DNA of 63,491 nucleotides, the filler included, from Chiloscyllium plagiosum (taxonomy: Eukaryota): the NCBI RefSeq assembly GCF_004010195.1. It is 12 parts of 12 records of this genome, joined end to end, with 100 filler letters (N's around TTAATTAATTAA, not from the genome) between each part and the next. Parts side by side here need not be neighbours in the genome. Positions count along the whole stretch, not along the records: positions 57,532 to 60,757 come from NW_025203317.1; 11 more parts are not named here. The stretch is one strand, 5' to 3'. Below, piece by piece: positions 1 through 63,491 of the stretch. Numbering within the stretch: position 1 is the stretch's first letter; every line of letters starts with the position of its first letter. The position numbers were made by a program, and so were the translations under genes. Under the pieces are notes generated by a model. The model searched no databases. It was not told the DNA's origin and saw only the letters and a list, made by a program, of their open reading frames with translations.

Positions 1-477
1 TGTTATTTTGTTTTTTTACATCTTGTTTATCAAATTTCAGCCGGCTTGGTTGGTACCACATCCACAAATATCCATTGCCTCCACACTGACCCTCAGTAAC
101 AGTTGTGTGCACTATCTACAAGATACATTGCAGAGATTCAGCAAAGATCCTGAGAGAGCACCTTCCAAACCCATGACCACTTCCATCAAGAAGGACATGG
201 TAGCAGATACACAGGAACACCGCTCTTTGCAAGTTCGCCTCCAAGCCATCCAGCAGTCTGACATGGAAATATATCGCTGTACCTACATTTTCACTGGGTC
301 AGAATCCTGGAATTCCCTTCCTCAGGACATTGTGTGTCTCCCTACAGCACACAGACTGCAACGGTTCAAGAAGGCAGCTCAGTGCCACTGTGTACATGAC
401 AATGAGAAATGGACAGTAACAAGGCTGGTGAAAAGTAAGAGCAGGTGTGATTAGGGATCTGAAAGCGAGAATGTGAT

Positions 478-1000
478 GTTTCAGTTCTTCCTGGACATCT
501 CAAGGTTTGTATGAACTTTTAGTCTCCTAATTGCAGAAAGAATATAAATCCATTGGAAGTGTTTCAGAAGAGATTTACCCGACTGATCCCTGGTAGGAGG
601 GGGCTGTGTGATGAGGAAGGATTGGAAAGGCTGGCCTTGTTCTCACTGGAGTTTCGAAGAGTGGGGGGTTTTCCTGTCCCACTGTATTCTCCAAACCCTT
701 ATCTGACCCGCTCTTGGGTCATACCCTCCTGCCCCTTACTAACATGGAATTGGACTGCCCAGTCCTGAGGCTTACACCTTCTATCTGGAACAAAGTCTCC
801 AGGTATCTCTGCCCCTCCCTGATGTATCAGGATTCTTACAACTCAGTTTCTAATCCAAACCCCCGAGTGGGAGTTTCTGTAGTTTTATACAGTCACTACA
901 GATGTATTTACCCTGAATCATTTCAGTTTAATGAACAAATGCTGATCCCACTGACAAATCAATTCTTTCATTAAACTAGTAATTGTCCTCAGTCTCAGGA
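478..1000. repeat. Diverged direct repeat of ~5720-6270
   Basis: Collinear blocks such as gaagaatataaat, aaacccttatctgaccc, catggaattggactgcc and cactacagatgt occur in both copies. Confidence 0.7.
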
Positions 1001-2199
1001 TCAATGTTTCAGTGTTTTTCATTTCTTGAATTTCCCTAATGGAGGTTTCCTAAGCATACTATTTATATGGTTCCTTACACAAAGCTCTTCCCAGCTGATC
1101 TGGTCAACAGACTCCTGTCCCCTTGTTTATTATTTTGCTATTTTCAATCCAAGTGCATGTGCAGGCTCCCATCAGCTGAAGTGACAGTCAGTTCACCGAA
1201 CTCCCACATTGACCAAACTTCCCAGCATCCCCCTCTGTGCCAGCTGCACTGACTGCCAACTGCAGGATATAGGCTGTCCTGTATTTATACTGGTGCTAAT
1301 TGATATCACTTTGTTCTGTTGTGCTATTAGAGTCATAGAGATGTACAGCACGGAGACTACCCACAGACTCAAGTCAAAAGAAGCAAAGCAAGAAGGACAA
1401 GTGGATCGAATACAAGAGAGCACATTGTAAGGGAAAACCAATTATTACCAAAGGAGAGAGTGACAACTTTGAATTGCTTCTGGTGTCATCTCTGTGCCCT
1501 AACGTTTCACAGTGCCAGCTCCACATCCTTCCATTGGCTTTGTCATTGAGAGCCAACAGTTCCCTTCCCAAAGCCCTTTTTAAAATACCCTGTTCCAGGG
1601 AATCACTCAGACAGAGAATATTTCACCTTTTCTGGGAAGATTGAAGAAATATTGGATGTCGATGAGCTGCTTTCTCAGCCTTCAGGGTCTGACAGAAGGA
1701 TGTGTGTAGTCTGTGGATTCTGGAGACAGATCACTGAGATATTCCTCACTCCCATCAAAACCTGACTTTATCCTGACATCAGTTTGTATTCTTCAATATA
1801 AAGTACCCCCACCAGTTTCAGACTAGACATTTCACACCCAGCCCCCATTTCCTCACATTGGAATCAAGAACCAAACTTGCCCTATCTCAGGATTGCCCTC
1901 TGAATGTGATGTCAGTGTGTTAATGTTGTGTTTGAATGAAAGAGCCACTACTGAGATGGCCGAGGGGCTACAGAATATGACAGCAGAAAGTGGAACCAGT
2001 TTATCATTGACTGTCCTCCCCAGCGGTGACTCCCAAACTGAACATTCTCAATCTGACCCCAGGGACACACGGGGCAATTCCATCTCATTTGAAGAGTAAA
2101 GAAAACCCAGGTCTAATTTATGGAATATTTATTTCCCAAACCCTGTGGAATTGTTATTCTGAGTAACAAGACCCTGCTGGTCATATTCATCAATGATTC

Positions 2200-2520
2200 C
2201 CGGTGACACTGGCTCCCAAACAGTTGAGTAACTTTTCTTGACCTGGGATCTTGCTGTGCCTAAAAGATGGGTGAGTGAATTCCCATCAGATTATTGTGTT
2301 CCCCAGTGTCCCCTCCTGCATTCCTTCTTTTCCCCATTTATTAGGGATGATTTTCTCAGGGCCCTGCATTCCTGCTGAAACTGCCCCTTCTGGCCCTAAC
2401 TGTAGTATTGCCCTCCTGCTCCCGGGACCCCATTGCCCTCTCTATTCTCCCCGTCGTGTTCCGGGCCTTGAGGGTGGAGGGTTTCACTTCATACACCCTT
2501 TCCCTGAGGCTTCAGCTCGG
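2200..2520 (-). mobile_element. Second, more decayed copy of the same gag fragment
   Basis: 2330-2520 aligns with 7310-7497 (shared ttcacttcatacaccctttccct.aggcttcagctc); knuckle remnant YYS*GQKGQFQQECRA. Confidence 0.55.
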
Positions 2521-5500
2521 GCCAAAAAGGAGAGAATCACAGGGTAAAGAGATCTTATCGTTCAACAGAAAAGCTCTTTGCATATTACCATAATCCTGGT
2601 AATTAATGGGAGAGGATTAGAGACCTACAACAATGAAAGCACAGTGACTCAGAGGCTAAAAGGCAGACAGCAAAGAACTGCATTATTCCTCCCAGGATGT
2701 GATTGCCTTTGGCAAGCCTCATATTTATTGCCCATCTCCAGCTGCTCGGACCGAATTCTTTGTTGAGCCAGATCATGGGATCGTTAAGAATGAATCCCAT
2801 CACTGTGGGACTGGAGTCACAGACCGGGTGATGACTGAGTTCCCTTGCCCAAAGAACATTCATGAACATGACATGGAGTTTCATAGTTTTTTTTGTTCAG
2901 ACCCAAGCGCCTTCCTTCCCAGATATTACATGGCTCACCACCGCCCTCACCAGGACAATTAAGGAAGGGCCACCAAGAGCAGACACGGGCAGTGCCCGGT
3001 CCATCCCATGAGAAATCAAAATAAATGATGAGCAACTCAAATGATCAAACTGGTGAGGCCTTATAGACTGGAGCCTAGGCTAGAAATAGAGCCATGACAT
3101 GGGTGAACCTGGTTTGTCAGACTGAAAGGTGGAGTGTTCTTCGGATTGACACTGGAATCAGGCGCAAAATGAATTACACTCAAAGATCGAACACACGGCT
3201 ATCAAAGCGGGTCACCAAACTGCAAAGAGCAGCAATTTATCTGGGAGAACTCAACAGGTATCAGTGGGTGTAAGAGCACAGTAACACATAAACGGAAGCT
3301 ATTTGGATAGAACAGGACAATGAGATTGATTGAATTTTTCTACTGAGAGCAGGCACAAAGCTTTCTGGTTGTAATGACTCAGAGAATGATTAAGGATGAA
3401 GTGCAGCTCATTTTGCAAACAAATCACTGCGGCTAGGAAGAAAGGATGTTTAGTGACATCGATCCTTAAAATTAGGAACCACTTTAGAAAAAGACATGGG
3501 AATGGCCAATGTGAATTTCGAAATTACTCTGGAAAGTGAGTAGATGGAGGGGAGAGCGACCATGGCAGCTGTACTGAAGAATGGCTAGGTCACTTTGAGA
3601 ATATGGTACACAGTTATGTGCTTCTTTGAGGGGCAGTGCAGAATAGTACAGGGAGTGGGGATCTAGGTCACAAGGAAAAAGAAATAAGCACAGTAAATGT
3701 AGATTTACTGTTAATGTCGGCAAATAGAAAGACAAAGTGACACATTCTCCAGTCACACACCAGGTACAGAAAGGAGAAAAATATTTTGATGCAGTTATTG
3801 GAGTTTAGTGAGTGATAATAAACTGAGTCCTCCATTCAAAAAGGTACAGAATTACTTATTAGAATTTAAACGTATCTGAAGCAAAAGAGGAAATTATAAT
3901 CAAATAGTCATTTGAGAATANNNNNNNNNNNNNNNNNNNNNNNNNNNNNNNNNNNNNNNNNNNNNNNNNNNNNNNNNNNNNNNNNNNNNNNNNNNNNNNN
4001 NNNNNNNNNNNNNNNNNNNNNNNNNNNNNNNNNNNNNNNNNNNNNNNNNNNNNNNNNNNNNNNNNNNNNNNNNNNNNNNNNNNNNNNNNNNNNNNNNNNN
4101 NNNNNNNNNNNNNNNNNNNNNNNNNNNNNNNNNNNNNNNNNNNNNNNNNNNNNNNNNNNNNNNNNNNNNNNNNNNNNNNNNNNNNNNNNNNNNNNNNNNN
4201 NNNNNNNNNNNNNNNNNNNNNNNNNNNNNNNNNNNNNNNNNNNNNNNNNNNNNNNNNNNNNNNNNNNNNNNNNNNNNNNNNNNNNNNNNNNNNNNNNNNN
4301 NNNNNNNNNNNNNNNNNNNNNNNNNNNNNNNNNNNNNNNNNNNNNNNNNNNNNNNNNNNNNNNNNNNNNNNNNNNNNNNNNNNNNNNNNNNNNNNNNNNN
4401 NNNNNNNNNNNNNNNNNNNNNNNNNNNNNNNNNNNNNNNNNNNNNNNNNNNNNNNNNNNNNNNNNNNNNNNNNNNNNNNNNNNNNNNNNNNNNNNNNNNN
4501 NNNNNNNNNNNNNNNNNNNNNNNNNNNNNNNNNNNNNNNNNNNNNNNNNNNNNNNNNNNNNNNNNNNNNNNNNNNNNNNNNNNNNNNNNNNNNNNNNNNN
4601 NNNNNNNNNNNNNNNNNNNNNNNNNNNNNNNNNNNNNNNNNNNNNNTGCAGGGTTAAGACATGAAGGAGGAAGCATGAAGAGTCGAATAAATTTTTTACA
4701 CAGACATGGTATGAGTGAGTACAGAGAACAGAACATTCAATTGGTTTAAACTTACAAATTAGAAGGTGAATTAGGATACAGATAAGAAAGAACTGATACA
4801 TATACATGCAAAATCAGTAAGAAATATGTAACTATATTACTGACATGTGTAGTTCATAATAGCGGAGTTAAGATTTAAAGAGCATAAAAAAAGCCATCTT
4901 TTCAATTTGATGGTTGTTTTTTTAAGATGTCGAAAGTGTGTGCGGACCCTTTCGGAGAGTAGGGTGCTCACATGAGTCTGTGATTAGCTGTCAGTGTCAC
5001 AGAGAATACTGAGAATTGAAAGTACATAACAATTGGCGGTGAGGTTATTAACATTAGTTTGGGTTGGGCTGTTTTTGAAGTTAACCAGATTCGAATTTAA
5101 ACAATTAATTTAAAATATGTCCACGACACAAAATCCAATTGGATTTAAATCTCCATCATTCAATAAGATCATGGCTGATCTGTTTGTGTTTCCAATTCCA
5201 CATTCCCATTGAGTCTGTATCAGCCTCGACCCTTCTGAGTGACAAAAATCTGTTATCTCTACTTCAAAATATTCACTACCCCTACCTCCACCACCTTTTG
5301 ATACAGTTGTTGAACTTTCGAAACAGTGTACCCTGAAGGAAATATTCATTAGAAAACTGGGAGCCGAGCAGAACCCAGAGTGTCCAGAAAGAAGCCGTTT
5401 TCAGATTGGCCGTATATGACGAGTGTGTCCCAAGTGTTCAGTGTTGGGCCCTCAACTGTTTCCAATCTCTCTCACTGTGGGGATTGAAGGCTTGGGGATT

Positions 5501-6899
5501 ACATTCACAGATGACACAAATATGGAGAGAAAGTAGGTTGCTGAAGATGACAGAACAGGGGCCAGACCAATAGAGATACGTTCTATGAGGAGACAGAAAT
5601 CAGCAGATGGTGTATAATTTGGGAAAATGTGAAGTTGTTTGATTAGAAGTAACAAAATGCTGTGTATTATTGCAATGAGACTAATTGAGGAGTTAAAAAA
5701 CAAAAGTGTGTGTGTGATGTTTCAGTTATTCCTGGCTACTGGTCAAATTGCATCTCAAAAACTGTGCACAGTTTTGGTCTCCTTATTGAAGGAAGAATAT
5801 AAATGCATTGGAGGTGGTTCAGAGGAGGTTTATTTTATTGACCCCTGGAATGTGTGGGCTATGTGATGAAGAAAGATTGGAAAGGCTGACCTTGATCTCA
5901 CTCGTGTTGAGAAGAGTAAGGGGTTTCCCTGTCCTACAGTATTCTTCAAACCCTTATCTGACCCCCTCATAGTCATACCCTCCTACCCCTTACTACACCA
6001 TGGAATTGGACTGCCTGATCCTGAGGCTTATAACCTCTTTCTGGAACAAGGTCTCCAGGTATCTCCGCACCTCCCTGATGTGTCACCAATTAATTCAACT
6101 CAGCCTCCAATCCAAACACCCTGAGTGGGAGTTGATGTAGTTTTATACATTCACTACAGATGTGCTTACCCTAAATCACTTTAATTCAATAAAGAACTGC
6201 TGATTTCACTTACAAATGAAAGATAGCCATTCCTTTAATAAACCAGAAATTGTCTCCAGGGTTTGTATTAAAGTTTTATGCTCTCCATTTATTGACCTTC
6301 CCTGACTGAGGTTACCTGAAGCAGTAGAAGATGACAAGAGGATATAGATTGGTTGATCCTTCGCAAATGGAATTCATTCAGATAAATGTGTATCAGTGGA
6401 CTGAGCTCTCCCTGACCATGTGAGTGAGGTGAGGGCAGAGTGACAGCCCTTGACATCAAGGCCACTTTGATGGTGTGTGGCATCAAGGAGCCTGAGCAAT
6501 GCAGCAGCTTTTCACCTGCTGTTCCAGGGAAAGGATCAACATCTGGATCCCTCTGAGCAACTCCTGGGAATTCTGTCATCCCGAAGGGACAAGTCCTCCT
6601 CCTCAGTTCTGGATAACAGCATCAAGTCAGCCACACACTGTCCGAAGTGTTTTGGGGAGCTGAACTGAACTCTTGTAGCCCTTGTGCCATGCTCTGCTGG
6701 AAGGTTGGGAACCATTTGGGTAGACAGACCAATCAATATTGTTGATTGTTAAACAGGAAGGTGAATATGTCCCGGTCATTAGCCCTTCCTGCCCCAATAT
6801 GGAGCAGAACATGTTTGAAATGACCAAATGTGTAAAAACCCATTGCCAGTCCATCAACAAAGAGCCAATCTGCTCCAAACACTCCGTTAGTGATCTCTC

Positions 6900-7497
6900 T
6901 GTATTATGTTCAGATGCTTTCCCATTAAGTGCCCAGGGAGCCCACCCTTACACTCTTGGGTTTTGATAGCTCTTCTATCGCCGATGTACCCGCCTGAACC
7001 CCTCCAATTGGTCCTGTACTGGAGAAAGCTGATCCCAGTGCTTTCGATGGATGAATCAGTGTGTCTACGAGATATATTCCCCGTTCTCGACCTGCGCACA
7101 TGTGGGCACAGGATTTTCCCCATTCATCATACACCATCGGGCACATGTATTTGAGGTGGGTACTATCCCTTTAGAGCACCAAGGGGGGGATCATTGAAGG
7201 AGAGAGATGCCATCTCCATTCTGGGTATGCACCTTCCCTGTCTACAATTGGAGTTCAGCTTCCTCTCAGCATCGTTTCCCTGTATTTTGGAAATTGAACA
7301 CACCTTCCCTCTTTTCCCCGTTTATTGGGGAAGGTTTCCTTGGGGCCCTGCATTTCTGCTGTAAGAGCCCCTTCTGGCCACAATTGTAGCAGTGCCCTCC
7401 TGTTCCGGGGACCCCATCTATTTGCTCCCCTCGTGTTCCATGCCTTGATGGAGCAACTTTTCACTTCATACACCCTTTCCCTAAGGCTTCAGCTCTG
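6900..7497 (-). mobile_element. Decayed LTR retroelement gag-pro fragment
   Basis: Minus strand near 7345-7392 reads CYNCGQKGLLQQKCRAPRK (degenerate CCHC zinc knuckle). It is followed by a retropepsin-like IYLVDT...IGGV in ORF 6925-7146. Boundaries approximate. Confidence 0.6.
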
Positions 7498-7543
7498 ACC
7501 ACTTTCAAAACAGACACGAGACAGAGACTGAATCTTCTTCATC

Positions 7544-7549
7544 TTTATT
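7544..7549 (-). terminator. Probable polyadenylation signal of the IgL gene
   Basis: AATAAA on the minus strand about 530 bp after the CL stop, followed by a GT/T-rich tract. Confidence 0.6.
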
Positions 7550-8077
7550 CCCTTTTCCAGATTGACATTGACAGAAAACAGACTTCAATTAACAGCCCAG
7601 ACAGAGGAAGCTGCACAAATTCACAGCCACAATGGAGCTTGAGGAAAACACTTGTGGAGATTTTCTCAATAACATGAGAATCCTGTCCCTTTAAACAGTG
7701 ACAAAACCTTAAATTGGAACTGGCGGCTGAGCAGGAAGAAGATCTGGTTTACTGAAGCAGAGGCTTTGGAGGTTCACATTGTTTTGTACAGCTGACAGTC
7801 TTCAGCATCTTTGAGAGGTTTTACTTGGCATCACCGGTTAACACTGTTGTCATCAAATGCCACCAGTTCAGGGACAGAATGGGGTTAGATACAGAGTAAA
7901 GCTCTCCCCCTGCACTGTCCCAATTATCTGCCTTAACCCTTGAACCTCAGAAGTGTCTTTGAGCCAGTCCTGAGAAGGAAGAGAGTTGAAATTTAGTGCT
8001 GACAATGACCTTTGTCCTGCCAGCTCAGCCCTGTTCTATTTAAAGTTGTGTCTCCTTTGTGGACTGTCTCGAACCCT

Positions 8078-8406
8078 CTACACACATTCTGATCTCCTGA
8101 TGCTCTTGCTGAGGGGAGAGGGGAGGGCCACGTGGGTGAGGGCACAGGAGAAGCGAGCATTGGACTCCCAGTCAGACCCAGAGAGGGTCAGCAGGCTGCT
8201 GACACTGTAGGTGCTGTCTGAAGCTCGCAGGTAGTTGCTGGTCTGGACCCCGTCCAAAATGACTGCACCATCCTTCTTCCACTGCACCTCCAGCTCATCG
8301 GGATAGAAGTGATTGGCAAGGCACACCAGGGTGGCAGTGCCCTTGGCATTGACCTGCTCTGGGGAGGGGGGCAGCAGGGTCAGCTTGGGCTGAGAGTTCT
8401 CACGGC
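8078..8406 (-). CDS. IGKC: Ig kappa-type light-chain constant exon (SRENSQPKLTLLPPSPEQV...LSKSIRRSECV*)
   Basis: Acceptor tttcag|GC at 8406 in phase with J. C1-set motifs (TLVCL, FYP, W, YSVSSLL, FSCALTH) and a near-terminal Cys. TAG at 8078-8080. Confidence 0.95.
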
Positions 8407-8679
8407 CTGAAAGACAAGAGAAACAATTTTAATCCCTGCCATTCAAATGGATTTCAACTCTCAGAACGTTCATTGGCAAAACAATCCATTTGAACATTTG
8501 CAAACAATACTTACAAACCTGCGAAAAGAATGGACATTTATTAAACTTTCTCTTTGATGTTGGGCATCGAAGTCCCCCACCCAGAGTACAATCTGTGCCA
8601 TCAATGCCCTCAGTGTTTCCTCCAAGTGTTCAACGTGGAGGAGATGTTGATGTATCAGCCAAGAGAGGGCAGTGTGTTT

Positions 8680-9830
8680 TAATAAGCAGGTGGTTCCATA
8701 CAATCATACAGTACAGAAGAGGCCATTCACCCCATTAAGTCTTTACAACTAAGATATTGGAAATCTACTCTCCACCCATTTTCCAGAACTGGGCCCATAA
8801 CATTGAATATTATCCAAGTACTGCTCAAGTTTGTGAGGTTTGCTGCCTCAACTACCCTCCCAAGGCAATGTATCCAAGACCCCCACCCTCTGGGGGAAGA
8901 AACATTTCTTCACATCCCCTCTAAACCTTGCACATTGAATGTGTGCCATCCTGTTATTGTCCCTCTGTCTGAGGGGAACAGTTACTATCTTCCTACCCTG
9001 TGCACTTCCCCCATACCCTGCACCTCTCTGTCAGATCCTCCCCCTCAACCTTCTCTGCTCCAAAGTAAACAATCCAAGTGTATCCAGCCTCTCACCACAT
9101 TGTCTCAGATGCTCCATGCCAGGCAACGTCCTGGTCAATCTCCTCTGCGCCCCCTTCCAGTGTAATCACATCCTTCCTACAGTGTGGTGACTGTAACTGC
9201 ACATAGTCCTCCGGCTGAGGCCTAACCAAAGTTCTGCATCACTCAAACATATCCTTCCTGCTCTTATAATCTTCACCTGAAATTACAAAGACAGCTATCC
9301 AATATGCCTTCATAACTGCTCTAATAACCTGCCCTGGCACTTTCAGGTATCAGTAGACAATCACTCCATGATTATGTTCTCACACAGATTCCCAGTGTCC
9401 TGCCATTCATTGAGTACTCCATTGTCTTGTTAATTCCTCCAAAGTGCGATGTCTCACATTTATCAGATTTAAATTCCAGCTGCCTCTGATTTGCCCATCT
9501 GATCAATCCTGAATCCTAAGACCATCTTCCTCACTTTCAACCATCCAGCCAATCTTCATGTTGTCCACAAACTCAGTATCATCCCCTCCTGCATTCTCAT
9601 TGACATTGTTTGTATATATTATAATCAGTGAGGGTCCCAGCACTTATCACTGTGACATGTGGCCCATGTCAGTCGCCCATGTGGGACCTTGTCAAAGACT
9701 TTGCTGAAATACAAACATACTACACACCCTCATCTACACACCCAGTGACCTCGACAAAATTCCACCAGATTTGTTGGCCCTGGTCTCCCTCTGACAAAGC
9801 CACACTGACTATCCCTGAAATGGAGATTCA
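8680..9830 (-). mobile_element. CR1-type LINE 3' fragment
   Basis: Reverse complement of CR1 RT C-terminal and 3' UTR motifs (e.g. tgtaatcacatccttccta...aactgcacatagtcctcc). Confidence 0.65.
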
Positions 9831-9989
9831 TTCTGTTTTCAAAACTTCCTCCAATTGTATCCCTACCGCTGATGTGAGACAGACAGGTTTTCCTTGCCCA
9901 TGCTTGACCTGATGCTATAAGACTTCACGGGGTCCAGAGTCAATGTTGAGCACTCCCAGGGTCACTCCTGAAATACCATGAGAGCAGGA

Positions 9990-12900
9990 AGTGTGGTCAG
10001 TGACAGCAGTTGGAGATCCAGGTTTCGGAGCTTGAGCAGCAGCTGCTGTCAGTGCCGAATGTCCGTGAGGCTGAGAGCTCCGTGGAGAGCACGTTTCTAG
10101 ATGTGGTCACTCTGCAGCATCAGAGTATGCAGGGAGAGAGGGAATGGGGGAGCAGCAGACAGTTCAAAAGAACCAGGCAGCTAATACAGGAATCCTCTGA
10201 ATGTATCCCACTCTCCAACCAGTTTGGAATCCTGATGAGAATGATGGTGTGCAGCCGGAGCCAAGTCCATGGCACCATGGGGGACTCAGCTGTGCAGGGG
10301 GGCACAAGGAAGACTGGAAGAGCGATAGTGAGAGGAGATTTGATAGTGAGGGCAATCGATAGATGTTTCTGCAGCTGCAGATGGGAATCCAGGATGGTGT
10401 GTTGTCTCCCTGGTGCCAGGGTCAAGGATGTCACTGAGCAGCTGCAGAGCACACTGAGGGGAGAGGGGGAACAGGCAGCAATCGTGGTCCACATCGGTCC
10501 CAGTGACAGAGGGAGGAAAGGGATATGGTCCTGCAGTCAGAATTTAGGGAGCTCAGGAGGGAATTAGCAGCAGGAGCACAAAAGTAGGAATCTCTGGATT
10601 ACTCCCAGTGCCCCATACAAGTGAGAATAGGAACCGAAGGATAACACAGGTGAATGTGGAGCCGGAAAGACCGTCCAGGAGGGAGGGCCTTAAATTCTAT
10701 GGAGTTGGAGTTGACTCCAGAAGAGGTCTGGGACAGACTGGAGGGCTTGCTCCTGAACAGAATTGGGACTGAGTTTTTTGTAGGTGATTTGCTGGTGCTT
10801 TTGGAGAGACTTTAAACTAACTTTGCAGGGTTGTGGGGACCAGGAGATAATATCACAGAGGAGCTCCAAGGCCTACAGAATCCTGGGAAGATAGATAACA
10901 CCAGAATAAGGAATAGTAACTGAGCAGGCAGAGTGAGGGAATGAGCAATAAATTCTAATTCTGGGAGACTGTGCATATATGAGCCTACACCAAGTATAGG
11001 GAATCAGACTAGGGAGTTACATACAAAGAGTGCCAAGTGGAAACCTGATGTTGTTGCTCGAACAGAGGCCGGACTAAAAGAAGGGCAGGACTGTGTCTTC
11101 AATATTCCTGGATACAAGGTGTTCAGGAAAGAGAGAACAGGAGGAAAAGGATGGGGACTGGTGGGAATAGTTAAGGAGATCAGTGCAGAGCTGGAGAAAG
11201 AGGATGTCCCAGAAGGGTGAAGGACAGAATCGATTTGGCTCAAGATAAAGAACAAAAAAGGTGCAATCAGATTGTTCAGTGCAGTCTGTAGCTCACCGAC
11301 TAGTGGGCAGGACGTCAAGGGACAAATCTGCAAGAAATTTACGATGAGTTGCAAATATTATAGAGTCATTACAATGGAGACATGTAATTATACAAAGTTC
11401 AACTGGATTAGTAGCATTGTGAAGGGCAGAGAGGGGCCAGAGTTGTGAGAGTGTGTTCAGATGAATTTTCTCCAGCCGTCTGTTTCCAGTCCAATGAGAA
11501 AGACGGCTCTGCTAGACCTGGATCTTGGGAATGAGGAGGACCAAGTAGATCAAGTGTCAGTGAGAGGACATTTAGGGAAGAGTAATCATTGAATCACAAG
11601 GTTTAGAGTGACCGTGGAAAAGTACAAAGGGAAATCCAGAGTAACATCATGATCGTAGATCATATCGCATGGATCACCTCCAAATGTCTCACACTTTACA
11701 ATTTTCACATTTTTTTAAAAAAGCAACAGGAGATTGGTGAGTTACTTCCCTCAGTATATTCTGTTGAGTAAGACATGGAAGCTAAGGCAATTCAGGAAAT
11801 AAACAGGGATGTCTTGAAAAGAGTCTGCATTGCAGAAGAGGAGGTGCAGGAATGTAAATAAATCCATTGGACCTTATCAGATCTATCCAAGACTTCTGTG
11901 TGAAGCTACGGAGCAGACTGCAGCACCCCTTGCAGAGATATTTGTGCCACTGTTAGCTACGGTGAGATATGGGAAGGCTGGAGATTGGCTAATGTTGTGC
12001 CATTATTTCAGATTGGCTGCAAGGAAAATCCAGAGAACTATAGACCAGTGTGTGTGACATCAGTGATGGGTAAGTTATTGGAGAGGACTCTGAGAGACAA
12101 GATCTACATGGATTTGTAAAGCCAGGGATTGATCAATGATATTCAACATGGATTTGTGCAGGGGAAATTGTGTCTCACAAATTTAACTGAGTTTTTTAAA
12201 GAGGTGACCAAGAAGATAAATGAAGGCAGAGCAGTTGTCTGCATGGATTTTAGCAAGGCCTTTGACAAGGCTTGAAGTGGTTGTTTGGATAATAAGGTTA
12301 GATCACATTGAATCGAGTGATAGCTACAGCTTGTCAGTTTGATATAAAATTGGCTTTACAGTAGGGCCAGAGTGGGTTGGGAGAAGTGGTGTTGTTCAGA
12401 CTGGAAGCAAGTGACCAGCGGTATGCCGCCAGGATCAGTTCTGGCTTCACCGTTATTCATCATATACATCAGCCATTTGGATGAGAATCCAGGAGGTATG
12501 GTGAAACAACTACAAAGTATCCCATCACCAAGTCACCCTTTATTTACAGAGTACACTGGCTGCAGCCAGCCAGCTTGGAGTCAGTCTCTGAACTCAGGAG
12601 ACTCTCTGAATTCCCTGTTATATCAGTCAGCCAGGGTTCCCTGATTGGCCCAGGTTAACAACCCCAATCAAGGATCTCATAGTCAATAAGATCTACTTGG
12701 GTCCAATCATTGTACATGGTAGCTGATGAATTCAAGATTGGTGGCACAGTGAACAATGAATGGTACAATGTGATCTCGATTAACTAGGCCAGTGGGCTGA
12801 GGAATGTCAGGTGGATATTAAATCAGACAAATGTGAGGAGTTGCATTTTTTTAAAGACAAACCAGGGCAGGACTTACACAGTTAATGGGAAGGCTCTGTG

Positions 12901-13540
12901 GAGTGCTGCCAAAGATGGAGAACTAGGGGTGCAGGTATACAATTCCTTGAAAGTGGCACCACAGGTAGAGACAGGGTGGGAAAATAAGTATTTGGCACAC
13001 TTGCCTTCTTGGCAAGAGCATTAAGTACAGGAATCGGAATGTCATTACGGCTGTGCGAGACATTGGTAAGGCCACACTTGGAGTACTGCATATAATTCTA
13101 GTTGCCCTACTGAAGGAAGGGTGTTATTAAACTGGAAAGGCTGTTAAAAATATACAAGCATGTTCTTGAGAATGGAAGATTTGAGTTATGAGGAAGGTTG
13201 ATTAGACTGGCACTATTTTCCCCTGGAGTTAAGGAGGCTGAGGGGTGACCATTTTGAGATTTATAAAATCATGAGGAGCATGGATGAGGTAAATAGCCAA
13301 GGTCTGTTCCCCAGGGTAGGGTAGTCCGAAACTGAAGAGCATCGGTTTAACGTGAGAGAGGAAAGATTCAGAAGAGAACTGAGGAGCAACTTATTCACAC
13401 AGGCGGTGGTGAATATATGGAACATGTTGCCAGAGGAAGTGGTAGAAGTGAGTACAATTGTAACAGTTAAAAGTCCATTGGACAGGTAAATGGATAGGAA
13501 AGGTTTACAGGGATATGGGCCAAACCCAGACAAATGGGAT
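9990..13540 (+). mobile_element. Near full-length decayed CR1 (HER1-like) LINE in the IgL J-C intron, antisense to the gene
   Basis: ORF1 esterase-like motifs (AIVRGDLIVR...CLPGARVKDV...IVVHIG in ORF 10010-10567), then disrupted endonuclease/RT sequence and a CR1-type 3' end. Confidence 0.85.
12502..12716. mobile_element. ~215-bp insertion interrupting the CR1, possible solo LTR
   Basis: Non-CR1 sequence with TG...CA ends, flanked by short (a)tgg repeats; the CR1 RT sequence resumes on both sides. Confidence 0.4.
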
Positions 13541-13773
13541 GAGTGGGCAAAGATAAGGTGAATAATTCAGGAAGGATGAGAACTGAGGAGCAACTTATTC
13601 ACACAGGTGGTGGTGAATATATGCCAGAGGAAGTGGTAAAAGTGAGTACAATTGTAACAGTTAAAAGTCCATTGGATAGGTAAATGGATAGGAAAGGTTT
13701 ACAGGGATATGGGCCAAACCCAGACAAATGGGATGAGTGGGCAAAGATAAGGTGAATAATTCAGGAAGGATGT
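13374..13773. repeat. ~200-bp tandem duplication of the CR1 3' end
   Basis: gagaactgaggagcaacttattcacacagg...gataaggtgaataattcaggaaggatg occurs twice in tandem. Confidence 0.85.
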
Positions 13774-14299
13774 GGATATTTTACAAGGAGAAAGCTGACA
13801 GGAGACTTGACTGAGAAATTCAAAATCCAGAGGGATGTGGACAGAGTAAGTAGAGAGAAAATGTTCCTAATCAGGAAAGGATTGAGTGGGAGAAGCCACA
13901 GATTGGAGGCAATTGGTCCAAGAAGTAAAAGTGAGATGGGGAACAACTTTTTCAGCCAGTGAGTGGTTAAGGTGTGGAATGCACTGCCTGAGAGTGTGGT
14001 GGAGGCAGCTTCAATTGAAACATTCCGAAGGGAATGAGACTATTATTTGAAAAGGAACCATGTGCAGGGTGACAGGGAGAAGGCAGGAGAAAGACACTCA
14101 GTGAATTGCTCATTCAGAGAGCCAGTACAGACAGGATGGACAGAATGGCGTACTGTTCTATGTTCTATGTTCTATGAATTGCCCATTCGGAGAGCCAGTA
14201 CAGACAGGATGGGTGGCCTCCTTATGCACTGTAACAATTCTGTGATTGTGTGATTGAGCAGAGTTAAAGCTGGGGGAGGTGGGAGCTCGGTGTCTCACT

Positions 14300-14332
<33 letters not shown>

Positions 14333-14701
14333 AGGTCAGTGAGATCAGAGACTGGGACAGGGAGCCAGAGCTCACATCAAACTCTGCCCGTGTCTGTCAC
14401 ACTGAGACTGGCAGGAGGCTACTCACTGATTTCACTCCATGCTGCAGGAATGGGACCACAGGCTGTAAATGGACAGAGCTCCTCCACACGGTGAGTAAAA
14501 CTTACTGACTTATATCTTACTGCTTAAAGGGGGCAATGGAACTCAAGAAATACAGCTGGATACCCTGTTAGACACAGTGCTTCTCAATAAACCATTTCAT
14601 TCACTGCAGCTCCCCACCAACACCTTCAACAATTCAGCATTTGTGTTTTAGAAAGTTTCAGTATTGAAAAGGTTAATAACGGAGGATTGAGGTTTACTTA
14701 C

Positions 14702-15067
14702 TCAGTCTGAGCTTGGTTCCTTTACCGAACATAAGAGGGTAGCTGTCATACTGCTGACAGTAATAGTCAGCGACATCCTCATTCTGAACGTTACTGATTT
14801 TCAGGGTGAAACTGGTCCCTGACCCACTGCCGGTGAACAGGGTGAAACTGGTCCCTGACCCACTGCCGGTGAATCGATTGGAGACTCCTGTGAATCGATC
14901 TGTTGCGTCATAGATCAGGAGAGAGGGTTTCTGACCTTCTCGCTGCTGGTACCATGCAATGTTATCGTAAATGTCTTGACTGGCTGTGCAGGTGATGGTT
15001 GCAGTGTGGCCCAGTCCCACTGACAGCACCGGGGGAGACTGGCTCATGATGATGTCCCCACTGATAC
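14702..15067 (-). CDS. IGK: Ig kappa-type V-J exon, joined in the genome ([20 protein letters not shown]...WYQQ...[26 protein letters not shown])
   Basis: Acceptor cctcag|GT at 15067. Canonical Cys, WYQQ, YYC and FGxG motifs lie in one open frame with no RSS between V and J. Donor A|GTAAGT at 14701. Confidence 0.95.
14802..14873. repeat. Perfect 2 x 36-bp tandem duplication in V FR3 ([12 protein letters not shown] twice)
   Basis: cagggtgaaactggtccctgacccactgccggtgaa at 14802-14837 and 14838-14873. Confidence 0.95.
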
Positions 15068-15251
15068 CTGAGGGGTCAGAGAAACACAGTAAAGTCAGAA
15101 CTGTCACAGAAAGAGCCTGTCAAATGAGAGATTGTTGGAGACACTGAGCTTTCCTCTGGTTTCAGCATTTTCCCTTCAATCACAAGTCAGTGGAATTGGA
15201 GTGAAATGGAGAGCAGCTAAAGATTCAAGGTGGAAGGAGAGCGATTTGTAC

Positions 15252-15300
15252 CTGCGACACAGAATGCCAGGGGCCAGATCAGCTGGATGTGTGAAATCAT
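15252..15300 (-). CDS. IGK: Ig light chain (kappa/NS4-type) leader exon, MISHIQLIWPLAFCVA-G
   Basis: ATG at 15300, hydrophobic signal peptide, phase-1 donor GCAG|GTAC, in frame with the V exon. Confidence 0.93.
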
Positions 15301-15360
15301 GGTGTGTGCTCCTGTCCCTGTGTCTAGTTCCTGATAAACTCTCCCTTCATTTGGCTCTAC

Positions 15361-15457
15361 TTTATAAAGCTGCAGCCTGTGAGAGTCTGACTGGGTGTTC
15401 CTCAGTATGTAAATGGCATCAGGCAGAGAGAGCCACATCAGCACCTCACACTTCCTC
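15361..15457 (-). promoter_or_regulatory. IgL V promoter: TATAAA (15361-15366), octamer variant ATTTACAT (15407-15414), PU.1-type GAGGAAGTG (15449-15457)
   Basis: Motifs read directly 60-160 bp upstream of the leader ATG, in the order typical of light-chain promoters. The octamer has 1 mismatch to ATTTGCAT. Confidence 0.6.
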
Positions 15458-18400
15458 TTCCCTCTCGCTCCCATTTCACATCTTGCAGTCTCTCTCTCTG
15501 TTTCCATTTATATCTATGCCTGTCGTACACTGACTCACTGCTTCATTTTTTTCTCCATTTCCCTCTCTGTCCTCTCCCAATTACTTCTTCTCTCTCTCTC
15601 TGTCTCTTTGTCTCCATGTCTGGATGTCACTCTCTCTACCTCCTACTCCCTCAGTGTTGGTTGGTCACTGTCTCTCTCTCTCTCTCTTTCTGAACATCTT
15701 TTTCTCTCCTACTCCCTTTACTTGATCTGTTTGCTCACTCCTTTTTCCCTTTACTCTCAGATTATCACTGTCTCAATCTCTCTTTGTCTGCCTCCCTCTC
15801 TCCATCTCTCTATAGTTCTTGAACAGATCTCTATAGCATTGTGACACTGAGTCCTGGGACAGCAGTTAAATGCCTCCTCCTCTCTCTAACTCAAACTCAC
15901 AACATGCACCTCACTCACTGTCTCTCTGTCTCAGACCATCATTGACCCGAACAGCACTGATTGAGGCCATTTGGCCCATTTTGTCTGTGCTGTTCAACAA
16001 AGATCTGATGACAGTAATCCCATTCTCAAGCTCTTGGTCCATTACCCTGGAGGCTACAGCAGCACAAGTGAATATCTAAACACTGCTTCAATGTTCTGAG
16101 AGTTTGTGACTCAACCAACTTTTCAGACAGTGAGTTCCAGACTCCTATATTCTCTGGATGAAAATATTTCTCCTCAACTCTCTTGTCAGCCTCTACCTTG
16201 ATTGGGCCTGGACTCACTCAAGTTCAGAAGGATAAGAGGGGATCTGGTTGAAACATATAAAATTCTAACAGGGCTGGACAGGGAGGATGTTTCCCCTGGT
16301 TGTGTAGTCTGGAACCAGGGGACACAGTCTCAGGGGGATACAGGATAGACCATTTCAGACTGAAATGAGGAAACATTTGTTCACTCAGATGATGGTCGAT
16401 CTGTGGAATTCTCTCCCACTGAAGGCTGTGGAGGACAACATGATGAATATATACAAAAAAAAACATTTTTACATTTTGCAAGATCAAGGAGGTTGGGGAG
16501 AAAGCAGAAATATGGCATTGAGAGAGAGGATCAGCCATGATCATATTTAATGATAGACGCGACTCAAAGGGCTGAATGGCCTACTCCTGCTCTGGGTTTC
16601 TATGTTTCTATGTCGATGTTACCTTCAATCTCTGCACCTGGTGATTAACCACGTTATTCATGGAAAATGTGCTTTCCTCCCCACTCTATCTCTGCCCTCA
16701 TAACCTTCCATCCTTCTACCAGGTACACACTCAACCTTCATGGCTCCAATGAAAACAACCCCAGCCTTTCCAATCTTTCCTCATTGCTCAGACTCTCCAG
16801 GCCAGGCAGCATCCCCTCTGCACCTTCTCGAATACAATCACATCCTTCCCATAATGTCATAGTTTTGATCTTTTCATGATGGGATCATTTAGCACTGTCT
16901 ACCACTTGCTGCTTCCATTGTTTGGCATGCAAGAAATCCTCACGTCACCAGAGTAAGACCTCATTTCTAAATATTCAGTGCTTCTTTATGAATGCCTCTA
17001 GCACTCTTCATCAGACCAGAGTTGATTGCCCTGTGGTTAATGGTAATTGTAGAGTAGGGATATTCCAGATGATTGATTCACAGTTCTTGTTAAATACAAT
17101 TCTGTTGCTACTGATGACACCAGTCCCTCCTGGATGATATTTTAAATTGCTGGAAGTGTTTGAAATCGAGCACAATGGTAACATGCTAGAGGGTGTCCAC
17201 AATGTGGAGGCAAGACATCATCTCACAACCACTGTGCGCTCCTTCTGATACCATTGTGGAAAAAAATGTGATCAATAGACAGGCGAAGACAAGTCAAACA
17301 TGCTTTGGTTGGTTCACTTGCGAACTGCAGAAGGTCCAGTCTGGCAGCTGTATCCTTTAGTCAGCTCAAATCACTAGTCGTGCTTCTTAAGCAACAGTTG
17401 GTTTTGGACATTGAAATCTCCCACACAATGCTCATTCTCACTTGTGCCATTCAGTGCTGCCTTCAGGTGGTGGTCAGCATGAAGGACTACTGATTCATCA
17501 GCCAAAGGGAGGCATTAGGTGGTCAACAACAGAAGGTTTCCTTGCCCTTCCCTCCAGACTGTATACGGATGTGCCAACATTCTGCTGGGTCTGTCCTTCC
17601 TTTGGAAGAAAACATACCTCTGATAGCTAAGTATGATATGTGTAGATCTGTCTGTAAGAATGACGGTTTCTCATGGTGATGTCTGGGACGTTTGTCTGCA
17701 AATTATGATTCTGACGGGAAGGTACAGTCAGACTATTGCTTGACAAGTCTGTGAGACAGCACTAAAAATATTGATGTAAGCACTCCAGATACTAGTGCAA
17801 GGTCGACAGAGTTGTGTTTGTTATTGTCATTTTTAGTGTCTTGATCTGTTCTGTCTGGTTTCATTCCTTTTCTTAGACTCATAGCGGTTTGCTACAACTG
17901 AGTGACTTGCTCAGCCACTTCAGAGGGCATTTCAGAGTCACCCACATTGCTCAGTGGTGAGTCACTTGTAAGCCAGATTTCCATCAGGATGGCAGATTTC
18001 CCTCCCTAAAGGAGATTTGTGAACCAGACGTTTTAAAAAATGATGACTGTTAACAATGATTTTGTTGTTGCCATTGCATTAGCATTTAAATTGAGATTAT
18101 CAATTTAACCACCTGCCATGGAAGGATTCAATCCCATGTCCCTGGAGGATTAACCTGGGGGGGGTCTCAAATACTACTTGTGCCTCTGCCTCCCCTTGTT
18201 AATGGTTCCTATGTGGATTATGGAAATTGCATCTTCCCCCTCCTCTACCTTGCTCTCTCCAGCTGCAAGAAGCCTGTCATAACCTTAGCTATAAATACGG
18301 TAAACAACCTAATCCCTGTACATTTCCCCATCTGCATTTCATCCCATGCTGGCCACTGTACTTATAGTCATTTTCCTCATCCACTCTGCAGACTTTATCC

Positions 18401-19249
18401 TCATCCAACAGGCAACATGAATCCTGTACCTTTTAGATAAAAGCAAAGGCTGTGGCACAGAAGTATGGACATTACCAATGCACCGTAAGACCCCTGATTC
18501 AAGATATATGACTGCCTTGTTCATGTCTGGTGGATCACACCATTAAACTTACTCATGCATTTATTTAAGCCTAAGAAAAAAAAAATAAGAAGAAACACGT
18601 TATGGATATTAATTGAGCATATAGAGTCATAGAGTCATACAGCATGGAAACAGACCCTTCGGTCCAACCCGTCCATGCCAACCAGATATCTCAACCCAAT
18701 CTAGTCCCACCTGCCTGCCGGCCCATATCCCTCCAAATCCTTCCTCTTCATATAACCATCCAGATGCCTTTTAAATGTTGCAATTATACTAGCCTCCACC
18801 ACTTCCTCTGGCGACTCATTCCAGACGCATACCACCCACTTTGAAAATAAAAAGCATCTTTCATACTCAGTGTGGGATCAGAGGGGTAAGGTCAAGGAAG
18901 TCAATAAACTCCTTCCACAAAAGGAAATATGTTTTGATTTCAATCTCATCAACTGGCTTGGAATCTATTAAAATGTTGGACTCCAGTTCAGCAGCTCCAT
19001 GTTAAAGTTTCTTGATTAATTAACTTATTGTACATGGAATTATACACAATTGTGATGCTCTCTGTAAACTCAAATATGCTGCCGTTATAAAATACCAACC
19101 TTCATTGCCACCCTCTAAACAACCCTTTTTTATTTATTTAATTGAATTAAAATTTAATTTAAAATTTAGGGCTCCTTTTTAAGCTGGAATGATTCCTATG
19201 TTTACTCGTTCTTTTCTTATTCAATTCTCATTTATAAATTTTAAGTTTT

Positions 19250-19568
19250 AGAATCATAGAATCCCTACAGTGTGGAAACAGGCCAGTCGGCCCAACAAGT
19301 CCACACCAACCCTCTGAAGAGCATCCCACCCAGACCCATTCCCCCACTCTATTATTCTACATTTACCGCTGACTGATGGAACTAACCTACACATTCCTGA
19401 ACACTATGGGTGATTTAGATTTCCAATTCTCCTAACCTGGACTTTGGATTGTGGAAGGAATCCAGAGCACCCAGAGGAAACCAATGCAGACACAGGAAGA
19501 ATGTGCAAACTCCACACAGACAGTCACTTGAGGCTGGAATTGAAGCTGGGTCCCTGGTGCTGTGAGGT
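19250..19568 (-). mobile_element. HE1-like tRNA-derived SINE
   Basis: Typical elasmobranch SINE body (aaactccacacagacagtcac...gaggctggaattgaa...ctgtgagg) with a CR1-derived tail. Confidence 0.75.
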
Positions 19569-20864
19569 AATTTAATGTAAAATTGTATCCTGTGTTCAGT
19601 TCATTTTAATTTATCCCCTTTCATGTGATTGAGTAATATGACCACTTCAGCTCTTTATGTTGTTATAAACTATTAGCTATTTGTCCTTGGCCTCTAGCAC
19701 TGCTCTGACTTTACTCTTTCTGATTTAGCATTGTTTGCAGTGACTTCCTGTGATGGATCCGTGGTAGACTTTTAAAAAATTGTGGTCCTCAATTGACTAT
19801 TTTTGTAAATTCCATTGACATCAGTAATTGCAGCCTGAAAATGTCTTTTTTGGGAACATTGTGACTTGCTCGAATATTGTGCCATATTCTTTTTGACAGT
19901 ATAACCTGTAGTATTGTATCATTTAAATTGCAGGAATAATTGCCTTGATACAGACGTTTGTGGTCTCGTGTTGTTTCTTCCCCAGAAAAGCAATTTGAAA
20001 GGGAAAAGAATTGTTTCAGTATTTTTGACCTTCTGTCATTATAAACAAATTGAAGTGCACTCATGTTCCTTGTCTGAGGTGACTCTGGTCTCTTGGAGCT
20101 GTATTTGTAACTTACAATTGCAGCTGCTCATATATGGTTGCAGATATTCATGCTCTTCCAGATAATTCAAGTTAAATTGACTCTACAACATTGTTTAAAA
20201 AAAAATCAAACCTGGTCAATATGAATATCGTCCTGATTAATCAGTGAAATTGAGCACTTCCTGCTAGAGAAGTGTAATGGAGGTTAATACAGTACTTCTT
20301 GAAGAATTAATTATTGATCTTCAAAATTAACTTTTCATTGAAAAGTTACATGAGCTATGACCAAAATGGGATATTCTTAAAAGGAAAATAAAAAAAGAAT
20401 AATAATGAATCCAAGTAAAGGTACAAAAGATCAAAAGGGATCCTATTTAACAAGAAACTGAAACATCCAGGGACGTGAGTGCTACTTGGAAGTTGGCAAA
20501 TTTCTTTATGTTGCAGCTGGTTCATTTGTAGATGGAAGTGCTGTACATTTAAATTACTCTGGGAACTGGACTTGATCTAGTAACTAAGGAAATTTTTTGA
20601 GATTAAAAAATAGTTAGGAGAAAGGAGATTTTATCCTGGTTTGTTATAATTGTTCTGTTTAAGAATATTTTATAACTTAGTGAATAAATTTAATAGCAAT
20701 TTCTTTCTCTTCTGCTCTCCTGCCAATTTTGATTCCTGACCATTTCTCTCATCCATGCCAAGGTGGGAAGCTATTCAGGGTGACATGGTGGCTCAGTGTT
20801 TATCACTGCTGCCTCACAGCACCATAAACCAAGGTTTGATGCCAGCCTTGAGCAACTGTAGTGT

Positions 20865-22125
20865 AATGGACGGTGAAGAAGGTTACATCAAGGTATAATG
20901 GGAACTCGATCTGATGGGCCAATTGGCTCAGGAGTAGCAGATGGTGTTTAATTTAGATAAATGTGAGGTGCTGCAGTTTGGTAAGACAAACCAGGGCAGG
21001 ACTTATACACTTAATGGGAGGGTCCTAGGGAGAGATTTTGGGGTGCAGCTTCATAGTTCATTCAAAGTAGAGTCACAGGTTGACAGGTTAGTGAAGAAGG
21101 TATTTGGGACACTGGCCTTATCTGATGGGCCAATTGGCTCAGGAGTGGCAGATGGTGTTTAATTTAGATAAATGTGAGGTGCTGCAGTTTGGTAAGACAA
21201 ACCAGGGCAGAACTTATACACTTAAAGGGAGGGTCCTAGGGAGAGATTTTGGGGTGCAGCTTCATAGTTCATTCAAAGTAGAGTCACAGGTTGACAGGTT
21301 AGTGAAGAAGGTATTTGGGACACTGGCCTTTATTGGTCAGAGCATTGAGTATCGGAACAAAACCAGAAATTGCTGGAAAAGCTCAGTAGGTATGGTAGCA
21401 TCTGTGGAGAGAATCAGAGTTAATGTTTCAGGTCCAGTGACCCTTTTTTAAAATTGAGGAAGGATCACTGGACCCGAAATGTTAATTCTGATTCCTCCCC
21501 ACGGGTGCTGCTAGGCCTGCTGAGCTTTTCCAGCAATTTCTATTTTTGATTCTGATTTTCGGCATCCAGTTATTTTGGTTTTTATTGGAGCTGTGATTTC
21601 ATGTTGCGGCTGTACAGGACATTGGTTAGACCACTGTTGGAATACATCATTCAATTCTCGTCTCCCTGCTACAGGAAAGATGTTGTTACACTTGAAAGTA
21701 TATAGAATAGATTTACAAGAATATTTCCAGGGTTTGGAGGGATTGACCTTTAAGGAGAGGCTGAATAGGCTGGCGCTATTTTCCCTGGAATGGTCAAGGC
21801 TGAAGGGTGACTTTGTTGAGGTGTATAAAGTCATGGGGCATGGAAAGGACCAATAGTAAACGATTTTTTTCCCGTGGTAAGGGAGACCAAAACTAGAGGT
21901 GAGAGGAGAAAGATTTAAAAGAGACCTAAGGGGCAACTTTTTCACACAGAAGGTGGTGCGTGTATGCAATGAGCTGCTAGAGGAAGTGGTAAAAGACATG
22001 AATAGGAAGGGTTGAGATGGATATGGGTCAAATGCTGGCAAATGAGACAAGATTAATTCAGGATATCTGGTTGGCATTTACGAGTTGGACCGAAGGGTGT
22101 GCTTCGATGTGTTACAACCCTATGC
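20865..22125 (+). mobile_element. CR1 3' fragment containing a ~211-bp tandem duplication (20910-21330) and a hairpin insertion
   Basis: FNLDKCEVLQFGKTNQGRTYTLNG and ERLNRLALFSLE..RLKGD motifs; the duplicated unit is visible in the ORF track. Confidence 0.8.
21357..21575. mobile_element. Palindromic MER6/Penelope-like short element inserted in CR1
   Basis: Inverted arms agaaattgctggaaaagctcag...ctgagcttttccagcaatttct around a short loop. Confidence 0.65.
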
Positions 22126-24585
22126 CTCTGTGGTTACCAGAAACTGATTCGCTCTCTCTCCTCCACCTCTCTCTCTCTTTCTCTCTCTGTCTTTCATCTT
22201 CCATCTCTTTCTCTATCTCTCCCTTTCTCTCAGTCTGTCTCTCATTCTCTCTCACACACACACACTGTCCCATAGCCACTCTCTCTAACTCCCTCACTTT
22301 CCCTCAGTCTGTCTCATAATCTCCATCTCTTACCATCTCACTCACAGACTCCTTATCTCGCTCTTATTGAAAACCTCTACCCGGTTATCAGTCCCTTTCT
22401 GTTCCTCCCTCTTTTTCTTTTCCTCCCTCTCTACTCTCTCTCCCTCCCTCATTCTGTCTCACACTCAGCCTGTCTCTTTTTGTCCTTCTCTGACACTCTG
22501 ACTCTCTCTCTCCCTCTCTCTATCTCCCTCCCTTTCAGTCACAATATCTCACACCCTACTTCTCTCTTCCTCTATCCCTTAATCCCATCATCTCTACCTC
22601 CCACTACCTCTCTATTGCTCCTTCCACCCATCTCACACTGTACAGACCCTCCTCCGCCATTCCCTCATGCACTCTTCCTCTCTCTTTCCCACAGTCTCCC
22701 AGCTGGTGATGGTAAATCTACCTCTGCTCTGCCCCACTCATGGATATTAACCCTTGACCCCAGAGGCATGTCTTCCCCTGGAGTAAGGCCCCATTTCCCA
22801 CATTGACCAAGGTTTAGCCTCTCTCTGGAAGATGGACAGATTCTTGTCAAGTGAAGGGCAGTTCTGTGCTGTTGGCCTATTCTCACTGGGGACTGGTTTG
22901 GTAAAAAACCTCATTCCATGAAGGTCCAGCAGAGAGAGGAGATCCTCAGGCCATCAGTGTGAGCTGGAGGGACAGGACAGGCTCTGACCCACTGACCTAT
23001 CCTCTCAATTCACAACATATCCTAATCCCTTCCCCTCCCCCTTCCCCTTCCCCTTCCCCTAGCCCTTCCCCTTCCCCTTCCCCTTTCATGGTCAGACTCC
23101 GGGTTAGGCTGTTTTACTGGGATGACGGCTGGACCATCACACAAGTACAACAGAAAGAAACTGAGTACCATATCCATCATGGTGCCCATGTCCCACTGGA
23201 CCCTCCAACAGAGACCAGTAAACATGGACCTCAGGACAGCAGAGGGTAAGTTTGGAACCCTGAGCTCCATTTCCCAATCATATTTCTCATATTTTAATAA
23301 ATTCTTTAAATTCATTCACTGGATGCAAATACTGTTGGCTCGGCAAATATGTATTCGCCATCCCAAATTATCCTGGAGAAGATGATGAAGAGCTGCTTTC
23401 TTGAACAACTGCAGTCCATGTGCAATATGTGTACCCACAATGCCCTTGGGGTGGGAATTCCAGAATTTTGACTCAGCAGCAGTAAAGGAATGGTGACGCA
23501 TTTCCAAGTCAGGATGGTAAGCGACTTGGAGGGGAATTTGCAGGTAATTCCCATGTATCTGATGTCCTTGACCTACTAGATGGATATGGTTGTGGATTTG
23601 GAAGGTCCTGTCTCAGGAGCATTGATGGATTTCTGCAGGGCATCCTATAGATTGTACACACTGCTGTTACTGAGCATTGGTGTTGTGGGGTGGGGTGGGG
23701 GTGGGTAAATATGTGTGGATGTTGTGCCAATCAAGTCGGCTGTTACATCCTGAGTGATGTCAGGATTCTTGGATGGTGTTGGAGCTGACCCCATCCAAGC
23801 AAATCGAGAATATTCCATCACACTCTGCCTTGTGCCTTGTGGATACTGGGCAAGCCTTGGGGAGTCAGGAGGTGAGTTACTTGCTGCAGGATTGTTAATC
23901 TCGGACCTTCTCATGAAGCCATTCTAACTATTTGGTGAGATCAGTCAGGTTTCTGTTTACAACTGGGATATTGATAGTGAAGAACTCAATAGTAGTAACG
24001 CCATTTAAATTCAAGTGCCATTGGTTAAATTCTCTCTTGTTGGATTGGCCATTAGCTGGCATTTGTGTCGGTGAATGTTACTTGCCACTTGTCTGCCCAA
24101 GCCTGGATATTGTCCAGATCCTACCATTTTTGAACATAGACTGCTTCAGTATCTGAGGAATTGTGAGTGATGCTGGACATTGCTCGCCACTGATTGCACA
24201 TCGCTACTCTGATCATATAATGGGGGGAAGGTCATTGATAAAGCAGCTGAAGATGATTCGGCCTGTGACACTATCCTGAGGAACGCCTGCAGAGATGACT
24301 GACCTCCAACAACCACATCTTCCTATGTACCAGGTAGGACTCTAACCAGTGGTGAGTTTGTCCCCTGATATCCATTAATTCCAGTTTTGCCTGGGCTCCT
24401 TGATACCACATTCAATAAAATTTGATGTTGATGCCAAGGGCTGTCACTTTCACCATACCTTTGAAATTCAGCTCTTTTGTCCATGTTTGCACCAAGGCTG
24501 TAATGAGGTCAGGAGCTGAGTGGCCCTGGCAGAACCCAACTGAGAATCACTGTCCAGTTTATTGCTGAGCAGATGCTGTTTCATA

Positions 24586-27500
24586 GCACTGTTGAGACAA
24601 CTTCCATTGCTTTATTGATGATTGAGAGTTGGCTGAGGAGATGGTAATTTGGATTTGTCCTACTATTGACGTCCAGGACATATCTGGACAATTTTTCACA
24701 TTGTTAGTTCGATACCAGTGTTCTAGCTGTCCTTGAATAGCTTGCGTAGGGGAGCAGCAAGTTCTGGAGCACAAGTCTTCAGTCCTATTTCCAGAATATT
24801 GTCAGGGCACATAGCCTTTGCAGTCTCCAACCATCTCCAATGGTTGCAGCCCCCAACAATTTCTTGATGTTGCGTGGAGTGTATCGAATTGGGTGAACAC
24901 TGATGTATGTGATCCTGGGGATCACTGAACGAGGCCAAGGTGGATCATCCACTGGGCAATTCTGGCTGAAGATTGCTGCGGTTTCTGAAGCCTTATCTTT
25001 TGCACTGATGTGTGAGGCTTTTCTATCATTGAGGATGGGATATTTATGGACCCCCTCACCCCCCCCGCACCCCATCTCCACTGAGTTCTTTAATTGTCCG
25101 CAATCATTCACGAGTGGATATGGCAGGACTACAGAGCAGAGATCTGGGCCGCTGGTTGTGGAATCACTTAGCACTTTCTATCGCAAATGAGTATTTTGCA
25201 TCAGTGTTTACCATGGAGAAGGATATGGAACATCGGGAACTTGGGGAAATAAATTGTAACTTCTTGAAAAAATGTTCATATTACAGAGCAGGATCTGCTG
25301 GAAATCTTAAACCTCATAAAGGTGGATACGTCCCTGGGACCTGGTCAGGTGTGCACTGGAACACTGTGGGAGCTAGGGATTGCTGGCCCCCTTGCCGAGA
25401 TATTTGTATCTGCAATGGCCAAAGATGAGGTGCCGGAAGACTGGAGGTTGGCTAACGTGATGCCACTGTTTAAGAAAGTTGGGAAGGATAAGCCAGAGAA
25501 CTATAAACTGGTAAGCCTGATCTTGGTGGTGGCCAAATTATTGGAGGGAATCCTGAGGGACAGGTTGCGCATGTATTTGGAAAGGCAAGGACTGATCAGG
25601 GATAGTCAACATGGCTTTGTGCCTGGAAAATCATGTCTCATGAACTTGATTGTGCTTTTTGAAGAAGTAATAGGATTGATGAAGGCAGAGTGATGAACGT
25701 GGTCTATATAGTCTTCATTAAGGTGTTCGACATGGTTCCTCTTGATATTCTGCTGAGCAAGGTTATATCACATGGAATACAGGGACAAAAAGCCACATGG
25801 ATAGAAAACTGGCTTGAAGGCAACAGAAGACTGGGTTGTGGTGGAGGGATGCTTTCTGAACTGGAGGCCTGTGACCAGTGGTGTGCCAAAAGGATCAGTG
25901 AAGGATAAAGTGCTTTTTGTCATTTGTAGAACATCGAACACAGAACACAGAACAGTACAGCACAGTACAGTCCCTTTGGCCTTCGAGGTTGTGCCAACCT
26001 TTTATCCTATTCGAAGATCAATCTATCCGATATACCTTTAATTTTATTATCATCCATGTGCCTATTCAAGAGTCATTTAAAATGTCCCTAAAGCACTGTT
26101 GAGAAACCTTCCATTGCTTTATTGATGACCGAACGTTGGCTGATGAGGTGTTAATTTGGATTTGTCCTACTCTTTACGTCCAGGACATATCTGGACAATT
26201 TTTCACATTGTTAGTTCGATACCAGTGTTCTAGCTGTCCTTGAATAGCTTGTGTAGGGGAGCAGCAAGTTCTGGAGCACAAGTCTTCAGTCTTATTTCCA
26301 GAATATTGTCAGGGCACATAGCCTTTGCAGTCTCCAACCATCTCCAATGGTTGCAGCCCCCAACAATTTCTTGATGTTGCGTGGAGTGCATCGAATTGGG
26401 TGAACACTGATGTATGTGATCCCGGGGATCACTGAACGAGGCCAAGATGGATCATCCACTGGGCAATTCTGGCTGAAGATTGCTGTGGTTTCTGAAGCCT
26501 TATCTTTTGCACTGATGTGTGAGGTTTTTCTATCATTGAGGATGGGGATATTTATGGACCCCCTCACCCCCCCGCACCCCATCTCCACTGAGTTCTTTAA
26601 TTGTCCGCAATCATTCACGAGTGGATATGGCAGGACTACAGAGCAGAGATCTGGGCCGCTGGTTGTTGAATCACTTAGCTCTTTCTATCGCAAATGAGCA
26701 TTTTGCATCAGTGTTTACCATGGAGAAGGATATGGAACATCGGGAAATTGGGGAAATAAATTGTAACTTCTTGAAAAAATGTTCATATTACAGAGCAGGA
26801 TCTGCTGGAAATCTTAAACCTCATAAAGGTGAATACGTCCCTGGGACCTGATCAGGTGTGCACTGGAACACTGTGGGAGCTAGGGATTGCTGGGCCCCTT
26901 GCCGAGATATTTGTATGTGCAATGGCCAAAGATGAGGTGCCGGAAGACTGGAGGTTGGCTAACGTGATGCCACTGTTTAAGAAAGTTGGGAAGGATAAGC
27001 CAGGGAACTATAAACTGGTGATCCTGATCTTGGTGGTGGCCATGTTATTGGAGGGAATCCTGAGGGACAGGTTGCGCATGTATTTGGAAAGGCAAGGACT
27101 GATCAGGGATAGTCAACATGGCTTTGTGCCTGGGAAATCATGTCTCATGAACTTTTTGAAGAAGTAATAAGATTGATGAAGGCAGAGTGATGAACGTGGT
27201 CTATATAATCTTCATTAAGATATTCAACATGGTTCCTCTTGATATTCTGCTGAGCAAGGTTATATCACATGGAATACAGGGACAAAAAGCCACATGGATA
27301 GAAAACTGGCTTGAAGGCAGCAGAAGACAGTGGGTTGTGGTGGAGGGATGCTTTCTGAACTGGAGACCTGTGACCAGTGGTGTGCCAAAAGGATCAGTGA
27401 AGGATAAAGTGTTTTTTGTCATTTGTAGAACATCGAACACAGAACACAGAACAGTACAGCACAGTACAGTCCCTTTGGCCTTCGAGGTTGTGCCAACCTT

Positions 27501-27590
27501 TTATCCTATTCGAAGATCAATCTATCCGATATACCCTTAATTTTATTATCATCCATGTGCCTATTCAAGAGTCGCTTAAATGTCCCTAAT
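24586..27590. repeat. ~1.5-kb tandem duplication of a composite LINE segment (minus-strand LINE fragment plus plus-strand CR1 RT fragment)
   Basis: Units start at ~24586 and ~26092 (agcactgttgaga...ttccattgctttattgatga). Paired ORFs such as 25322-25693 and 26829-27167 carry VPEDWRLANVMPLFKK...SQHGF. Confidence 0.9.
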
Positions 27591-28021
27591 GTATCTGACT
27601 CTACTACAGCCTCTGGCAGTGCATTCCATGCAAACACCCACTGTCTGTGTAAAGAACTAAGCTCCAACATCCCCCCTAAACCTTCCTTCAATCACCTTAA
27701 ATTGTGCCTCCTCATGATAGCCATTTCTGCCCTGGGACAAATATCTCTGGTGATTCACTCTTCATATGTTTCTCATTACCTTATACACCGCTATCAAATC
27801 ACCTGTAATCCTTCTTTGTTCCAATGAGAAAGCCTTAGCTCCCTCAGTCTTTCTTCATAAGACATGCCCTCCAGTCCACGTAGCATCCTGATAAATCTTC
27901 TCTGCATCCTCTCTATAGCTTCAACATCCTTCCGATAATGAGGCGTCCAGAACTGAACACAATATTCCAAGTGTAGTCTAATCATGGTTCTATAGAGCTG
28001 TAGCATAACCTCATGGCTCTT

Positions 28022-28121
28022 NNNNNNNNNNNNNNNNNNNNNNNNNNNNNNNNNNNNNNNNNNNNTTAATTAATTAANNNNNNNNNNNNNNNNNNNNNNN
28101 NNNNNNNNNNNNNNNNNNNNN
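28022..28121. other. Artificial scaffold linker N44-TTAATTAATTAA-N44. Also at 35010-35109, 39296-39395, 40952-41051, 44854-44953, 46667-46766, 51775-51874, 53428-53527, 57432-57531, 60758-60857 and 62125-62224
   Basis: Identical 100-bp construct; the palindromic 12-mer places stop codons in all six frames. Confidence 0.97.
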
Positions 28122-28324
28122 GCAAGTCACACAAGGCAATGGATCGTGTGCTGGCACATGAGACTGGAATAGTTAGGTGGCTGTTATTGATAGGCGTGAA
28201 TTGGGTGGATCAAAGGGTCTTTTTCCTGTGCTGTATAAGGTGAGTCTGTGAAAACGGTTATACATAATGCCTTCTTCATGTTAATCACAGATGATCTGTT
28301 TATCTCAGTTCCCACAACACGTAC

Positions 28325-28630
28325 CTGGACATGGCATTACTTTGCTCTTGTGTGTCCCGCTGTGTTGAACCTCACAAGAGATTTTGCTGGAGCAATCTAC
28401 CGCTGACCCGGACAGGGTTAACTGGCTGCTCAGGGTGTAGGTTCCCTTCTTGTTTCTCACTGATGGGTAAGTCTTCAATCCAGTCGTGATTAGCTCCCCA
28501 CCTTTCTTCCAGGTTAACTTGGTGACGTCAGGGGAATAGTCCATCACCAAACAACCAAAGATCACAGAACCGGTGTTGTGCTCCAGACAGGAGGAGACCA
28601 GGCCATAAAGCGTGGGGGGAGACGGTGTCT
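28325..28630 (-). CDS. IGHM: IgM heavy-chain Cmu1 exon ([15 protein letters not shown]...[10 protein letters not shown]...[19 protein letters not shown]...[17 protein letters not shown])
   Basis: 306-bp open phase-1 exon, acceptor tgtag|AG, donor G|GTAC. Motifs match shark IgM CH1, including the L-chain-binding Cys. Confidence 0.9.
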
Positions 28631-28967
28631 CTACAACAGAATGACAAATTGAGCATGTTAGTTTCTGTTAATTTGACCTTATCAGTTACTCAAATGTATC
28701 CTCAGCTGTAAAAGTTTGCCAGTCTGCTCCCGCTGAAGTCGACAGCATAACTGGGGTTTATTTTTGTTTCCTACCAGTTGCTGATCATGATCATTGGTTC
28801 CCTCTTTAGAAACATGCCTTCGACCTTGACCATTGCCATATAATTTAGGAAGAAGAACATCCTGATCCCACCCCAGTAACTGTTTGAAGATCTCACCAAC
28901 TGACACTTTCACTGGATTGCTGTGAAGAGCAGAGACATTTCACAAAAAACAAACTAAGGAAATGCAG

Positions 28968-29292
28968 ATTCATCGAAATTCTACAGTGTGTGCAAACAGG
29001 CCATTTGGTCCAACAAGTCCACACCCACCCTCTGAAAAGTAACGCATCCAGACCCATTCCCCTACCCTATTATGCTACAATTAACCCTGAATAATGCACC
29101 GAACCTCCCAATCACTGAACATAACATTTGCAATTCCCCCAGCTTGCACATCTTTGGACTGTGGGAGGAAATGCACACAGACATGGGGAGAAAGTGCCAA
29201 CTCCACACAGACAGTCACCCGAGGCTGGAATGGAACCTGAGTCCCTAGCACTGTGAGGCAGCAGGACTAACCACGGCCCCACTTGGTGCCGT
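28968..29292 (-). mobile_element. HE1-like SINE
   Basis: Same body as 19250-19568. Confidence 0.7.
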
Positions 29293-32200
29293 GCTGCTGG
29301 AAATACCCAACAGCTGGCAGTACCCCCGGAGAGAAATCAGAGTGAATCATAGAACATAGAACATTACAGCGCAGTACAGGCCCTTCGGCCCTCGATGTTG
29401 CGCTGCCCTGTCATACTAATCTGAAGCCCATCCCACCTACACTATCCCATGTACGTCCATATGTTTGTCCAATGACGACTTAAATGTCCTTAAACTTGGC
29501 GAATCTACTACCGTTGCAGGCAAAGCATTCCATACCCTTATTACTCAATGAGTAAAGAAACTACCTCTGACATCTTTCTTATACCTATCTCCCCTCACTT
29601 TAAAGTTGTGTCCCCTCGTGTTTGCCGTCCCCATGCTTGGAAATCAGGTCCAGTGCCTTCCTCACTTATCAATGCAAGGCAGAATGTTCTCTCTGGGAGG
29701 AAGGTCACTGCAGCAGCAGCAGCACAGGCAGGAGCTGAGCACTGGGACGGGGAGGATGGCTGTCACGGCTGAACTCATGCCAATTGTCTGGAAGTTGAAA
29801 CGTCTCTTTTACAATTATCTGAATTCTGGAGGCTGCTGAAAAATGGAGGACCATTAAGGTTCAGAGACTTTGGAGTGTTACAGCTGAGTATTTACGTAAA
29901 TATTATTTGAGAAATGAACAAGTAATCTTTAATTTTAAAAGCTATCAAACTGACACACAGTTCACCAGCAAACCTCATCTTTCAGACTAACCACTGCACC
30001 TACTCTGTCTAGACCTAAATTCCCACTCACATTGACAAACCCTACCCTGCTATACACCTATTCATGCCTGGAACACACAACCCCTATCACACGAAACACA
30101 TCCAAGGCAATCCATGTTGGTAGTGTAGCTGAGCAGAGAGATCTCGGTGTCCATGTACATAGATCCCTAAAAGTTGCCAGCCAGTTTGACAGAGTTGTGA
30201 AGAAGGTATACTTTGTGTTGGCTTTCATCGATAGAGGAACTGAGTTTCAGAACCACGAGATTAGGCTGCGGCTGTACAAAACTCTGGTGGGGTCGCACTT
30301 GGAAGTATTGTGTACTGTTCTGGTCAGCACATTATAGAAAGAATGTGGAAGCTTTGGAAGAGTTGAGAGGAGGTTTACCAGGATGTTAATTGGTATGGCG
30401 GGAAGGTTTAATTAGGAAAGGATGAGGGTCTTGATGCTGTTTTTATTTGAGAGAAGAAGGTTGAGAGGTTGATGCTGTTTTTATTTGAGAGAAGAAGGTT
30501 GAGAGGTGACTTAATTGTGACGTAAAAGATAAACAGAGGGTGGACAGTGAAAGTCTTTTTCCTTAAATAGTGATGGCTCGCAGGAAAGGACATAGATGAC
30601 AGATGTCAGAGGTTGTTTCTTTACTCAGAGAGTAGTAGGGCCATGGAACACACTGCCTGCAACAATAGTACACTCGCCAACTTTAAGGGCATTNNNNNNN
30701 NNNNNNNNNNNNNNNNNNNNNNNNNNNNNNNNNNNNNNNNNNNNNNNNNNNNNNNNNNNNNNNNNNNNNNNNNNNNNNNNNNNNNNNNNNNNNNNNNNNN
30801 NNNNNNNNNNNNNNNNNNNNNNNNNNNNNNNNNNNNNNNNNNNNNNNNNNNNNNNNNNNNNNNNNNNNNNNNNNNNNNNNNNNNNNNNNNNNNNNNNNNN
30901 NNNNNNNNNNNNNNNNNNNNNNNNNNNNNNNNNNNNNNNNNNNNNNNNNNNNNNNNNNNNNNNNNNNNNNNNNNNNNNNNNNNNNNNNNNNNNNNNNNNN
31001 NNNNNNNNNNNNNNNNNNNNNNNNNNNNNNNNNNNNNNNNNNNNNNNNNNNNNNNNNNNNNNNNNNNNNNNNNNNNNNNNNNNNNNNNNNNNNNNNNNNN
31101 NNNNNNNNNNNNNNNNNNNNNNNNNNNNNNNNNNNNNNNNNNNNNNNNNNNNNNNNNNNNNNNNNNNNNNNNNNNNNNNNNNNNNNNNNNNNNNNNNNNN
31201 NNNNNNNNNNNNNNNNNNNNNNNNNNNNNNNNNNCACACTGCCCACCTCTGCACTAACCAACCTGGCACACTGCCCACCTCTACACTAACCAGCCTGGCA
31301 TCCTTCCCACCTCTCCATAAACTAGCCTGGCAAAGACAGACCTCTTGCATTTCAGCTCAAACTACCCCTCACCTACCAAGCACAATTCGACCAAATTATC
31401 CTGTGACCATTACCATTTACCTTGATGCCACCTTGCCAGACAGAGTGCATGCAAGCCTACCCATCAGCCAGCCAACACCTCACCGCCTACCAGCCCAAAC
31501 TCTCCCACATGCCTAATCTAGCCCCTCACTTGCTCACCACCTTCCAACTTTGAGCCTACTCCACCATAATGTCAGTGAGTCATAAAGTCGTACAGCACAG
31601 AAACAGTTCCCTTGGTCCATCTCATTCATGCTGACCAGAGTTCCCAAATTAAACTAATTCCACTTGCCTGCCTTTGGCCCATATCCATCCAGACCTATCC
31701 AGTTCCTGGAGCTGTTCAAATGTCTTCTAAATGTTGGACCTATCTCTGCATTTACCACTTCCTCTGGCAGTTCATTCCAATGTTTTGGACAGTTACAACA
31801 TGAAGCCCTAACTCCTGCAGTCGGTGCTCTGACCAATGAAGGTACATGTGCCAAACACCTTCAACACACTAGCTACTTGAGACAACGCTTTCAAGAATCT
31901 ATGAGTCTGAACCATCAGGGTCCTCATGTGTTCAATATCACTACCCAGTGCCTTACCATGAACTCTGTAAGACTCTATGAGTCTGGACCCTCAGGGCCCT
32001 GTGTTCAACATCACTATCCAGTGCCGTACCATTAACTCTGTAAGTTGTGACATGATTTGTCTTCTCAAAAAGCAACACGTCATAGTCATTTAAATTACAC
32101 TCCATCTGCCACCCCTCAGACAATTGGCCCAGCTGATCAAGATCTCATTATACGTTTAGATAACTTTCACTGCCAATTATACCACCAATGTTGGTGCTAC

Positions 32201-35200
32201 GTGCAAACTTACAAACCATGTCCCATTCAATGTTTTCATGGCTTTCAACCAATATTGTACCCTGTTTGCCTTTCTCCCACATATCCGGAGCGTTTTTTTA
32301 AGGATTGAAGGAATCTATCTCCTTATTGAAATCATTTAATGTTTTGTCCTGAATCAGTTTCTGTGGTGGAGAATTCCAAAGGTCCACCATTCTTTTGCTG
32401 AACAGTAAACAATCAGGTTCAATGTTATCGGTGTGTTGGGAAGACTGGTGAGCAGCAAGATTAATGATGATCCCATGAATGGAATAGCATTCTAGAGGTG
32501 CCGAGGGGCCCTCTTCGGCTTCCAGTTTGCATGCTGACATGTCCCTTCAGCAGCATGTTCCAAAACTGTGATCCTTGAGGATAAGGGCGCACATGCATGT
32601 AAATGCTTCAACTGAAAGCTCTCCTCCAAATTAGACTTCAACTTGACTCTCAACTATTTCTCTGCCGTTTCCTCTTCCTCGATCACAGCCATGGGACTCA
32701 CTTCCTAACAGCGCTGCGAATGTGCTAATACCACACAAACGTCAGCAATTCAAATAGGCTGATGATAACTGGTTTCTCAAGGCGATATAAAAAGTCTGAA
32801 ACTTCCACACCTGTCTAGAGATTCAAACAACCACTGGAAGAATTGAAAATTATTTGAGGCACTTGTGTGTCTACACAAGATGACGTGGTTTCCTTTTGTG
32901 TGATTTGACTGTGTTTTCACTGAATGAACAGAGCGATTTCTTAATCATATAATTGGAATGAAGCTTCCCTCATTTTTAGCAAGGCAATCACACATTATGT
33001 TTCTTTATTCCAGGGAAGTATAGTGTTAAATTAACGAAATATGATGATTGGGATGCTTCAATTGGAAATTGTCAGAGATTTAAAGTTTACTTTCAGGAGC
33101 AATTAATTCCAGCCTCATTGTGTCACAGTACTCACAGGAATGTCTTTCAGAAATGGTGTCTCCCTTTGTTACGGGCAGTCGAATCAGTAAATCTGGGATA
33201 GTTTTTGCTTGTTAATCAAAGGTGTTGAAGAGTTTTAGCCAAAGGGAGACCTGTAGATTTAGCTCACAGATGCACCATGATCTAAGTAAGTGGTGGAACA
33301 GCTCGATGGGCTGAGTGCCCTTCTCTTGCTCCTACCTTCCTATCATTGTGTCATTCATAAAGCTAGCACTGGCGGTGAACACTTTGTATTAAAATATTTC
33401 AACAAATTAATTGTTTCACATGTTTTAGAAAAACCTTCTGTTGATTATTTGGAATGGGATCATTGACATTCTCTACCTGAGTGATCAAAATTACTTCCAC
33501 CCAATTACAGCAGCCACTGCGCTCTGGAGTGTGTTGTTACTTCATAATAGTTTCTTATGAAACTACAGCTCGAGATCAGGGCGGTCAAATTCAATGATTC
33601 TCTGATATTTAATATCTCTGAACATTTGCAATTTGTTCAAATGCATCTTTTCTCTGAAGAACGTGCTTCATCGAACAGAACTTTTTTCAATGAAACAACA
33701 AGCTTTAAATGGTAGAAAACCAAAATAAAGACAGAACGATCTGAAGAAACTCAGCAGGTCTAGCAGCTCCTGTCGAGAGAAGGTAAGGTTAACCTTTCGC
33801 ATCCAGAGACCCCCTCTTCACCAAATTGTTTTCATGTTTTTGGCACAAGCTGTTGAGATAAACAGTGATTACGTTGGCTTGACTCCTGTTGGAAAAAGAA
33901 TTCTTAGCAGAGGGACCGGATGGTCTGAGATAGCAATTGAAAAGCTATTGCCATCTGCTGCAAGTGTTGGATTCAGCGGAACTCCCACCGTACTGAACAA
34001 TCAAATTCAGCTCCAGCACTGGTTTAATATAAAGTAAAACAGCCGAAGCATCATCTCATCAAATATGCTTCGAAAATGATTCATTCTGGATTAGTTATAA
34101 ATGATATTGTTAGAACAGCAAGTCAAAAGCTGGGATTTCTTTGAGCACTTACTCTATTAACCCCATCTAGCGATGCCCAAAAGCTTGTGAACAAATATTG
34201 ATCTGGAAAAAGCTGCTTACCACCAAATTTCTGTTTAATATCTAAGAGACACAAGTCAGGACAGCGATTGAATAGATTTCATTGACCTCTGTGAGTGGAA
34301 TTCCAACAAACACCCAGACATGTCAATCTGCTTTCTTGCACTGAAGTAACCTGATTAGAGATTGTGTTACATACCTCTCTAACAGGTTCTAAGTGAACAC
34401 AGGCCATCTGGCACAAAATCAGGGACTCTACTACAACATCACAACAGACCTGAACACAATGAGCTCGACACTATCACGGAGAACACAGCCCACCTGTTTT
34501 GACAATACATAAACCATGTTAGTTATTATCACCTTCCAACAACCAGTGATTGTTCCTGAATGTGTGTACAATGAAAGTAACATTTCAAAATTTATCCAAG
34601 AATGCTTTGACAGCAGCTCCAAATTGATCAAACTCTATGGGAAGTACAGAGGAATAAATCTAGGAATTGCATTGCCATCAATTCACTGTCACTGGATTCC
34701 AACCTGGAACTCCCTTCCTTTTTCCCCTGTGAATGTTGCTGCACCAGACGGTCTACTTAGTTTGAAAAAGATTAAAATGTTTTGAAGTGTAATATGACCG
34801 TTGCCAGTGACATTAAAAGCTGATAATAGGTTTTCAAATAATAAGATGCAAAAAAATTCTGATTCTACATTGTGCTACGAAACATGTCCTGCATAACTGA
34901 GGCACGAAGAAAATATACATCATATTTCCCTCTGCCTTGCTCAATCAAATATCTCTTGTTGCCAACAACCAATTTTAAAACTCTTGCTGTCTGCCTTTTG
35001 TTCCTGAAANNNNNNNNNNNNNNNNNNNNNNNNNNNNNNNNNNNNNNNNNNNNTTAATTAATTAANNNNNNNNNNNNNNNNNNNNNNNNNNNNNNNNNNN
35101 NNNNNNNNNCCCCCACACTCCTTCAATCCCCTCAGTGACTGAGTCCGTCAAGGTCAGTGTGGCCTTGGTGAGCCCAGGGCCAGGTTTCACAACAGGGTCT

Positions 35201-36659
35201 TACTGAGTGAGGTCAGGGGGTAAACAGTGAAGGAGAAAACAGGAGGGAAATCACAGGAGGGGGACATTCAAGGCTGGACAATGTTCTCAGCTCAGAAACA
35301 ATTTGCTGCATGTGGATCGGACAGTCAGTGAAACATTTCGAGTGCGGTTTCCATCAATCATTGATGATGAAGTGAGATTACTTTTGGGTGTGTAACACTG
35401 CTTGTTGTTGATAAGGGCTCAGTCAAAAAAGCCATTTCCGTTGTTTAACTCGAGTGTAGCAGTGGGCCGGTTCTGTGAGCAACCCACTGACCTGTGCTGG
35501 ATAGGTGTTGGGGTTAGGGATGGGATTGTGGGGTTTGGGGGAGGAGTGGTCAGTAAACAACTCCACCACACTCCTTCAATCCCATCAGTGACTGAACAAC
35601 TCCCTCACACTGAGGCCCTGGCCTCATCCACTGCTCAACTCTGCAAATCAGAAACAAGGATTGGCCTTTCAACTGTGAAGCTGACATTGTGAATATCCAC
35701 CTTCATGATTAAGCCGAAGTAAAGACACATATTTTGTATATATTGATTGAGATAGAAATAAACAAATCCACATGTTATGAATTCATTCATGGATGTATAT
35801 ATACATTAGTAAATACATAGAAAGGACAAGACAGAGATATTGACAGACAGAGTGATTCACTCATACTGTTTCCTGCTACAAGGTCAGTCCTAATAGTTCA
35901 GACAGTGTTACTGGTGAGGGTGATACAGAGACACTCAGTACTGTTAGTGGTGCCAGTACAGTGTTATTAGTGAGGTAACAATGTGGTGAGCATACAGAGT
36001 CAGTCAGTGCTGTTTCTGATACAGGTACAGTACAAATACTACAGACTATGTTACTGGTGTCAGTGAATTATTTTGACACCTTTTGTGTTATTGAAGCAGG
36101 ATATTCACTGAAATACTTCGGGGTATTACAATGATACATACACTCCCGCCAATGGGAACAGACTATTGATGTTCACCTTGCTTATTTGATCATTGTTATT
36201 TGATCATTGCTTATTTTATCATTATCACATATTTTTCATTATAATCCAAATCTGCCAAAAGATTTCCTTTTAGACTCAGTGTCAGCAATTCCCTCAGTTC
36301 ACTCTGCTGCTCCAATCCTAATCATAGTTTCTGACACTAAGCTGCATTAATCTCTCCAACACAACTTCACTGCACATTATAATATCCCCAAGTTCCCCAT
36401 TTTCACCCAGAGCAAAGTACAATGTAACTCTGCAAGTACAAATTCACCCCACAAAATATATGTGCGCATGTGGGTCTTTGTCTGTGTGTGTGTGTCTGTC
36501 TGGGGTGGGGGTTGTGAGTGTGAGAAAGTGTGTGTGTGTAGTGAGTGCAGAGTGTCTTAAGTCTGTGAGGGGGTGCATGTGTGAGTGTGTGTGTCTATAA
36601 GGGTGTGTGTGGGTGTCTGTGTGCGCGTCTGTGTGTACCTGTGTCCGTGTGTATGTAGA

Positions 36660-36940
36660 TATCTGTACACTGACTGGTGTATCTCAGTCCCCTCTCTCTC
36701 CGTCAGGGAGATATCTGTACACTGACTGGTGTCTCTCAGTCCCCCCCCTCTCTCTCTCAGGGAGATATCTGTACACACTGACTGGTGTCTCTCAGTCCCC
36801 TCTCTCTCTCAGGGAGACATCTGTACACTGACTGGTGTCTCTCGGTCCTCTCTTTTTCAGGGGGATATCTGTGCACTGACTGGTGTCTCTCAGTCCCTTC
36901 TCTCTCAGGGGGCTGTTTATACGCAGACTAGTGCCTCTCA
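36660..36940. repeat. ~42-44-bp minisatellite upstream of IgW V (inverse copy at ~48790-49120)
   Basis: Unit atatctgtacactgactggtgtctctcagtcccctctctctcagggag, about 6 copies. Confidence 0.85.
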
Positions 36941-37046
36941 GTTTGTTTGTTGTTCACAAGCTCTTTAATTTTGAAATAATGAACCAAGACAATGTGTGAC
37001 AGGATCTTTAACCTGATTATTGCTGCTGATCTGTTGCCTGTTGGAG

Positions 37047-37158
37047 AGAAGTGAAATCTCTGCTGGAGGCGGGGACAGTAAGCTCTGTTTCTGGTTTCAG
37101 TGGGTGGAGCTGCTGGGGAAGTTGGTGAACCCACACTCACTTCACTCCCCTATTTAAA
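37047..37158 (+). promoter_or_regulatory. IgW V promoter: Ets/IRF-like AGAAGTGAAA (37047-37056) and TATA-like TATTTAAA (37151-37158); no octamer seen
   Basis: Both motifs lie upstream of the leader and are also present in the paralog at 48575-48686. Confidence 0.45.
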
Positions 37159-37244
37159 CAGCACTGACTCCAGCTCCAGACAAAGGTGCCCTGAAGCAGC
37201 CGGATCTCTGGAGTGTCTGACTCTGTCTCTGCTTCCACATGACG

Positions 37245-37290
37245 ATGGGGATTACTCCTTATCTCTGTGTCCTCCTGCTCTGTCTGACAG
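37245..37290 (+). CDS. IgW-type VH leader exon MGITPYLCVLLLCLT-G
   Basis: ATG at 37245, phase-1 donor CAG|GTGAG. The MGI...LCVLLLCLTG leader is characteristic of shark IgW. Confidence 0.88.
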
Positions 37291-37399
37291 GTGAGAGTTC
37301 CCAGGGCTTTCTCCCCACACAGTGAGGCTGCTTCTTCCCAGATTCTGGGACTCTCTGTTTCTCTGACCGGCTTATCTTCTGTTTCTCTGTTATTCACAG

Positions 37400-37693
37400 G
37401 TGTCCGCTCTCAGATCGTGCTGACACAGCCTGAATCAGTAAGCCGGGGGAGTCTGTCAGACTGACCTGTACAGTGAGTGGGTTCAGCCTGGATGACTACT
37501 GGATAAACTGGGTGAGACAGGTCCCTGGGAAAGGGCTGCAATGGTTACTTGATTACAAGCAAGGTCAAAACAGTGATTACGCACCTGGAATTCGAGGCAG
37601 ATTCGTCCCTTCAAGAGGCTCCACCACAGTCGCCTACCTCGACATCAACCAGTTGAGAGTGGATGACACTGCCATGTATTACTGTGCAAGAGA
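37400..37693 (+). pseudogene. IgW-type VH segment with a 7-bp FR1 deletion (frameshift)
   Basis: GAATCAGT^AAGCCG versus the paralog GAATCAGTTGTGAAAAAGCCG gives an early TGA. The downstream frame still has C, WVRQ and YYCAR. Confidence 0.88.
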
Positions 37694-37732
37694 CACACTG
37701 AGAGCAAGTGGGGCTGGCCTGGTACAAAAACT
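37694..37732 (+). other. V 3' 23-RSS (CACACTG-23-ACAAAAACT)
   Basis: Heptamer variant, exact 23-bp spacer, near-consensus nonamer. Confidence 0.9.
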
Positions 37733-38070
37733 CACTGAGAGAATCGACAGTCAGGGGAATCAGTGAAAAGGGAGGAACTATCACACACCACCCCTCAGCT
37801 ACCAGCACAGCTTCATTCCCATCCTGACTGTGTTGGGATCTGCTGGTCCTGGGAATGGGGAAATGGGATTATTCACTGCTGATTCCTGGCACTGGCGACA
37901 TGATGGGAAAAGGAGTTCGGGACATGAACAAAGATCTCTCTGGACTGAAACAGGGGAGAGGGCAGTCCCTGGGCAGGGAGAATCAGAGCAGCATTGCTCA
38001 TTTGGAGCAGTGTCAGTGTGATCGGGTTAAATGTGAAGTGACTGGACTCAGTGTCAGGGAAAGGGGAGGA

Positions 38071-38154
38071 GGTTCATGTACAGCTCCCTATCACAGTGTC
38101 TATATACTGGAGTGGCACAGTGAGAGAGATGGGGGATCTCCCCATTCAAAAACC
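38071..38154 (+). other. D1 segment (38099-38115, TCTATATACTGGAGTGG) with 5' 12-RSS and 3' 23-RSS
   Basis: GGTTCATGT-12-CACAGTG / CACAGTG-23-TCAAAAACC. Confidence 0.9.
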
Positions 38155-38471
38155 TGCCACTGGAAACCTATTTAAACTGCTCTCTCCGGGTGCTATCACT
38201 GGCTTTACTTCCTGAGCTGTGGATATAAATCAGATCCAATTCAACAATCTGGGCGTGGGAACAACTTTCTGTGAAGATATCACTTGAAAGATGCAAAGAG
38301 CAGTGAGGAACAGAGAGAGGATGATGGAGAAAGAAAACTCCTTGTGGATTCCCCCAGCTTCCCATACAGTCCTGAAAACCCCGGCATTGACTCCTGGAGT
38401 GTGGGAGACACCCGGATACAGACTGGGGAGTTGTTTGGGACATTTGATTTCGGGCTGGATCCTGTAGCTGT

Positions 38472-38540
38472 GGTTTCTGAGCCCGGCTGAAACACTGTGA
38501 TGGATATACTACCACAGCAGCATAAAGCCTGACACAAACT
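38472..38540 (+). other. D2 segment (38500-38512, ATGGATATACTAC) with 12-RSS on both sides
   Basis: GGTTTCTGA-12-CACTGTG / CACAGCA-12-ACACAAACT. Confidence 0.88.
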
Positions 38541-38904
38541 GCCCCTCTCCTAATGACAGTGTGTATCCATGGATTTCACATTCCTGTTTCCCAGAGTGAA
38601 ATATCTAAACACTGACTGGGATTGTCAGGGAAAATGTCGATTCCTAGGAGAAAACAAGAGAAAAAGGAGGCGATTCTTTTTATGGATAACTTGCAGGAGC
38701 TGGTGTACCACAGACAGGAAAACTGTAAAAACACCTCATTTATAGATACATTTGGGACAAGATCAGGATGGAATTTCAGATGAAAATACAGGAAGTTGCT
38801 GCTCCGGGTTAAAACACAGTTTATGGTTAATTCCCTGGGGATTATTATATATTGAGCTCAGGGTCAGTTATTGTATTGGGTGAATGAAGAGACAGAGCAC
38901 AGTG

Positions 38905-38954
38905 GTATTATCTTGACTACTGGGGGAGTGGGACCTTCCTGGAAGTGACTTCAG
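38905..38954 (+). CDS. IgW-type JH segment YYLDYWGSGTFLEVTS with 5' 23-RSS (38866-38904)
   Basis: WGxG motif, donor CAG|GTAAG, AGTTATTGT-23-CACAGTG upstream. Confidence 0.92.
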
Positions 38955-39409
38955 GTAAGACAAACTTCCCAATTCTACTATTTTCTACAATTTATTGTAT
39001 TTAATGTGTGTTTAGTGAATTTGATAATTCAGTAAAATCAGTGAGGTACTTTGGACAATTACATGATTCCATCCCAGAGAGGTGAATTTCTGCAGAGTCA
39101 AGAATATACCCAGTAACTGGAGCTGAAACCCGAGACTAGATTTATTCTCAATAGTTTATATTCAACCTCAGAAAACCTAATAAAGGTTCTGGGATCTGTT
39201 TAACATGCTCAGCTTGATCCAGATTACATTATTCAGGATACTTGCTGTATTGGGGTAGGTTTAATGATTTTCAACGGTTGGATATTTGGAGCCAGNNNNN
39301 NNNNNNNNNNNNNNNNNNNNNNNNNNNNNNNNNNNNNNNTTAATTAATTAANNNNNNNNNNNNNNNNNNNNNNNNNNNNNNNNNNNNNNNNNNNNACCAC
39401 ACCAGGCCC

Positions 39410-40504
39410 CCTCAAAATATCTGAAGAATGTAGTCTAAGATCTGAATTGTTTCTTATTTTAAAGCTCGATGGGAAATGATGTGTTCCAGATACAACGCAG
39501 GTGGTCAAACAACTCGACATTAAGCAAAACACAATTTACTTAAACGCTGTAATTAAAATACAAACAAAAGAACAAGAAATTTAGAATAACTTAACAATTG
39601 AAAAATGCAACTGAATACGGTACCTATTACTAATTAACTGCTGCAATATTGTAACATCCTATAAACACCTTGCCAAAAAGGTAAATTCAGACACAGATTC
39701 TTACATGCATTTCTCCAACCCAGGAGGAAATAATATCAAGAAAAAAATGTAGACAGTAGTAGCCAGGTGACACTCACTGAAGCTGCCAACTCTTTTGAGA
39801 CCGCAAAAGCTTCTGATGTAACTGAAAAAAACCAAACTGAGAAATCTGGATCTGTGAGAGCTGGCCACACCCATTCAGACTGCTTCTATTGTTCCAACTT
39901 AAAAAAACACCTAGAGGCCTCACAACTTGTTTACCTCAGTCATCATCATCAGCAAGTTTGTTGCCTCTGCCTTACAATCTCTCTTCAAAACAAAAACTAG
40001 GACACCAACAACCTTTTAAAGTGGCAGCATCATCACATTATGAGTTAAAGAAGCTTCCAATCCCTATCCTCAGAACATGAGGTCTTTCCAAAGGGTTTCA
40101 GATGCGAGGTAATTGTCCATCGGAAGTTGAAACTTCCCAGACAAATCCCATTCAGTGAGTCAGGAATTCTGAGGGGTCCAGACCCTCCTCTCTCAGGGAG
40201 TGTCCAGTCTCTGACTGTCTGGCTGCTGGACAATCTGGGCCCATGTCTGGTGCTGAAGCCTGGAATACAAGGGAATCTTCTTGTAATTCTAGTGAGATTA
40301 TTCCAGAGGGAAATCAACGAGTACTTCACCAATAACAGGGATGTGGGAATCTGGAATCCCCAAAACGCTCTAGAAGCTTGGGATTCGGAGACCCTTTCAA
40401 ACTTAGAATTGAAATCTTTAACGCAATTGAGACCAACATGACATATTAACACAGAGATCAAGGTGGGTAGTTGCAAACAAGGAAGTGAAAAAGTGTCCTC
40501 GAAA
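39410..40504. repeat. LTR-like/interspersed block downstream of the MHC-I alpha3 exon, shared with 62225-62960
   Basis: Collinear near-identical sequence in scaffolds 4 and 12; the repeat family call is tentative. Confidence 0.55.
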
Positions 40505-40725
40505 NNNNNNNNNNNNNNNNNNNNNNNNNNNNNNNNNNNNNNNNNNNNNNNNNNNNNNNNNNNNNNNNNNNNNNNNNNNNNNNNNNNNNNNNNNNNNNNN
40601 NNNNNNNNNNNNNNNNNNNNNNNNNNNNNNNNNNNNNNNNNNNNNNNNNNNNNNNNNNNNNNNNNNNNNNNNNNNNNNNNNNNNNNNNNNNNNNNNNNNN
40701 NNNNNNNNNNNNNNNNNNNNNNNNN

Positions 40726-40951
40726 CCCACTGATAGAGCTGGGCCTCTGCCAGGCTGCTGTGTTCAATCTGACAGGAGTATTGATCCTCATCCCCAGCAT
40801 TGATCTCAATCTCTTTCTGGATCTGCTGGGTCCCATCGTGGTTCGGTCGTACCCCCGAGGAATGTGTCTCAGACATGACCTCTCCATTCCTTAGCCAGGT
40901 CACCTTGATGTCGACAGAATCAAACCCAGTGACCAGGCAGGAGAGAGTGAG
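40726..40951 (-). CDS. MHC class I alpha3 exon, partial and open (LTLSCLVTGFDSVDIKVTWLRNG...GVRPNHDGTQQI...YSCQIEHSSL)
   Basis: Class I alpha3 signature PNHDGT and both C1 cysteines; truncated by gaps at both ends. Confidence 0.85.
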
Positions 40952-41051
40952 NNNNNNNNNNNNNNNNNNNNNNNNNNNNNNNNNNNNNNNNNNNNTTAAT
41001 TAATTAANNNNNNNNNNNNNNNNNNNNNNNNNNNNNNNNNNNNNNNNNNNN

Positions 41052-41446
41052 TCAATCATCGATTTCCATCCGAAGTCAATCTCCATGATTTCGTTGAAAA
41101 ATGGCCGACGCTTGGATTCTGGCTTCTTCACGTCTCCCGTGTGTGAGGCAAACGGGAACTTCTCGGTNCTTCTCCTAACTGTGAGCTCCAGTGAATAAAT
41201 CGCAAGCAGTAAGTTTACAACTGTCGTCTGTTCAATCATCAATTTCCATCCGAAGTCAATCTCCGTGATTTGGTTGAAAAATGGCCGACTCTTGGATTCT
41301 GGCTTCTTCACGTCTCCCGTGTGTGAGGCAAATGGGAACTTCTCGGTGATGAGTCCCTGATGGTGAATGGTTCAGCAGCGCAGTCTATACCTGCCAGGTC
41401 ACTCATGGAGAGAACATTCAAAATAAAAACATCACCGCACTCCAGG
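41052..41446 (+). pseudogene. IGHM: IgM Cmu2 exon with an in-frame TAA (41196-41198) and frameshifting deletions near 41355-41365; a second partial copy at 41052-41167
   Basis: LLLTVSSSE*IAS...[21 protein letters not shown]...[13 protein letters not shown]...YTCQVTH; donor CAGG|GTAAG at 41447. Confidence 0.82.
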
Positions 41447-43411
41447 GTAAGAGACACACACTGAGAGAGCTACAAATCATTCAGAACTCTGATGTGAATC
41501 AAACATACTAATTTATCAGGCGTAGTAAACAGCACGGTACAGCTTCTCATTTCCCAACATGCCACGTATCTCATATTAGTTTGAGTATTACATTAACATT
41601 GCTCATATTTCAGCATTTTGGCAAGTCAGAAAAGCATGTTTCCTCTTTGTTGAAGAAAGATACATAGACAGTGAGCTTTGCTAAATAGTTTGTTGCCTCA
41701 CCATGCTGGGAGTGGCATTCCGAGTGCTGAATCCTTGCCTAGTAGTCGCTTCAAGGATAAGTTAGGGGGTGGAGGGGGATATTGGACAGATATCTGATTG
41801 AAACATAGAAAATACTGAGAGACTTAGGTCGAGTGAACGTGGAATAGATGTTTTGACTGGTGGGCGAGACTAGAACCCAAGGACACAGTCTCAGGGTCAA
41901 AGGTGCACCGTTTAGAACTGAGATGGGGAGGAATTTCTTCAGCCAGAGGGTGATGAGTCTGTGGAACTTGTTGCTGCAGAGGGCTGTGGAGGCCCGGCCA
42001 TTGTGTTTACTCAAGCCAGAGATAGATCCGCTCTTGTTTAGTACGGGGAGAAGGCAGGAGAATGGCTTTAGCCCGAAAGATCGATTTTCCTGCTCATCGG
42101 ATGCTGCCTGACCTGCTGTGATTTTCCAGCATCATTCGGATCTGAACTCTGGATTGACCGAACAGCCTTATTCTGATCCTCTACCTTATGATGTTGGGGT
42201 CTCAAAATGACGTGGTTAAAATATGCAGTGACCCTGACTTGAAAATAAATCAAAATGCGTTCAATGCTTCATTCCCTGCTCAGGAATGACCTGTTGATTG
42301 GACATTGAACGACATCGATTTTTATCTGGTACTGAGCTCTTTAACTTCATTTATGGGATCAGACCACAGACCCAAGTGGGTGTCACATTTGATGAACTGG
42401 GATAAACGTGATCTCACTGAGCTTCTTTAAGATGCTCTCTGTAATTAGTGGATGTGGCAGGAGAATAAATTCTGGTGGGAATGCTACAATAGCGATGAAT
42501 GAACGAGGAACTCGAGACAGGCTGATTTAGCCTGGTTTGGGGTGGCGATGTTTACACAGTGAGTAGTGGATGTCTATAAAATTAGTGTACATTTCCATCG
42601 CGTTTGTAGATTAATTTAAGACGTTTTTGTTTTTATTTTCTCCCCTGCTCTATGAAAAAAATAAAAACTGCAGCTTGGTAAATAAAGTGAAAGTACAGAC
42701 CAGTTATGAACTAACTGAATAGAGGGAAAGACTTAAGGAAATGGGTGTCCTTCTCGATATCCAATGCTGTACTCAATGTCTTGTTTTCAGATCTACTCCA
42801 AACACAGCCCATGAGGAACAATGACATAAATTAGAGAATGACATCACACCAATAACGCAAAGTATTTTTGATCACGTTAAATATAATGAACAGAATTTCC
42901 ATGGCTGTTCACCGCTCCTGTAACACTTTAGAACTCTGCAAAGAGAATAATTATTATTTCTTATAATTTTTCCAAAATTTGGGATATGATTTGGCAGTCA
43001 GCGTGACCAGCAGCACTTGCCCCCAAGGGTGAAGAACATGGAAATGAACTCATTATATTCAGATTACTCTTGTCACAAGTATCAATAGATGGTCTTAAGT
43101 GAGAGACAAACTCCGAAAGAAAGGTAATTCCATGGGTTACATGATGGTATCTTCGATGATTTTACTTTTTTCACAGGTTTCACTTGTTACAAAGCCAGTG
43201 TTCTTCAGGAATAATTACACAGGGTATGATATAGGTAATCACAAATACTTTCACAGATCAAAATACATCAACAATAGTAAGCATCGTTTCAGCAATAGTT
43301 GGATTTGCCATTTTGAAGTTGGTGTCTTCACCCTGTGAAGGAGGAATCTGAAGATTGGCTGTTTATATCAGAAAGGGGCATTTTTCATTGACTTTGATTT
43401 TTGTTTCATAG

Positions 43412-43720
43412 AAGATACCGAGTGGCACATCAACACCGTTAAAATCCTCCCACCGCCAGTAGAACAAGTCTTACTGGAGGCGACGGTGACGTTAACCTGC
43501 GTTGTGTCCAATCTTCCTTCTGGAGTCAACGTGACCTGGACACAAGAAAAGAAACCTGTGAAATCAGAGATTGCTAACCAGTCTGGACAGAATCCCGACA
43601 GCGTGATCAGCAAATTCAACATTTCTACTGAAGCCTGGCTGAGTGGCGTTACTTTTGAATGTGTGGTGTACCATCAGAATCTACCGACTCCGCTGAGAGA
43701 CTCCATCCACAAGGAGAAAG
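43412..43720 (+). CDS. IGHM: IgM Cmu3 exon (...[34 protein letters not shown]...[22 protein letters not shown])
   Basis: Open 309-bp phase-1 exon with AG/GT boundaries and shark Cmu3 motifs. Confidence 0.9.
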
Positions 43721-44161
43721 GTGAGCGGTGAGATTAAAGCACAAAGCATCCTATATGTAATGCAGATCCAGTTACATCAATGACAGGCTTTGATTGGTAA
43801 TGAACAAACACCGTTGGGGGCATTAATGATGCATCTGAAGGCAGGATAGCTAGGTAGCTGATAAAGAAAAAGATGGACCAAAGGATTAAGTCAGATAAGG
43901 TGGGAAGAAGCCTGAGTTGTGATGTCACCATCAGCAATGTCAATTGGACAGAATGCCCTTGTTGTGGGCTGGAAACATGGAGGCAACTTTCACATTAAAC
44001 TTTACTTTTTTTAATGAACAGAATGTGTACCATACTGCTCCTTTAGAAAACAAAAGTGAATAAATCCCAAATTAAACATTGCTATTTTAATATTTAGTGA
44101 AACTGTGATATTGGTTCAGGATGTTTTTGGTTGATTTATATTTGTCTCAAATATTCTGCAG

Positions 44162-44547
44162 TGATTAATCTGCTGGAGCCATCAGTGTCGGTCCTCCTTC
44201 CACCAACAGAAGAAATCTCCGCTCAGAGGTTTCTCTCCCTGACCTGTTTAGTGAGAGGTTTCTCCCCCCGAGAGATCTTCGTCAAGTGGACAAACAATGA
44301 CAAGCAGGTGAATCCCAGTAACTACAAGAACAACGAGGTGATGGCGGAGAGCGACAACATCTCCTTCATCGACAGCCTGTTATCCATTACAGCGGAGGAG
44401 TGGGCCAGCGGTGCTTCTTACTCCTGTGTGATGGGACATGAAGCGATTCCACTGAAGATCATCAACAGAACAGTCGATAAATCCAGCGGTAAACCGAGTT
44501 TCGTAAACATTTCACTTGCACTGATGGACACTGTTAATTCATGTTAA
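44162..44547 (+). CDS. IGHM: IgM Cmu4 plus secretory tail (...[28 protein letters not shown])
   Basis: Acceptor tgcag|TG, internal TM donor AGCG|GTAAA at 44489, AATAAA overlapping the stop (44546-44551). Confidence 0.9.
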
Positions 44548-45249
44548 TAAAAATCTCAAAGTTGCATTTAATAATTCAACAGAAGTAATGAAGCGTTTTT
44601 TTCCCTCCAGTTGTGAGTTACATACTGAATTAGTTGTTTCCCACTCGGACTTATTAACAGGTCTAGGACGAGTGTCTTGTGCAGTTAATGTTCTCTGCTC
44701 AGATACACCCTGGGTCAGAGGCAGAGTAAAGCTCTCTCATTGCAGGATTCCGCCAAGTACCTTATCCATCCTAAATCCCTCTGTGACAACATCTGACAAT
44801 GTCCATTTTACGTCAAGGGTAGAGCACGAGTTTTGAACTTAGTGTTCTTGATTNNNNNNNNNNNNNNNNNNNNNNNNNNNNNNNNNNNNNNNNNNNNTTA
44901 ATTAATTAANNNNNNNNNNNNNNNNNNNNNNNNNNNNNNNNNNNNNNNNNNNNATCTTTTATGATTATAAGTCAAATAAAATGGGAAGAAACCTGGTTTG
45001 TGTTTTTAACATCAGCAATGACAAATGTACAGGAAGACTTAGTTGTGGGTTAGAAACATGGAGTCCACTTTCGAATTAAACTCTTTACTCTTAATGAACA
45101 GAATGGATATCATTCTGCTGGTTTAGAAAATGAGAGTGTATAAAGCCCAAATTTTAAAACAAAACTGACATATTTTAATATGTAGTGACATTGCAATGTT
45201 GATTCTGGATTTTTATAGTTGATTTATATTTGTTTCAAATATTCTGCAG

Positions 45250-45593
45250 GAGAAAAGCTACTGGAGCCATCAGTGTGTATCCTACTGCCACCCACAGAAG
45301 ACATTTCCGCTCAGAGGTTTCTCACCTGTTTAGTGAGAGGTTTCTACCCCCGAGAGATCTTCATCAAATGGACAAACAATGACAAGCCAGTGAATCCCAG
45401 TAACTACAAGAACACCGAGGTGATGGCGGAGAGCGAGAACACCTCCTTCTTCATGTACAGCCTGTTATCCATTACAGCGGAGGCGTGCGCCAGCGGTGCT
45501 TCATACTCCTGTGTGGTGGGTCATGAAGCTATTCCACTGAAGATCATCAACAGAACAGTCGATAAATCCAGCGGTAAACCGAGTTTGCACTGA
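45250..45593 (+). CDS. IGHM: Second IgM Cmu4 exon with the secretory tail truncated by a 16-bp deletion (...SSGKPSLH*); possibly a pseudogene
   Basis: Aligns with 44162-44547. It also has a 6-bp deletion before the first Cys and EEW changed to EAC. Confidence 0.82.
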
Positions 45594-46766
45594 TGGACAC
45601 TATTAATTCATGTCAATAAATAACTCAAAGTTGCTTTTAATAATTCAACAATAGTAATAAAACTTTTTCCTCAAATTGTGATTTAAATATACAACCGTTT
45701 AATTAATTGTGTTTCCCACTTTTACGTATATTACACCTGTAAAGTTAAATTGGATTATTAACAGGTCTCGGACTCGTGTCTTGTGCAGTTGATGTCCCCT
45801 GCTCAGGTAAACTTAGGATCAGAGGGAAAGTAAAGCTCACTCAATGCCGGATACTGCAAAGTACCTTCACCATCTTAAATTCCATTTCAACGGAATCTGA
45901 AAATGCCCAATTTCTCTCAAGTAAATACAACGAACTTTGAACTTTGTTTTCCTGATTCCCCGATTGCACATTCTCACAAAATTCATGTCGGCTTTAAACT
46001 GCCACAATGCAACAATTTCAACCGCAATCTTAAGAGACATTTGGAATTAATTTTGATTGGAAAATGCCAATCGCAAACAGTGCAGAGTAAGTTGAATATA
46101 ACCCTTCTTTCTGTGGAAGGAGGGATCTTGTACCAGTGCAGTGGTTGACAGAATGCATCTTTATTTCCACACCAAAGAGACCCGAAAGGACGGTTATTGT
46201 TGTTGAGCCGAGGTAGGGGGAGAGGGAAATTATTAATGGTCTGTACTCTTAGTCACTCTGCAGAGTTTTAAAGATAGAAGACCTCTGTAATGTAACCCAG
46301 TTGCTGACAGTAACAGTCAGCGAGTTGTTTCCTGTCCGAAGATTCCATGTTTCCATGTAAAATAATACTTTTGTGTCTGCCTAATTCGATTGACGCTATT
46401 AATCGTTTGTTAACATTGACTCCCCTTAATCCAAAACTGGTATTTACATCATCCCAGTTTGTAGTCCATAGTTTTGTCTCAGTTTTCTGGAGCACATGGG
46501 ATAAATTCTGGTCTTCGAACATCTGACATAATTTTGCTTCACGTACAGAACATTTGTAGACATTTTGTAATCAGCATGTTCAGAAATGCAATTCTGCATA
46601 TCTGGAGTAGTGGGGATTTGAGCTCAGGTCTCTTGTCTCAGAGACAGAAATTCTTTCGCTGTAACANNNNNNNNNNNNNNNNNNNNNNNNNNNNNNNNNN
46701 NNNNNNNNNNTTAATTAATTAANNNNNNNNNNNNNNNNNNNNNNNNNNNNNNNNNNNNNNNNNNNN

Positions 46767-46850
46767 GTCACTTCCAGGAAGGTTCCGCTCCCCCAGTAGT
46801 CAAGATAATACCACTGTGCTCTGTCTCTTCATTCACCCAATACAATAACT
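46767..46850 (-). other. IgW-type JH (46767-46811, truncated by scaffold end) with 23-RSS (46812-46850)
   Basis: YYLDYWGSGTFLEVT; AGTTATTGT-23-CACAGTG. Confidence 0.9.
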
Positions 46851-47174
46851 GACCCTGAGCTCAAGAAATAATAATCCCCAGGGAATTAAACATAAACTGT
46901 GTTTTAACCCGGAGCAGCAACTTCCTGTATTTTCATCTGAAATTCCATCCTAATCCTGTCTCAAATATATCTATAAATGAGGTGTTTTTACAGTTTTCCT
47001 GTCTGTGGTACACCAGCTCCTGCAAGTTATCCATAAAAAGAATTGCCTCCTTTTTGTCTTGTTTTCTCCCAGGAATCGACATTTTCCCTGACAATCCCAG
47101 TCAGTGTTTAGATATTTCACTCTGGGAAACAGGACTGTGAAATCCATGGATACACACTGTCATTAGGAGCGGGC

Positions 47175-47243
47175 AGTTTGTGTCAGGCTTTATGCTGCTG
47201 TGGTAGTATATCCATCACAGTGTTTCAGCCGGGCTCAGAAACC
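47175..47243 (-). other. D2 (47203-47215) with 12/12 RSS
   Basis: Identical to 38472-38540 in reverse orientation. Confidence 0.88.
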
Positions 47244-47560
47244 ACAGCTACAGGATCCAGCCCGAAATCAAATGTCCCAAACAACTCCCCAGTCTGTATC
47301 CGGGTGTCTCCCACACTCCAGGAGTCAATGCCGGGGTTTTCAGGACTGTATGGGAAGCTGGGGGAATCCACAAGGAGTTTTCTTTCTCCATCATCCTCTC
47401 TCTGTTCCTCACTGCTCCTTCCATGTTTCAAGTGAAATCTTCACAGAAAGTTGTTCCCACGCCCAGATTGTTGAATTGGATCTGATTTATATCCACAGCT
47501 CAGGAAGTAAAGCCAGTGATAGCACCCGGAGAGAGCAGTTTAAATAGGTTTCCAGTGGCA

Positions 47561-47644
47561 GGTTTTTGAATGGGGAGACCCCCCATCTCTCTCTCTGTGC
47601 CACTCCAGTATATAGACACTGTGATAGGGAGCCGTACATGAACC
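47561..47644 (-). other. D1 (47600-47616) with 12/23 RSS; 3' heptamer CACAGAG
   Basis: Reverse copy of 38071-38154 with a T>A change in the 3' heptamer. Confidence 0.88.
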
Positions 47645-47982
47645 TCCTCCCCTTTCCCTGACACTGAGTCCAGTCACTTCACATTTAACCCGATCACACT
47701 GACACTGCTCCAAGTGAGCAATGCTGCTCTGATTCTCCCTGCCCAGGGACTGCCCTCTCCCCTGTTTCAGTCCAGAGAGATCTTTGTTCATGTCCTGAAC
47801 TCCTTTTCCCATCATGTCGCCAGTGCCAGGAATCAGCAGTGAATAATCCCATTTCCCCATTCCCAGGACCAGCAAATCCCAACACAGTCAGGATGGGAAT
47901 GAAGCTGTGCTGGTAGCTGGGGGGTGGTGTGTGATAGTTCCTCCCTTTTCACTGATTCCCCTGACTGTCGATTCTCTCAGTG

Positions 47983-48021
47983 AGTTTTTGTACCAGTCCA
48001 GCCCCATTTCGTCTCACTGTG
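47983..48021 (-). other. V 3' 23-RSS (CACAGTG-23-ACAAAAACT)
   Basis: Consensus heptamer, 23-bp spacer. Confidence 0.92.
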
Positions 48022-48319
48022 CCTCTAGCACAATAATACATGGCGGTGTCATCCACTTTCAGATTTGTCACCTGTAGGTAAGATGTGGTCGTGTCCTTGG
48101 AAGGGGTGAATCGGCCTTGAACTCCTGGTCCGTAGTACTTGCTACTTTCTGAATAATAGTACAGCAGCCATTCCAGCCCTTTCCCAGGGACCTGTCTCAC
48201 CCAGTGCATGCCGTAGCTGCTGAGGCTGAACCCACTCACTGTACAGGTCAGTCTGACAGACTCCCCCGGCTTTTTCACAACTGATTCAGGCTGTGTCAGC
48301 ACGATCTGAGAGCGGACAC
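48022..48319 (-). CDS. IgW-type VH segment, intact ([43 protein letters not shown]...DTAMYYCAR)
   Basis: Open frame, acceptor cacag|GT, canonical V residues, RSS immediately downstream. Confidence 0.92.
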
Positions 48320-48441
48320 CTGTGAATAAAAGAGAAACAGAAGAGAGCTCACTTTAATAAGCCGGTCAGATAAACAGAGAGTCCCAGAATCTGGGAAGAA
48401 GCAGCCTCACTGTGTGGGGAGAAAGCCCTGGGAACTCTCAC

Positions 48442-48487
48442 CTGTCAGACAGAGCAGGAGGACACAGAGATAAGGAGTAATCCCCAT
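48442..48487 (-). CDS. IgW-type VH leader exon MGITPYLCVLLLCLT-G
   Basis: Identical to 37245-37290. Confidence 0.88.
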
Positions 48488-51400
48488 CGTCGTGTGGAAG
48501 CAGAGACAGAGTCAGACACTCCAGAGATCCGGCTGCTTCAGGGCACCTTTGTCTGGAGCTGGAGTCAGTGCTGTTTAAATAGGGGAGTGAAGTGAGTGAG
48601 GGTTCACCAACTTCCCCAGCAGCTCCACCCACTGAAACCAGAAACAGAGCTTCCTGTCCCCGCCTCCAGCAGAGATTTCACTTCTCTCCAACAGGCAACA
48701 GATCAGCAGCAATAATCAGGTTAAAGATTCTGTTACACTCTGTCCTGGTTCATTATTTCAAAATTAAAGAGCTTGTGAACAACAATCTGTGAGAGACACC
48801 AGTCAGTGCACAGACACCTCCCTGAGAGAGAGGGGAAACTAAGAGAGACCAGTCTGTGTACAGATATCTCCCTGAGAGAGAGGGAGGGGGAACTGAGGGA
48901 CAATGGTCAGCTGCAGATATTTCCCTGAGAGGGGGTGGGGGTGACTAAGAGACACCAGTCAGTGTCCAGGTATCTCCCTGAGAGAGAGAGGGGACTGAGA
49001 GGCACCAGTTAGTGTACCGATATCTCCCTGAAAGAGAAGGGTCTGAGAGACGCCAGTGTCCTGGTATCTCCCTGAGAGAGAAAGGACTGAGAGACACCAG
49101 TTTGTGTTCAGATAACTCCCTTATGAAGCTTGGCACCATCCAGGACAAAGCAGATGGGTTGTTTGGCACCGATCCACCACCATTAATATTCAACACATCC
49201 ACAATGGCAGCAGTGTATATCAATCACAAGATCAACTGCATCAATTCACCCAGGCTCATTCAACAGCCCCTTCTAAACCCATGGAAGGACAGGGGCAGCT
49301 TGTGTAAGGGATCACCATCACCTGCAAGTTCCCCCGATAACTCACGCACCATCCTGAGTTGGAATGACATCACTGTTCCTGCATCATCACTGAGTTAAAA
49401 TGCTGGAAGTCTCTCCCTAATAGTTTCAACTGCACCCTAAGGACTGCAGCAGTTCAAAAAGACGATCGCCCCACTTTTTCAAGGGCATTTTTCTTATGAA
49501 CAATAGTCCAGCTGATGATGCCCACATTCCATGACCAAGTAGTAAAATATAGAACAATAATCACAAATTGTCTTTCCTGGGATCTAGACAATAAAGTGAT
49601 ACATTTCTGGGCAATGGGAAAGACCCTCCAGCCCATGCCATTAAAATAATCCCTTTTTGATTTCTGACAATTTGTGAGAGGCAGATCTGTTGATGCTGAG
49701 CTTTCAGGAACAGAACACAGACACTAGTAGAGGCAATCGGGAGTTTGGAACCTGACAGCTGCTCAGTCAGACAGGCAGGTCAATGATGTAGGAAATACAG
49801 CTCAAGGCACTGCACCCTGGGGAAATGGTGACTATCACAGGCAGGGATCAAAGGAGGGTGACCAGAAATGAGGGACTTCAGTTATGATGAAGTAGGAAAT
49901 GTTTGGACTTGATACTTTGGAATCTCCTTCCACCTCTCTACCCCTTCCTCCTCTAAGATTCTCTTTAAACACAAGTGTTTGACCAACCCTTTGGTCATCT
50001 ATCTGATATCTCTCAACTGATGCCTGGGGTCAAATTACATTTTATATCCCTCCCATGCAGTGCCTTAGAACGTTTTGTCAATCTCGAAGGTGCTATTTAA
50101 GTACAAGCTGCTGAAATAGGGTAGGTTAAAATCTAACCTAAGAGCTGATGAGAGGTTTCAGGAGGAACGGATAAATATTGTCTCTGGTGACTGAGCCAGT
50201 GATGTGAGGACATAGGAATTTATTATAATAGCAAGGAGAATAGTAAATCTGAAGATTGGGTGGCTATTAGAATTCACGGAAAGGTCACCGAATCACTGAT
50301 AAAGAAAAAGTAAACTGATAGAATAAATAAGGGACAGACATAGAATGAGATTGTAAAAGCTTGTGAAGGATGGAAGAAGGAAGAAATTAATGAGAGTAAA
50401 CATGGGTCCCTCAGAGACAGAAACAGAGGAAATCCCAACGGGGAATGAGGAATTGACAGAGGCACGAAAGAAGACCCCAAAAAACCATTCCAGATGGAGG
50501 AAAGGATCAAAGGTCTGGGTGAAAATGGGGAACTTGGGGATATTATAATGTGCAGTGAAGTTGTGTTGGAGAGATTAATGCAGCTTAGTGTCAGAAACTA
50601 TGATTAGGATTGGAGCAGCAGAGTGAACTGAGGGAATTGCTGACACTGAGTCTAAAAGGAAATCTTTTGGCAGATTTGGATTATAATGAAAAATATGTGA
50701 TAATGATAAAATAAGCAATGATCAAATAACAATGATCAAATAAGCAAGGTGAACATCAATAGTCTATTCCCATTGGCGGGAGCGCATGTACCATTGTAAT
50801 ACCACCAAGTATTTCAGTGAATGTCTTGCGTCAAGAACACGAAAGATGTCTAAATGATTCACTGACACCAGTAACACAGTCTGGGGTATTTGTACTGTAC
50901 CTGTATCAGGAACAGCACTGACTGATTCTGTATCCTCACCACATTGTTACCCTCTCCAATAACACTGTACTGACACCAATAACAGTACTGAGTGTCTCTG
51001 TATCACCCTCACCAGTAACACTGTCTGAACTATTAGGACTGACCTTGTTGCAGGAAACAGCATGAGAGAATCACTCTGTCTGTCAGTATCTCTGTCTTGT
51101 CCTTTCTATGTATTTACTAATGTATATATACATCCATGAATGAATTCATAACATGTGGACTTGTTTATTTCTATCTCAATCAATACATACAAAATATGTG
51201 TCTTTACTTCGGCTTAATCATGATGGTGAACATTCACAATTTCAGCTTCACAGTTGAATGGCCAATCCTTGTTTATGATTTGCAGAGTTGAGCAGTGGAT
51301 GAGGCCAGAGCGATCATCTACTTTTTACTGACCATCCCCTCCACCGTACCCCAAAACCCCATCCCCAGCCCCAACACCCACCAAACACAGGTCAGTGGGT

Positions 51401-51874
51401 TGCTCACAGAACCGGCCCACTGCTACACTCAAGATCAATAACGGAAATGGCTTTTTAGACCATGTCCTTAACAACAACAAGCAGTGTTACACACCCAAAA
51501 GTAATCTCACTTCATCACCAATGATTGATGGAAACCGCACTCGAAATGTTTCACTGACTGTGTCAGATCCACATACAGCAAATTGTTTCTGAGCTGAGAA
51601 CATTGTCCAGCCTTGAATGTCCCCCTCCTGTGATTTCCCTCCTGTTTTCTCCTTCACTGTTTCCCCCTCTGACCTCACACAGTTGGGAAACCAGGCCCAG
51701 GGTTCACTAAGGCCACACTGAACTTGACTGACTCAGTCATAGATGGGATTGAAGGAGTGTGGGGGAGTTGTTCANNNNNNNNNNNNNNNNNNNNNNNNNN
51801 NNNNNNNNNNNNNNNNNNTTAATTAATTAANNNNNNNNNNNNNNNNNNNNNNNNNNNNNNNNNNNNNNNNNNNN

Positions 51875-52040
51875 TGACAAGGGAGGCGCAGTAGTAATTT
51901 GGCGCACAGACCTTTACACCGCTGAGGCCAAACGCCAGCTCGCAGATACCTCCTCCTACCGTCCCCTTGACCATGACCCCACCCCCCACCACCAAACCAT
52001 CATCTCCCAGACCATCCATAACCTCATCACCTCAGGGGAC
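51875..52040 (+). mobile_element. Penelope-like retroelement RT fragment
   Basis: Reads DKGGAVVIWRTDLYTAEAKRQLADTSSYRPLDHDPT (DKG..VV..Y motif of Penelope-like RTs). Confidence 0.75.
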
Positions 52041-52392
52041 CATTCAAATTATGTAGCTAATAATCTCAAAATTGACTGTCAACTAATGCTACTGGCAACA
52101 TACACTACAATGGCCACAACTTTCAAATATTTATTATTCGTGAACAATTCAGAGATTGATCAACTTTTTTTAAAATTTTCATCTTATTTCTAAACTCTTT
52201 ACATGTGTGTTGCTTCCCTACTTCCTCTTGTAGTTAATATTAAATATACTCACTTTTTAAAATCAGGATACTCTAATGAAATTGAAAAAATATCAGTTCA
52301 TTCAGGTGATTAACCAGGGCTGAGTGCAGCCACACACAGACACGGACACAAGGGCAGACACAGACACACAAACATCGTGCCCAGTCCCTTAC

Positions 52393-52658
52393 CCCACTGA
52401 TAGAGCTGGGCCTCTGCCAGGCTGCTGTGTTCAATGTGACAGGAGTATTGATCCTCATCACCAGCATTGATCTCAATCTCTTTCTGGATCTGATGGGTCC
52501 CATCGTGGTTCGGTCGTACCCCCGAGGATTGGGTCTCAGACATGACCTCTCCATTCCTTAGCCAGGTCACCTCGATGTCTACAGGATCAACCCAGTGACC
52601 AGGCAGGAGAGAGTGAGCGGCTTGTCCTGACCATTGGGCTCCCTCCTGGAGGTAAACA
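52393..52658 (-). pseudogene. MHC class I alpha3 exon with a 1-bp deletion (GGG TTG ATC versus GGG TTT GAT) and its 5' end replaced by a minisatellite
   Basis: Aligns with 63068-63346; donor TGGG|GTAAG intact. Confidence 0.85.
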
Positions 52659-52671
52659 CTGCAGCACGGGA

Positions 52672-52990
52672 GAATGGACTGAGTGGAGTGACCCAGAGGT
52701 CAGTGCTGGGGAATGGACTAAGTGGAGTGACCCAGGGGTCAGTGCTGGGGGATGGACTGAGTGGAGTGACCCAGGGGTCAGTGCTGGGTGATGGAATGAG
52801 TGGAGTGACCCAGAGGTCAATGCTGGGGATGGACTGAGTGGAGTTACCCAGGGGTCAGTGCTGGACAATGGACTGAGTGGAGTGACCCAGAGGTCAATGC
52901 TGGGGGATGGACTGAGTGGAGTTACCCAGAGGTCAATGCTGGGGGGTGGAGTGACCCAGGGATCAATGCTGGGAGATGGACTGAGTGGAA
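52672..52990. repeat. 39-bp minisatellite, about 8 copies
   Basis: Unit ggactgagtggagtgacccaggggtcagtgctgggggat. Confidence 0.92.
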
Positions 52991-54943
52991 TGTTCATGAT
53001 AGAACAGTTTGAACAGTACAGCGCAGTTATAGAATTAATTATCTTGATTGATTCCTGATAGTTTGAACAGGTACAGGGACCCATATCTACATGCAAACAC
53101 TCAGTCACATTAATTTCTGCCGATTGATTCTCCTCACATTCTCTATCCATGAGGGACTGACTCTATCCTTGATCATCTCCCCTTCGTTATCTCTCAGAAG
53201 CATTTACTACAGAGATTTCTATTTCCTGTTCACACTGCCTCCTAAGTCCACACTGCCCATTCCGTAATCCTGGAGAAGATAGATTTCGCATCCCCACCTT
53301 TATATATGAATAGACATTGAGACTCAGTGAGATGATAGGAATTCTCCAACAAGCTGCCCATTCCTAGAGAATCTTAACCATCCAACCAGGTTCCCACCTG
53401 CAAATCAAATCCCTGACCTTCCTCAATNNNNNNNNNNNNNNNNNNNNNNNNNNNNNNNNNNNNNNNNNNNNTTAATTAATTAANNNNNNNNNNNNNNNNN
53501 NNNNNNNNNNNNNNNNNNNNNNNNNNNAGTCTTGCTGTGTTCTCCCAGCCTCCTGCTTGTTAACCTTGGATTCCAGCATTTGCAGTTTGTCTCTAATCTC
53601 TTCAGGGGCCAGGATGAGTGTGAGGAGATTGGGTTTTGATGGAACTACCCATAGACTGAAGTAAAAAAAAAAGCAAAGTAAGAAAGGCAAGTGGATCAAA
53701 TTCGAGAGAGCAAATTGTGACCAAAATGTAATTATTACCAGTTTAGCAGTTGCAAAGGAGAGAATGACCACATTGAATTGCTTCTGGTGTCATCCTCTGT
53801 GTCCGAACATTTCACAGAGCCAGCTCCACATCCTTCCATTGGCTTTGTCATTGAGAGGCAACATTTCCCTTCCCACAGCCCTTTTTAAAATGTCCTGTCC
53901 CAGGAATCACTGAGGCAGAGAATACTTCACCTTTTCTGGGAAAGATAGAGAAATATAGGGAGTCAAGGAGCAGTTTCTCTGCCTTCAGGGTCTGACAGAA
54001 GGATGTGTGTCGTGTGTTGATTCTGGAGACAGATCACTGAGATATTCCTCACTCCCATCAACACCTGACTTTATTCTAACATCAGTTTCTATTCTTCATT
54101 ATAAAGTACCCCCACCAGCTTCAGACTGGACATTTCACACCCAGCCCCCATTTCCCCACAATCAAGAACCAAACTTGCCCCATCTCAGGATTGCCCTCTG
54201 AATGTGGTCTCAGTGTGCTAATGCTGTTTGAATGAAAGAGCCACAGTGGAATCTGGGACTGAATCCAAGGCGTTTCTGAGCCACCAGTAGCCTCCCCGCT
54301 GTGTGAGGGTCTGTTTGGATTCGATTTCAGCCGCATTGGTTCCCACTGATACTAAAGCCCTCGAGTGAGATTTTTGGAGTCACGTGTGGACTAAGGAACG
54401 CAACAGTCAGTTCAATGAGCTGCTCTGGAATCCACCCTGAGCCCTGGATGTCTCTCACTGAGATGGCCCAGGGGCTACAGAATATGACAGCAGAAGGTGG
54501 AACCAGTTTATCATTGACTGCCTTCCCCAGCCGTGACTCCCACACTCCCCAGATTTAACATTCTCAATCTTACTCCAGGGACACACAGGCCCATTCCATT
54601 GCACTTTAAGAGTAAAGAAANNNNNNNNNNNNNNNNGCTCTTTCTGTACTGTTCCCACCAAAGACACCCAGGACAGGGACAAGATAAGAAACAGAATAAA
54701 GCTGTCTCCACACTGTCCTCGTCAAACACTCCCAGGACAGGGACAGCACTGGTTGGGAACAGAGTGAAGCTCTTTCTACAGTGTCACAGTAACCTGCCTT
54801 AACCCCTGAATCTCAGAGTCTCCCAGAGGCATGTCTCAAGAAGGAAGAGAGTTGAAATTCAGTGCTGACAATGACCTTTGTCCTGCCTGTTCAGCCCTGT
54901 TCTATTTAAAGTTGTGTCTCCTCTGTCGACTGTCTTGTGCACT

Positions 54944-55272
54944 CTACACACATTCTGATCTCCTGATGCTCTTGCTGAGGGGAGAGGGGAGGGTCACGTG
55001 GGTGAGGGCACAGGAGAAGCGAGCGTTGGACTCCCAGTCAGACCCAGAGAGGGTCAGCAGGCTGCTGACACTGTAGGTGCTGTCCGAAGCTCGCAGGTAG
55101 TTGCTGGTCTGAACCCCGTCCGAAATGACTGCACCATCCTTCTTCCACTGCACCTCCAGCTCATCGGGATAGAAGTGATTGGCAAGGCACACCAGGGTGG
55201 CAGTGCCCTTGGCATTGACCTGCTCTGGGGAGGGGGGCAGCAGGGTCAGCTTGGGCTGAGAATTTTCACGGC
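54944..55272 (-). CDS. IGKC: Second Ig kappa-type CL exon (paralogous cluster or allele)
   Basis: 329-bp open exon differing from 8078-8406 at only two residues (L/S, A/T), with the same acceptor. Confidence 0.93.
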
Positions 55273-56617
55273 CTGAAAGACAAGACAAACAATTTTAATC
55301 CCTGCCATTCAAAGGGATTTCAACTCTGAACATTCACTGGCAAAACAATCCATTTGAACATTTGTATTCAATACCTAACAGACCCCATAAAAGGACAGGG
55401 CCTTTTAAAATTGCTTCTTGGGATGTGACTGTCACTGACAGGGCGAGAATTTATTGCCCATTCCTAATTGCCCCTGAGATGGTGATGGTGAAAAAGAAGG
55501 GGCAGTTTTGGATCATTCTTTAGGGAATGAATGTGGGCAGCTGGAAGGGCTATCAATGGGGGAGCATTTCAGTGACAGTGATCGGAACTCAGTGAGATTG
55601 AGAGGAGGGATGGAAATGGAGAACCATGGAGCAAGTGTAAAAGTTTTCATTTGGGAACAAAACCATTTTACTAAACTGGGCAGGGATTGGATAAAAGTGG
55701 GCTGAAAGACAAAATGCAAGGGTGAAATTTACCAGGACCTGAGGAAAGCAAAGAGCTGACAGGATGAAATGTGTCCAAATGAAGTCAGGGAAATCCCAGT
55801 GATTTTTTAGAATCACAGAAAGAACAAGAGAATGAAGGAATGTATGAGGCCCATTCGAGAGCAGGAAGGGAACTTGTGTGCAGTGGTGGAAGATGGAGCA
55901 ATGGTTCCTCATGAAAACTTTTGGTCTGTTTTCACAAAAGAGAGGGACATACATAGCAGTAACTGTAGTTCAGGAGGAGAACTGTGCAATATTGGAACAG
56001 CATCTTTCACATCTGAAAGACTCCCAGTTCATCCAATGAAAAGAAAGATCCATGCTGTCCTAAAGATATTTGCAGACCGTGTGGGACTTGTTTGAAATGT
56101 GGTCACTGTTGTAATGTAGGAAATGTGCAAGCCAGATTGTACACAAGATCCCACAAGCAACAGTGAACCAAGGAACATTTTTGAGTGCTGTTTGTTCAGG
56201 AATAAGTATCAGCCTGAATATGATTCAAAGAGAAAGTAACTAGAACAGTTGGATGGAAAATGAGGAAATGAAAGTTAAAGGAGAAGGGAGGAATACTGGT
56301 TAGCGATGGAATTGATTGTTACCAGAAAATAAAAGGAAAGGGACAGAGTATTGTGAATGTCATATTGTACTGAGGAAACTTAAAAGTGCAGGGAAGAACA
56401 ATATAGAACAAGCTTAAAGGTGTTGTCTCTTAATACATGAACCATTCGGAATAATGTTGACAAAGTGGTACCACACAAACCAAGGGAAATCAAGTTTGCG
56501 AGGAGTTTAAACTAACTAAAGAAGGTAGGAGCTCAGGAGAAGTTATTAAAGTATCCAGACCAAGTAATAGGATTGAGGGTATGGAAAGGATCAGGAATCG
56601 AACTTGAGGCACCGCAG

Positions 56618-56865
56618 GGTGGAATGGTGGATCAGTGGTTAGCACTGCTGTCTCACAGCTTCAGAGACACAGACTCAATTCCAACTGACTGTCTGTGTGG
56701 GATTGACACATTCTCCCTGTGTCTACTTGGGTTTCCTCCCATTGTCACAAAATATTTTGGTTAGGAGGATTATCCATGGGAATTGTAGGGTGGGTGGGAT
56801 GCTTTTTGGAGGGTCAGTCTGGGCTGAATGGCCTGCTTCCACACTGTAGGGATTCTGTGATTTCT
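56618..56865 (+). mobile_element. HE1-like SINE
   Basis: tRNA-like head ggtggatcagtggttagcactgctgtctcacagc, plus conserved body and tail. Confidence 0.7.
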
Positions 56866-58555
56866 AAAGGAGATAACTATGAGAAGGAGGCAGTGAGTGC
56901 ATGACTGAGGGTGTTGTACTTCGATGCATTAAGTATATGAAACAAGGTAAATGAGCCTGTGGCTCAGGGACGTGGCTGCAAGGGGATCAGGGCTGGGAAC
57001 TAAATATCCACGGATGCACATCCTATTGAAAGGAAATGCGAGGGGATAGTGGGTCAAGTGTGAAGGAGGAACTGAATGTAATCCTTGTTAGTCAGGAAAT
57101 GGTTTTGGGAGACTGATGGTATCAAAACTTGCTAAGTCCCCATGGCCTGATGCTCTACCTGTCGACTCTGACAGAGTTCCAGTGGACTGGACAGTATCCA
57201 GTGTAACCCCACTTTTTAATAAAAGGAGGGAGAGTGAAAATGAGGAATTATACATGAGGAAAACGCTGGAGTCAGTTATTAAAGATACAATAACCGAGCA
57301 TTTGGAAAGCAGTGATAGGATCGGTCTAAGTCAGCATGGATTTACTAAAGGGAAATCAGGCCTGACACATCTTCTGGAAGGTTTTGAGGATGTGATCCGT
57401 GGAGAATGGACAAGGCTGAATCAATGGACAANNNNNNNNNNNNNNNNNNNNNNNNNNNNNNNNNNNNNNNNNNNNTTAATTAATTAANNNNNNNNNNNNN
57501 NNNNNNNNNNNNNNNNNNNNNNNNNNNNNNNGGTCAAAATTCTGAAACTCCTTTCTTTGCAACATTACTGGTGCAGGTATACCTCCGTGGGTTGCCGTGG
57601 TTCAAGAAGACAGCTTACTACCATCTTCGCAAGGGCAATTGGAAATAGGAAATAGAATATTAAATCGATGGAAACGCCGACATTGCATGTACACCTTTCT
57701 TTGAAAAAAGTTAGCTATTTGGCGTCTTTTGAGGGGCGGGGTGGAGCAAACAAAGGAATTCTTGAATTTTGGATGCTTTTTTTTATTGAAGTTTTTAACA
57801 GATGCGGGTGGAGGTTGGATTGATCTCAAATGTAAACGTATCTTCGGACAGATGGGTAGAGGTTTAAATTCCAAGCTCAATAATCAAAACGAGAAAGAAA
57901 AAAGAAAGGGAGTGAAAAACAAATTGGATAATGCTTGTATTTGCGATAGTTTCACGCTAATGATAGAAACTGAACGCCCCATTTTTATCCAACTTCAATC
58001 GTCGTTCATTGCAACCAAAATACAAAGACACGACCAGTCCTGGACTTGAGATTGAGGCTTTTGATGAGACCGTTATAATTAAATGCAAACTGTGGATTGA
58101 GAATGTCTGGTGGATCCATTGAGTAGACTCTGGATTTCTGGTATCCAATTGACGAAGTGATTGTTCAATGGACAATAAACTGACGGTGTCTGGTGGAACT
58201 GGTGATTATTTAGTATGGACACTGACTAACTGTGACCACTGTTTATTCAATACAGATTCTGAGCTGCGTGTGCAGAGCATGTGCCTCGTCCAACATTTTG
58301 TCTGTTTTGTGCAGGGTTTTGTCCACTCCATTTATCTCCACTTTCTATCTGAATAAAAAAGGAGCGGTTTAACAAGCATACATGGATTTCAAGTTTCAGA
58401 ATTGGAACTTTATTTGTTCACATGAATAGGGTGATTCGAAAAACATTCCCCCCAAAATTCAAAAAACGTCTATGCCTTTTGACAGGCTGTTCTGTCTTCT
58501 GTCCAACCCAAAGACAAATTCCGATATTGATTTATTGAATGTTATTGTGTTCCAG

Positions 58556-58837
58556 TGCCACCAACCCCGCTGAAGATAACCCGCCAGTACTCGCCCTTCC
58601 TCGCTCTCCTCTGCACAACAGCTGGCTTCTTCCCGGGGCAGTTTGAACTCATGTGGTATAAAAATTTCTCCGAAATCACGTCTAACATCAACATCAGGAA
58701 AATCCTGAACAAAGAGGGTTTATTTCAAGTTTCCAGCGAGCTCAGTCTTCCGGAGAGGGAGTCAGTCTATACCTGCCAGGTTTCTCACATCGCACTCAGC
58801 ATCCCGGCAAATATCAGCGACAAAACTCCGAATCACG
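58556..58837 (+). CDS. C1-set Ig domain exon of an unidentified membrane protein (SIRP/B7-H6/tapasin-like class)
   Basis: 282-bp phase-1 exon (ttccag|TG ... CACG|GTAAG) reading LLCTTAGFFP...WYKN...NKEGLFQVSSEL...YTCQVSH. Confidence 0.85.
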
Positions 58838-58974
58838 GTAAGGGTCACCGGTGTTCCATTTTTCATATACAGAGGAACCTAACATCTGTCATCAATATTA
58901 AAATACAAGGTTCCAATCCGTTCCCGGATGCTTGGCGCTTCAGCCAAAGTTAAATACAGATTTGAAGTGTTATG

Positions 58975-59695
58975 ATTCCTGTTGAAGAGCTTTTGCCCGA
59001 AACGTCGATTTTCCTGCTCCTCGGATGCTGCCTGACCTGCAGTGCTTTTCCAGCACCACTCTAATCTAGACTCTGGTTTCCAGCGTCTGCAGTCCAGTGT
59101 TACGAAGCCGTCAGTTCAAAATTTACCACAAACAGCAACCGGCCTGCATTGCATCTGCACTGTGTTCGGGAACCAGCATATCTATAGCCAGTTTCCTCGT
59201 CTGATGCGAGGTATCATCCACAAAACTGATGCTAAACACTTTCTTGCTCTCGCGCTCAGCTTGTCTTTCTCTCTCTCTTTCTCTCTCTCCAATTCACTCT
59301 TGGTCTTATTGGAAAAATCAAAGTTATTCTTTCTCTCTATATTCACCTCCCACTTTCTTGTCCTCCTTATCTCTGCCACTGTAATGCGTCCAACATCTGG
59401 CGCCACTCGCTCTCCATTCACTTCCTGTGGATACCGTGGTTACTGCCTTGGTACGCACCTCAGTTGGTCTGGTCGCTCATTTCTGAAGGCCGTAGGATCA
59501 ATTCCCCTTCCGATCCCACGCACAATGGTTTGACAGAGCCCCGCAGTGCCGAGGCAGTATTGCTGAGTTGAAGGTCCGGTCTTTCTGGGGCTAAAGTGGG
59601 TACTATAGATGCTGGAGATTAGAGTCAGGATTAAAGTGGTGCTGGAAATACACAGCAGGTCAGGCAGCATCCGAGGAGGAGGAAAATCTGCTTGA
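58975..59695. mobile_element. Two inverted MER6/Penelope-terminus-like elements (58975-59095 and 59605-59695) in the C1-TM intron
   Basis: ttttcctgctcctcggatgctgcctgacctgc...ttccagcaccact and its reverse complement. Confidence 0.6.
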
Positions 59696-60597
59696 ACCAA
59701 TTGTCCCTTCACGCAGGAGCAAAAGATCCAGCACGCCATTTTGCAGAACAGCAAGTAAGCCCTGCGTGAATACTTCTCCCCCGAAATCCAGATCACAGAA
59801 TCAGATGGTCTGATCACTATCACATTGGACTTTCAAAAACAGTGTTCATAATGGATGCTACAATACATATGTTACAACAGCGACTCTACTACAAAGAAAT
59901 AGAAATAGACAACAAATGCTGCCTCAGCCACCGATACCCACATCCCATGAGCCAATAGTAAAAACCGATGCATTCATCCAATCTTTTGGCACATGTTCCT
60001 TCGGCAAGATTCCGCTTGGCAGATTTGTTAGTAAAATTAGATCACGTGGGATTCAGGGAGAGCTGGACAATTGGATGCAAAATTGATTTGACGGGAGGAG
60101 TCAGGGTGGTGGTAGAAAGTTGATTTTCGGACTCGAGTCTTGTGACCAGTGGTGTCCCACATGGATCAGGGCTGGGTCCAGTGCTTGTTATTTATCTAAA
60201 TGATTAGGATAAGAATATAGGAAGCATGGTTAGTAAATAATGGGCACATGGTCAATTCTTTAGCCTGCTTGAATGACGTGTGGAACGAGGAAGAGATCTT
60301 TACACCTGGTAAATACGCGCTAATTGGCAGAGGGATTATAAACAATGCTGTATATTCATTAAGTCAAATACGGTCATTAATCTGAATACATGCTGGTGTT
60401 TTCGAAATGGATAGGCGCTTTGTGGTTCAATTAGTTGGTCGGTACAGGAACAACGGAGCCTTGCGTTCGGTGATAAGCAGCAGGAATGTGGCAGAGACGG
60501 ATTTAATGTAAGTGTAGTCTGTTACCTGGAGTTGTCGAATACGTTGTATCATCTGCTTTTAAAAATGCTAACATTCCACTTTCTCTGTCCCCTGTAG

Positions 60598-60711
60598 GTA
60601 ACCAAGACCGCACTTTCTCCTACGCCTTAGTCTTTGGTTGTGCTGCAGGCGGGATTATGATTTTAGTTCTGGGAATTGTCTTCAAGAGGTGCAAATTCGA
60701 CAGAACAACTG
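60598..60711 (+). CDS. Transmembrane exon GNQDRTFSYALVFGCAAGGIMILVLGIVFKRCKFDRTT
   Basis: Polypyrimidine tract plus tag|GT acceptor, 114-bp open phase-1 exon, 21-aa hydrophobic run then basic stop-transfer KRCK, donor G|GTGAG. In phase with the C1 exon. Confidence 0.8.
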
Positions 60712-60941
60712 GTGAGACGTGAATTTTTCCTGATTCTGTCCTGGGCTTTCACCTCTTNNNNNNNNNNNNNNNNNNNNNNNNNNNNNNNNNNNNNNNNNNN
60801 NTTAATTAATTAANNNNNNNNNNNNNNNNNNNNNNNNNNNNNNNNNNNNNNNNNNNNAGACAGACACTGAATGGAATGGGAGAGCGGTTTTATAGATCAG
60901 TGAGGTTAGATTAGAACATGGAGCAAAACTGAAATACATAC

Positions 60942-61215
60942 CCTTCCTTCTGAAATACTCCTTTCCAGCTTCCAGACATCTCTTTAACTGTTCAACAAAC
61001 TGTCCATGCAGCTGTGTTTCCCAGTAATTTGTCCAGGATTCATCGGAATCCCATTCCTCTTTTGTCTTCACTGCAAAGTGATTGGTTACGATCCATCTCA
61101 TTCTGTCTGGGTCTAAACTGATATAATCCTTTCCATTGGCTCCAAATCTCATCGATCCCTTCACAGAGCCACCATCACTGACCTCAAGTAATAAACCATT
61201 GAAAGATGTGAATTC
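60942..61215 (-). pseudogene. MHC class I alpha2 exon with an apparent 2-bp deletion near its start
   Basis: GIHIFQWFIT^EVSDGGSVKGSMRFGANGKDYISLD...W...W...EQLKRCLEAGKEYFRRK. 274 bp (not a multiple of 3), with acceptor and donor intact. Confidence 0.85.
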
Positions 61216-61897
61216 CTGTCACTAACCCAATAAGAATCAATGATCAATAATTAATTCTTAACTGAAACTGCGAAACAATCTGATCAAAGGTGAAGGGGGA
61301 TCCTGTATCAGACCCAGGGGGAGGGGGTTACACACGGTGCTAATCCCCAGGGCCTGTGCTGTCAGAGGGTCCCAGACTCAGGCAGCACTGCCCCTTTCTC
61401 CAGTGGCTGCCTCTCACCTCAACCTGGAGCAGATAGGGAATGGGCTCTCTGATCCGGGTCAGAATTCCAGCGCTCACATTCCCACTGTCCTGGAACGACA
61501 GCCCCGTTCCATGTGGTCATTTATTTTGATCACAGGCTGCATTCTGGGGGATGTAGTCCATGTCTGTCCGTGTCCACTCTGTCAGCCTCCCACAGGCACT
61601 GGCCCACGATCGGACTCTGTATGTTATTTACAAGGACCCTCTCCCTGCGTGGGGCTGTGCAATCTCTTCCCCTCCTGGCGGAATGGAGATGAGGGTAAAT
61701 TTCTTTAAATTGCCTATTACCTCGTGTACAACTTCCACAGATTATAGCAATGTTTTTAATTTTGTTCTAGTTGTTCAATCTGTTCATCACAGATTACACA
61801 GAAGGGGTTGGGCTTGTGTGAGGCAATTGTCATATCCCAGAATGCTCAGCTGGTCCATAGGTTTCACAATATATCCATACAACCTGATTCAAAAGTA

Positions 61898-62124
61898 TCT
61901 CTCCATCACGAGTGGACCGTGACCATTCCAATATCTCTCCATCACGAGTGGACTGTGACCATTCCAATATCTCTCCATCACGAGTGAACCGTGACCATTC
62001 CAATATCTCTCCATCACGAGTGGACCGTGACCATTCCAATATCTCTCCATCACGAGTGGACCATGACCATTCCAATATCTCTCTATCACGATGGACCGTG
62101 ACCATTCCAATATCTCTCCATCAC
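61898..62124. repeat. 36-bp minisatellite, about 6 copies
   Basis: Unit atctctccatcacgagtggaccgtgaccattccaat. Confidence 0.92.
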
Positions 62125-63067
62125 NNNNNNNNNNNNNNNNNNNNNNNNNNNNNNNNNNNNNNNNNNNNTTAATTAATTAANNNNNNNNNNNNNNNNNNNN
62201 NNNNNNNNNNNNNNNNNNNNNNNNAAAAAGGTAAATTCAGACACAGATTCTTACATGAAGTTCTCCAATCCCGGAGGAAACAATATCAAGAAAAAAATGC
62301 AGATAGTAGTAGCCAGGTGACATTCTCTGAACCTGCCAACTCTTTTGAGACCCCAAAGGCTTCTGACGTAACTGAAAAAAACCAAACTGAGAAATCTGGA
62401 TCTGTGAGAGCTGGCCACGCCCATTCAGACTGCTTCTATTGTTCCAGCTTAAAAAAAAACTCCAAGGCCTCACAACTTGTTTACCTCAGTCATCATCAGC
62501 AGCGGGTTTGGTGCCTCTGCCTTACAACCTCTCTTCAAAACAAAAACTAGGACACCAACAACCTTTTAAAGTGGCAGTATCATCACAATAGGAGTTAAAG
62601 AAGCTTCCAATCCCTAACCTCAGAACCTGAGATCTTTCCAGAGGGTTCCGGATACGGTTTGAAACTTCCCAGACAAATCCCATGGACAATCTGGGCCCAT
62701 GTCTGGTGCTGAAGCCTGGAATACAAGGGAATCTGCTTGTAATTCTGGTGAGATTATTCCGGAGTGAAATCGATGAGTACTTCACCAATAACAGGGCTGT
62801 GGGAATCTGGAATCACCAAAAGGTGCTGGAAGTTTGGAATTCGGAGACCCTTTCAAACTTAGAATTGAAATCTTTAACACAATTGAGACCAACATGACAT
62901 ATCAACGCAGATAACAAGGTAGGTAGTTGCAAACAAGGAAGTGAAAAAGTGTCCTCTAAATAGTTTCATCTGTCACATGTATATACACACATACACACAG
63001 ACACAGACACAGACACAGACACATAGATACAGACACACAGACACACACACACTCTCCAGTCCCTTAC

Positions 63068-63346
63068 CCCACTGATAGAGCTGGGCCTCTGCCAGACTGC
63101 TGTGTTCAATGTGACAGGAGTATTGATCCTCATCCCCAGCATTGAACTCAATCTCTTTCTGGATCTGATGGGTCCCATCGTGGTTCGGTCATATCCCCGA
63201 GGAATGTGTCTCAGACATGACCTCTCCATTCCTTAGCCAGGTCACCTCGATGTCTGCAGGATCAAACCCAGTGACCAGGAAGGAGAGAGTGAGTGGCTTG
63301 TCCTGACCATTGGGCTCCCTCCTGGAGATGAACACTTCAGGCTGAA
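63068..63346 (-). pseudogene. MHC class I alpha3 exon with first Cys changed to Phe and a CGA>TGA stop (63189-63191)
   Basis: VQPEVFISRREPNGQDKPLTLSFLVTGF...SSGI*PNHDGT; 279 bp with intact splice sites. Confidence 0.88.
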
Positions 63347-63462
63347 CTGTGATGGGAAAGGGTGAAACCACAAACAATAGACAGACACTGAATGGAATGG
63401 GAGAACGGTTTCATAGATCAGTGAGGTTAGATCAGAACATGGAACAAAACTGAAATATATAC

Positions 63463-63491
63463 CTTTCCTTGTGAAATAATCCTTTCCAACT
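63463..63491 (-). pseudogene. 3' end of an MHC class I alpha2 exon (VGKDYFTRK), separated from alpha3 by a 116-bp intron
   Basis: Donor AAAG|GTATA; the intron matches 60858-60941 of scaffold 11. Confidence 0.75.

Follow-up and report, generated by a model that had tools for sequence, protein, structure and literature searches.

The window, a stretch of 63,491 nucleotides from Chiloscyllium plagiosum, carries a kappa light-chain gene on its minus strand, the coordinates 14702 to 15300 of the original prediction proving exact (Table 1). Once spliced, the leader, V-J and CL exons form a 744-nt open frame of 247 amino acids with a single terminal stop. The V-J protein runs unbroken through a 9-aa CDR3 and the CL exon is open to its stop, which confirms the in-frame fusion of V to J and an intact CL. 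A processed retrocopy was rejected, as both the leader intron and the J-C intron are present; the view that this is no copy of a processed mRNA therefore holds. The leader residues are the same as those of nurse shark P0059 (17 of 17), and contigs from two sequencing runs, X7 and X10, skip 184 nt at the leader intron, which is evidence at the level of the family. Since there is no N gap between positions 4647 and 28021, V-J and CL lie on one stretch. A tblastn search of positions 1 to 28021 found one VL and one CL, fitting a single V, J and C for each cluster.

Table 1. Features of the kappa light-chain gene and of the rest of the window (positions count along the window)
Feature	Position	Strand	Details
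Octamer-like element ATTTACAT	15407..15414	-	107-114 nt upstream of ATG
TATA box TATAAA	15361..15366	-	motif in the sequence
Leader exon (MISHIQLIWPLAFCVA-G)	15252..15300	-	49 nt; ATG at 15300; NSL primer site, 0 mismatches
Leader intron	15068..15251	-	184 nt, GT..AG
Fused V-J exon	14702..15067	-	366 nt, in frame, then GTAAGT donor
Perfect tandem duplication in FR3	14802..14873	-	36 nt; 12 residues twice, in frame
CDR3 QQYDSYPLM	14730..14756	-	27 nt, 9 aa
Inferred V/J joint	~14736/14735	-	placed from the flanks of split relatives
J-C intron	8407..14701	-	6295 nt; donor GTAAGT, acceptor TTTCAG; repeat fragments inside
Kappa CL exon	8078..8406	-	open; ends in interchain Cys-Val and stop
AATAAA	7549	-	530 nt downstream of CL exon
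Unrearranged VH-D-D-JH cluster	37380..38960	+	23/12 RSS; paralogous to and 92% identical with that at 46767..48330
VH of this cluster	37380..37700		one stop near 5' end in the printed frame; splice site may alter frame
Unrearranged VH-D-D-JH cluster	46767..48330	-	23/12 RSS
Second kappa CL	54947..55270	-	open; 98% protein identity to the first; own contig, with neither V nor J
Heavy-chain-type C1 exons	43438..45600 (+), 40726..41440, 28362..28622 (-), 58555..58806 (+)		
Tandem doubling	30431..30507		38 nt, 100%
Tandem doubling	20909..21330		211 nt, 98%
Tandem doubling	13374..13772		194 nt, 93%
Tandem doubling	24585..27589		1.5 kb, 96%

Positions 28022 to 62224 consist of small contigs parted by spacers of 100 nt (N44-TTAATTAATTAA-N44) at 11 places, across which order and distance are meaningless. 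Nearly every one of these small contigs bears Ig-like exons, among them two heavy-chain clusters, a second kappa CL and exons of heavy-chain C1 type (Table 1). The exons at 44176 and 45264, two copies, resemble the last domain of IgW/IgNAR type. Some of the tandem doublings along the window may be unmerged assembly overlaps.

The family of the gene was read from primer sites, protein matches and trees. NSL and JL5, primers for nurse shark NS4, each match with 0 mismatches, the latter at 14712. The closest proteins were kappa V genes of Chiloscyllium punctatum (52 matches among 151 candidates), shark kappa-like models matched as well (20 matches among 22), and the identity of the CL is 95% with C. 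punctatum P0067 against 91% with nurse shark P0059, which points to the bamboo-shark family as its likely source. In a 38-row tree that had five tetrapod kappa-like rows as outgroups and no shark lambda or sigma rows, the V fell in the shark kappa clade with support of 100/99. By its sequence, then, the gene is a shark NS4/kappa light-chain cluster, as had been proposed. The exact V-J protein had no match in a collection of 15 billion sequences. Two Ig V sequences, P0039 and P0041, come from contigs of 299 and 564 nt whose records name Salmonella and Helicobacter, and are likely contamination in those bacterial records.

The nearest V rows were P0002 (C. punctatum GCC42976.1) and P0065 (Scyliorhinus torazame), with support of 95/84 in a 24-row tree and 84/0 in the 38-row tree. 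Both belong to a split V subfamily that resembles the window gene in its xIxxNIA-type CDR1 and its QQYxSxP end, but in both the V reads on into an RSS where the window gene runs on into J. These two kappa Vs, one from a bamboo shark and one from a catshark, have the same CDR1, QGIDNNIA, in contrast to the separate expansion of NS4 in each species that has been reported. The conserved CDRs of the subfamily may mark a selected specificity.

The promoter had been described as intact. TATAAA and an octamer-like element are in place (Table 1), but the octamer, ATTTACAT, is 1 base off the consensus, ATTTGCAT. The variant looks normal for the NS4/kappa family, because P0002 and P0005 of C. punctatum also read IYI at the octamer stretch.

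To search for recombination signals we scanned both strands for a heptamer, 11-13 or 22-24 nt and a nonamer, allowing up to 3 mismatches. The scan gave 12 sites in the whole window, with the interval from 2641 to 37693 free of any, in agreement with the claim that neither an RSS nor a V-J spacer is left; only a bare CACTGTG occurs, 120 nt inside the J-C intron. In protein models of split relatives the V ends in Pro plus 2-3 nt ahead of the heptamer (P-x-HSDT.. or PYTVIQS), and the J opens with SLW-[L/F]-[T/M]-FG; zebra shark P0068 has the Met form, SLWFMFGKG. The joint in the window reads CCT/CTT ATG TTC. From these models we infer a Pro/Leu-Met joint with the V trimmed to its Pro codon, the J shortened by about 1 base and zero N bases. 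The alignment to unjoined kappas thus accounts for the joint without N bases at the level of protein models, from which the trimming was read rather than from the DNA of split clusters.

The likeliest origin of the gene is a RAG-type join of V and J in the germ line, to which we give a probability of about 0.8 because the joint needs no N bases and the closest V relatives are of the split kind. Under this reading, in a germ cell of an ancestor RAG would have cut at the RSS of both V and J, and the ends would have been trimmed and joined with deletion of the spacer, the V back to its Pro codon and the J by about 1 base, with no N bases. The joined cluster would then have been inherited ready-made and become fixed. 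By analogy with nurse shark, it would be expressed without rearrangement, chiefly in young animals and driven by the octamer/TATA promoter, and its light chain would pair with a heavy chain, the CDR3 being fixed unless hypermutated. An innate-like light chain of fixed specificity, as originally proposed, is a hypothetical role for it.

Among the 24 sequencing runs listed, the best share of words was 0.46 and no RNA run was named as a holder of the sequence. From four of them (X1, X5, X7 and X10, with tissues coded) contigs were aligned to positions 14350-15500, with 245-1492 contigs aligned per run; contig assembly drops rare variants. The original prediction of a germline-joined gene has an NS4 precedent (PMC2193156) and stands as the likeliest origin, but the exact junction was found in none of the 32 contig pieces listed from the 4 runs (2835 more and 74 loose ends fall outside those listed). 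This is a point against it, but neither such a miss nor a stretch left uncovered by these contigs amounts to evidence of absence. An X10 piece covering 14707-14796 without a gap was rejected as this junction; it differs at 7 places, has just 29 letters beyond the joint in the J, and represents another 9-aa rearrangement. Two further results count against a germline origin. The Met codon of the J is in the minority, with depth not reading Thr of 164/1239 in X1 and 2839/243707 in X7 but 0 in both X5 and X10, and at several flank sites (e.g. 15323-15359) the letter of the window occurs in no aligned contig of the 4 runs. With these flank letters missing, the runs may derive from a close relative or have dropped this copy of the gene. 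In favor of a germline origin, an 85-nt contig of X7, the run that also has the spliced leader, covers 14931-15015 across CDR1 with 0 differences at a depth of 584, a match that may come from another animal or from a split sister V. Both VH clusters in the window are unrearranged, which also counts for the germline.

The foremost competitor, which we hold to be improbable, is that the assembly caught, from blood or spleen DNA, the allele of a B-cell clone that had been rearranged and perhaps also hypermutated. Such a genomic allele would likewise keep both introns and have no RSS, and the missing junction among the listed contigs suits it. Replacements relative to the nearest split V, P0002, lie mostly in the CDRs, which counts against a germline origin, as hypermutation would do likewise. 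On the other side, somatic NS4 joints of nurse shark tend to have N stretches and germline ones lack them (PMC2193156), and none are needed here. The differences from the family majority number 5-8 in the 366 nt of the V-J exon, 5 in 146 nt upstream and 9 in 352 nt of the J-C intron; they are not concentrated on the V exon, which counts for the germline, and those upstream of the expected transcription start (15350, 15352, 15359 and 15437) are at least as dense as those in the V exon. This count covers 21 of 36 displayed places, picked by eye, and rises to 8/366 in the exon when 14747, 14899 and 15006 are included, which had been omitted though the window letter there is often the minority one; it is also biased, with the CDRs under-read, by the cut of CDR-rich contigs below 90% and by 13 rows outside those listed. 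WRC hot spots hold 6 of 17 G/C changes against a background of 24.5%, and this, too, speaks against a somatic origin, as does the identical CDR1 stretch in X7, whose animal may differ. Moreover, the allele of a single clone would seldom survive in a consensus assembly.

As shown in Table 1, the FR3 holds a perfect tandem duplication that the original prediction had missed. The distance from cysteine to cysteine is 77 residues here and 65 in every one of the 13 relatives measured; the word at the duplication joint occurs in 1 of 79 proteins compared, the window's own, and in 0 of the 78 others. The gene was predicted to be intact; its frame is open, but as assembled its FR3 is 12 residues too long. 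In-frame FR3 duplications are the kind of insertion that hypermutation makes, and this one would suit a somatic allele. We lean towards an assembly error as its cause, given that the assembly is stitched and that the window contains other near-perfect doublings; the fact that the 36-nt insert keeps the frame favors a real duplication a little. The PstI fragment measures 766 nt as assembled and 730 nt without the duplication, and in nurse shark the fragments are 727-754 for joined NS4 genes and ~1200 for split ones (PMC2193156); that the shorter size lies in the joined range is only a hint, as it comes from another species. A dip in depth at 14818-14856 in the contigs of all 4 runs shows only that paralogues lack the duplication. 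The single X1 contig lacking the 36 nt differs at 6 other places in 73 nt and hence comes from a sister copy.

In an AlphaFold prediction of the V domain, made from a 41-row alignment, the V fold is kept with both cysteines and the Trp (mean pLDDT 79.7), and the best PDB light chain matched the predicted model with a TM of 0.84. Residues 62-71 have a pLDDT below 50, a predicted disordered loop at the duplication. If real, the duplication would give a flexible 12-residue loop, with the domain, on this model, still folding. A germline-joined gene whose FR3 duplication is real and inherited, with the 12-residue loop outside the CDRs and with a join of its own in the bamboo-shark line, is in this full form rather unlikely. 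If it were true, several separate joins with 9-aa CDR3s would let germ-cell RAG events be dated and compared against split sister clusters, and the duplication, if real, would present the unusual sight of a pre-joined receptor altering its shape once freed from rearrangement.

It is far less probable that the gene is a chimera, stitched from different kappa clusters and absent from the genome as one piece. The window does consist of stitched contigs with 11 N44-TTAATTAATTAA-N44 spacers, near-perfect tandem doublings of 38 nt, 211 nt and 1.5 kb occur elsewhere in it, and the family has many near-identical copies, as the number of contigs aligned per run attests. However, the end of the V and the start of the J have no long common word at which an assembler could fuse them, which suggests that the junction was in the reads. 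Moreover, the sequence to the left of the duplication is nearest to P0002 (54/61) and that to its right to P0065 and P0062 (20/22, with P0002 at 19), all of the same V subfamily. A wrong link deeper in the 6.3-kb intron, bringing in another CL, is possible.

The idea that the gene is a relic whose V and J were never split since primordial times can be all but dismissed: its single-exon VJ and split leader recall UrIg2, but the V is nested among kappas with split genes as nearest relatives, a tree position that contradicts a relic, the single CL domain is 91-95% identical to shark kappa CL, and for NS4 the same question was settled toward joining (PMC2193156 and PMC2193153). UrIg itself has VJ followed by three C domains and stands outside the four IgL isotypes (PMC12227049, source of the UrIg2 layout also), and a gene of UrIg type was rejected here, there being one kappa CL and not three C domains.

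Returning to the germline join, a contiguous V-J with a 9-aa CDR3 is also present in four genome models of C. punctatum, namely P0055 (XP_072429389.1/392.1), P0056 (XP_072429398.1), P0057 (XP_072429437.1) and P0076 (XP_072429442.1). They are likewise kappa, with a near-identical CL, but belong to other V subgroups, and their CDR3s end in NPRT, WSLT, YPYT and WSIT. Judging from the gene models, these four appear to be joined in the genome. A RefSeq model of Cetorhinus maximus, P0061, has a contiguous V-J with an 11-aa CDR3. These five models may represent additional kappa genes joined in the germ line that have so far gone unlabelled.

The join had been proposed to be lineage-specific. A separate, lineage-limited join is plausible and likely from the sequences, because the nearest V relatives are split. 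This part of the proposal is supported by the placement next to P0002 and P0065, but in the 24-row tree a single clade uniting the window gene with the four contiguous C. punctatum genes was not rejected (p-AU 0.077), nor was pairing the window gene with any one of those four (p 0.21-0.36).

In the open-access literature we found neither bamboo-shark kappa genes described as joined nor such an FR3 duplication; subscription papers and supplements were outside the scope of the search, and a description may exist there. Germline-joined NS4/kappa genes have been known since 2000, and the window gene is most likely one more such cluster. The chief genomic evidence for RAG action in germ cells, past and perhaps present, comes from germline-joined Ig genes (PMC2193156 and PMC2193153). 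A joined kappa gene whose nearest relatives are split contributes one data point on the frequency of joining and bears on whether 9-aa, N-free joints are those retained, leaving the model unchanged.

The closest known system is that of Lee et al. (2000), who described germline-joined NS4 (kappa) genes in nurse shark (PMC2193156, on which the following nurse shark NS4 details depend). Six joined NS4 genes were found there, four of them in frame, amounting to ~10% of ~50 genes and to at least 5 events, with trimming, P bases and scant sign of TdT. Two of them, R4 and R18, were recovered from spleen/epigonal libraries of pups, and 0 of 40 adult cDNA joints corresponded to them. The window gene has the same isotype and the same L-intron-VJ-intron-C layout as R4, R7, R18 and RE18, with a leader intron of 184 nt against 186 nt in nurse shark NS4, and shares with them the primer sites, the PstI sites, an in-frame joint, no remnant of an RSS and no need of N bases. 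It differs in its 36-nt FR3 duplication, which goes unmentioned for the R genes in the accessible text. Moreover, germline status and expression in pups were shown for the nurse shark genes, whereas the window gene is known from assembled DNA. Sigma-2 and IgM1gj of neonatal nurse shark are also pre-joined receptors expressed without rearrangement (PMC4279169 and PMC5192425), but of isotypes other than the kappa of the window.

Follow-up and report, generated by a model that had tools for sequence, protein, structure and literature searches.

Two Chiloscyllium plagiosum exons as the C1 domain and anchor of a probable inhibitory-type paired receptor with proposed SIRP-alpha-like working

Two exons of Chiloscyllium plagiosum were identified that encode the C1-set domain and the membrane anchor of a leader-V-C1-TM (transmembrane) receptor. 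This receptor probably belongs to the inhibitory members of an apparently clustered family of paired receptors in cartilaginous fishes, with likely SIRP-alpha-like working. We put the probability of this reading at roughly 75%. The exons lie in a stretch of 63,491 nucleotides from assembly GCF_004010195.1, referred to here as the window. That the protein is an inhibitory paired receptor is quite probable, and a shared ancestry with the SIRPs specifically is evenly balanced. The window copy would be SIRP-like in its working and is not filed as a SIRP, because its gene model lacks the V-C1-C1 layout of SIRPs and the ectodomain tree does not join the family to them.

The C1 exon comprises 93 full codons with the two canonical cysteines, the tryptophan and two N-glycosylation sequons, NFS and NIS, which correspond to residues 162 and 211 of protein P0001. 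It matches the Pfam C1-set family with an E value of 2.5e-11 and 44.2 bits (cut-off 21), in agreement with the preliminary description of an intact C1-set exon with both sequons. The TM exon is preceded by a pyrimidine tract and AG and is followed by GT. Direct reading confirms the features previously assigned to it, namely a GCAAG motif of the GxxxG type, a core without charge and a cysteine immediately C-terminal of the TM segment. The two exons had also been thought to splice in phase; both junctions are of phase 1, and the joined 396 nt form an open frame. The donor that ends the TM exon had been taken to imply further cytoplasmic exons, as is the case in the counterpart P0005, whose TM exon is 95% identical over 40 residues and which continues into the first two motifs of a tyrosine tail. 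The coordinates are collected in Table 1.

Table 1. Features of the exon pair and its surroundings, in positions along the window.
Feature	Position	Strand	Description
C1-set Ig exon	58556-58837	+	282 nt; AG upstream, GT downstream; phase 1 at both ends
Intron, GT..AG	58838-60597	+	1760 nt; absent from one X1 contig; splice sites read
Stalk, uncharged TM and juxtamembrane exon, long-tail (inhibitory) type	60598-60711	+	114 nt; phase-1 donor
Fragment containing both exons	57532-60757		From the spacer map; ends 46 bases past the TM exon
High-copy repeat in the intron	58975-59095		Very deep pile of records 90-95% alike, with loose ends (X1, X6, X8)

The 131 residues encoded by the joined exons are identical to residues 127–257 of P0001 (RefSeq XP_043540988.1), a C. 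plagiosum entry named 'uncharacterized LOC122546281, partial', the C1 exon alone showing 100% identity. P0001 is located on an unplaced scaffold of 8,400 bases. Its gene model consists of a leader, a V-set and a C1-set domain, each with its Pfam match, and a TM segment, and ends where the fragment ends. The V-C1-TM organization that had been proposed from the exon pair is thus present in the matching model. No V, leader or tail exon was found in the fragment, where tblastn of P0001 and of P0006, a full-length epaulette shark relative of 357 aa, returned these two exons only.

The preliminary description had made its reading depend on transcripts that join 58837 to 60598. This joint is found in one contig from one of four runs, a 263-base contig of run X1 that skips exactly the intron and has 9 other letters over about 235; X1 is RNA by guess and bears another organism label. 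The contig comes from a close relative and is not proof for the window copy. A second X1 contig enters the upstream intron by 42 bases, which shows that X1 also contains unspliced RNA or DNA. Run X6, about 2/100 of which was read, gave repeat reads only, and run X8 showed no exon cover, a result that carries no meaning for expression. The repeat within the intron, of which a second copy lies near 59593–59690, appears to be SINE-like.

The organism label of the sole spliced contig would also suit a different interpretation, in which the window copy is not a separate working gene but either an allelic haplotig of LOC122558646 or a duplicate of it that is truncated or silent. The partial state of the database twin and its unplaced scaffold point in the same direction, as does the similarity of P0005, which lies on a 73-Mb chromosome and shows 92% identity across two thirds of the C1 domain, in addition to the resemblance of the TM exons. 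We consider this rather unlikely, given that both exons are open, their splice sites are intact, and the leader and V domain of the twin are intact as well. An allele would still belong to the same family.

A search with P0006 as the query returned 1663 candidates, 23 of which pass an E value of 1e-5; each of these 23 is assigned by name to a shark, a ray or the chimaera (elephant shark). Searching 1.84 billion representatives with a profile of 16 members gave 120 clusters at E ≤ 1e-30; the 150 highest-ranking matches include 144 new ones, with taxa named for 20 and assumed for the remainder. Eleven named new clusters pass the family thresholds (C1 ≥ 58 bits or V ≥ 53 bits, < 620 aa), ten chondrichthyan and one from the coelacanth, and a second coelacanth protein scores lower. 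With isoforms kept, 116 proteins pass these thresholds. V-C1 is the usual ectodomain of the members, with P0035 as one member that has V-C1-C1. The gene models of P0005 and P0012 contain a duplicated TM exon or a duplicated TM and tail, which may represent tandem exons or merged neighbours. The genes of the family are already present in RefSeq as automatic models under at least six conflicting names (SIRPA-like, SIRPB1-like, tapasin-related, NCR3LG1-like, CD276, H-2 class I and uncharacterized). We found no description of the family in the literature, although subscription papers on SIRP-like genes of sharks or birds, and supplements, could hold one; the earlier impression of a poorly characterised shark family is consistent with both observations.

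C. plagiosum has at least four loci (P0001, P0003, P0005 and P0018/23), which sets a lower bound for the copy number that the preliminary description had listed among its checks. Within any one species of shark, ray or chimaera, the chromosome-placed named members have one shared sequence length (73,167,256 bases in C. plagiosum, 66,547,297 in Heptranchias with 9 proteins, 99,651,266 in Heterodontus and 18,121,395 in Callorhinchus) and close accession numbers. Read without positions, these lengths and numbers suggest one cluster per species. The MHC of C. plagiosum is assigned to Chr37, and tick labels in a supplementary figure of the same source place Chr36 near 30 Mb (PMC7677710, in the parts available). 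Because the placed paralogs are found on a 73-Mb chromosome and the MHC on the much smaller Chr37, linkage of the family to the MHC, a further check named at the outset, appears unlikely.

The V domain of the family ends in a J-like strand, G-x-G-T/S, in 82 of 92 V domains, a feature that is also displayed by the SIRP rows; a J-like V end is listed as a SIRP feature in part of PMC11599192. A phenylalanine or tryptophan precedes G-x-G in only three of the 92. The J motif that had been anticipated is therefore present as a strand, and the FGxG form of antigen receptors is not. In the gene models the V domain and the J-like strand are already joined. No heptamer-nonamer (RSS) pair was found in the fragment, outside which the V exon lies. 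A rearranging Ig or TCR gene was discarded on the basis of this joining and the 3/92 count, and an MHC class I or class II chain because the domain that precedes C1 is V-set and not peptide-binding. In these features the gene resembles neither a rearranging Ig or TCR nor MHC, in line with the original statement. The cysteines of strands B and F of the V domain are separated by 54–59 residues in the 13 members examined (13/13), vs 62–66 in four SIRP rows. The identity of the C1 domain to SIRP domains is only 25–33%, compared with 26–28% for Ig and MHC domains found in the window.

The phylogenetic position of the family was analyzed with V+C1 trees, in which three of the five SIRP rows (P0118, P0145 and P0167) carry labels assigned by the authors, the Ig rows were made by joining V and C artificially, and curated B7-H6, TAPBPL or TCR sequences are absent. 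In the first tree (44 rows, 208 columns), the family is recovered as a single group (99/97), to which two coelacanth proteins on long branches attach (97/81). A second tree, with three Ig rows added and 16 of the 44 earlier rows dropped (31 rows, 211 columns), recovers the family with the coelacanth proteins (93/84) apart from the SIRPs, which join Ig (95/85) and not the shark family. Constraining the family, the coelacanth proteins and the SIRPs to one group costs 3.0 log units and is not rejected (p-AU 0.112); joining the family to Ig has the same cost and p-AU value, and joining the coelacanth proteins to the SIRPs gives a p-AU of 0.149. The phylogeny called for in the preliminary description yields a group of its own for the family, and does not join it to the SIRPs, a grouping that is not rejected. 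A tree of C1 alone (113 rows, 100 columns, quick method) has no resolved backbone. In the coelacanth Latimeria, P0166 and P0135/P0192 are V-C1-TM proteins that group near the family, one with a TM lysine and a short tail and the other with a two-tyrosine tail.

These trees speak for a separate VJ-C1 lineage of cartilaginous fishes and the coelacanth, whose SIRP-alpha-like tail arose independently or by exon shuffling, and whose members would be paired receptors and not SIRPs. The support values given above for the family, alone and with the coelacanth proteins, set it apart from the SIRPs, and the single C1 domain, the short V domain with its 54–59 spacing and an arginine near the start of the TM segment in some members agree with such a lineage. 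The constrained groupings with the SIRPs, as noted, are not rejected, and the likeness of the tails, described below, exceeds the motifs themselves. We regard this alternative as a serious candidate that falls a little short of even odds. A bolder reading, to which we give somewhat less than an even chance, is that the SIRP line is as old as the jawed vertebrates and that a large two-domain VJ-C1 chondrichthyan cluster, with a SIRP-alpha tail and arginine-bearing partners, was the source of the three-domain SIRPs of tetrapods.

The structure model has a mean pLDDT of 70 and a pTM of 0.54. The C1 domain is modelled as a C1 fold, with the best match, to an MHC class II beta-2 domain, at a Z score of 14.5 and an rmsd of 1.8 over 94 residues. 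Matches to the V-C fold are generic, and the Z scores of SIRP-gamma, B7-H6, TAPBPR, butyrophilin and Fabs differ by no more than about 1. Searches of the PDB by sequence and by fold both place UrIg2 and antibodies on top. SIRP-alpha is seventh of 4919 sequence matches, and its three domains add to the score.

The top position of UrIg2, the best match both by sequence profile (E 4e-26) and by Foldseek, relates to an earlier suggestion of kinship with antigen-receptor precursors. The exon pair would then belong to a non-rearranging gene similar to UrIg or PRARP and nearer to Ig and TCR than to the paired receptors of innate immunity, and the germline V domain with a J-like strand followed by C1, as well as the tree that joins the family to Ig without being rejected, would fit. 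A long tyrosine tail is, however, untypical of antigen receptors, and the family has one. Moreover, the identity to UrIg2 is only 14–20%, with an rmsd of 10–11 and a score that sums several domains, and the F/W count reported above is low. UrIg and UrIg2, the non-rearranging VJ-C1 genes of sharks, share with the family a germline V followed by C1, but UrIg2 has 10 Ig domains and an antibody-like dimer (PMC12227049, in the portion available), whereas members of the shark family carry two domains followed by a signalling tail. We judge a precursor of this kind improbable; SIRP-alpha and the paired receptors are the closer working model.

Even less probable, to the point of being very doubtful, is a V-C1 ligand or chaperone of the B7-H6 (NCR3LG1) or TAPBPL type. 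Both of these proteins have the same V-C1-TM outline, several members of the family are automatically named tapasin-related or NCR3LG1-like, and B7-H6 (Z 13.1) and TAPBPR (Z 12.5) are among the tied fold matches. In sequence, B7-H6 and TAPBPR are outside the best 60 of the 4919 PDB matches, in contrast to the seventh place of SIRP-alpha, and the other, automatically named V-C1 proteins constitute a separate group (100/98). The conserved four-tyrosine tail and the arginine-type partners suit a receptor; to our knowledge, B7-H6 and TAPBPL have no four-tyrosine tail and no activating partners. Among the other proteins retrieved, P0140 (lizard), P0152, P0168 and P0147 show V-C1-TM followed by more C1 domains past the predicted TM, which is an odd layout or a modelling artefact. 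P0093 (turtle), P0130, P0137, P0150 (lizard) and P0159, with automatic names such as titin-like or FcR-like, combine several V domains that have J-like ends with a tail bearing two or three tyrosines.

A loose motif pattern assigns at least four tyrosine motifs to 28 of the 116 proteins, isoforms included, and two or three motifs to 25. An arginine near the TM start combined with a short tail is found in 10; the short tails without arginine (28/116) and the proteins without TM (25/116) may in many cases be partial models. The close relatives P0006, P0007, P0011 and P0031 have four tail tyrosines arranged in two motif pairs, the first motif of the closest relatives being without the canonical hydrophobic residue at position -2. 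The window copy would be expected to carry the same four-tyrosine tail, because its TM exon matches the long-tail type and has a donor at its end. The idea that the receptor might bear ITIMs is thereby strengthened, directly for the close relatives and by extension for the window copy.

The seven arginine rows of the V+C1 tree do not form one group, and three of them are sisters of long-TM forms from the same or a close species (100/100). The members of three pairs, P0011/P0021 (V 88%, C1 91% identity), P0016/P0024 (68% and 87%) and P0001/P0003 (91% and 86%), have like ectodomains and opposite signalling ends in one species, a feature of paired receptors. We infer from this pattern that these are probably paired receptors that have been kept alike by recent duplication or by gene conversion.

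The tails of the family resemble that of SIRP-alpha in the spacing of the tyrosines, which is 23/13–14/22–23 in shark members, 24/17/26 in the SIRPA-like proteins of bats and birds, and 23/15/26 in that of lungfish; the bat, bird and lungfish proteins were returned by the deep profile search itself. Scored against a profile of 18 tails from the shark family, five tails of bat and bird SIRPA-like proteins reach 46–49 bits and the lungfish tail 37; seven tyrosine tails of unrelated proteins reach 8–16 bits, and the short tail from the coelacanth 18. As the original controls have fewer motifs, six unrelated tails were doubled to four tyrosines at three spacings, and these 18 controls score 12–31 bits. 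Controls of the shark-tail profile overall reach at most 34 bits; they are few and drawn from the same search as the SIRPA-like proteins. When sequences were shuffled with the four motifs kept, the real score was reached in 0, 0 and 3 of 300. The lower scores of doubled and shuffled controls imply that the resemblance to SIRP-alpha, judged on these few controls, probably extends past the tyrosine motifs. A profile comparison with bird SIRPA gives 99.6% probability over 351 columns that cover V, one C1, TM and tail, with the four tyrosines in register. The top two Atlas feature matches are SIRP-alpha clusters at 0.96 (200 and 201 of 256 features), followed by Ig kappa-like and CD33-like clusters at 0.94.

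SIRP-alpha and the SIRP family (SIRPA/SHPS-1; tetrapods and lungfish) share several features with the shark family. In both, a J-ended V domain is followed by C1, the TM segment is uncharged, and the tail, about 110 residues long, carries its four tyrosine motifs as two pairs. Both also include short-tailed partners whose TM is charged, and the copies are clustered, apparently so in the shark family. The ectodomain tree, by contrast, does not join the two. SIRP-beta uses a central TM lysine. The putative activating forms of the shark family differ in that the charge is an arginine near the TM start, and SIRP-beta pairs with DAP12; SIRP-alpha has a V domain and two C1 domains, as opposed to the one C1 and shorter V of the sharks (PMC12975943 for both SIRPs, in the sections available). 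Paired receptors of the LILR/KIR/CHIR type also have inhibitory and activating forms with near-identical ectodomains, and the short forms of LILRs have a TM arginine (PMC4016189, in part); their domains are of the C2 type, unlike the V and C1-set domains found here.

By analogy with SIRP-alpha and PD-1, the V domain is anticipated to bind a cell-surface ligand. The tail tyrosines would then be phosphorylated, allowing SHP-1/SHP-2-type phosphatases to dock on the two tandem motif pairs and to dampen leukocyte activation. The short arginine forms, whose outer domains are nearly identical, would associate with an ITAM adaptor to activate the cell, and may act as counter-receptors where microbes exploit the inhibitory form. 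In receptors of the LILR/KIR/CHIR type, such a TM arginine pairs with FcR-gamma. A 2014 screen reports no FcR-gamma chain in cartilaginous fish (PMC4016189, excerpted text), and SHP phosphatases are present in sharks (PMC12151841, excerpted text).

Paired Ig receptors as such are known; what is apparently undescribed is a V-C1 cluster of two-domain proteins that combines a SIRP-alpha-like tail with arginine-type partners. The available portions of the main texts of PMC12227049, PMC10751288, PMC7677710 and PMC12151841 contain no mention of SIRP. One supplement of PMC3964593, in its accessible part, likewise lacks SIRP and six adaptor and phosphatase gene names, and may lack an immune note altogether. 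A 2026 survey dates SIRPs to tetrapods; its dates are coarse, as it puts PD-1 in mammals (PMC13262535, in part), whereas PD-1 is found in sharks (PMC12151841, in part). The 2014 screen did not detect LRC-type genes in sharks (PMC4016189, in part). A large family with inhibitory and activating members, spread over the three chondrichthyan lines, would close this LRC gap and name candidates for self-recognition in sharks. The age of the SIRP-CD47 checkpoint would become testable by synteny and binding, and a germline VJ-C1 family would be added to the debate on the origin of antigen receptors.

The remainder of the window consists of other fragments. Eleven identical spacers, N44-TTAATTAATTAA-N44, are located between 28022 and 62224 and delimit 12 fragments, most with Ig or MHC exons, whose order across the spacers is not genomic. 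Linkage of the exon pair to the Ig and MHC pieces was dismissed on the grounds that spacers separate the fragments. Near-identical constant exons of the Ig light chain are found in different fragments at 8081–8428 (-) and 54947–55294 (-), and a light-chain V frame at 14697–15119 (-) runs straight into a J-like end, with a germline-joined look and a short duplication in framework 3. Ig heavy-chain V and constant exons, secretory-tail exons included, lie at 37434–37763 (+), 47952–48353 (-), 41353–44544 (+) and 45219–45590 (+). An alpha-2 exon of MHC class I (Pfam MHC_I) and three similar exons of alpha-3-like type occupy 60858–61218 (-), 40421–40951 (-), 52313–52699 (-) and 62973–63410 (-), and at least one of these is seemingly split across reading frames. 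A tandem repeat with a unit of about 33 bases is located at a fragment end (61860–62124).
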